Shown here piece after piece: positions 1-32,000 of a stretch of 32,000 nt of DNA. How positions within the stretch are numbered: the first letter of the stretch is position 1; each line of letters opens with the position of its first letter. The notes beneath the pieces were generated by a model, which ran no database searches, was not told the DNA's origin, and saw nothing but the letters and a program-made list of their open reading frames with translations. This DNA is from Candidatus Thorarchaeota archaeon (lineage in GTDB: Archaea; Asgardarchaeota; Thorarchaeia; Thorarchaeales; Thorarchaeaceae), in contig PRDJ01000063.1 of the NCBI GenBank assembly GCA_003345555.1, positions 1 to 32,000 of the forward strand, in the 5' to 3' direction. A program made the translations under genes and the position numbers.

Positions 1-962
1 AGTCTTCCAGCATCGTCAGGAAGGGGGAAATCGATGATTCTGTCAAACCGACCCGGTCTCAACAGCGCAGGATCCAGAATGTCGGGACGATTTGTAGCTC
101 CAAGCACTGCGACCTGACCCCGGTTCTCAAACCCATCAAGCTCACTCAGAAGCTGCATGAGTGTTCTTTGAACCTCTCTGTCACCCGATGTGGCAATATC
201 GAGCCTTTGAGAGCCGACAGCATCAAGCTCATCCACGAATATGATTGCAGGTGCCTTCTCCTTAGCATGCAAGAATATTTCCCTAACAAGTCTTGCGCCC
301 TCTCCGATGAACTTCTGGACAAGCTCTGATCCAATAACTCGGATGAACGTCGCCTTGGTCTCATGAGCCACCGCTCTGGCACAAAGTGTCTTTCCAGTGC
401 CTGGTGCACCGGTCAGCAACACGCCCTTTGGTGGTTCGATACCCACTTGTTTGAACAATTCGGGTTTGAGCAGAGGAAGTTCCACAGTCTCTCTGATTTC
501 ACGCATCTGCTCCTTTAGACCGCCTATCTCCGCATACGAAACCGAGGGTTTCTCTTCGATTTCCATGGCCCTTATCATAGGATCCTTTGGTGCGGGCAAG
601 TCCTGAGTGACAGCGAAGGAACGTTGGTTGAGAGCAACGCGCATGCCCGGCTGCAGCTTTTCTTTCGGAACAGAGGAGGCGACATGTACGACGAAGTTTG
701 GTCCCGTAGAGCTCCTTACGACCGCTCTACCATCTTCTAGCATTTCAAGCACGGTAGCAGTTATTAGCGGCGACTGTCTGAGCTTCTCAAGTTCTGTCCT
801 GAGCGTCTGAGTCTCTTTTTCCAGTCTGCTACGCTCCGCCTGAAGTATTTGCTTCTCAGTATCCAACGCCCGAAGCCGACGTTCTAGATGTCTCGTGTAT
901 GTCTGTGCGTATGTGCTGTCATCAATGGTTTCTTCCTTCTTTGCCTCCGTGCTCCCTGGCAA
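1..962 (-). CDS. pan: Proteasome-activating nucleotidase (AAA+ ATPase), 3' end truncated by window edge
   Basis: Manual translation of the minus strand: N-terminal coiled coil ([25 protein letters not shown]), OB domain ([12 protein letters not shown]), Walker [23 protein letters not shown], Walker [55 protein letters not shown] start at 962 with GAGGTG 7 nt upstream and an in-frame TGA immediately before it. Confidence 0.97.
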
Positions 963-995
963 TCAAAGACACCTCGGACACACGTAGATTGCTCT

Positions 996-1005
996 GGTTT
1001 TAAGC
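996..1005 (-). promoter_or_regulatory. TATA-like box of pan
   Basis: GCTTAAAACC on the minus strand about 35-40 nt upstream of TTG962, leaving room for a short RBS-containing leader. Confidence 0.5.
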
Positions 1006-1239
1006 ATTTGGAGCAGATTCCTCTCCAAATCGACCTTCGTTCTGCTATGAGTCGACCAAGTAATCAAATCATACCGACCCCTATTGATGTCGGGATGACA
1101 GAATCACAATTCAAGAAGCCAAGCTCGGAACTGTGAGCACATACCAATTCAGCATTGAGAATGATTGGCGTCAACTGTTTTCATCGTCGGCAATCTTTAT
1201 CAAGTCAGAAGACCGTCTTGTCCAAAATGAGGGATTGCT

Positions 1240-1830
1240 CTGCCAAGCTGCGAACTGTGTGGTCGAGACATGAAGGGACCCGGCCGGAGTGTTATGATTG
1301 AAGGGGTCTCAATGGTTCTTTGCCCTCAATGTGCAGAACGCTTCGGAGACAGGACTGAGAGTCTAGCAAAGAGCGGAAGATCCAGCAACACGACTGTTCG
1401 ACCCTCTTGGCTGCCCACTGAAGAACGAAAGGCACCTACAACTCCCGCAAAGACTAGTGCCGCACGCAAACCACCCGTGTTCGTGCCCTCAAAGCCCAAG
1501 CCGCCACCGAAGCGCGCAGCAACTTTAGATGAAATGATACTTGTAGAAGACTATGCAGTCGTAATACGTACGGCGAGACAAAAGGCAAAGATATCACAAG
1601 AGCAGCTTGCGCAGAAAGTTGGAGAACGCATATCAACACTCCAAGCCATAGAAGCTGGTCGTCTGAAGCCTGTTGAGAAGGTCGTCAGGGGCTTGGAACG
1701 CGAGCTTGGCATTTCTCTCTTAGAACCCATTGGTACTGCGCCAATACTGCATGATCAGGATAGGGCTCAGGATGGCGCAACGCTAGGCGACGTCGTGAAG
1801 GTCAAACGTAAGAAATCACAGAAGACATGA
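1240..1830 (+). CDS. mbf1: Archaeal multiprotein bridging factor 1 (Zn ribbon + HTH)
   Basis: C-terminal Cro/C1 HTH (IRTARQKAKISQEQLAQKVGERISTLQAIEAGRLKP) and TLGDVV tail. The frame is open upstream of the track's ATG1270 and encodes the first CxxC (CELC) pairing with CPQC; start inferred at CTG1240. Confidence 0.93.
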   Translation: MPSCELCGRDMKGPGRSVMIEGVSMVLCPQCAERFGDRTESLAKSGRSSNTTVRPSWLPTEERKAPTTPAKTSAARKPPVFVPSKPKPPPKRAATLDEMILVEDYAVVIRTARQKAKISQEQLAQKVGERISTLQAIEAGRLKPVEKVVRGLERELGISLLEPIGTAPILHDQDRAQDGATLGDVVKVKRKKSQKT

Positions 1831-1939
1831 AAGCCCTTGAATGATGCAACGGCTGGTTTCACTCAGCATCGACAATGATATTCATCTGAGTTTGGCACAA
1901 GAACCGGCACGCAGGCAGCAGCAACTTCAACACGAAGCT

Positions 1940-1948
1940 AATATATAG
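1940..1948 (+). promoter_or_regulatory. TATA-like box of tfe operon
   Basis: AATATATAG in the mbf1-tfe gap. Confidence 0.45.
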
Positions 1949-2035
1949 TATATGTACCATAGTAGTATTGTACAAGGCTATTCGTGAGTAGTTTGAGTAC
2001 TTCGAGTACTTCATTCAACCCGCTGATTCCTGCGT

Positions 2036-2575
2036 ATGGTGACGGCTTCGATGACACAATCAATCAATCATGACCTGTTTCGCCTTGTGGTTGAAGAGAT
2101 TGCAGGTAAGGAGGGGGTAGACGTAGCCACGGTTCTTGTGAACGCAGACGAGACTACAGATGAAGAAATAGCCACTAAGACGGACTTGAAACTCAACGTC
2201 GTGCGCAGGATTCTCTACAAACTTCATGACAATCACCTAGCTTCGTATCGAAGGATTCGTGACACAAATACAGGCTGGTTCCTATACTATTGGCGTATAG
2301 ATCCAAAGAAGGCGCAGGCATTAGTTAACCACAAGAAGAGGCTCGTTCTAAGTCTCCTTGAGCAGAGACTGGAACACGAGGCAAACAACGATCTCTACGC
2401 ATGCGTGAATCGTGATTCTTCTCCGGTCCCATTCGAGGAGGCCATGAATCTCTCTTTTCGATGTCCAGCGTGCAATCAACAGCTTGAGTATGTGGATAAT
2501 GCAAGAGCAATTAGCTTCCTACGGAAGCGCGTGGAGGAGCTGAAGGCCGATCTCGAAGCCAGTACTTCAACATAG
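2036..2575 (+). CDS. tfe: Transcription factor E (TFE/TFIIE-alpha)
   Basis: Winged helix (TDEEIATKTDLKLNVVRRILYKLHDNHL, TGWFLYYW), Zn-ribbon-like segment (YAC...FRCPACNQQL), C-terminal helix. Confidence 0.95.
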   Translation: MVTASMTQSINHDLFRLVVEEIAGKEGVDVATVLVNADETTDEEIATKTDLKLNVVRRILYKLHDNHLASYRRIRDTNTGWFLYYWRIDPKKAQALVNHKKRLVLSLLEQRLEHEANNDLYACVNRDSSPVPFEEAMNLSFRCPACNQQLEYVDNARAISFLRKRVEELKADLEASTST

Positions 2576-2667
2576 AATCTAAATCATTAACAAGCCTATT
2601 TGCTAAGGAGCTTCTCGTAACCACCTGTCTATCTCTATTACAAACGCACACGCGCGGAGGCAACTCA

Positions 2668-3441
2668 TTGACACAAGTGACCCTGCCTGTCAGAGTGTAC
2701 GGCCCGTACAAAGAGAGACTAGTGGATTTGCTATCTGCGGAAATCTCCGCCTTGGCGATGAATCTGAGTATCAACATCAAACGACTAGATAGAGACGAGA
2801 CCGGCCTAGTCTCCGTGGAATTCGCTGGGGAGGACGAAGAGTTTCTTGCCAACGTCTTGGTGAAGGAATACGGCACTGTTCCGAAGCTACAGGACTTGGC
2901 CATTGGGACTCCTTATCGAGGCTGGCTCGTTGATGTAGGCAAAGTTGGCTACGGCATATATGTGGACTTGGGCATACGTCGACCTCAGAAAGTGGATAGC
3001 CTTGTTCCGCTCTTTCGTATTCGCTCACAGTTCAAGGTGCAGAAGAAACCTGCTAGGGCAATTGCAGACGCATATCTTCTCGTGGACAACTTGCCCGTCA
3101 CCGTACAAGTAGTAAGATTCGACATCACCGCACTTACGATCGAGGCGGAATTCTGTGAACCATTTCTGCAACGCATTGATAAATGGCTATCCGATGACCA
3201 CGAGCGTCTCATTGTATTGGGTTCTAGCAGAGACATGATTGATCAAGGCCTGTCGAGATCCAAACACACACAAGACATTTTCGCAGTTGAACAACTTGGC
3301 CGGTTTGAATACTGCCTTGTCTGCAAACGATCAACGCGCGCATCGGGTATAGTTGCAGCCATTGGCCCCTACTTGAGAGGGGTTCCCATGCACCTGTTCA
3401 TTCCGCGAGAGGTTCGGGGGAAAGTTCATGCCGAGACTTGA
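2668..3441 (+). CDS. DUF2110-family conserved archaeal protein
   Basis: OB-like segment GWLVDVGKVGYGIYVDLG and C-terminal LGRFEYCLVCKRSTRASGIVAAIGPYL; sits after tfe as typical for this family. Confidence 0.8.
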   Translation: MTQVTLPVRVYGPYKERLVDLLSAEISALAMNLSINIKRLDRDETGLVSVEFAGEDEEFLANVLVKEYGTVPKLQDLAIGTPYRGWLVDVGKVGYGIYVDLGIRRPQKVDSLVPLFRIRSQFKVQKKPARAIADAYLLVDNLPVTVQVVRFDITALTIEAEFCEPFLQRIDKWLSDDHERLIVLGSSRDMIDQGLSRSKHTQDIFAVEQLGRFEYCLVCKRSTRASGIVAAIGPYLRGVPMHLFIPREVRGKVHAET

Positions 3442-4102
3442 TGTGTGGCTCGTTGAGACGGGGCGATTTCGGTCTAGGCAGACCGCGAAGAGAGCTATTC
3501 GCGATGGGCTCATTACAGTCAATGGAAGGTTGGCAAAGCCTTCTACTCAACTGAACGGCACGGAGTCGATTATCATTTCCGGCGCCTCAGACCTTCTGAT
3601 GGGATATGACAAGCTGAGTCATCTAGATAGTCTCCTAGGAGGCAATGTGGTCAAGAGTGGTGACATGGTACTCGACCTCGGGAGCTCGGCAGGGGGTTTC
3701 CTCGAGTACATACTGGAGAAAGGCGCTATAGCAAAGGGAATTGAGATATCTGAGCGATTCAAAGACGGTCTTCTGCAGCTCGCCAGTACCCACCCGAACG
3801 TTTCCATAGTTATCGGAGATGCTTTCAAGATCGAACCTCTGACGCTGTTCAATGAGAGCGAGCTGGATTTGCTCTTGGTCGACGTCACAACTGACCCTGA
3901 GGGAACGGCAGCTTTGATTGCGAAGTATTCGGAGCTATTAAAGCACGGGGGCCGTCTAATCGCGGCTTTCAAGTCAAGACTGACGCCTTCCATAGCTACT
4001 GTTCTGACGGACCGGGTTTCTGCGTTAGGGTACACTGATGTAAGCGCCATAACTCTCGATGACTCTCGTCAAGAGTTTCACGTTGCAGGAGTACGCCTGT
4101 GA
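3428..4102 (+). CDS. TlyA-like RNA 2'-O-methyltransferase (S4 domain + FtsJ/RrmJ domain)
   Basis: N-terminal S4 motif RLDVWLVETGRFRSRQTAKRAIRDGLITVNG; SAM motif VLDLGSSAGGF; candidate K-D-K-E tetrad (DKL, VDV, FKS, QEF). Confidence 0.85.
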   Translation: MPRLDVWLVETGRFRSRQTAKRAIRDGLITVNGRLAKPSTQLNGTESIIISGASDLLMGYDKLSHLDSLLGGNVVKSGDMVLDLGSSAGGFLEYILEKGAIAKGIEISERFKDGLLQLASTHPNVSIVIGDAFKIEPLTLFNESELDLLLVDVTTDPEGTAALIAKYSELLKHGGRLIAAFKSRLTPSIATVLTDRVSALGYTDVSAITLDDSRQEFHVAGVRL

Positions 4103-4157
4103 ATGCTATCAAGTAGCAATGAGAGCGACGATTCTCAGAGATTGTCTTCTCACAACG

Positions 4158-4165
4158 TTTTTAAT
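4158..4165 (+). promoter_or_regulatory. TATA box of tRNA-Val
   Basis: TTTTTAAT 26-33 nt upstream of the mature 5' end. Confidence 0.6.
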
Positions 4166-4190
4166 CACAATCCCGCGAGGACTGCCTTAC

Positions 4191-4304
4191 GGGGCGGTAG
4201 TCTAGCCCGGCCATGATGACTCGCTTACACCGAGTAAGCGGTGACTCGTTAATAGTAAGTCATCGCCTCGAGGGTCACGAGTTCAAGTCTCGTCCGCCCC
4301 ACCA
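4191..4304 (+). tRNA. tRNA-Val(TAC) with 36-nt intron at 44/45 (4237-4272)
   Basis: Acceptor GGGGCGG/CCGCCCC + ACCA; anticodon arm ACTCG-CT-TAC-AC-CGAGT; T-arm ACGAG-TTCAAGT-CTCGT; BHB with central helix CGAG/CTCG and bulges TAA and AGG. Confidence 0.93.
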
Positions 4305-4385
4305 TGAACACACAATATCTCTCTTCTTTACCCTAAGATTATAACAGGGTTTCTTTCAGTCATTGAATGGCCACCAATCTACAGT

Positions 4386-4504
4386 GCGGGAGTTGCCAAG
4401 TCTGGTCAAAGGCGGCGGACTTAAGATCACGAAATCACGGGGTCATCCGATAGGACATCCGCCCTCGTAGGAGTTCGTGGGTTCGAACCCCACCTCCCGC
4501 ACCA
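4386..4504 (+). tRNA. tRNA-Leu(TAA) with 31-nt canonical 37/38 intron (4426-4456)
   Basis: GCGGGAG/CTCCCGC + ACCA; GCGGA-CT-TAA-G[intron]A-TCCGC; long variable arm; central helix CTTA/TAGG. Confidence 0.95.
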
Positions 4505-4576
4505 TTATCATTCTGGCTGATCCTGGCCGGATAGAGTTATCATTACGTTGTGTCGCGAGTACCTGTCGTGACATCG

Positions 4577-5896
4577 ATGGGATACAAGACTCTCAAGTTT
4601 CCAAAGGGGTTTCTCTGGGGTTCTGCGGCTTCAGCTCATCAGACCGAAGGCGGCAATCACAACGATTGGACAGAATGGGAAAGAATACCGGGCAAGATCA
4701 AGGATGGCACCAATTCAAGTGTGGCTTGCGACCATTATCATCGTTACGAAGAGGATTTCGATTTAGCAAAAGAGCTAGGCCATCAAGTCCACCGCTTTTC
4801 CGTTGAATGGAGCAGGATAGAACCGGACCGAGGGAAGTGGGATGAACGCGAGGTCGACCACTATCGTGCAGTGACAAAGACACTTGTACAACGTGGCATC
4901 CAACCAATGGTAACCCTTCACCATTTCACTAATCCCATCTGGTTTCGTGATGCTGGCGCTTGGCTCAATCCGAAAAGCCCTGACATGTTCGCTCCATATT
5001 GTCGCAAAATTGCCAAGGCGCTATCAGAATACGATGTAATATGGAACATCATAAATGAGCCCATGAATGTCGTAGGAGGAGGCTATCTATTGGGAGAATT
5101 TCCTCCGGGTGAACACGACTATGGTAAGGCGCTTGTTGCAGCCAAGCATCTGCTAATGGCTCATGGACTGGCTGCCAAGGGTATTCGTGAGACCTATGAT
5201 GACCTAGGTCTGCACCAGCCTCAGATTGCTCCCGTTCAAGTCGTAACATACATTGAACCATATGATCGGAGTAACGGTAGTGATGTTGAATTGGCTGAGT
5301 ACGTGGACTCTCTTTACAATCAGATGTGGCTCCAAGGCGTTATGACAGCATCTATCCCCGAACCAGCAGGTGACGGCAGTCAGTACGAACCCCTAGAGAA
5401 CTCTGCTGACTTCATTGGCGTAAACTACTACAGTCGCATGCGCGTTTCATCCAAGCTGGATTTCATGGCCGGAGAAATGCCGCCCAAAGATGACAGTCTG
5501 GAGAGATGTGAAGGACTCGATTGGGAGGTCTACCCGCAAGGTTACTATCCGGTAATCAAGTCGTACTGGGATAGGTGGCGAAAACCGCTTTTCATGACCG
5601 AGAATGGTATAGGAACTCTTGACGACCGGCTCCGATGCAGGTATATCCTAACCCATCTCCAACAAGTGCATCGGGCAATCCAAGACGGAGTAGACATTCG
5701 AGGCTACCTAGTGTGGAGTCTAACTGATAACTTTGAATGGACTGACGGACTGAGTAGTCACTTCGGCCTGATTGGAATGGACTACTCAACTCTAAAACGC
5801 ACACCAAGAGAAAGCGCCTACATGTATCGTGAGATCATCCAGAAGAACGGAATAAGCGGGTCTCTACAACAGAAGTACCTAGGCCGACATTCATAA
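4577..5896 (+). CDS. Glycoside hydrolase family 1 (beta-glucosidase/beta-galactosidase-like)
   Basis: FPKGFLWGSAASAHQTEG, RFSVEWSRIEP, TLHHF, acid/base INEP, VNYY, nucleophile TENG, WSLTDNFEW. ATG4577 preferred over the track's GTG4550. Confidence 0.95.
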   Translation: MGYKTLKFPKGFLWGSAASAHQTEGGNHNDWTEWERIPGKIKDGTNSSVACDHYHRYEEDFDLAKELGHQVHRFSVEWSRIEPDRGKWDEREVDHYRAVTKTLVQRGIQPMVTLHHFTNPIWFRDAGAWLNPKSPDMFAPYCRKIAKALSEYDVIWNIINEPMNVVGGGYLLGEFPPGEHDYGKALVAAKHLLMAHGLAAKGIRETYDDLGLHQPQIAPVQVVTYIEPYDRSNGSDVELAEYVDSLYNQMWLQGVMTASIPEPAGDGSQYEPLENSADFIGVNYYSRMRVSSKLDFMAGEMPPKDDSLERCEGLDWEVYPQGYYPVIKSYWDRWRKPLFMTENGIGTLDDRLRCRYILTHLQQVHRAIQDGVDIRGYLVWSLTDNFEWTDGLSSHFGLIGMDYSTLKRTPRESAYMYREIIQKNGISGSLQQKYLGRHS

Positions 5897-5936
5897 GGCC
5901 GCCCATTCGGCAGTTCACTCCGTCATTCTCCTATGT

Positions 5937-6515
5937 GTGGAATCCACAAACATGCTAATTGAAGCACTGATATCTTCTATGGGTGTTGTTTTTCTGGCCG
6001 AGCTTGGTGACAAGACCATGCTTGCGACCATTTGCTTTAGTGCACAGTGCAGGAAACCATTACTGGTTCTCGTTGCTTCAATGCTGGCATTGACATGTGC
6101 CACTGTGTTAGCAGTCGTCGCTGGAACAGTTCTAGCGGCCGCTTTACCATTGCAGCTGATAATCTATCTGTCTGCTATTATCTTCCTCAGCATGAGTGTC
6201 TATACACTTGTCGAAATCGACAGTGGAACTGGAGATACGAACAAGATCACAGGCACGTTCCTTAGCATGGCATCGCTGGTCTTTGTTTCGGAGTTAGGAG
6301 ACAAGACTCAGCTTGCTTGCCTGGCACTTGCGGCAGAGAGTCCTTATCCCGTTGCTATATTCATAGGAGCCATTGCTGGATTCTTTGCTGCAAATAGTAT
6401 AGCCGCAGTTGCTGGGCACAGGCTCGCAGGTTCCATTCCAATCCGCGTGATTAGAGGTGCAACTGCTACAGTCTTCATCATCATAGGCACTCTTGTTCTG
6501 CTGGGTGTCTTGTAG
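5937..6515 (+). CDS. TMEM165/GDT1 (UPF0016) family Mn2+/Ca2+ transporter
   Basis: Two copies of the family motif ELGDKT; multiple TM helices. Start may be ATG5952. Confidence 0.92.
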   Translation: MESTNMLIEALISSMGVVFLAELGDKTMLATICFSAQCRKPLLVLVASMLALTCATVLAVVAGTVLAAALPLQLIIYLSAIIFLSMSVYTLVEIDSGTGDTNKITGTFLSMASLVFVSELGDKTQLACLALAAESPYPVAIFIGAIAGFFAANSIAAVAGHRLAGSIPIRVIRGATATVFIIIGTLVLLGVL

Positions 6516-6627
6516 GTGAATAGCTTCCCTCCAGACGTATTTCAGGCAATCATGAAGTGACGACTCAAGAGCGAAGGTTTATGACTGCCGCAGAAGCTCA
6601 AGCGTCAAGAATGAAGGTGAGGCAGCA

Positions 6628-7980
6628 TTGAGCCTGCAGGATTCCGGATATAGAGGTCTAGTTCTTAGAAAACTCGAAGAAGCCAACGCTCAGCTCGGAG
6701 ACAGAATCAGGATTTCACTGAAAGATGGGGAAGTGACCGGCATACTCATGCCTCGTGCTCAAATCGGAGCCGACCCGGACCATGCGGTAATCAAGATGGA
6801 CAATGGGTATAACATTGGAGTTCGCATTGACGCTCAGGTAACGGTTAGCTTGGTTCAGAAAGCCGGGGCAGGAAAGCGTCCAAGTTCAAGGGCCACCGCT
6901 GTTGAGACGCCAGGCCTTCCAAGCGTGGCTATATTGAGTACCGGGGGGACCATCGCAAGTAGAGTTGACTACCGGACTGGTGCTGTTAATCCGGCACTCA
7001 CTGCAGAGGACTTGTATGACACAGTCCCGGAACTGAAAGAGCACGCCAACGTTCGTGCCAAAGTAATCATGAGCGTCCTTTCTGAGAACATTCATCCTAA
7101 AGACTGGACAACAATCGCAGGGGCTGTAGCCTTAGAAATCAGGCGAGGTGCTGATGGAGTAGTGATACCACACGGCACAGATACGCTTGGAGTGACCTCC
7201 GCAGCTATGGCATTCGCACTCCAGGAATTGCCCGTACCCGTAGTATTGGTGGGTTCTCAAAGGTCATCTGACAGGCCTTCGTCTGACGCGGCATTGAACC
7301 TCATAGGCGCAACAGAGATTGCATGTAAGGCTAATGCGGCTGAAGTCATGCTAGCTATGCACGGGGAACCTAGTGATAGCTTCATTCTTGCCCACAGGGG
7401 AACGCGTGTCCGCAAGTGTCATACAAGCAGACGAGACGCTTTTCAATCAGTGAACTGCTCCCCTATCTTTAGGTATGATTCTGCGGGAATCACAGAGATC
7501 TCATCTCCAATCAGTCGTCGTGACACCACGAGGAAAATTCGTCTGAAGCCCGACTTTGACGACAAAGTCGTGCTCATCAAGACCTATCCGGGCATTAGTG
7601 AAGGCATGATAGACATGATCGTTGATGCCAAATACCGAGGATTGGTAATAGAGGGCACAGGCCTTGGTCATGCACCCGAACGAATTCATTCGTCCATAAG
7701 AAGGGCAATTGATGCTGGCGTCATTGTGGCCATGACGAGCCAATGCATCTGGGGGAGAGTTAACATGAACGTGTATCGTCCGGGTGTTGAACTGCTACAG
7801 ATGGGTGTAATACCCTGCGAAGACATGCTACCTGAAACAGCACTAGTCAAACTGATGTGGCTTCTGGCGAACAAGAAGGAAACCGATGAAGTTAGGACCG
7901 CGATGACCCAGAGCATTGTTGGAGAGATTGGAACCAGGACCGAGTTATCCGCAGGGGCTGGCCGTAAGGAGGGCGAATGA
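6628..7980 (+). CDS. gatD: Glutamyl-tRNA(Gln) amidotransferase subunit D
   Basis: N-terminal KMDNGYNIG domain, TGGTIASRVDYRTG, HGTDT, GSQRSSDRPSSDA, CHTSRRDAF; followed by gatE. Confidence 0.98.
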   Translation: MSLQDSGYRGLVLRKLEEANAQLGDRIRISLKDGEVTGILMPRAQIGADPDHAVIKMDNGYNIGVRIDAQVTVSLVQKAGAGKRPSSRATAVETPGLPSVAILSTGGTIASRVDYRTGAVNPALTAEDLYDTVPELKEHANVRAKVIMSVLSENIHPKDWTTIAGAVALEIRRGADGVVIPHGTDTLGVTSAAMAFALQELPVPVVLVGSQRSSDRPSSDAALNLIGATEIACKANAAEVMLAMHGEPSDSFILAHRGTRVRKCHTSRRDAFQSVNCSPIFRYDSAGITEISSPISRRDTTRKIRLKPDFDDKVVLIKTYPGISEGMIDMIVDAKYRGLVIEGTGLGHAPERIHSSIRRAIDAGVIVAMTSQCIWGRVNMNVYRPGVELLQMGVIPCEDMLPETALVKLMWLLANKKETDEVRTAMTQSIVGEIGTRTELSAGAGRKEGE

Positions 7981-7981
7981 G

Positions 7982-9898
7982 CTGGAGTCTCAAGAGCATT
8001 ACAGGGCAATTGAATTGAAAATTGGCCTCGAGCTGCATCAGCAACTCGATAGTAGCCGGAAGCTGTTCTGCCACTGTGCTCCGGTCGTTCGAGAAGATGA
8101 GCCAGATGGACGTTTCATCAGACGTCTCAGACCGACAACGAGTGAAATGGGCCAGGTTGATCCTGCAGCATTGTTTGAATTCCAGAAGCAGAAGAGCTTC
8201 TATTACGAGTATTACGACGACACTACCTGCCTCGTTGAAGCCGACGAGGAGCCTCCTCATGACCTCAACCCTGAGGCTATTGACATATGTTTGACAATCG
8301 CTGCTATTCTCAAATCGACTCCAGTCCACGAAATCCACGCTATGAGAAAGATTGTGATAGATGGTAGCAATACGGCCGGCTTTCAGCGGACTGCCATAGT
8401 CGCGAATGGTGGCAGCATTCAGGTGGGAGGAAAGACAGTCGGCATCCAGATGATTGGTCTTGAAGAGGATGCCGCGAGGAAGATTGCTGATGACGATGAA
8501 AAGAACGCCAGAATATACCGTCTTGATCGACTTGGTATTCCCCTAGTTGAAATCGCGACGGCTCCTGACATTAGCTCACCGAAAGAAGCTCAGGAGGTTG
8601 CTCAAGCCATCGGCTTGCTCCTCCGGTCCACTGGTAGGGTGAAGCGCGGTCTGGGCACAATCAGGCAAGATGTCAACATATCAATTGAAGGCGGACGAGT
8701 TGTCGAAATCAAGGGGTTCCAGCAGCTTGACCTGATCAGCAGGCTTGTCGAGCTTGAGGTCCAGAGACAAGAAGGTCTCACGGGAATACGTGACGTGCTT
8801 CTGCAAAGAGGTGTCACCCCAAACATGTTTCAACAGACACCTCAGGACATCACCGTACTCCTTGCGAATTCCGGATCCAAGCTCATTAGAGGTGCGCTCG
8901 AATCCGGCGGTGTGGTTCTTGGAGTGAAGCTTCCCGGATTTGCTGGCTTGGTTGGACAGGAATTGCAGCCAGGGCGAAGACTTGGCACCGAGCTGTCGGA
9001 CTACGCGAAATTCTGGGGCGGAGTTGGAGGTATTTTCCACACAGATGAGCTGCCCAAGTACGGAATCACATCTTCCGATGTTGCGAAGATGCGGGAATCT
9101 CTGAATGCCGATGACATGGACGCAGTGGTCATAGTCGCTGCTTCGAAGAGGAACTGCGAAGATGCTCTCCACGCTGTTCTGGATAGGGCTCGTGCCGCAT
9201 TAGAGGGAGTGATTTCCGAGACACGAACACCCCTACCGGATGCGTCGTCAAAGTACGCTCGGCCCCGGCCTGGCGCACAAAGGATGTATCCCGAGACCGA
9301 TGTGCGGCCCGTTAAGGTCACTGTAGCACATCTCAAGACAATCGCCCGAAACATGCCCGAGACCTTGGAGAGCAAAGAAGAACGATTCGTGAAGGAGTAT
9401 TCTCTTAGTAGAGAGATGGCATCACAAGTGACCCGGTCTTTGAATCTCGACCTCTTCGAGAAGATTGTCAAGGTCTCTTCTGTTGCTCCTAAGCTGGTTG
9501 CTACAACGTTAGAGAACACAATGGTGCGTCTTCAGAGGGACGGAGTCGCTGTTGATAGCCTAGATGAAAGGCATCTGCTGTCGGTCTTCCAAGCGGTATC
9601 AGAGGGCAAGTTAACACCCGAAGGAATCCCTACACTGCTAACGGGACTCGCCAGTAATCCCAATCGTGAAGTAGAGGAGCTGCTTGCAGCCACTCGAACT
9701 GGTACGATGAGTCACGACGAGGCGCAATCGATCATCCACCGCATAGTGGACGACCGTCGCGATTTCATACGGGAACATGGTGAGGACTCAATTAGCGGTC
9801 TCATGGGTATTGCAATGAAGGAAATCCGAGGGCGTCTTGACGGAAAGGCGGTCAAAGAGCTACTTTCTGCCGAGGTCAAGCAAGTCCTCAAGGAGTAG
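7982..9898 (+). CDS. gatE: Glutamyl-tRNA(Gln) amidotransferase subunit E
   Basis: KIGLELHQQL, MRKIVIDGSNTAGFQRT, LEEDAARK, RLDRLGIPLVEIAT, RGLGTIRQDVNISI, RPGAQRMYPETD. Start uncertain (CTG7982 or TTG8015; the track's 7916 overlaps gatD). Confidence 0.97.
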   Translation: MESQEHYRAIELKIGLELHQQLDSSRKLFCHCAPVVREDEPDGRFIRRLRPTTSEMGQVDPAALFEFQKQKSFYYEYYDDTTCLVEADEEPPHDLNPEAIDICLTIAAILKSTPVHEIHAMRKIVIDGSNTAGFQRTAIVANGGSIQVGGKTVGIQMIGLEEDAARKIADDDEKNARIYRLDRLGIPLVEIATAPDISSPKEAQEVAQAIGLLLRSTGRVKRGLGTIRQDVNISIEGGRVVEIKGFQQLDLISRLVELEVQRQEGLTGIRDVLLQRGVTPNMFQQTPQDITVLLANSGSKLIRGALESGGVVLGVKLPGFAGLVGQELQPGRRLGTELSDYAKFWGGVGGIFHTDELPKYGITSSDVAKMRESLNADDMDAVVIVAASKRNCEDALHAVLDRARAALEGVISETRTPLPDASSKYARPRPGAQRMYPETDVRPVKVTVAHLKTIARNMPETLESKEERFVKEYSLSREMASQVTRSLNLDLFEKIVKVSSVAPKLVATTLENTMVRLQRDGVAVDSLDERHLLSVFQAVSEGKLTPEGIPTLLTGLASNPNREVEELLAATRTGTMSHDEAQSIIHRIVDDRRDFIREHGEDSISGLMGIAMKEIRGRLDGKAVKELLSAEVKQVLKE

Positions 9899-10063
9899 GC
9901 GTCGTTTACTGACAAGGATCGGCGACACGATTCCTCACCTACTCACTCGTGCACGTGCTTAGAAGAACCCAGAGTCATTCATATTATCGCAGACTCCTGT
10001 CCTTCCAGCTAGATTTAATAATGAATCACAGATGCTTGCCGAGCCAACCAAGCGAAAAGCCAT

Positions 10064-10203
10064 GCCGCAGTGGCCTAGTTGGCTAGGGCGCGAGACTCAT
10101 AATCTCCTCGAACTCGTCGGGGTACACATGGGGTCACAAGGTCTCGACCCAAACCAGATAAGCGATCTCGAAGTCGGGGGCTCGAATCCCCCCTGCGGCA
10201 CCA
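10064..10203 (+). tRNA. Elongator tRNA-Met(CAT) with 63-nt canonical 37/38 intron (10102-10164)
   Basis: GCCGCAG/CTGCGGC + ACCA (G1-C72, so not the initiator); CGAGA-CT-CAT-A[intron]A-TCTCG; T-loop reads CTCGAAT. Met versus Ile2 is assigned from acceptor similarity to archaeal elongator Met. Confidence 0.88.
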
Positions 10204-10320
10204 TCCCATTGCTGCTCCAAGGGGTCGGGAACTCGGGGACCCCGCAGCCCAACTAGACTCTCCGTTCTTATGGCAATGCCTATATTCCAATAAACTGACA
10301 CGGTTCTCGGGAAAACAGAA

Positions 10321-11529
10321 TTGTCATTGCCGTTTAAGACGCTTAATGATGTACAGTATGCAGGAAAGCGGGTGCTTGTGCGCGCCGACCTCAATTCCTC
10401 GTTGGACCCTAAGACGAAAGCAATCCTCGACGATTCGAGAATAATCGCCTCTCTTACCACGCTGAAAGAGCTGGCCAAGAGCAAGGTCGTCGTCATGGCA
10501 CATCAAGGTCGACCTGGTGATGAGGACTTCACTTCATTGGAGAAGCATACAGAGGTTCTGAAGAAGAATGGAATCAAAGCAAGCTTCGTCAATGACATCT
10601 TTGGTCAGAAGGCAAAGGATGCAATCAAGCAGGTGAAGGTCGGTGAAGTGCTTGTTCTGCAGAATACACGATACTTCGAAGGTGAGATGAAGACAGGTAC
10701 TCCTGAGGAAATGGCAAAGGAACCCATTGTGCAAGAGCTTTACCCTCTGTTCGACCTCTTTGTCAATGATGCCTTTGGTGCGGCACACAGGGCTCAACCA
10801 TCGATAGTTGGCTTCACTACAGTTCTCCCTTCAGTCGCAGGACGACTCGTGGAGAAGGAGATACGCACCCTGACCGCCGCCACTGCAACAGGCAAACATC
10901 CGTGGACTCTAGTGCTCGGCGGGGCGAAAGTAGAGGACAAGGTTCAGACACTCCAAAAGCTACTTGCTACTGGTCGAGTAGACAATGCACTTCTGGGTGG
11001 TCTCGTAGGGACGTTGTTCCTTGTTGCGCAGGGATCCATCCCAAAGGAATACGCTAGCTCAATCAAGGGCTATGAGTCGTCGCTGACTATCGCCAAACAG
11101 CTACTTGACAAGTATCCCAAGGTCATAGGTCTGCCAGTTGACGCCGCTGTTGAGAAGGACGGGAAGCGTGTTGAGTGCAAACTCGATCAGACGAAAGGAG
11201 CCCCTCTCCTAGACATTGGACCCTTGACAACGGACAAGTTTGCCAAGACCATTACCCAGTCAGCTGTGGTGTTTGCCAACGGGCCCATGGGTTACTTCGA
11301 GAAAGCACCTTTCGCAGTCGGAACTGAGAAGGTACTCGACGCAATTGTCAAATGCAAAGGTGTCACGATAGTTGGCGGAGGGCACGTGGGCGCCGTTGCT
11401 CAGATGAAGGGCGTAGCAGGCAAAGTCACCCACATAAGCACCGGCGGTGGTGCAACCATCAATTTTCTAACAGGCAAGAAACTTGAGCTCGTTGCTGCAC
11501 TTGAGGCCGCGGCAAAAAGGATGAAATAG
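10321..11529 (+). CDS. pgk: Phosphoglycerate kinase
   Basis: VLVRADLNS, HQGRPG, LQNTRY, NDAFGAAHR, LGGAKV, NGPMG, GGGH, HISTGGGA. Confidence 0.98.
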   Translation: MSLPFKTLNDVQYAGKRVLVRADLNSSLDPKTKAILDDSRIIASLTTLKELAKSKVVVMAHQGRPGDEDFTSLEKHTEVLKKNGIKASFVNDIFGQKAKDAIKQVKVGEVLVLQNTRYFEGEMKTGTPEEMAKEPIVQELYPLFDLFVNDAFGAAHRAQPSIVGFTTVLPSVAGRLVEKEIRTLTAATATGKHPWTLVLGGAKVEDKVQTLQKLLATGRVDNALLGGLVGTLFLVAQGSIPKEYASSIKGYESSLTIAKQLLDKYPKVIGLPVDAAVEKDGKRVECKLDQTKGAPLLDIGPLTTDKFAKTITQSAVVFANGPMGYFEKAPFAVGTEKVLDAIVKCKGVTIVGGGHVGAVAQMKGVAGKVTHISTGGGATINFLTGKKLELVAALEAAAKRMK

Positions 11530-11634
11530 TCACTTCAGCGCGGACGGGATGGGTCGACGCTATTCTTCCCTCCGGCCTCGCGTTTTTTCTGGGAATGACA
11601 CCTCTAGCGAGTTTGGCTCGTGCGCAAGAAAAAG

Positions 11635-11746
11635 TGGAGCCTCGGGCGAGTCTTGAACTCGCGACCTTCCGCTTTTCCGGCCTGCAGGCTGCGCTCCTGC
11701 TGCAAAGCTTACAAGGCGGATGCTATAACCCCTAAGCCACCGAGGC
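11635..11746 (-). tRNA. tRNA-Thr(TGT) with 36-nt canonical 37/38 intron (11674-11709)
   Basis: GCCTCGG/CCGAGGC + TCCA; TCCGC-CT-TGT-A[intron]A-GCGGA; T-arm GCGAG-TTCAAGA-CTCGC; strong intron helix, imperfect central helix. Confidence 0.93.
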
Positions 11747-11901
11747 CTGACTTGGCTGAAAACCAACCCAGTTCTCTAATAAAGGTTTATCATGATTGCA
11801 GCAATAACCACAGGCTTCGTCAGTGAGAACGTATGAAATCCATGTCCATCTGTTTCCCTTGCAGAGTCCGTCTCGCTCCGCTTCAGTGTGTCGTCGCTGT
11901 T

Positions 11902-12444
11902 CTATACATTGAGACTAGCATCACTAACCACTATGGCATAAGCAAGAAGCAAGAGTCTGTCCATCTCAGGATCCTCAATGTCAATCACGTATGTTTCTAC
12001 GAACCCTGGACCTAGATGAGACATTCGTTCCCAACAGCCCGCTTTCGTGATAGTCGCGCAGTCTCCGCCGCCCCTTCTTGGATTGCTTATTACGAACTCC
12101 CATCTGACTGCATTGCCTGTTGCCCTGAGCAATTCCTCGTTGTCAGTCGAATACATTCTCATGAAATCTTTGAATCCGCCTGCTGTTCTCTTGGCTCTGC
12201 CTAGCTGCCTTCCAGCAGCATCCGTGACATCGTAAACAGGATTCAAACCCGTGGTCTTTCTGTGCACTGCACACAGAACACTACTATCGGTATCAAGGAC
12301 CTGAATCTCGGTTCGCATGAGCAGAAGCTTACGCTTCACGGAACCGACTGCTTCACCCGCCTCATTCTCTATGTCACCAGCTCCGACTTTCCACGCTTTC
12401 CCGCTCAGAATGTAGCGCATTATTGACGGGTCCAGCAATCTCAT
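11902..12444 (-). CDS. LURP-one/tubby-C/scramblase-like beta-barrel protein
   Basis: Repeated pattern of IENEAGEAVGSVKRK, VTDAAGRQLGRAKR, ATITKA, and C-terminal YVIDIEDPEMDRLLLLAYAIVV helix typical of the LURP-one family. Confidence 0.7.
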   Translation of the reverse strand: MRLLDPSIMRYILSGKAWKVGAGDIENEAGEAVGSVKRKLLLMRTEIQVLDTDSSVLCAVHRKTTGLNPVYDVTDAAGRQLGRAKRTAGGFKDFMRMYSTDNEELLRATGNAVRWEFVISNPRRGGGDCATITKAGCWERMSHLGPGFVETYVIDIEDPEMDRLLLLAYAIVVSDASLNV

Positions 12445-12740
12445 GATGACATGCCTTCTGCGAGTCCTCTCTTTACAGCATTTAAGCCAATCTGGAGCAG
12501 AGCGTTGTCCTTGGGTCTCCTTGCATATACAGGGGGTCGTTTACCCGTCAATAATGGCAGTCTGCTCAATCACATCGAGGACATCTTTATGAGTCCTCAC
12601 GTAGACATAGAGAATTGACACTGCTGCGCCAGAAAGGGGCAGCATCACGCGTGTGATACAAAGAAACAATATTCAAGAGAAGACTAAAATATCACACAGA
12701 ACACGGCTGCCTCGAACGGAGTGCCACAAGGTGATACCGG

Positions 12741-13655
12741 ATGCAGATTGATGAGATCTTTGACAATCTACTAGCTGCCATGGGCATAGGCACAGGAGTA
12801 TTCTTCATTATCTACACTGCAATCTTTGTCGGTATCATCCTGTTTCTAGTACATCGTATGCAAGCCGGCAGCAAAGGACTGCCGGAGGGCGTCACTAGGA
12901 TAATCGCCTCCACAGGTGACGTGTCCGCAGGGATTGTAGGAGCCAAGAAGCTGAAATTCATCAAGACGCCTTCTACAGCTCTGGTGTTTCTGAAAATCGA
13001 AGAGAATGCAATCCAACAGGCACTCTCTGCCGCCGATTACTTCGCTCAGCAAGGCGAGATTGATGAGTCAACAAAGAGCAAGATAGCTGAGGCATACCAA
13101 GCACGACTTGACGCTGTACGAACAGCCATTGCCAGAGACGAAGAGCTCAGAGAAGTGATGGCGACATCCTCGGCTGTAGACAAGGCTCGTTCTGATTACC
13201 TAAGAAAGATGGCCGCTATGTCCGGGACGGCGGTCGAAGCGGAGACAGAGGCCGCAGGGCCGACAAGCGTGGGTATGCCTACTCCGGGTCGACCATCAGG
13301 CCTCAAGCCCGGGAAGGGTTTGACAGCTCCGCCTGCAGGAGGTCCACCATCGGGAGGTCCACCATCAGGAGGCCCACCTTCAGGAGGCCCGCCGTCAGGT
13401 GGTCCGCCACTGGGCGGCCCCTCCTCTGAAGCTGCACCCAGTGCCGGAGGTCCGCCAGTTGCAGTTCCGGACATTGGTGGTCCGCCTTCTGGCCTGCCAA
13501 TGCCATCATCCAGCCCGCCCAGCGGCCCATCTCCAGCTGTTGGCCCTGCTCCTGCCGCGAGCAGTCGACCAACACCAGCGGGAGCTGCTAAGAGTTCCCT
13601 CCAGTCGGAAATGCTTGCTGAGATGGAACGGCTTAGGGCTCTCATGGGTGAGTAA
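12741..13655 (+). CDS. Hypothetical membrane-anchored protein with helical domain, Pro/Gly-rich region and C-terminal amphipathic helix
   Basis: 304-aa ORF; one N-terminal hydrophobic span (GVFFIIYTAIFVGIILFLV); synonymous variation across the repeat units supports coding status. Confidence 0.85.
   Translation: MQIDEIFDNLLAAMGIGTGVFFIIYTAIFVGIILFLVHRMQAGSKGLPEGVTRIIASTGDVSAGIVGAKKLKFIKTPSTALVFLKIEENAIQQALSAADYFAQQGEIDESTKSKIAEAYQARLDAVRTAIARDEELREVMATSSAVDKARSDYLRKMAAMSGTAVEAETEAAGPTSVGMPTPGRPSGLKPGKGLTAPPAGGPPSGGPPSGGPPSGGPPSGGPPLGGPSSEAAPSAGGPPVAVPDIGGPPSGLPMPSSSPPSGPSPAVGPAPAASSRPTPAGAAKSSLQSEMLAEMERLRALMGE
13338..13427 (+). repeat. Six tandem 15-nt units encoding GGPPS x4, GGPPL, GGPSS
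   Basis: gga ggt cca cca tcg / gga ggt cca cca tca / gga ggc cca cct tca / gga ggc ccg ccg tca / ggt ggt ccg cca ctg / ggc ggc ccc tcc tct. Confidence 0.95.
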
Positions 13656-13837
13656 ATCATCAACTCTTCGTTCTGGATAGGCTTTCCGAGGGACAGGACG
13701 CTATCGAGTATCGATTTCTGCTCTTCGCGCGCCAAGAGACCGGAGTACTGTAGTTGCAGCTTTTCTAACGCCGGGGAAGAGGCATTCGAACAAAACCAGT
13801 CTTGCCCCGTTATTAGGTGGGCTGGCTACAGATTAGT

Positions 13838-14056
13838 ATGCATGCTGAGAGATGGCACGTAGTAGGCGGCCAGGTCTACAGGCTGGCCAACGTATTTGCG
13901 ACTAGCCGGGAAGCGGTGATAGTGGCACGATTGCTGAGAAGCCGCCTTTACGTAGTCATATCTAGGGACGAAGATGGTTTCTGGGCCGTCTACTGGCGAC
14001 CGAAGACCAATCCCGCAGAGTCGTCGACGGGATGTTGTGGAGTTACCAGAGCATAA
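13838..14056 (+). CDS. Small hypothetical protein (72 aa)
   Basis: Protein-like beta-alpha-beta-beta pattern (YRLANVFATSREAVIVARLLR...VVISRDEDGFWAVYWR); TTATTA at 13810-13815 fits a leaderless ATG13838. Confidence 0.55.
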   Translation: MHAERWHVVGGQVYRLANVFATSREAVIVARLLRSRLYVVISRDEDGFWAVYWRPKTNPAESSTGCCGVTRA

Positions 14057-14154
14057 AGCATCTTGACCCAATACAGAATCAGACTCTCTCGGAAGCCTTA
14101 TTGAGCGGATGAACCGATACGATTTGTACAGCCTGTGGAGACGTCCGAAGGGAA

Positions 14155-14838
14155 TTGTCAGAGGCAAAGGCAAATGCGGCTAGGAGTGTACTGAAGCTAC
14201 TCCCAAGGGAGGGTGCAATCGGGCTTGGAAGCGGCTCCACGGTAGCTCTCTTTGCAGAAGGGCTCGGCCGTCAAGTTTCTGAAGGCAAGACGAAAGTATC
14301 AGTTGTCCCGACTTCATATCAAGCCTATCGACTTGCAGTAGAGTACAAAATACCTCTGACCAATCTTGATCTTAATCCCGAGCTCTTGCTCACCGTGGAT
14401 GGGGCCGACGAAGTCGACAGGCAGCTAAACCTCACAAAAGGCGGTGGAGGTGCGCTCCTTCGGGAGAAGGTGGTTGCTGCAGCTTCTCGAAAACTCGCAA
14501 TAATCATTGACGAATCGAAACTAGTTGACAACCTCGGAATCAAGTTTCCGATTCCAATTGAGGTCTTGCCCTTTTCGCTCGGGTTTGTCAGAAGAAGAAT
14601 AGACACGATGGGCATTGCTTCATCCATTCGTGAATCCCAAGGCAAGCTGGGTCCAGTCATCACGGACAACGGCAATTTCATAATTGACCTCAAGTTCCCC
14701 AAACCCATTAGTGATCTAGCTGGTACGTCGACCGGTTTGAAGATGATTCCAGGCGTTGTGGAGACCGGTCTCTTCGTTGGCATGGCAAACGAAGTGCACG
14801 TTGGTACTGCGACCAAATCCTATGTGCTCAAGAAATAG
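14155..14838 (+). CDS. rpiA: Ribose-5-phosphate isomerase A
   Basis: IGLGSGST, VDGADEVD, KGGGGALLREK, IPIEV, TDNGNFIID, IPGVVETGLF. Confidence 0.98.
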   Translation: MSEAKANAARSVLKLLPREGAIGLGSGSTVALFAEGLGRQVSEGKTKVSVVPTSYQAYRLAVEYKIPLTNLDLNPELLLTVDGADEVDRQLNLTKGGGGALLREKVVAAASRKLAIIIDESKLVDNLGIKFPIPIEVLPFSLGFVRRRIDTMGIASSIRESQGKLGPVITDNGNFIIDLKFPKPISDLAGTSTGLKMIPGVVETGLFVGMANEVHVGTATKSYVLKK

Positions 14839-14847
14839 CCAAGGGCA

Positions 14848-14958
14848 TGGCGGGCCCGGTGGGATTCGGACCCACGATCACCAACTTAGGAGGCTGGTGC
14901 TTTATAATCCTCTCACAAGAATACGCGTTCTCGCAAGTCCAGGCTAAGCCACGGGCCC
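14848..14958 (-). tRNA. tRNA-Arg(CCT) with 33-nt D-loop intron (~19/20; 14906-14938)
   Basis: GGGCCCG/CGGGCCC + GCCA; CCAGC-CT-CCT-AA-GTTGG; intron hairpin CTTGCGAGAA/TTCTTGTGAG; splicing restores D-arm GCTT-AGCCTGGATA-AAGC; T-loop reads TCCGAAT. Confidence 0.9.
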
Positions 14959-14984
14959 AAAGCGACTGAGTTTGTGGCAGGCTG

Positions 14985-14990
14985 TTAAAG
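14985..14990 (-). promoter_or_regulatory. TATA box of tRNA-Arg(CCT)
   Basis: CTTTAA preceded by an A-rich BRE-like stretch, 27-32 nt upstream of the mature 5' end. Confidence 0.55.
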
Positions 14991-15043
14991 CTTTTGAAGT
15001 TCCTCAACCTATTCTCGGCCAAAGAACTGGAGAGAATGAAGTT

Positions 15044-16711
15044 CTAGTCAATATCTCCTGACTGCGCTACCTTTGCCGTAAGAGTCGCATTCTCTTCCAA
15101 GGCGTCTACGAGGGCGCTTCCCTGTCTTGTCTTAATCCGTATTGATGCCTCTCCATTTCGACCGGTTACCGTTGTGAGAAGGTACTGGTCGTTAGCAAAG
15201 ATGTCTAATCGCATCTTCACGTACTTCTTGCCAGCATACACCGTGACTTTCTTGTGCGAGTAGCTTACCGAAATTGGGACGCTTTCTCCCGGTGTCCCCC
15301 GTTCGAAGGTCTCTCGGCGTTCCCCCATAACAGGTCGGGTCTCACCGTGAACGGGAACCACGACTTTCTCTCCACCGAAAGTGAATATCTCGTATTCAAG
15401 CACTCCGCGCTCAAAGTCACGTACCTCAATGACAGGTCTCGCTAAGTCTCTTTGTGAGCTGCTCATTCCAGTTGGGAGCTTGACCTTTAAGGAGAGGGCA
15501 GCAACTTTCGCAACACGCCCTGCCTCTATATGTAAGACAGTATCCACAGTGCTTGGCAGCTGGCCCAATTCAACTCGGCCACCGAGTATCAACCGCTGTA
15601 TGGCATCAATGGCAGAGCCGGCATGCACTACTCCTACCATGCCGACACCTGCAGATCTCAGGTCGGAATACACCTGAAAGTCAGAGTTCTTTCGTAATTC
15701 GTCGTATACAACATAGTCTGGCCGTACCAGCAGTAGGATGTCTGCGGTCTTCTCCATGCTTCGATCAAGCGGAGCATACTGAACGATATCATCAGTTACT
15801 TGAAGGTCTCGAGGTTGCTCCAATGTCTTGACAACATTTCCCTTCTTACTATAGAACTCTGCAAGTGCAGCTGCAAACGTACTCTTTCCGGATCCGGGCG
15901 AGCCCGAAATGAGAATGCCTTCGGCACGGCTTTCTAGCCTGTTCATGAGTTTCGGGCTAAGGCCATAGTAATCGATGTCGAGCTTCGTGATGGGACGAAT
16001 CGCTGAGATTTCCATCTTGTCACTAAAAGGTGGACGCGCGATGGCGATACGGTAGTTTCTGAGTTGAACGACTGTCGCACCGAATTCCTCGATTTCTATG
16101 AATGAGGCTCTGTCCTGCCGTGCTCTCTCGAGTATTGTATTGGCTAGCTGATCCAGTTCCTCAAAAGCGAGAACATGGTCTGACAGGTCCACCAATTCCC
16201 AATCTCCGGGTTCTCCTCTCTTTGCCCGGGGAGGATTGTTCTCCACGAGATGGACACTCATGGTACGTTCATCGAAGAACTCCTCTAGGGTGACAATAGA
16301 ATCGGGGCGTTTCTTTGCAATTACAGTCACCTCGAGTCCCATGATACGACCCGCCGCCGCTTGGACACTGTCAGATGTCACTAGCGTCGCGCCAAGCTTT
16401 GATGCAGTATCACGAACCAAAGCATCCAATTCGCCCCTGTCTGCATCATGGACTTGGGCAATAGATGGTCTCTCGCCGGTGAATTCCAGCACGATGATAC
16501 CGTTATCGGCGAGAGATCTGAGTCGTTCAAGTTCATTGAGGCCTAGCTTTCCTACGTCCCTCTTCTGATTCGCCATGTGCTCGATTTCTGCCAGTACAAC
16601 GTTCGGGACGACTATTCGAAATCCTCTGTAGTCCCCGGATTCCACTTGGTGCGATACCCACCCGTCTATTACTACGCTAGTGTCAAGCACAATGACATTG
16701 TTCGTCATCAC
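15044..16711 (-). CDS. PINc/VapC-fused P-loop ATPase (PINA family)
   Basis: PIN domain (VLDTSVVIDG, GELDALVR, LVTSD), ATPase (GSPGSGKST, LEQPRDL, YDELR, GMVGVVHA), C-terminal beta domain. Confidence 0.92.
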   Translation of the reverse strand: MMTNNVIVLDTSVVIDGWVSHQVESGDYRGFRIVVPNVVLAEIEHMANQKRDVGKLGLNELERLRSLADNGIIVLEFTGERPSIAQVHDADRGELDALVRDTASKLGATLVTSDSVQAAAGRIMGLEVTVIAKKRPDSIVTLEEFFDERTMSVHLVENNPPRAKRGEPGDWELVDLSDHVLAFEELDQLANTILERARQDRASFIEIEEFGATVVQLRNYRIAIARPPFSDKMEISAIRPITKLDIDYYGLSPKLMNRLESRAEGILISGSPGSGKSTFAAALAEFYSKKGNVVKTLEQPRDLQVTDDIVQYAPLDRSMEKTADILLLVRPDYVVYDELRKNSDFQVYSDLRSAGVGMVGVVHAGSAIDAIQRLILGGRVELGQLPSTVDTVLHIEAGRVAKVAALSLKVKLPTGMSSSQRDLARPVIEVRDFERGVLEYEIFTFGGEKVVVPVHGETRPVMGERRETFERGTPGESVPISVSYSHKKVTVYAGKKYVKMRLDIFANDQYLLTTVTGRNGEASIRIKTRQGSALVDALEENATLTAKVAQSGDID

Positions 16712-17343
16712 TGTTCACCGGCCCGATTTCGTAAAGTCGCACGTGATACCTTATAGAAGTTCACTTCCCCGTTCTGGTCCACGAGGGCAAATACAAGCTT
16801 CTTACGTGCAGCAGAGGCTGCTTCAGTGACCATGTCCAAGTCTTGAAGCGATATCGGTTCTCCTTCTTTGAGGACATACACAAGCTGGCTGGCGGTTGCC
16901 GCACTGGGCCTGTCTCCTCTTGCATAAACCCTGAATCCGATTCCTCCACCGAAACCCTGACGCACTGCGTATCCCCTGCTTCTGAGGTCTCTGAATACCA
17001 GATAGCGGGTCCAGAGATCAGGATCTCCTTTCATAAGTTCATCCACTATCTGCCTTGCTTCAATCTGCTCTCCGGTAAGTGACCTTGTGAGGATCCTTTT
17101 CCTTTCAAGAAGATGAAGCATTTCGACAGGGTCGAGCTGCAGTCTGCCGTCATCTAGACGGGTTCCGTAGAAACCATCCTGTGATATCCTATCAGCCTCG
17201 GCACCAGAAACGTAGCCGTACCTATCGTAGAATATGGCTTCCGCTGGTTCCTCCTGAAGCTCTGTCAGCTCTTCTGCAATTTTCTCGTCATCAGGATTTC
17301 CTGTTTCCTCTGACTCTGGGTTCTCGCCATCTTTATCGGGCAA
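16708..17343 (-). CDS. endA: tRNA splicing endonuclease family subunit, probably non-catalytic (structural)
   Basis: LQLDPVEMLHLLE, YLVFRDLRSRGY, FRVYARG, RKKLVFALVDQNGEVNFY match the EndA fold; Tyr and His of the catalytic triad not found. TTG17343 preferred over ATG17406. Confidence 0.9.
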   Translation of the reverse strand: MPDKDGENPESEETGNPDDEKIAEELTELQEEPAEAIFYDRYGYVSGAEADRISQDGFYGTRLDDGRLQLDPVEMLHLLERKRILTRSLTGEQIEARQIVDELMKGDPDLWTRYLVFRDLRSRGYAVRQGFGGGIGFRVYARGDRPSAATASQLVYVLKEGEPISLQDLDMVTEAASAARKKLVFALVDQNGEVNFYKVSRATLRNRAGEQ

Positions 17344-17443
17344 CCAGTCTCGCCTGATAGAGCAGGACCTCAGCCGATTCGAGAAAAACCCTTCGTCGAG
17401 GTACATTGCGAGAATCTAGGCAAGTATTTGGACCAGTGAGCCT

Positions 17444-17974
17444 GTGATGAAAAGCATGCTGGAAGAAGGCCTCAGAAGGTTCATCTCTGGGGCCAAACGT
17501 GTGGCGGTTCTAGGGATAGGGAACGACCTGAGAAGTGACGATGGTTTAGGCCCGTTTATAGTTGCGGGGTTGAATCTACAGCATCCGGACCTGATTGTAG
17601 AGAACGTTGGATCCGTTCCAGAGGCCTTTGCACGCCCTTTGGCCGATTTCGGTGCTGAGCGCGTAATCATGGTCGATGCAGCTGACATGAGAAAGCCCGC
17701 AGCGCACATCGACCTGATAACAAAGGAGCGAATAGGCGGTATCACCATAAGTACACACAGCATGCCATTGTCTTTGCTCATGATGTACCTAGAGCAGGAG
17801 ACTGGGGGCAAGACCGTCCTTCTCGGTGTGCAACCGAAAAGCATCGTTTTTGGCGAAGGGCTGACTCCCGAAGTACGGCTTGCTGCTCAGAAAGTTATTA
17901 GAATCCTGAGAAGAGTTCTGCAACAGCACTTGGGAGACTCCAGAGATGTTTCGGACGATAGAGTGGCTAGATGA
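17444..17974 (+). CDS. hycI: Hydrogenase maturation endopeptidase, HycI-type
   Basis: VLGIGNDLRSDDGLG, VPE, VDAADM, STHSMPL, LLGVQP. Confidence 0.93.
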   Translation: MMKSMLEEGLRRFISGAKRVAVLGIGNDLRSDDGLGPFIVAGLNLQHPDLIVENVGSVPEAFARPLADFGAERVIMVDAADMRKPAAHIDLITKERIGGITISTHSMPLSLLMMYLEQETGGKTVLLGVQPKSIVFGEGLTPEVRLAAQKVIRILRRVLQQHLGDSRDVSDDRVAR

Positions 17975-19013
17975 TAACACAGTCCGCTACGTAGACCAGA
18001 CAAAGCTTCCTCTTGTAGTGGAGCACGTGACTACTAGGGAGCACGAACGAATAGCACACGCGATTCAGCTGATGGAAATCAGAGGCGCACCTGCAATTGG
18101 TGCAGCCGCAGCCATGGGAATGGCACTGGCAGCACTGGAGAGTCACGCGGCATCAAAACCAGAATTAGTGCAGTCCCTAAAGCATGCCGCTATGTCATTG
18201 AACGTGCGCCCCACTGCCGTGAACCTGACTTGGGCAACCACTCGCATGTTGCGGTTGGCAGACACTGCGAAAGGCAGCGTAAGCGACACAATCAAGGCCC
18301 TGATAGATGAAGCGAAAGAAATCGCCGAAGAGGACATACGAATGTGCAGAAGCATAGGGGAGAATGCGTTACCGCTCATTAAGTCTGGCTGGACGATACA
18401 AACCATCTGTAATGCAGGATCGTTGGCAACGGTTCTCCTTGGTACCGTGGGTGCTGTGATTCGAGTTGCAAATGAGAAGTACGGCAACATCAAGGTCTAT
18501 GCTGCTGAGACTCGCCCAAGACAACAAGGTGCAAGGCTAACAGTGTTTGAATTCATGCAGGACGGTATAGACACTACCTTGATTACTGATGGAATGATTG
18601 GCACAGTGTTTCGGCAAGGACGGGTGAACTGCTGTGTTGTGGGCGCAGACAGGATATTGAAGACCGGCCATGTGACAAACAAGATAGGCACGTACACAAT
18701 GGCGATCACTGCAAACTATCACAAGATACCGTTCTATGTGGCAGCTCCGAGTTCGACAGTTGACATGGACAGTAGAATCGAGGGCGTCAAGATTGAAGAG
18801 CGCGACCCTGACGAGGTTCGAATCATAAACGGGCAGTATGTGACTGTGCCGACTGCGAAGGTATACAACCCCGCATTTGACGTGACACCACCCGAACTCA
18901 TCTCTGCAATAATCACCGATAGAGGAGTTGTGCGCAGGCCCAACGAACAAAAGATGAAGAAGCTCTTCGGGGCGTTGGCGCCAACAAGCACAAATTCCAT
19001 TTCCTGCGAATAG
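17946..19013 (+). CDS. mtnA: S-methyl-5-thioribose-1-phosphate isomerase (eIF2B alpha/beta/delta family)
   Basis: DQTKLP, IRGAPAIG, RPTAVNL, TICNAGSLAT, ETRPRQQGARLT, VGADRI, NKIGTY, NPAFDVTP. Confidence 0.9.
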   Translation: MFRTIEWLDDNTVRYVDQTKLPLVVEHVTTREHERIAHAIQLMEIRGAPAIGAAAAMGMALAALESHAASKPELVQSLKHAAMSLNVRPTAVNLTWATTRMLRLADTAKGSVSDTIKALIDEAKEIAEEDIRMCRSIGENALPLIKSGWTIQTICNAGSLATVLLGTVGAVIRVANEKYGNIKVYAAETRPRQQGARLTVFEFMQDGIDTTLITDGMIGTVFRQGRVNCCVVGADRILKTGHVTNKIGTYTMAITANYHKIPFYVAAPSSTVDMDSRIEGVKIEERDPDEVRIINGQYVTVPTAKVYNPAFDVTPPELISAIITDRGVVRRPNEQKMKKLFGALAPTSTNSISCE

Positions 19014-19037
19014 CCGTGTGCATTCTGTGCTTTGTCG

Positions 19038-20174
19038 ATGACACAATCTTCTGAGGAGCGATGGTTGAGCACGACTCCGGACCGGATTTCATATCTCAGG
19101 GCTGATTCCACAGGATGGTTGCTCGAGCAGGACAACGCATCTGTTCGTTACTTCGCTCTAAGAGACCTTCTTGAATGTCCCCCCAAAGACCCAGAAGTCC
19201 TTGATGCCAAACTCAGAATTGGAGCATCCGAGCAAGTCACGAAGATATTCCTGAAGCAGAAACCGGACGGTCACTGGGAAAGGCCCGAAGAGCCGTATCA
19301 GCCCAAGTACAAGGCATCCTACTGGCAAGTTATGCTTCTGGGCATGCTGGGTCTTGACAAATCGGATGAGCGAGTCAGGAGTGCTATCAATCACATCTTT
19401 TCGTTTCAGCATGAAGAAGGTGGTTTTGCTCAGTACGGAGCGGAAGGAGCTCGTGCGGAATACGACTACGTCTCTCATAGGGCATCACGATATGGAAAGA
19501 CTATTCTTTCATTCAGGCCTTGGGCCGAGAAGGAACTCCATGACTCCCAGATGTCTTGCCTCACGGGGAATGTCTCTCTTGCTTTGATTCGGCTAGGGTA
19601 TTCCAGAGATGCCCGACTGCGCAAAGCATTGAATTGGCTGGTGAAGGTACAGAACCTCGACGGCGGCTGGTTGTGTCCGTACTGGGGGGCCCACATACAT
19701 GACAAGCATGGCTGTTTCATGGGCACCATCACTCCTCTTCATGCATTCGCTGAGTATCCCAAGAAGTACAGGACACCGGGTATGCAGAAGGCCATCGAAA
19801 CCGGTGTCGAATTCCTTCTAATGCACAGGCTGTTCAAGGCGGACAATCATGGCTTCAAGGTGATCAAACCGTCTTGGCTCACCCTCAGTTTTCCGCAGTT
19901 CTTCTATGACATATTGCGTGCCCTTCTGGTGGTGACTAGCCTGGGATACGCTGCTGACGAGCGAATAGATGACGCACTGAAAGAGATCCTTCACAGGCAG
20001 AATGAGAAAGGCAGATGGGCTGTCGAAGCTACCTTGGCCGGCAGACTGCAAACTACCTTGGAGAAGCAAGGCCGACCGAGCAAGTGGATTACCCTAGATG
20101 CTCTGAGAGTGATTAAGAACGTTGTCAAAGAGAGAGGTCAGTTGAACACCGGCGGAGGCGGTTCCGAACCGTGA
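19038..20174 (+). CDS. QW-repeat (terpene cyclase/prenyltransferase alpha-alpha barrel-like) protein of unknown function
   Basis: Repeats LKQKPDGHW, FQHEEGGF, KVQNLDGGW, HRQNEKGRW; C-terminal GRPSKWITLDAL. Confidence 0.75.
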   Translation: MTQSSEERWLSTTPDRISYLRADSTGWLLEQDNASVRYFALRDLLECPPKDPEVLDAKLRIGASEQVTKIFLKQKPDGHWERPEEPYQPKYKASYWQVMLLGMLGLDKSDERVRSAINHIFSFQHEEGGFAQYGAEGARAEYDYVSHRASRYGKTILSFRPWAEKELHDSQMSCLTGNVSLALIRLGYSRDARLRKALNWLVKVQNLDGGWLCPYWGAHIHDKHGCFMGTITPLHAFAEYPKKYRTPGMQKAIETGVEFLLMHRLFKADNHGFKVIKPSWLTLSFPQFFYDILRALLVVTSLGYAADERIDDALKEILHRQNEKGRWAVEATLAGRLQTTLEKQGRPSKWITLDALRVIKNVVKERGQLNTGGGGSEP

Positions 20175-20218
20175 CTTGTCAAAAACCCAAGGCGATGTTG
20201 AACGCCTGCTTGACCAAG

Positions 20219-20296
20219 TGGCGGGCACGGTCGGATTTGAACCGACGACATCCAACTCCGAAGGCTGGTGCCTTGTCCAAGCTAGACTACGTGCCC
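20219..20296 (-). tRNA. tRNA-Arg(TCG), intronless
   Basis: GGGCACG/CGTGCCC + GCCA; CCAGC-CT-TCG-GA-GTTGG; GTCGG-TTCAAAT-CCGAC. Confidence 0.97.
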
Positions 20297-20368
20297 CTTG
20301 ATGGCCCATGAAAACCGGCGCCTTAAGGACTTTTACTCCCGAACCTCTGAAGAGGCAGAGGTCGTCTC

Positions 20369-20602
20369 TCATTTCCTTGATCTCTTCCCCCAGATTCCTA
20401 AGAAATTATCGAGGGACCGATCGTAGGTCTTCTCGGCCTCGGGCGGGAAGAGACACCCGGGAAGTTCGTGATTCTTCCAGTGATACTGGAGGCAATCACA
20501 ACAGTAGCCCTTTCTAGGGCAGCCTGCGTACGTACAAGCACAGCGTTGCCTATTCCTTTCCGAATTACAGACTCTGTCCGTCATTCTCGTCTTGTCTGCC
20601 AC
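20369..20602 (-). CDS. Small Cys-rich protein, DUF6485-like
   Basis: CACTYAGCPRKGYCCDCLQYH...LPGCLFPPEAEKTYDRS pattern recognised from memory of the family; 8 Cys. Confidence 0.75.
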   Translation of the reverse strand: MADKTRMTDRVCNSERNRQRCACTYAGCPRKGYCCDCLQYHWKNHELPGCLFPPEAEKTYDRSLDNFLGIWGKRSRK

Positions 20603-20662
20603 TTGCCTTAACGATTAAACCTGTTTGGTCTGGGCGATACGCTAATAGACCAGAGGGCGTGA

Positions 20663-21460
20663 TTGTCTGGCACAATGGTCATCTTGAAGGGTCTGGGCAG
20701 TGACTTGACAGGGGTTGATGGCACCAAGCTTGATCCATCCCGTCTTACAACACTTGAGGATATCTTGAAACAGGCGTTCGGTGCCAGTACCAAAGCAACA
20801 GTCGTACGAAGATTCGAGAGCAAGAAGAACGTCGTTCTTCAACTCAGGATTGAGGGCAAGAGAAAGGCTGCTCAAACCAACATGGTTGCGAAGCTGTTTG
20901 TAACTGACCGTTTTGAGATAGAGCTGCAATTGCTCAATGCATGTCATGAGCGTGGGCCCGATGTACCAGAGGTTCTTGCTGGCAAAGAAGGCGTGATATT
21001 AATGTCATTCATATCTGGGGAGCTTCTAGTTGAAGCAATCAACCGGACCTTCGACTCCGGATTGATTGACACACTTGTTGCATGGTACTACGAATATCAC
21101 ACCCTACACAAGCTCACCAAAGGCGATCCTAAGCTGAAGAACTTCATCTACAATGATGGTGTGATTTTCGGTATAGACTTCGAAGAATCCCGACCCGGAG
21201 ACTGGATGTTAGATATCGGGGGTATTGCCGCCAGTCTGCTCGATACAACACCTGTTTTTGACAAGCGGAAGAGAATCTTAGCTTGGCATCTACTGGAGCA
21301 ATACTTGAGGCTTAGGAACGAGACCCGCAACCATGACATTGATCATACATTCCTTCAAACAGTATCAAGTGCGCTGAAAGAAACTGCTCACTGGCGCAAA
21401 GACAACAGCCTTCTTTTGCTCGCCGAGAGCGTCTCTCGCTTCGGAATTCCTATCGAGTGA
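20663..21460 (+). CDS. Protein kinase-like fold phosphotransferase
   Basis: VAK lysine, alpha-C Glu (FEIELQLL), VPEVL, catalytic loop GDPKLKNF, metal-binding IDFE, downstream DIG. Confidence 0.8.
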   Translation: MSGTMVILKGLGSDLTGVDGTKLDPSRLTTLEDILKQAFGASTKATVVRRFESKKNVVLQLRIEGKRKAAQTNMVAKLFVTDRFEIELQLLNACHERGPDVPEVLAGKEGVILMSFISGELLVEAINRTFDSGLIDTLVAWYYEYHTLHKLTKGDPKLKNFIYNDGVIFGIDFEESRPGDWMLDIGGIAASLLDTTPVFDKRKRILAWHLLEQYLRLRNETRNHDIDHTFLQTVSSALKETAHWRKDNSLLLLAESVSRFGIPIE

Positions 21461-21571
21461 GATATTGCCATTCCAAGGTCTTTGGCTGCCTTTCCCTAAT
21501 CTTCATATTACCATCTCCGTACTGATATGTTCACTCGAACATATCAGTAGGCTCACATGGAGACTCCTTGA

Positions 21572-23119
21572 ATGAATCGTGGAGCAGCTGTACTTGTGCT
21601 CTCGTTGGTACTAGTGGCCGCAGGCCTCGCAGTGGGTCTGTTTGTCTTTCAACCCATAAGAGAATCTCCAGCAATCTCGGTCCAAGGGGGATACCTAGTT
21701 GGTACGTCAAGTGATACTGCATTGGTTCGGGCTATGAGCCTAAGTCTAGACATCACGCTGCTTTGGGAATCTCAGTCAGGAGTCGGCTTGTTCAGAATCA
21801 ATGTGACCAACATAGATACCGAGAGAATGATTGCAGAATCGGATGCACAGGTCACCGTTGTTGCAGTCGGGTATAGCTCCAAGACTTTCGAAGTACGTAC
21901 GACCGCACTGAAGGCCGAGCTCAGTCTACGGCATACGTCCTCAGATTCCATTCGATTCTATGTCTTCGGCGATTCACAAGGCTATCAAGGCGGAATGCAG
22001 CAAATCGTATTATCTGCGAACGAGAACAGACCAGACTTTCTGTTCCACTGCGGAGACCTTACGCCCTTCGGTCAGGAGAACCAGTACGTTAGTTTCACGC
22101 AGGCTCTTCATAATCTGACAATACCTTTGTTCGCTACCACTGGAAATCACGACGTACGCAAGGGGGGCGACTTGCGATACCTTCAACACTTTGGTCCTTC
22201 CAGTTATTCGTTTGATTTTGGCGCTGCACACTTTACAGTTCTCGATACTTCCAGTGGCAATGTTTCGGAGGCGGCCTATAGTTGGCTAGCTAACGATATC
22301 ATCGGATCTTCTGCAGAATGGAAGATTGTATTCACTCACATTCCCCCGTTTGATCCACGCCCCGGAGGAAACCATACGTTAGGTAATACCACTACAGCCG
22401 AACGGTTGATGAATCTGTTCAAGACTTCGGGTGTAAACATAGTGTTTGCCGGCCACATTCATGTATTCAATGAAACCATCTTCGGTGGTGTGCATTATGT
22501 AATCACAGGGGGCGCCGGCGCGACCGTATCTCCGAGTTCACAAGGAGGAACGTACCACTATGTCAACGTCACATTACAAGGGTCAAATCTCCTGATGAAT
22601 GTCATACCGTTGAGTCCTCCAATTCTGGCCGTTGGCACAATTACAATTCGAGGGGTTTTAGATAGTATGACGGTCTCGCTTGAGGATTTGGGAACACTCA
22701 CAACTATCGTGGGTTCATCGTCATTCCAGAATCAGTATGGCAACTGGGGCGGACTAGGCGAATACAGAGGAGTCCGAGTATCAGACTTGGTCGACATGGT
22801 TGGTGGAATGACAACGAATGAATTACTGTCCGTGTCAGCGTTCGATGGTTACCAACGACTGTACTCCTACTGGAATGTCTATCCCAATGATTCTTGGCAT
22901 TCACTGCAGGGCGACATGATACTCGCATATGAGTTCAACGAGACATTGGGCCCAACTTGGCAAGACGGTCCGAGGATCGCAATGCTCGCACCCGACGGCG
23001 CTTACAGCAACGATGACTGTTTGGCTACTTCGGCTCCGGGGCTAGGCTTCTACTATTACCCGTCTGCGGGCGCGCTCTGGGTTAGGTGCGTAGTACTTAT
23101 TGAGGTGAATCACGAGTGA
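21572..23119 (+). CDS. Membrane-anchored calcineurin-like metallophosphoesterase fused to a C-terminal molybdopterin-oxidoreductase-like domain
   Basis: Signal anchor; motifs GDSQ, GDL, GNHD, THIPP, GHIH; C-terminal TVSLEDL...YRGVRVSDLV...AFDGY...MILAYEFN...GPRI...LWVRCVVLIEV; 9 N-x-S/T sequons. Confidence 0.85.
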   Translation: MNRGAAVLVLSLVLVAAGLAVGLFVFQPIRESPAISVQGGYLVGTSSDTALVRAMSLSLDITLLWESQSGVGLFRINVTNIDTERMIAESDAQVTVVAVGYSSKTFEVRTTALKAELSLRHTSSDSIRFYVFGDSQGYQGGMQQIVLSANENRPDFLFHCGDLTPFGQENQYVSFTQALHNLTIPLFATTGNHDVRKGGDLRYLQHFGPSSYSFDFGAAHFTVLDTSSGNVSEAAYSWLANDIIGSSAEWKIVFTHIPPFDPRPGGNHTLGNTTTAERLMNLFKTSGVNIVFAGHIHVFNETIFGGVHYVITGGAGATVSPSSQGGTYHYVNVTLQGSNLLMNVIPLSPPILAVGTITIRGVLDSMTVSLEDLGTLTTIVGSSSFQNQYGNWGGLGEYRGVRVSDLVDMVGGMTTNELLSVSAFDGYQRLYSYWNVYPNDSWHSLQGDMILAYEFNETLGPTWQDGPRIAMLAPDGAYSNDDCLATSAPGLGFYYYPSAGALWVRCVVLIEVNHE

Positions 23120-24180
23120 GTCTTGACCGTTCAACGGCACAAATGACCCGTGAAATCGTAACGGTCGCTGTTCTGGCCTCCCTCGGTGGCGCTCTAAGCA
23201 CCTTTGTAGGCTATCTAGGTAATCTCATAAATGCCGGCCTGGGTGTGCCATTTGGAGCAGGCCAGTTCATGGCTGGTCTCCATGTCTTCTGGATTGTGCT
23301 GATCAGACTATTGGTGCCGAAGAGGGGGGTCGGAACCGCAGGAGGTCTTCTGAAGGGCTTCGTTGAGTTCCTGACAGGCAGCACACACGGAATTGTCGTT
23401 GTGTTGGTATCCGTCATTCAGGGCGCTATTGTGGATCTGGGTGCTACCTTGGGGGGAAGACCATCCCCCGCAGGACCCGGGGCGAAGCTCGTGTGGTGGC
23501 TTTCAGCCGGTGTCTCTTCTGCTTCCAACGTGTTAGCGCTCCAATTCCTCTACTTCTCAGGCGCACCTGCAATCTACCTCTTCCTAATCGCAGTCCTCGC
23601 TTTCTGCTCTGGAATCATCTTTGGCGGCTATTTCGCATGGGAAACAATGCAGTTCCTATATGACGCAAGAGTCATAGTTCCCGTCTCTGAAGCGGCGGTG
23701 CCAGTTCTCTCATCTAAGCGGAGGATAAGGATTCGAAATCTCCCGGCCATAGTACTGATTCTTTTCCTAATTGTCGGCTCATCCTTCTATCTTGCGTTTG
23801 TGATGAAGGCTTTGTCAGACCCGTACTCTTGCGAAGTTACGGGGCTCGTCACAAATCCGTATACTTTCACATACTCAGCATTTGCTGGTGAGCAGGTTAC
23901 AATTGTGGCCGAACTCAAGGGCGCGTATATCTCTCTCCCTCCCGCGAATTACACTGGGGTTCTTCTGAGTGTAATTCTGGCGAATGCAAGTCCGCAGTCA
24001 GGAGCTTCCATGTTGAGCGTGAGCGCACGGGATGGCTACGTTGTAGATTTCGGCCTGGATGGCGTTCTCGCTGATGGCCATTTACTGCTGACAAGAGCTG
24101 ACGATGGTCTCTGGCTTATTGCCGGAAACTATGCCGGTTCGATGTGGGTAAAACAGGTCACTACTCTCAGAGTGTACTAG
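23116..24180 (+). CDS. ECF transporter S-component (YkoE-like) fused to a molybdopterin-oxidoreductase-like domain
   Basis: Multi-TM N-terminus (EIVTVAVLASLGG, KRGVGTAGGLLKGFVEFLTGSTHG, QGAIVDL); extra TM; C-terminal EVTGLVTNPYTFT...YTGVLLSVIL...ARDGY...WVKQVTTLRV. Confidence 0.8.
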   Translation: MSLDRSTAQMTREIVTVAVLASLGGALSTFVGYLGNLINAGLGVPFGAGQFMAGLHVFWIVLIRLLVPKRGVGTAGGLLKGFVEFLTGSTHGIVVVLVSVIQGAIVDLGATLGGRPSPAGPGAKLVWWLSAGVSSASNVLALQFLYFSGAPAIYLFLIAVLAFCSGIIFGGYFAWETMQFLYDARVIVPVSEAAVPVLSSKRRIRIRNLPAIVLILFLIVGSSFYLAFVMKALSDPYSCEVTGLVTNPYTFTYSAFAGEQVTIVAELKGAYISLPPANYTGVLLSVILANASPQSGASMLSVSARDGYVVDFGLDGVLADGHLLLTRADDGLWLIAGNYAGSMWVKQVTTLRVY

Positions 24181-24192
24181 GCGAGAACCACT

Positions 24193-25647
24193 ATGCTTGA
24201 AGCGCGTCACGTCACTTTCTCCTATGATGGAATACAACCTGTACTTCGTTCCATAGACCTGACGCTTCAACGAGGGGAGACTCTACTAATCACGGGCCCA
24301 ACCGGTTCGGGAAAGTCGACTCTGGCCAAGTTCCTCTGTGGATTCATACCACGAATCGTCCGTGGCGAATGTTCCGGTGTACTGTCCATCGACGGTGACG
24401 ACGCCGATTCTCTTACACTAACCGAAATTGCGCGGAAAGTATCTCTCGTACAGCAGGATCCCGAGAGCCAGATTTGTACCCTTACGGTAAGTGACGAGGT
24501 AGCATTCGGACCAGAGAACTACCTGATTAAACCCGAAGTTATGACCCGCCTAGTTGACTCGTCGTTGGCATCTATCGGATCATCTCATCTTGCTGGTCGT
24601 TTGACTTATGCATTGTCCGGTGGAGAGAAACAGCGGGTTGTGATAGCTTCAATGCTTGCGTGCCAACCTGACTATCTGATTCTAGATGAACCCTCGTCGA
24701 GTCTAGATCAGAAAGGCATTCTCCAGCTCGGACAGATATTGAGTGAGCTGAAGAAAAAGAACTTGGGTGTCATATGCATTGAACATCATCTTGAGCCATT
24801 CCTGCCGTCGGCAGACCGTGTTCTATCATTATCTGAGGGCAGACTGTTTCCTTGGGCCCAAGACGTTGGCCGGAGGGGCGGCCCATTCCAAAATCATTCT
24901 GTTCTGCCAATCGAGACCGATGCCCTCGCTTCAATGAAGAATGTCAGTTTTGCCTATGCAGACAGGCCTGTGATTCGGAGAGTCACAATGGCAATTCATC
25001 GTGGAGAGGTCATTGCACTGATGGGAGACAACGGCTCCGGGAAGACGACACTTCTTTGTTTGTTGGACGGACTGCTCAATCCCTTGGAGGGCGAGATCTG
25101 CTTGGGCGCTAATTCGGTCAAGAGGCTGTCAAAGAAAGACATAGCAAAGAAAGTCGCAATGGTATTTCAGAATCCGAACAATCAGATATTCGAGCGGACT
25201 GTCTCAAGGGAGCAACTTCTTACTTTGGACGTTCTGGGACTCAAAGAGAGTCGTTTGACCGAAAACAGCGGCGCGCGTCTCGATGAGGCTGGTCTTGCAG
25301 AATTCAAGGACAGAAACCCGTTCGCGTTAAGTCACGGTCAGAAACGTCGGCTCAATGTGTGCTCAGCTGTTGTTCATGATCCCGACTTGTACCTGTTTGA
25401 TGAGCCCTTCATTGGGCAGGATGAGCGTGGCCAAAGATTCATCACAAATACGATAGCCGAAAGGGCCCGAACAGGCGGGGCCTGCGTCGTGGCAACTCAC
25501 GATCTCCCCTTTGCGGCAGAGTATTGCAGCCGACTAGTTTTCCTAGAAAATGGCTCGTTGCTTTTCGATGGCCGCCCCGAATCAGTCTTTCACAGGCTCG
25601 AACAAACCGGGCGGCCGGAATACAGTCTTGGCAAGGTGGCGTCCTAA
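24193..25647 (+). CDS. ECF transporter duplicated ATPase (EcfA-A' fusion, YkoD-like)
   Basis: Two ABC cassettes: GPTGSGKST/QDPESQ/LSGGEKQR/ILDEP/EHH and GDNGSGKTT/FQNP/LSHGQKRR/LFDEP/ATHD. Confidence 0.95.
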   Translation: MLEARHVTFSYDGIQPVLRSIDLTLQRGETLLITGPTGSGKSTLAKFLCGFIPRIVRGECSGVLSIDGDDADSLTLTEIARKVSLVQQDPESQICTLTVSDEVAFGPENYLIKPEVMTRLVDSSLASIGSSHLAGRLTYALSGGEKQRVVIASMLACQPDYLILDEPSSSLDQKGILQLGQILSELKKKNLGVICIEHHLEPFLPSADRVLSLSEGRLFPWAQDVGRRGGPFQNHSVLPIETDALASMKNVSFAYADRPVIRRVTMAIHRGEVIALMGDNGSGKTTLLCLLDGLLNPLEGEICLGANSVKRLSKKDIAKKVAMVFQNPNNQIFERTVSREQLLTLDVLGLKESRLTENSGARLDEAGLAEFKDRNPFALSHGQKRRLNVCSAVVHDPDLYLFDEPFIGQDERGQRFITNTIAERARTGGACVVATHDLPFAAEYCSRLVFLENGSLLFDGRPESVFHRLEQTGRPEYSLGKVAS

Positions 25648-26466
25648 TTGACTTCACGGACTGGATTCATAGATAGGAATACGATACTCCACCGTCTGAA
25701 TCCCGCGATGAAGCTTTGCGCACTGGTATCCATAGCGGTTGCTACCATAGTCTATCCGAGTTGGCGACTAAGTGCAATTGTACTTCTGTCTATCTTGGTA
25801 TGTTTCAGACTCTCACACGTTCCCCTCCGGTTGACGAAAGGCCGGATGAAGTTCATTCTAACATTCGCGGCGCTGATGTTGTTGCTACAGATTATCGTAA
25901 TAGAGAATGGCTCGATTCTCTTCTATCTGCTCCCTCAAATCGGCAGCTTGGGCCCCTTCTTTCCGGTGACCGATTTCGGCATCGAACGAGGCCTAGATAT
26001 AGTGGTCAGGTTTCTCTTGATTATATTCTCCAGCATACTCTTTGTCTCGATCACTGACCCCACGCTGCTTGCCTATTCTCTGGTCCGGATTGGAATCCCC
26101 TACAGGTATGCTTTCTCACTTGTATTAGCGCTCAGATTCCTGCCGCTATTTGATTCCGAGAACAATATCGTTCGCATGGCTCAGCAGTCCAGAGGTATTT
26201 CCCTTGAGGTCGGCAGCATTCACAAGATACTCAGAAGCGTAAGGTACACATTCTTTCCTCTGCTCGTATCCGCCCTGTCGAGGGTTGACAGCCTTTCCCT
26301 TTCAATGACTGGTAGAGGATTTGGCTATAGTGATAAGAGAACGTACCTGCGCATCACACATTGGTCTCCAAGCGACTGGGCGATTCTCGCCATCTCGGTC
26401 ATCTTCACAATCTTCTGCTTCATACTGGCACTCGGTTTGCTTCCTCAGGTCTCTCGGTTCCTTTGA
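25648..26466 (+). CDS. ecfT: ECF transporter T-component
   Basis: LHRLNPAMKL, LALRFLP, conserved Arg motifs AQQSRG and MTGRGF, RTYL. Confidence 0.95.
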   Translation: MTSRTGFIDRNTILHRLNPAMKLCALVSIAVATIVYPSWRLSAIVLLSILVCFRLSHVPLRLTKGRMKFILTFAALMLLLQIIVIENGSILFYLLPQIGSLGPFFPVTDFGIERGLDIVVRFLLIIFSSILFVSITDPTLLAYSLVRIGIPYRYAFSLVLALRFLPLFDSENNIVRMAQQSRGISLEVGSIHKILRSVRYTFFPLLVSALSRVDSLSLSMTGRGFGYSDKRTYLRITHWSPSDWAILAISVIFTIFCFILALGLLPQVSRFL

Positions 26467-28637
26467 GATCGAGTGTGCGGAATGCGTGTCTCCACAGCAG
26501 TGCTGATTGAGTGAAGAGCATCCTCTGGAGTAACTCTGTTTCCATTCCGAAACACATTGGGATAGTACATGGAGTAGCACTGCAGGCATTTTCCAAGTGT
26601 CATTACTTGAACTTCAAGCGGAGTCGGTTTCTCTCCTCTTGTCTTGAGCACGGCCACCACCTCTTTCGATGCCTTGTCGATAGACCTTCTCACCGAGGCC
26701 CAGGATCTGGAGCGCCCTTGCAGCTCTCTCCTCCGACATACAAGAACAACATCATACTTGATGCTGTTGGTTAGGCGTAAGTGAGTTGAGGACTCCATCT
26801 CGCTTCTAACCGGGTAGGCCGCACTTATGGCAAAACCAGAATACAGCACTGCTTGAAGCACAGAGACCCACTCATTTAGGCTTCTATGATGAAATGTAAA
26901 CACAAGGATACCGTCCGGTTTCAGTACTCGGTTCGCTTCGGCAAAGATACCCGTGAGTCCCCGAAGGAACTCTTTCTCTCCTTTTTGCTGGACACTGTTA
27001 GAGATTACCTCCTCCTCCCATGGAACTGTTTCACTGTCGAACCACGAGTACTTGGTTCTTAGGCCCAATCGTAACCAGACATAGAAGAAATTCGATAGCT
27101 CCGAATACATCACGTTCCCTGCATATGGGGGGTCGGTGACGACAGCATCGATGACTGCATCCGGAATATCAATATGGTCCGAGGAACCGCAGATCAACAT
27201 TGCCTGTTTTGTTTTGCGAAAATCCTTGTAATGCAACGCTAATTGGCCACTAATCGGCGTGGTGAAGTGTACTGCTCTTATCTCAGTACCTTCAACTACT
27301 CTCTCAAACGGTGCTATACAGTAGTCTTTTGCCTCCATCACGAGTCTGACAAAGGCCGTGAAAGGTCCTCGCCCTTTTGCAGTATCATAGCAATTACCCT
27401 CCACTGGCGTCATTGAAGGCGAGTATGAGTGAGTTCTGAAGATGTCAGTTATGAAGCCCCTTGTTCCGTTGTACTTACATAGCATGTTATTATACTTCAG
27501 GCAATTCGAGAAAGCAAGGACAAGAAACTCCTTCAGATTCCAGTCTTCGATACTCAATATCCATCTGTATATCTTCCCGAGGTTCAGTAGCTGTCTAGCA
27601 TTGAATAAGTCCCTGAATTTCACGTATCCGTGGTTCAGGACGCGTCTAGTCTCCACCCCTTGCGGAATCGCTACGTCTGGGATGGGTAGATACTGTACTT
27701 CACTTTCGTACTCGCTTTCTGCTTTCTTCAGAAGCTCGTAGTCAGCACTATCGGGCGCCTTGTAGCCTCTGCCGTGCATCAATCTGGGGTTATTGTTTTG
27801 ATCACATGCATGACAGTAGAATTCGATGGCATACATTCGCTCTCTAGGTCGGCCCTGCTGTCTTATCGCGCGCGTAATCTGTGCAGGTTTGCATGTTGGT
27901 CTAAGGCAGAAGAACTGTTGTCCTGAAGTAAACGATGTTGCTTTTGCGCAGAATTCAGCCCCACATTTCGGGCAAGTGCTCGGTTGTGCTGCATTGAGGG
28001 TTTCGAAAATGCCCCAGCAGTTTGGGCAGACCACTACATCCCCTCTTCCTGTAGGGGCTTTGGCCAAGAAGAAGTCCCGCATCAGCGGAACCGTGGTGCC
28101 GCATTCAGGACACTTCAGCTCCTTACGATGAAAGTAGTAAATCGCTTCTGCACTGCCACTACACTCAGGACACACGGTTTTGTAGTACCTGCGGAGTTCG
28201 ACTCCAAGCTCGCTCTCAAGCTTCGAGAGACAGTCTCTGAGAGAAGCCGAGTCAATATGCTCAATCTCTTTTTTCACCACAAACCAAGAGACCGGATTCA
28301 GGTCTCCTCCAATGACCTTGCACCCAAGCCTGAGTGCCTCAACGATTGTGGTACCCCCGCCCATCATCGGGTCGAGGACGACCTTTCCGTTCAGCTGAGT
28401 GTCACGGGAATAGAAGGCCCATAGGTTGTTGGGGTCCTGATCCCATTGTGCCAATCCTCGGTCAGCCAGAGAATATAGAAGTATGGCACGAAAGACAGAA
28501 CCAAGTCTTCGTGCCCACCATTTGTGCATCAGATACACAGGACGATAATGCCGTCTTCCAAAGCCGGTCGACTCCTTCTCCGCAATCTTGTTGATTTCAG
28601 CAATTGGAAAGAAGTCTTCAATCGGTCTGGACGACAC
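26445..28637 (-). CDS. DUF1156-domain amino-DNA methyltransferase with multiple Zn-ribbon insertions
   Basis: HKWWARR (DUF1156), SAM motif DPMMGGGT, catalytic TDPPY, several CxxC pairs, LVFTFHH. Confidence 0.9.
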   Translation of the reverse strand: MSSRPIEDFFPIAEINKIAEKESTGFGRRHYRPVYLMHKWWARRLGSVFRAILLYSLADRGLAQWDQDPNNLWAFYSRDTQLNGKVVLDPMMGGGTTIVEALRLGCKVIGGDLNPVSWFVVKKEIEHIDSASLRDCLSKLESELGVELRRYYKTVCPECSGSAEAIYYFHRKELKCPECGTTVPLMRDFFLAKAPTGRGDVVVCPNCWGIFETLNAAQPSTCPKCGAEFCAKATSFTSGQQFFCLRPTCKPAQITRAIRQQGRPRERMYAIEFYCHACDQNNNPRLMHGRGYKAPDSADYELLKKAESEYESEVQYLPIPDVAIPQGVETRRVLNHGYVKFRDLFNARQLLNLGKIYRWILSIEDWNLKEFLVLAFSNCLKYNNMLCKYNGTRGFITDIFRTHSYSPSMTPVEGNCYDTAKGRGPFTAFVRLVMEAKDYCIAPFERVVEGTEIRAVHFTTPISGQLALHYKDFRKTKQAMLICGSSDHIDIPDAVIDAVVTDPPYAGNVMYSELSNFFYVWLRLGLRTKYSWFDSETVPWEEEVISNSVQQKGEKEFLRGLTGIFAEANRVLKPDGILVFTFHHRSLNEWVSVLQAVLYSGFAISAAYPVRSEMESSTHLRLTNSIKYDVVLVCRRRELQGRSRSWASVRRSIDKASKEVVAVLKTRGEKPTPLEVQVMTLGKCLQCYSMYYPNVFRNGNRVTPEDALHSISTAVETRIPHTRSQRNRET

Positions 28638-28752
28638 GGAAGAGCCCCCTTGTTCTCTGTCTTCTCAGTTGATGGAACCACCTTTCAAAGATTCCGAAGA
28701 ATCGGTCTGAGCCAGCAGGACTTGATAAGAAACCGTGGTCAACTGAGTAATG

Positions 28753-28760
28753 TTTTTATC
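28753..28760 (+). promoter_or_regulatory. TATA box of tRNA-Tyr
   Basis: TTTTTATC 26-33 nt upstream of the mature 5' end. Confidence 0.6.
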
Positions 28761-28785
28761 CAAAGCTAGAGGCCTTCTGTGCTCA

Positions 28786-28892
28786 CGGGGTGTAGCTCAA
28801 TCTGGCAGAGCTACGGACTGTAGATCCGTTGGTTGCTGGTTCTCCTGTACCGATTGCCGGTTCGGGGCCAAAAAATCCGGCCACCCCGACCA
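28786..28892 (+). tRNA. tRNA-Tyr(GTA) with 30-nt T-loop intron at 56/57 (28843-28872)
   Basis: C1-G72 acceptor CGGGGTG/CACCCCG + ACCA; ACGGA-CT-GTA-GA-TCCGT; BHB with bulge TCT, helix TGGT/GCCA, bulge AAA; splicing gives TTCAAAT. Confidence 0.93.
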
Positions 28893-28989
28893 TGTTTTCC
28901 CTCTATCAGACCTGTTTCTGGAGTATTATAGTGCTATTACAGATGTTTTAGTGTTCTCTCTCTTGTTCTAGATCAGAGGATTAATCAAA

Positions 28990-29277
28990 ATGGACGAAAT
29001 CGAGTCAAGGATTAGATCCGGCCTAAGAGGCCTCGGCATTCCCGTCCACTCGGTCTACATATTGCCTGGCTCGGAAAAGGAGCGAGTTCTGATTGCTTTC
29101 AAATCCGAAGATAACCTCAAACTCACAACAGCAAAGGTTCAGACAGCATTGAACTCCTTGGGGGTGGGCGAGTTTTCGGTACCAACCAACTTTGAGCGCT
29201 TGAGTGCGAGCTTTCTTCACCTAGAGGTTGTGCTTGGCGCTCGAATGGAAGGTCGAGTCGGGCAAGATGCTGAATAG
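28990..29277 (+). CDS. Small hypothetical protein (95 aa)
   Basis: ATG ORF filling the gap between tRNA-Tyr and the SDR gene; globular alpha/beta-like composition; AGAGGA upstream. Confidence 0.6.
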   Translation: MDEIESRIRSGLRGLGIPVHSVYILPGSEKERVLIAFKSEDNLKLTTAKVQTALNSLGVGEFSVPTNFERLSASFLHLEVVLGARMEGRVGQDAE

Positions 29278-29302
29278 CTGTTCCAGCTGGTGATCGCAGA
29301 AT

Positions 29303-30064
29303 ATGGATTTGAAGCTAAAGAACCGAAGATTCCTTGTCACAGCTGCCTCTCGTGGTCTCGGCTTCAGCGTTGCAAAGGCGCTCGTGCAGGAGGGAGCAGG
29401 TGTCACCATCTGCGGACGCACTGAAGACTCACTGAAGAAGGCGGTTTCAGCGCTAGGCGAGCGAGTGCGATACGTCGTCTCAGATGTTTCGACTGAGAAG
29501 GACGTGAAAAGACTGATAGGAGACGTACAATCCGTAAGCCCTAGACTGGACGGGCTGTTTGTCAATGCCGGTGGTCCTTCCCCTGGAACATTCTCAGCTT
29601 TGTCTGACCACGATTGGTATTCATCTTTTGACCTGACGGTGATGAGTGCTGTGCATCTTACTCGATATGCATTGCCTCTTCTGCGTAAGTCCGATGGCCC
29701 ATCTATCCTATACAGCACTTCTATCTCAGTCAAGCAGCCTCTTGAGAATCTTCTTCTATCTAACGCATTGCGACCGGCAGTAGTCGGCATGATGCGCACT
29801 CTAGCCGATGAACTCGGCCCGGAAGGCTTTCGATTGAATGCAGTCTGTCCGGGTTACATCCACACCAAGCGTGTCGAAGAGATCATGTCAAAATCGAAGG
29901 ACACTGAATCTGAGGAGAGCATCAAAGCAAGAATCCCTCTGCGTAGAATGGGTCAGCCCGACGAGTATGGTGCAGTCTGCGCATTCCTTCTAAGCCCGGC
30001 TGCCAGCTACATTCACGGGGCCCTGTTGCTGGTTGATGGCGGACTATACAGGGGCATGATGTGA
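29303..30064 (+). CDS. Short-chain dehydrogenase/reductase (FabG-like subfamily)
   Basis: VTAASRGLG, VNAGG, SNALR in place of YxxxK, NAVCPGYIHT, IPLRRMGQPDE, YIHGALLLVDGG. Confidence 0.92.
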   Translation: MDLKLKNRRFLVTAASRGLGFSVAKALVQEGAGVTICGRTEDSLKKAVSALGERVRYVVSDVSTEKDVKRLIGDVQSVSPRLDGLFVNAGGPSPGTFSALSDHDWYSSFDLTVMSAVHLTRYALPLLRKSDGPSILYSTSISVKQPLENLLLSNALRPAVVGMMRTLADELGPEGFRLNAVCPGYIHTKRVEEIMSKSKDTESEESIKARIPLRRMGQPDEYGAVCAFLLSPAASYIHGALLLVDGGLYRGMM

Positions 30065-30087
30065 ATCATTCGCAGACTCCCAGTTCC

Positions 30088-31089
30088 TCAATAGATTCTG
30101 AATGCATCAGCATGCGGCTGTTTAAAGCCACTCTTGCTCGGGTCATGCATTTGTACGACATGGTAGGACGCCATCTGTAATGCAATCGTATTCGGAATTG
30201 CCTGTGCAAGAGGTGTGACAAGGTCCAGTGCGTCAGTATGTAGGAGGTAGGTTCTCATGTTCAACTTTCCCGCAACAATCTTCGAGAAGCTTTCGTCTTT
30301 GGGTGAGACGGGGTCATCCAAGACAAGAACCGCCCGTTCATCCTTGCCAATTGATAGGTTGTAGTGATGTTGGAACTCCTCCCTCACTGCGGCGACACCC
30401 TTTGCTATCGAGAATTCATTAAGTTTCATCATACCGATTTGGGCAGCCACGTAGTTTGGCCCATCAGAAATCAGGTACAGAAGATCACCTCGCTTGACCA
30501 GCTTGGAGATGGCAATGCCCTGTCCCTCGGACCATTGTATGATTTCTTTTCCTCTGGACTCCAGAATCTGACAATCATGCCGAAGCCCGCCTTGGACGGG
30601 ACTCGGAAGCTGAGAGGCGAGTGCAAGAAGATAGGCCATTGCTGCAGTGGTAGGGGCTGACGGGCTGATGTTGTAAGAATCCACACCTGATCTAGTCTGC
30701 CATACTGACTCTGCAGTTTGAGCAGCTCTGCCATCAGGATTGTCCGTCAGGGCAACAGTGGTTGCGCCTAATGACTTGGCGAACTCGAGCGCCTCAGTTG
30801 TCACAAGACTACGACCTGAGGCACTCACTCCTATGACTGCACAATTCGACCCAATGGTGATTCTCTGTAGCTCGGGCGGAGAGACCGAGATCGCGTTGAA
30901 TCCAAGCATCAGGAGTGCCCACTTTCCGTACTCAGCGACAGCGTACGAATCGCCGCATCCGATTAGCAGGACCAATCGCTTATCAGACAAAGGGCGAAGG
31001 TCATCGGCTTTCGCAGCCGTCATGGTGTCTGCTATTGACGTGGCCTGTTTTACAATCGCACGGTAGCAAGCATCTAGGAATTGAGTCAC
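30088..31089 (-). CDS. Double-SIS-domain sugar-phosphate isomerase/deglycase-like protein (GlmS-C/FrlB/AgaS family, no glutaminase domain)
   Basis: IGCGDSY, IGVSASGRSLVT, TVALTDNPDG, MKLNEF, EEFQH. Confidence 0.85.
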   Translation of the reverse strand: MTQFLDACYRAIVKQATSIADTMTAAKADDLRPLSDKRLVLLIGCGDSYAVAEYGKWALLMLGFNAISVSPPELQRITIGSNCAVIGVSASGRSLVTTEALEFAKSLGATTVALTDNPDGRAAQTAESVWQTRSGVDSYNISPSAPTTAAMAYLLALASQLPSPVQGGLRHDCQILESRGKEIIQWSEGQGIAISKLVKRGDLLYLISDGPNYVAAQIGMMKLNEFSIAKGVAAVREEFQHHYNLSIGKDERAVLVLDDPVSPKDESFSKIVAGKLNMRTYLLHTDALDLVTPLAQAIPNTIALQMASYHVVQMHDPSKSGFKQPHADAFRIY

Positions 31090-31148
31090 AGAATATCACA
31101 CCGGGATGACGTACTTGCATTCACTTTCTGCTCACGGCCCAGAAGAAG

Positions 31149-31226
31149 TGGCGCCCCCGCCGGGATTTGAACCCGGGTTAGACGAGTGACAGTCGCCTAT
31201 GCTAGACCGGACTACACTACAGGGGC
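31149..31226 (-). tRNA. tRNA-Asp(GTC), intronless
   Basis: GCCCCTG/CGGGGGC + GCCA; GGCGA-CT-GTC-AC-TCGTC; CCGGG-TTCAAAT-CCCGG. Confidence 0.97.
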
Positions 31227-31570
31227 GTTCGAACAAACGGCCAATAGTCCTCGCGCGAAACGACTCCTCGGACGGTTTTCTATTAAAGTTGTCGGACTAT
31301 TATCACGCAATTCCTCCGGCTATGGTGCCAACTCAATCGAAGTAGCCGAGATTCACGGAGTACCTCTTGACTAACAAACAATTATCATAGTGCAGCATCA
31401 CAAACATGTGTTTCATCAAAACGCTTTTATGGCCTCAGAAGTCCGGTTCGCAGGCTCAGTCAGAGCTGCTTCCCACTAATGCATGACCGTGTGTGTTGCC
31501 CGGTGCGTATCATGTTCGGCACGAAGACTTCATGCAGAGTATGTACCATCGGACGCACAGACATCAACAT

Positions 31571-31676
31571 GGGCTAGTGGCGCAGCCAGGTAGCGCGGCA
31601 GGCTTTTAACCTGAAGCTCGCGGGTTCGAACGGCGTAGACGATTCGTGACGCTTGAAAATCCCGCCTAGCCCGCCA
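31571..31676 (+). tRNA. tRNA-Lys(TTT) with 29-nt T-loop intron at 59/60 (31631-31659)
   Basis: GGGCTAG/CTAGCCC + GCCA; GCAGG-CT-TTT-AA-CCTGA; BHB with helix TTCG/TGAA, bulges AAC and AAT, intron helix GGCGT/ACGCT; splicing gives TTCGAAT. Confidence 0.93.
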
Positions 31677-31833
31677 CGGGCATAACGAAAGTGGCAGCAG
31701 ACAAGCGCTGGGTCAAGAAAAAACACGGGGCGACTACCGCGACAGCGAACTCAGTTTTTCTGGGTTCATGCATTGGGAAGCGCATGTGCTGACAGTGGTT
31801 GCCCCGAATCCTCCATCAAGGTGTGGTAATAAC

Positions 31834-32000
31834 TTGGCCGCGGAAGAAAAAGACAAATACTGGCCGGTGATAGAGGCCTTCTTCTCTGAGTTTGGATTGG
31901 TAGGTCAACATCTCGACTCGTTCAACAGATTCGTTCGCGAAGAGCTGCAGGAGATCGTTGAAAGCGTTGGCAGGCTCAGTCCTAAGGTCGAGGACTACTT
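31834..32000 (+). CDS. rpoB: DNA-directed RNA polymerase subunit B (Rpo2), 5' fragment
   Basis: YWPVIEAFFSEFGLVGQHLDSFNRFVREELQEIV is the conserved N-terminus of Rpo2/Rpb2; TTG start with AGGTG upstream. Confidence 0.93.
   Translation, partial: MAAEEKDKYWPVIEAFFSEFGLVGQHLDSFNRFVREELQEIVESVGRLSPKVEDY

Follow-up and report, generated by a model that had tools for sequence, protein, structure and literature searches.

What does an ECF importer carry into the cell when its S component and an exported phosphoesterase encoded beside it end in the same sulfite oxidase-type domain? The question is raised by a locus in the window, the whole stretch of 32,000 nucleotides analysed here from a Candidatus Thorarchaeota archaeon (contig PRDJ01000063.1). 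A sequence-only reading had proposed that a pterin-like or phosphorylated cofactor is captured, processed and imported, with Mo/W-pterin, TPP and FMN as candidates. The core of that proposal is supported, and of the three candidates only Mo/W-pterin gains specific support. We propose, with a probability of about 0.6, that the locus encodes a dedicated (group I) ECF importer salvaging ready-made W/Mo-pterin cofactor (Wco/Moco or a close molybdopterin derivative).

The cassette and its products

The sequence-only reading had described four coupled genes, for a phosphoesterase, an S component, a double ATPase and EcfT; their ORF coordinates proved exact, and the Pfam and NCBIfam assignments agree. 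The genes are separated by a 4-nt GTGA overlap, a 12-nt gap and a 0-nt gap. A kinase-like gene and a 30-bp palindrome upstream are members of the same cassette, whose features are:

20663..21460, + strand: cytoplasmic kinase-like protein (265 aa; weak Pfam/NCBIfam matches and invariant kinase motifs)
21520..21549, no strand: operator-like palindrome (13-bp arms, 4-nt centre)
21572..23119, + strand: anchored exported metallophosphoesterase, P0001 (515 aa; PF00149)
22619..23116, + strand: cysteine-less SUOX-like C-terminal domain, phosphoesterase residues 350-515 (AlphaFold/Foldseek)
23116..24180, + strand: ECF S component of the YkoE family, P0002 (PF09819)
23812..24177, + strand: cysteine-less SUOX-like C-terminal domain, S component residues 233-354 (AlphaFold/Foldseek)
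24193..25647, + strand: fused double ECF ATPase EcfA-EcfA', P0003 (484 aa; TIGR04520, TIGR04521)
25648..26466, + strand: ECF transmembrane T component EcfT/CbiQ, P0004 (272 aa; PF02361)

In the profile scans, P0001 matched Metallophos (PF00149) at E 1e-17 behind an N-terminal TM anchor, P0002 matched PF09819 at E 5e-15, the two halves of P0003 matched TIGR04520 (322 bits) and TIGR04521 (320 bits) over two ABC_tran stretches, and P0004 matched CbiQ/EcfT (PF02361) at E 1.5e-29. The positions of the double ATPase, downstream of the S component, and of EcfT, as the final gene, are conserved. The gene set, on whose conservation the earlier proposal depended, is conserved: hundreds of metagenomic homologues have it, as do about 65 of the 251 Asgard genomes in the sample, far more than chance would allow, and the cassette behaves as a presence/absence polymorphism at a single conserved site.

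The phosphoesterase consists of a TM anchor (residues 7-25), a variable N-domain (about 30-125), a calcineurin-like phosphoesterase domain (127-330) and the SUOX/PruR-like C-terminus, and carries nine N-glycosylation sequons. Its metal-ligand motifs (GD134, GD162, GNHD191-194, H256 and GHIH294-297) are invariant. It resembles phosphodiesterases (GpdQ, CpdA, purple acid phosphatases), and its nearest solved relatives are GpdQ (1e-7), purple acid phosphatases (2e-6) and Rv0805 (1e-4). The gene adjoins that of the S component in every operon-bearing genome of family f1. Other lineages pair the system with other types, a purple-acid-phosphatase-like enzyme at locus L059 and two NPP-type enzymes in Methanocellaceae, and no phosphoesterase was found at the locus in family f12. 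The enzyme, phosphodiesterase-like, exchanged for other types and missing from the f12 locus, therefore looks like an accessory trimming enzyme and not an obligatory step. The three types of phosphodiesterase fit an organic, phosphate-bearing ligand rather than an oxyanion.

The S component has a six-TM core (residues 10-200), a seventh TM helix (about 209-232), with six K/R before it and none after, and then the extracytoplasmic SUOX/PruR-like domain. Of the 96 genomes in four Asgard families, 65 encode a full-length homologue. The kinase-like protein, whose gene opens the five-gene cassette in the family to which the window belongs, has a RIO/Bud32/APH-like fold, with weak matches to Pfam APH/RIO1 and NCBIfam Bud32; K77, KGDPRLRNF (D155/N160) and DFEE (D172) are invariant in 12 homologues, and no TM segment was found in it. 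Its gene occurs in 30 of 32 operon-type genomes of family f1 and in none of the 19 biosynthesis-type genomes, is missing from the empty syntenic site, and was not found in family f22.

The palindrome (core TGATATG-N10-CATATCA) follows a promoter-like CCCTAA..TTCATATT and precedes the start codon of the phosphoesterase gene by 22 nt. It occurs once in the 2.28-Mb genome, with 0.008 matches expected by chance, and in 7 of 11 f1 loci, from several genera, its arms are kept around a variable spacer. No riboswitch was found in the window, where this conserved DNA palindrome stands instead; Moco/Wco riboswitches (RF01055, 68 and 63.8 bits) lie directly upstream of the homologous operons L059 and L061/L062.

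Two outward-facing domains with a pterin-binding fold

The shared sulfite oxidase-type C-terminal domain was borne out by structure. AlphaFold models built with alignments reached pLDDT 92.5 (S component) and 89.9 (phosphoesterase), and the best PDB matches of both domains by Foldseek were SorA, SoxC, YedY, sulfite oxidase and PruR (E 1e-6 to 3e-6, TM 0.6-0.83). The phosphoesterase domain matched SorT (3e-6) and PruR 7kom (3e-6, TM 0.72 by target), and the S-component domain SorA (1e-6, TMq 0.83), as well as YedY, SoxC and PruR. With sequence information alone, a 77-member family profile found SoxC (5e-14), SorA (1e-13) and PruR 7kom (8e-6). In the PF00174 scan the window's own domains scored 17.7 and 11.3 bits, below the gathering score of 24.

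Neither domain has the Mo-ligating cysteine. In the phosphoesterase its position aligns, at low hhalign probability, with an invariant SSFQN, and in the S component there is a two-residue gap where the genome's own true SUOX has the cysteine, and the hairpin is shortened. D425-G426 are invariant in the phosphoesterase domain, the following Tyr being Phe in some homologues, and little or no variation is seen at G466, R468 and W503; in the S-component domain DGY and W344 never vary. The family-wide D-G-Y and Trp fit the pterin clamp of PruR, N102-x-Y104/W160 (PMC11194511). In the ESM Atlas, a twin of the S-component domain (TM 0.92) lies within a cluster of PF09819+PF00174 proteins, mostly from Bacillota; elsewhere exported proteins contain as many as 13 repeats of the domain, and Chloroflexota clusters of the Atlas have it fused to PBP_like_2/SBP_bac_11 (TupA/ModA-like) binding proteins.

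In four Asgard families the system and MoaC exclude each other

The window's genome (93.5% complete) carries 10 genes of the AOR family and a single true SUOX gene, whose cysteine is present (FHCVTGW), and MoaC, the MoaA C-domain, MoaE and MoeA were not found in it. In a sister genome the Moco genes and a tungstate transporter form one cluster; tblastn of this cluster against the window's genome returned no TupA-like SBP, permease, MoaE, MoaC, MoaB, MoeA or MoeB, and only generic radical-SAM and ABC matches for MoaA and the transporter ATPase.

The sequence-only reading had suggested looking for co-occurrence with loss of moaA/moaC or thi genes. The first of these is clear: our single sample comprised 251 Asgard genomes, and in four of its families the fused S component is found in 65 genomes, MoaC in 23 and both in none (Fisher test), a correlation among related genomes. 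The counts are 36 versus 20 in f1, 17 versus 2 in f12 and 11 versus 1 in f22; f25, with one genome, has just the system. MoeA tracks MoaC, and one genome, G087, has both MoeA and the fused S component. Five genera contain both states, and AOR genes persist in all these genomes, nearly all of which have at least seven. Among the matches listed for the f1 SUOX-like C-domain there are operon-type genomes and G108, and no biosynthesis-type genome. ThiC and MptA are controls that do not co-vary with the system: no ThiC was found in the four families, operon present or not, which gives the suggested link to thi genes no support, and MptA occurs in 26 of 32 operon-type and 14 of 19 biosynthesis-type genomes.

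Outside this group the pattern is looser. Family f27, without MoaC and MoeA, has a split version, a 175-aa SUOX-like protein beside an unfused S component. Three Methanocellaceae genomes have the system together with MoaC, so it is not always a substitute for biosynthesis. AOR genes without either biosynthesis or the system are found in 24 of the 26 f5 genomes, in roughly half of f9 and in the majority of f24, so that another route must exist. In G186 (f9) an unfused relative and EcfAA'T lie beside MoaC-MoaA-MoaE-MoeA-MoaB, in the slot held by TupABC in G049 and G075.

Proposed salvage of a finished cofactor

A genome with ten tungsten/molybdenum-pterin enzyme genes, no detectable synthesis genes and an importer whose outward domains have a pterin-binding fold probably takes up the finished cofactor. 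The exclusion of the Moco biosynthesis cluster, the Moco/Wco riboswitches of homologous operons and the SUOX/PruR fold all favour Mo/W-pterin as substrate, and in the best reading the importer replaces both cofactor biosynthesis and tungstate uptake. The pterin moiety would be bound at the outer face by cysteine-less SUOX/PruR-like domains, of which the extra TM helix ties one to the S component and anchored partner proteins bear one or more. The phosphoesterase, where present, may trim forms bearing a phosphodiester or pyrophosphate, such as the dinucleotide cofactors MGD/MCD, or remove phosphate. The YkoE-type S component would then take the ligand into its membrane pocket, and EcfAA'T would import it with ATP. 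After import, the cytoplasmic kinase-like enzyme of the window's family may add phosphate back to the molecule or complete it in another way, and a repressor at the palindrome probably controls the operon.

Several points weigh against salvage. The genomes behind the phyletic pattern are related, and the f12 locus lacks the phosphoesterase and f22 the kinase-like gene. Free Moco/Wco is very labile, and without MoeA the imported species would need its metal already bound. Neither an ECF system of this kind nor any prokaryotic Moco/molybdopterin importer was found in the literature searched, in line with the earlier impression of novelty. If the proposal is true, microbial uptake of the ready-made cofactor is a route with no description in the searchable literature.

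Other candidate substrates

Could the importer take up the metal oxyanion, tungstate or molybdate, its SUOX-like domains capturing or presenting it and the ECF module replacing TupABC/ModABC? The G186 slot and the TupA/ModA-like fusions would also suit metal uptake, Methanocellaceae retain MoaC beside the system, the sister's TupABC is absent from the window's genome along with the Moa genes, and molybdate transporters are also under Moco riboswitches (PMC2408646). However, none of the roughly 65 system-bearing Asgard genomes has MoaC and only one has MoeA, and the window's genome also lacks MoaA, MoaE, MoaB and MoeB, so an imported metal would find no pterin and no insertase. Moreover, oxyanion uptake would leave three kinds of operon phosphodiesterase without a role, the YkoE family of the S component is one for organic vitamins and not the CbiM/NikM metal type, and the fold is a pterin-binding one. 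We thus consider oxyanion import unlikely.

Import of another pterin or precursor (neopterin/monapterin-type, or related to folate or methanopterin), possibly after phosphate removal, is a still weaker candidate. Archaeal pterin intermediates carry cyclic or linear phosphates, and the phosphoesterase is similar to phosphodiesterases, those acting on cyclic nucleotides included. Among small non-catalytic relatives the closest, PruR, binds monapterin/neopterin-type pterins in a pocket described as too short for Moco (PMC11194511), a point that, with the likewise shortened hairpin of the S-component domain, counts against salvage. Yet MptA/FolE2, catalysing the first step of archaeal pterin synthesis, is equally present in both genome types, which gives no sign of a pterin auxotrophy tied to the system; what is excluded is specifically the Moco cluster, and the riboswitch of the relatives is of the Moco/Wco class. 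We know of no route from such pterins to molybdopterin without MoaA/C/E.

A YkoEDC-like importer of thiamine/HMP, with the phosphoesterase making thiamine from TPP/TMP outside and the APH-like kinase acting as a thiamine kinase inside, is very improbable, and TPP, one of the initial candidates, gains no support. The thiamine kinase ThiK is indeed an APH-family member, the S component is a YkoE homologue (PF09819; 5edl, E 1.4e-14) that keeps the Glu and Gln which in YkoE hydrogen-bond the thiamine pyrimidine ring, many homologues are named thiamin/HMP permease by JGI, and ThiC and ThiE were not found in the window's genome. But a search of the 95 remaining genomes in the four families found no ThiC, whether the operon was there or not, the essential stacking Trp49 of YkoE is replaced by an invariant His, Tyr46 by Ala and Asp131 by Gln, no TPP riboswitch was found in the window while relatives have Moco riboswitches, and a pterin-binding fold and Moco-cluster exclusion are out of place in a thiamine system.

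That the domains are sensors or regulators through which extracellular pterins tune an ECF transporter for an unrelated substrate, as PruR acts on DcpA, is hardly credible: PruR, which signals in the periplasm, is the one small SUOX-fold protein without the cysteine to have been characterised (PMC11194511), but neither GGDEF/EAL nor any other signalling partner is encoded at the locus, a covalent fusion joins the domain to the subunit that captures substrate, other copies occur as repeats in exported proteins and as fusions to the binding proteins of other importers, and the exclusion of Moco biosynthesis would be left unexplained.

Comparison with known systems

The proposed salvage importer resembles in layout YkoEDC, the group I ECF thiamine/HMP transporter of Bacillus subtilis (S component YkoE, PDB 5EDL; PMC5037267). 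Both have a dedicated operon with a PF09819 S component, a fused double ATPase and a T component, and the six-helix cores align over their full length. Beyond the three altered pocket positions and the riboswitches, the window's system differs in the seventh helix and extracytoplasmic domain of its S component, in the exported phosphoesterase with the same domain and the kinase-like gene, which lack ykoEDC counterparts, and in a phyletic pattern that tracks Moco genes, not thiamine genes.

PruR, a periplasmic pterin-binding protein of Agrobacterium and other Proteobacteria (PDB 7KOS, 7KOM, 7RKB; PMC11194511), is likewise a small exported SUOX fold without Mo-ligating cysteine or catalytic partner domain (Foldseek E 3e-6 to 1e-4), with the Asn/Asp-x-Tyr motif and C-terminal Trp at matching places. 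It stands alone and controls the c-di-GMP enzyme DcpA, whereas the window's domains are fused to a transporter subunit and an enzyme; its Pro-Trp motif at the cysteine position is not seen in them, and sequence identity is 12-18%. The SUOX molybdoenzymes (sulfite oxidase, SorA, SoxC, YedY/MsrP) share the Moco-binding domain fold, and the phosphoesterase's copy retains the G-x-(P)-R strand-loop and W-V-[KR] strand. However, without the Mo-ligating cysteine and a dimerisation or redox partner domain, facing outward on membrane anchors in a genome without cofactor synthesis, the window's domains are not enzymes of that family.

With RF01055 riboswitches before homologous operons, this family of systems joins moa genes and molybdate transporters in the Mo/W-cofactor regulon, whereas the archaeal window has its palindrome. 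The abstract of PMC2408646 names as members of that regulon biosynthesis genes, transporters of the modABC type and Moco enzymes, but no ECF importers. The proposed salvage also has parallels outside this regulon. In modules that combine extracellular processing with vitamin import, a phosphorylated or nucleotide-linked cofactor is trimmed outside and its core imported. The nematode C. elegans takes up Moco from its food bacteria, a precedent for acquiring the ready-made cofactor by the same logic, with components unrelated to those of the window.

The locus encodes a dedicated ECF importer

The sequence-only reading called four coupled open reading frames, and all four were recovered, on the + strand, with the same ends, overlap and gaps. 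Together with a kinase-like gene upstream they form the cassette described here.

Features of the cassette in the window
20663-21460, + strand: kinase-like protein, 265 aa, no TM segment, intact protein-kinase-like motifs (Lys77, KGDPRLRNF, DFEE)
21520-21549: 30-bp palindrome between the kinase-like and phosphoesterase genes, core TGATATG-N10-CATATCA, after a promoter-like CCCTAA..TTCATATT
21572-23119, + strand: P0001, 515 aa, N-terminal TM anchor and calcineurin-like phosphoesterase (PF00149, E 1e-17, 65.7 bits)
23116-24180, + strand: P0002, 354 aa, YkoE-family ECF S component (PF09819, E 5e-15), 4-base GTGA overlap with P0001
24193-25647, + strand: P0003, 484 aa, fused double ECF ATPase with two ABC_tran stretches (TIGR04520/TIGR04521), after a 12-nt gap
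25648-26466, + strand: P0004, 272 aa, EcfT/CbiQ (PF02361), after a 0-nt gap

The domain scan identified PF00149 and PF09819 in the first two proteins, and the S+AA'+T layout proposed earlier is borne out by PF09819, two ABC_tran stretches and PF02361 in consecutive coupled genes. An S component, two ABC ATPase domains and EcfT/CbiQ in one operon are the make-up of a group I (dedicated) ECF importer. This gene order is kept in 17 of the 20 related loci inspected, the exceptions being two loci of the Asgard family f22, in which the ATPase and EcfT genes lie apart, and one locus of f1, the window's own family, which reaches its contig end before EcfT.

The core of the S component had no match among PDB sequences by phmmer, and YkoE was reached with a profile only: that of the TM part matches YkoE 5edl_A with an E-value of 1.4e-14 (query 10-201 against chain 3-189), which places it in the YkoE fold. 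In YkoE, thiamine is contacted by Tyr46, Trp49 (stacking, essential), Glu77, Gln95 and Asp131 (PMC5037267). The equivalent positions in our HMMER alignment are Ala53, His56 (invariant), Glu84, Gln102 and Gln143, so the only contacts retained are the Glu and Gln that hydrogen-bond the thiamine aminopyrimidine, with Trp49 replaced by His, Tyr46 by Ala and Asp131 by Gln. Judged by its sequence, the transporter belongs to group I of the ECF class and shares the fold of YkoE, but fails the tests for thiamine specificity, and its pocket appears compatible with another pyrimidine-containing ring such as pterin.

The neighbouring genes code for TFIIE-alpha, GatD/GatE, a tRNA-intron endonuclease (16708-17406) and a DUF2110 protein; this gene content, and close homologues recorded under 'Candidatus Thorarchaeota archaeon', mark the host as an Asgard archaeon. 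Rfam finds no riboswitch in the window at its gathering scores, only six tRNA genes (4191-4301, 4386-4501, 10064-10200, 11638-11746, 20222-20296 and 31152-31226), four of which must contain introns, since their matches span 109-137 nt. DNA of the window was found in wetland metagenomes of several studies, with no RNA data set among the matches listed.

Two cysteine-less SUOX-like domains are predicted to face outward

Both P0001 (residues 350-515) and P0002 (residues 233-354) had been proposed to end in a domain of the sulfite-oxidase/MsrP type. Although PF00174 stays below its gathering score in the window proteins (17.7 and 11.3 bits against a Pfam cut-off of 24), some of their homologues exceed it, and the fold agrees with the proposal. 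With homologue alignments both tails are modelled confidently (pLDDT 92.5 for the S component and 89.9 for the phosphoesterase), and Foldseek matches the models to the Moco domains of the SUOX family (SorA, SorT, SoxC, YedY and the chicken, plant and Thermus sulfite oxidases; E 1e-6 to 3e-6, TMq 0.63-0.83) and to a second group formed by PruR, a small periplasmic protein that binds pterin and lacks the catalytic cysteine (7kom, 7kos, 7rkb, 7kp2; TM by target 0.55-0.72). By sequence alone, SoxC (5e-14), SorA (1e-13) and PruR (8e-6) are matched by a profile built from 77 diverse family members, while a profile of the phosphoesterase C-domain alone found no PDB relative by sequence, so that a fold search was needed. 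Models and profile together point to the Moco-binding SUOX fold for both domains. The mutual resemblance of the two tails is weak (BLASTP E 0.004; hhalign 86% over 44 columns), and a co-fold prediction of the pair scored 0.02, which counts neither for nor against contact.

The Mo-ligating Cys of the genome's true SUOX (FHCVTGW) has no partner in the S-component domain, where the alignment leaves a gap of two residues (probability 64%), and aligns, with low probability, to the invariant Asn387 of the phosphoesterase domain; no conserved Cys stands at this position in 20 and 26 homologues of the two domains. The domains therefore fail the defining cysteine test and are not SUOX enzymes despite their fold. 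Nearly invariant in the 77 family members are an Asp-Gly-Tyr motif and a C-terminal Trp. PruR sandwiches its pterin ring between Tyr104 and Trp160, and Asn102 adds hydrogen bonds (PMC11194511); the spacing and offsets of D-G-Y and Trp would fit both the profile match to 7kos and this clamp, as far as sequence offsets, rather than a residue-level superposition, can tell.

The true SUOX, the only one in the genome, is a 188-aa cytoplasmic protein (L001:1438-2004, contig C82) which adjoins genes resembling 2-oxoacid:ferredoxin oxidoreductase. It is a further user of a cofactor for which this genome has no synthesis route of its own. Away from the operon, contig C52 (L047:6540-8021, - strand) codes for a further protein with SUOX-like domains (493 aa, PF00174 31.8 bits), next to a TPR protein and an 896-aa protein without a Pfam match.

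A single TM segment lies at the N terminus of the phosphoesterase, and its sequence contains nine N-glycosylation sequons. In the S component, a six-helix core is followed by a linker with six Lys/Arg, a seventh TM helix (~209-232) and the SUOX-like domain. Since S components end in the cytoplasm (PMC5037267), the positive-inside rule would put both SUOX-like domains on the outer face.

A library of 1.84 billion proteins holds 433 relatives of the domain at E <= 0.001, in four architectures: fusions to S components in one or two copies, single domains on a membrane anchor, exported proteins in which the domain is repeated up to 13 times, and a fusion to a BtuF/FhuD-type binding protein. In the ESM Atlas an almost identical fold (TM 0.92) belongs to a cluster of PF09819+PF00174 proteins that come mostly from Bacillota, and the domain also occurs fused to TupA/ModA-like binding proteins in Chloroflexota. 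The broad domain profile also matches true SUOX enzymes, including a 344-356 aa class adjoining Moco clusters in family f9, and is for this lack of selectivity no clean phylum-wide marker.

The cassette behaves as one insertion/deletion unit

In 11 f1 loci the order kinase-like gene, phosphoesterase::SUOX-like, S::SUOX-like, EcfAA', EcfT is kept and lies within family-wide synteny; the gene set, whose conservation the sequence-only reading had made a point of, is conserved there. Partner genes vary among families. In f12 the S component is preceded by a 370-430 aa protein of two tandem SUOX-like domains, with no phosphoesterase there; f22 and f25 have stand-alone SUOX-like proteins, with or without the full phosphoesterase fusion; and in f27 two adjacent genes encode the SUOX-like domain and the S component separately. 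The S component, the ECF module and at least one exported SUOX-like domain thus make up the invariant core, and the phosphoesterase is frequent but accessory.

In f1 the kinase-like gene is present in 30/32 genomes with the fused S component cassette (operon-type) versus 0/19 genomes with the Moco synthesis genes MoaC/MoeA (biosynthesis-type), and in the latter the syntenic slot between the IF-2B-family gene and the methylase/SDR genes is empty. From this distribution and the empty slot, the five genes behave as a single insertion/deletion cassette. A DUF1156 + N6/N4 DNA methylase gene (730 aa, 26445-28637, - strand) is convergent with EcfT and overlaps its last 22 nt; its homologue borders the slot in operon-type genomes and also in three (G146, G116, G227) of five inspected genomes of the biosynthesis type, and it therefore belongs to the backbone, outside the cassette. 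Between the IF-2B-family gene and the kinase-like gene lies a prenyltransferase/terpene-cyclase-like alpha-alpha toroid protein (380 aa, 19032-20174, + strand), which was seen at the slot only in the window and in genome G046 and is thus variable content of the same slot.

The sequence-only reading had also suggested dephosphorylation outside the cell. By its metal motifs (GD162, GNHD191-194, H256 and GHIH294-297, all invariant) the protein is a predicted calcineurin-like metallophosphoesterase. A possible re-phosphorylation inside the cell was examined through co-occurrence: the kinase-like gene tracks the cassette in f1, but no copy turned up in 22 genomes of f22 (five of them with the full phosphoesterase) or in the distant loci, so that the coupling of the two is family-specific.

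The palindrome is conserved, with a variable spacer, in 7 of the 11 loci, from several genera, and a regulon search of the whole genome found only the one site. Conserved arms, a variable spacer and a single genomic copy suggest a protein operator rather than an RNA hairpin.

Cassette and Moco biosynthesis exclude each other in Asgard archaea

The window's genome (2.28 Mb, 93.5% complete) carries ten genes of the tungsten/molybdenum-pterin enzyme family AOR and one true SUOX gene, and no MoaC, MoaA C-domain, MoaE or MoeA was found in it. Its sister genome G075 gathers these functions at a single compact locus (TupA-like binding protein, permease, ATPase, MoaA, MoaE, MoaC, MoaB, MoeA, MoeB), and tblastn with this cluster returned nothing specific from the window's genome. 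A weak SBP_bac_11 match on contig C31 was considered as ModA/WtpA and set aside, as it looks PhnS2-type; a tungstate binding protein of another kind is possible. In a genome without MoeA and without a recognisable tungstate transporter, the imported species would need to have its metal already aboard.

We surveyed one fixed sample of 251 Asgard genomes.

Fused S component and MoaC in four Asgard families
f1, 60 genomes: fused S component 36, MoaC 20, both 0
f12, 19 genomes: fused S component 17, MoaC 2, both 0
f22, 16 genomes: fused S component 11, MoaC 1, both 0
f25, 1 genome: fused S component 1, MoaC 0, both 0

Every genome of these families has AOR genes, mostly at least seven. Fisher's test yields 2.5e-12 in f1 and 9e-16 when the families are pooled, although related genomes are not independent and the five genera that contain both states (g9, g12, g14, g27, g44) are the safer count; these genera also mean that the pattern does not reflect one ancient split. 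MoeA tracks MoaC and additionally marks the f1 genomes G134 and G149 as biosynthesis-type. The sole overlap is G087, which lacks MoaC and in which the short contigs C89 and C88 begin with the cassette and with MoeA, respectively; its MoeA match equals that of G134 in E-value and ORF length, and G087 may be a mixed bin of two related strains. In f1, the SUOX-like C-domain of the phosphoesterase occurs, among the matches listed, in operon-type genomes and in G108, and in no biosynthesis-type genome; G108 is probably operon-type with its S gene unassembled.

As controls, ThiC was found in 0/95 genomes of f1, f12, f22 and f25, with or without the cassette, and MptA/FolE2 in 26/32 operon-type versus 14/19 biosynthesis-type genomes (p 0.73); its presence in all three same-genus relatives makes the absence from the window's genome probably an assembly gap. 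Hence thiamine and ordinary pterin synthesis do not co-vary with the system, and Moco synthesis does: of the suggested co-occurrence with loss of moa or thi genes, the first half holds and the second does not. On the thiamine side, ThiC and ThiE were not found in the window's genome and Thi4 gives Rossmann-motif matches only; the four families appear to be thiamine auxotrophs, and P0002 is the only PF09819 S component of the window's genome.

Across the whole sample, AOR-family genes are present in 247/251 genomes, MoaC in 110 and MoeA in 116. In f5 (24/26 genomes), about half of f9 and most of f24, AOR genes occur with neither Moco biosynthesis nor a SUOX-like ECF system.

Moco/Wco riboswitches precede two distant relatives

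Relatives of the importer occur in methanogens, Bacillota and riboswitch-bearing bacteria. Directly upstream of the operon at locus L059, which codes for a SUOX-like protein, an S component with two SUOX-like domains, a purple-acid-phosphatase-like phosphoesterase, EcfAA' and EcfT, lies the Moco/Wco riboswitch RF01055 (68 bits against a gathering score of 36). RF01055 (63.8 bits) also precedes an operon on the metagenome contigs L061/L062 (L061:849-8351), encoding a 1020-aa SUOX-like::Peripla_BP_2 (BtuF/FhuD-type) protein, a FecCD permease, an ABC ATPase, a radical-SAM protein and a 383-aa protein; it looks like a second, non-ECF type of importer with the same capture domain.

Methanocellaceae have the fused S component, EcfAA'T, a SUOX-like protein and then two NPP-type phosphodiesterase genes (PF01663). 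Three Methanocellaceae genomes hold the system together with MoaC, so that exclusion failed in the only non-Asgard lineage reached. The three kinds of phosphodiesterase that accompany the system suggest that the substrate is organic and bears a phosphodiester or pyrophosphate; MGD and MCD, the dinucleotide cofactors, are obvious candidates.

Genome G186 (f9) has a YkoE-like S component without the fusion which, together with EcfAA' and EcfT (locus L057, G186:C8:4000-19000; ORFs 7748-11036), adjoins MoaC-MoaA-MoaE-MoeA-MoaB-MoeA on the same strand (2316-7580). The slot of this ECF module is taken by a TupABC-type transporter in G049 (L055) and G075 (L045).

What does the importer carry?

In our judgement the system very probably belongs to Mo/W-cofactor acquisition, and its cargo is probably the ready-made pterin cofactor itself. 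We propose, with a probability of roughly 55%, that it is a prokaryotic importer of the W/Mo-pterin cofactor, a swappable five-gene cassette that replaces biosynthesis and tungstate uptake in Thorarchaeia-type Asgard archaea. Phyletic exclusion, riboswitch control of relatives and the fold would all be consistent with this proposal. The outward SUOX-like domains would capture the cofactor, which the phosphoesterase may trim in an optional step; the YkoE-type S component would pass it inward, driven by EcfAA'T; in f1 the kinase-like enzyme possibly finishes it; and the operon would be repressed through the palindrome. The capture-dephosphorylate-import line first suggested for a pterin-like or phosphorylated cofactor is partly supported and is narrowed to Mo/W-pterin by Moco exclusion, riboswitches and fold, while TPP gains no support, with no link to ThiC and no TPP riboswitch.

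Against our proposal stand the Methanocellaceae with MoaC, G186, and the f5, f9 and f24 genomes without either route. Salvage and synthesis can coexist, as is the case with other vitamins. The pocket of PruR, moreover, is said to be too small for Moco (PMC11194511).

Import of tungstate or molybdate in place of a pterin would also fit the coexistence with MoaC in Methanocellaceae and the unfused ECF module that occupies the TupABC slot in the Moco cluster of G186, but it gives no account of the metal's use in the ~65 genomes without MoaC, all but one of which also lack MoeA, or of the phosphodiesterases in the operons; we consider it unlikely. That another pterin is carried is less likely still, as MptA/FolE2 does not co-vary with the system. 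Thiamine, the cargo of YkoE itself, is a very improbable one here, with Tyr46, Trp49 and Asp131 replaced, no riboswitch in the window and ThiC missing from all 95 genomes. A purely regulatory role is hardly credible, since no DcpA-type GGDEF/EAL partner occurs in the window or in the 20 related loci.

Implications and comparison with known systems

To our knowledge, Moco/Wco is regarded as made by each cell for itself, because it is so labile. The excess of AOR-bearing over MoaC-bearing Asgard genomes indicates that many of these archaea appear to depend on an outside supply, for which the cassette is the first concrete, testable candidate. If the proposal is true, organisms of anoxic sediments share Moco/Wco as a public good, much as they do cobalamin. 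Confirmation would explain molybdo- and tungsto-enzymes in genomes without the Moco pathway, change how the metabolism of Asgard archaea and other anaerobes is reconstructed, suggest growth factors for their cultivation, and give a function to the widespread family of cysteine-less proteins annotated as 'molybdopterin oxidoreductase'. Among ECF transporters it would also establish a new class of substrate and a new design, in which the S component brings an external capture domain of its own.

The phosphoesterase resembles purple acid phosphatases in its motif I, GDSQG, which keeps the Asp and has no His. With PruR the SUOX-like domains share a small, cysteine-less SUOX fold and a predicted location outside the cell; they differ from it in having neither a DcpA-type partner nor the Pro-Trp motif that PruR carries at the cysteine position. 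The earlier view that no characterised ECF system has this domain set agrees with the open-access papers and preprints searched, in which no report of a prokaryotic Moco/molybdopterin importer or of such a fusion was found. New in comparison with these systems are the external capture domain on an ECF importer, the enzymes that accompany it and the substrate proposed for it.
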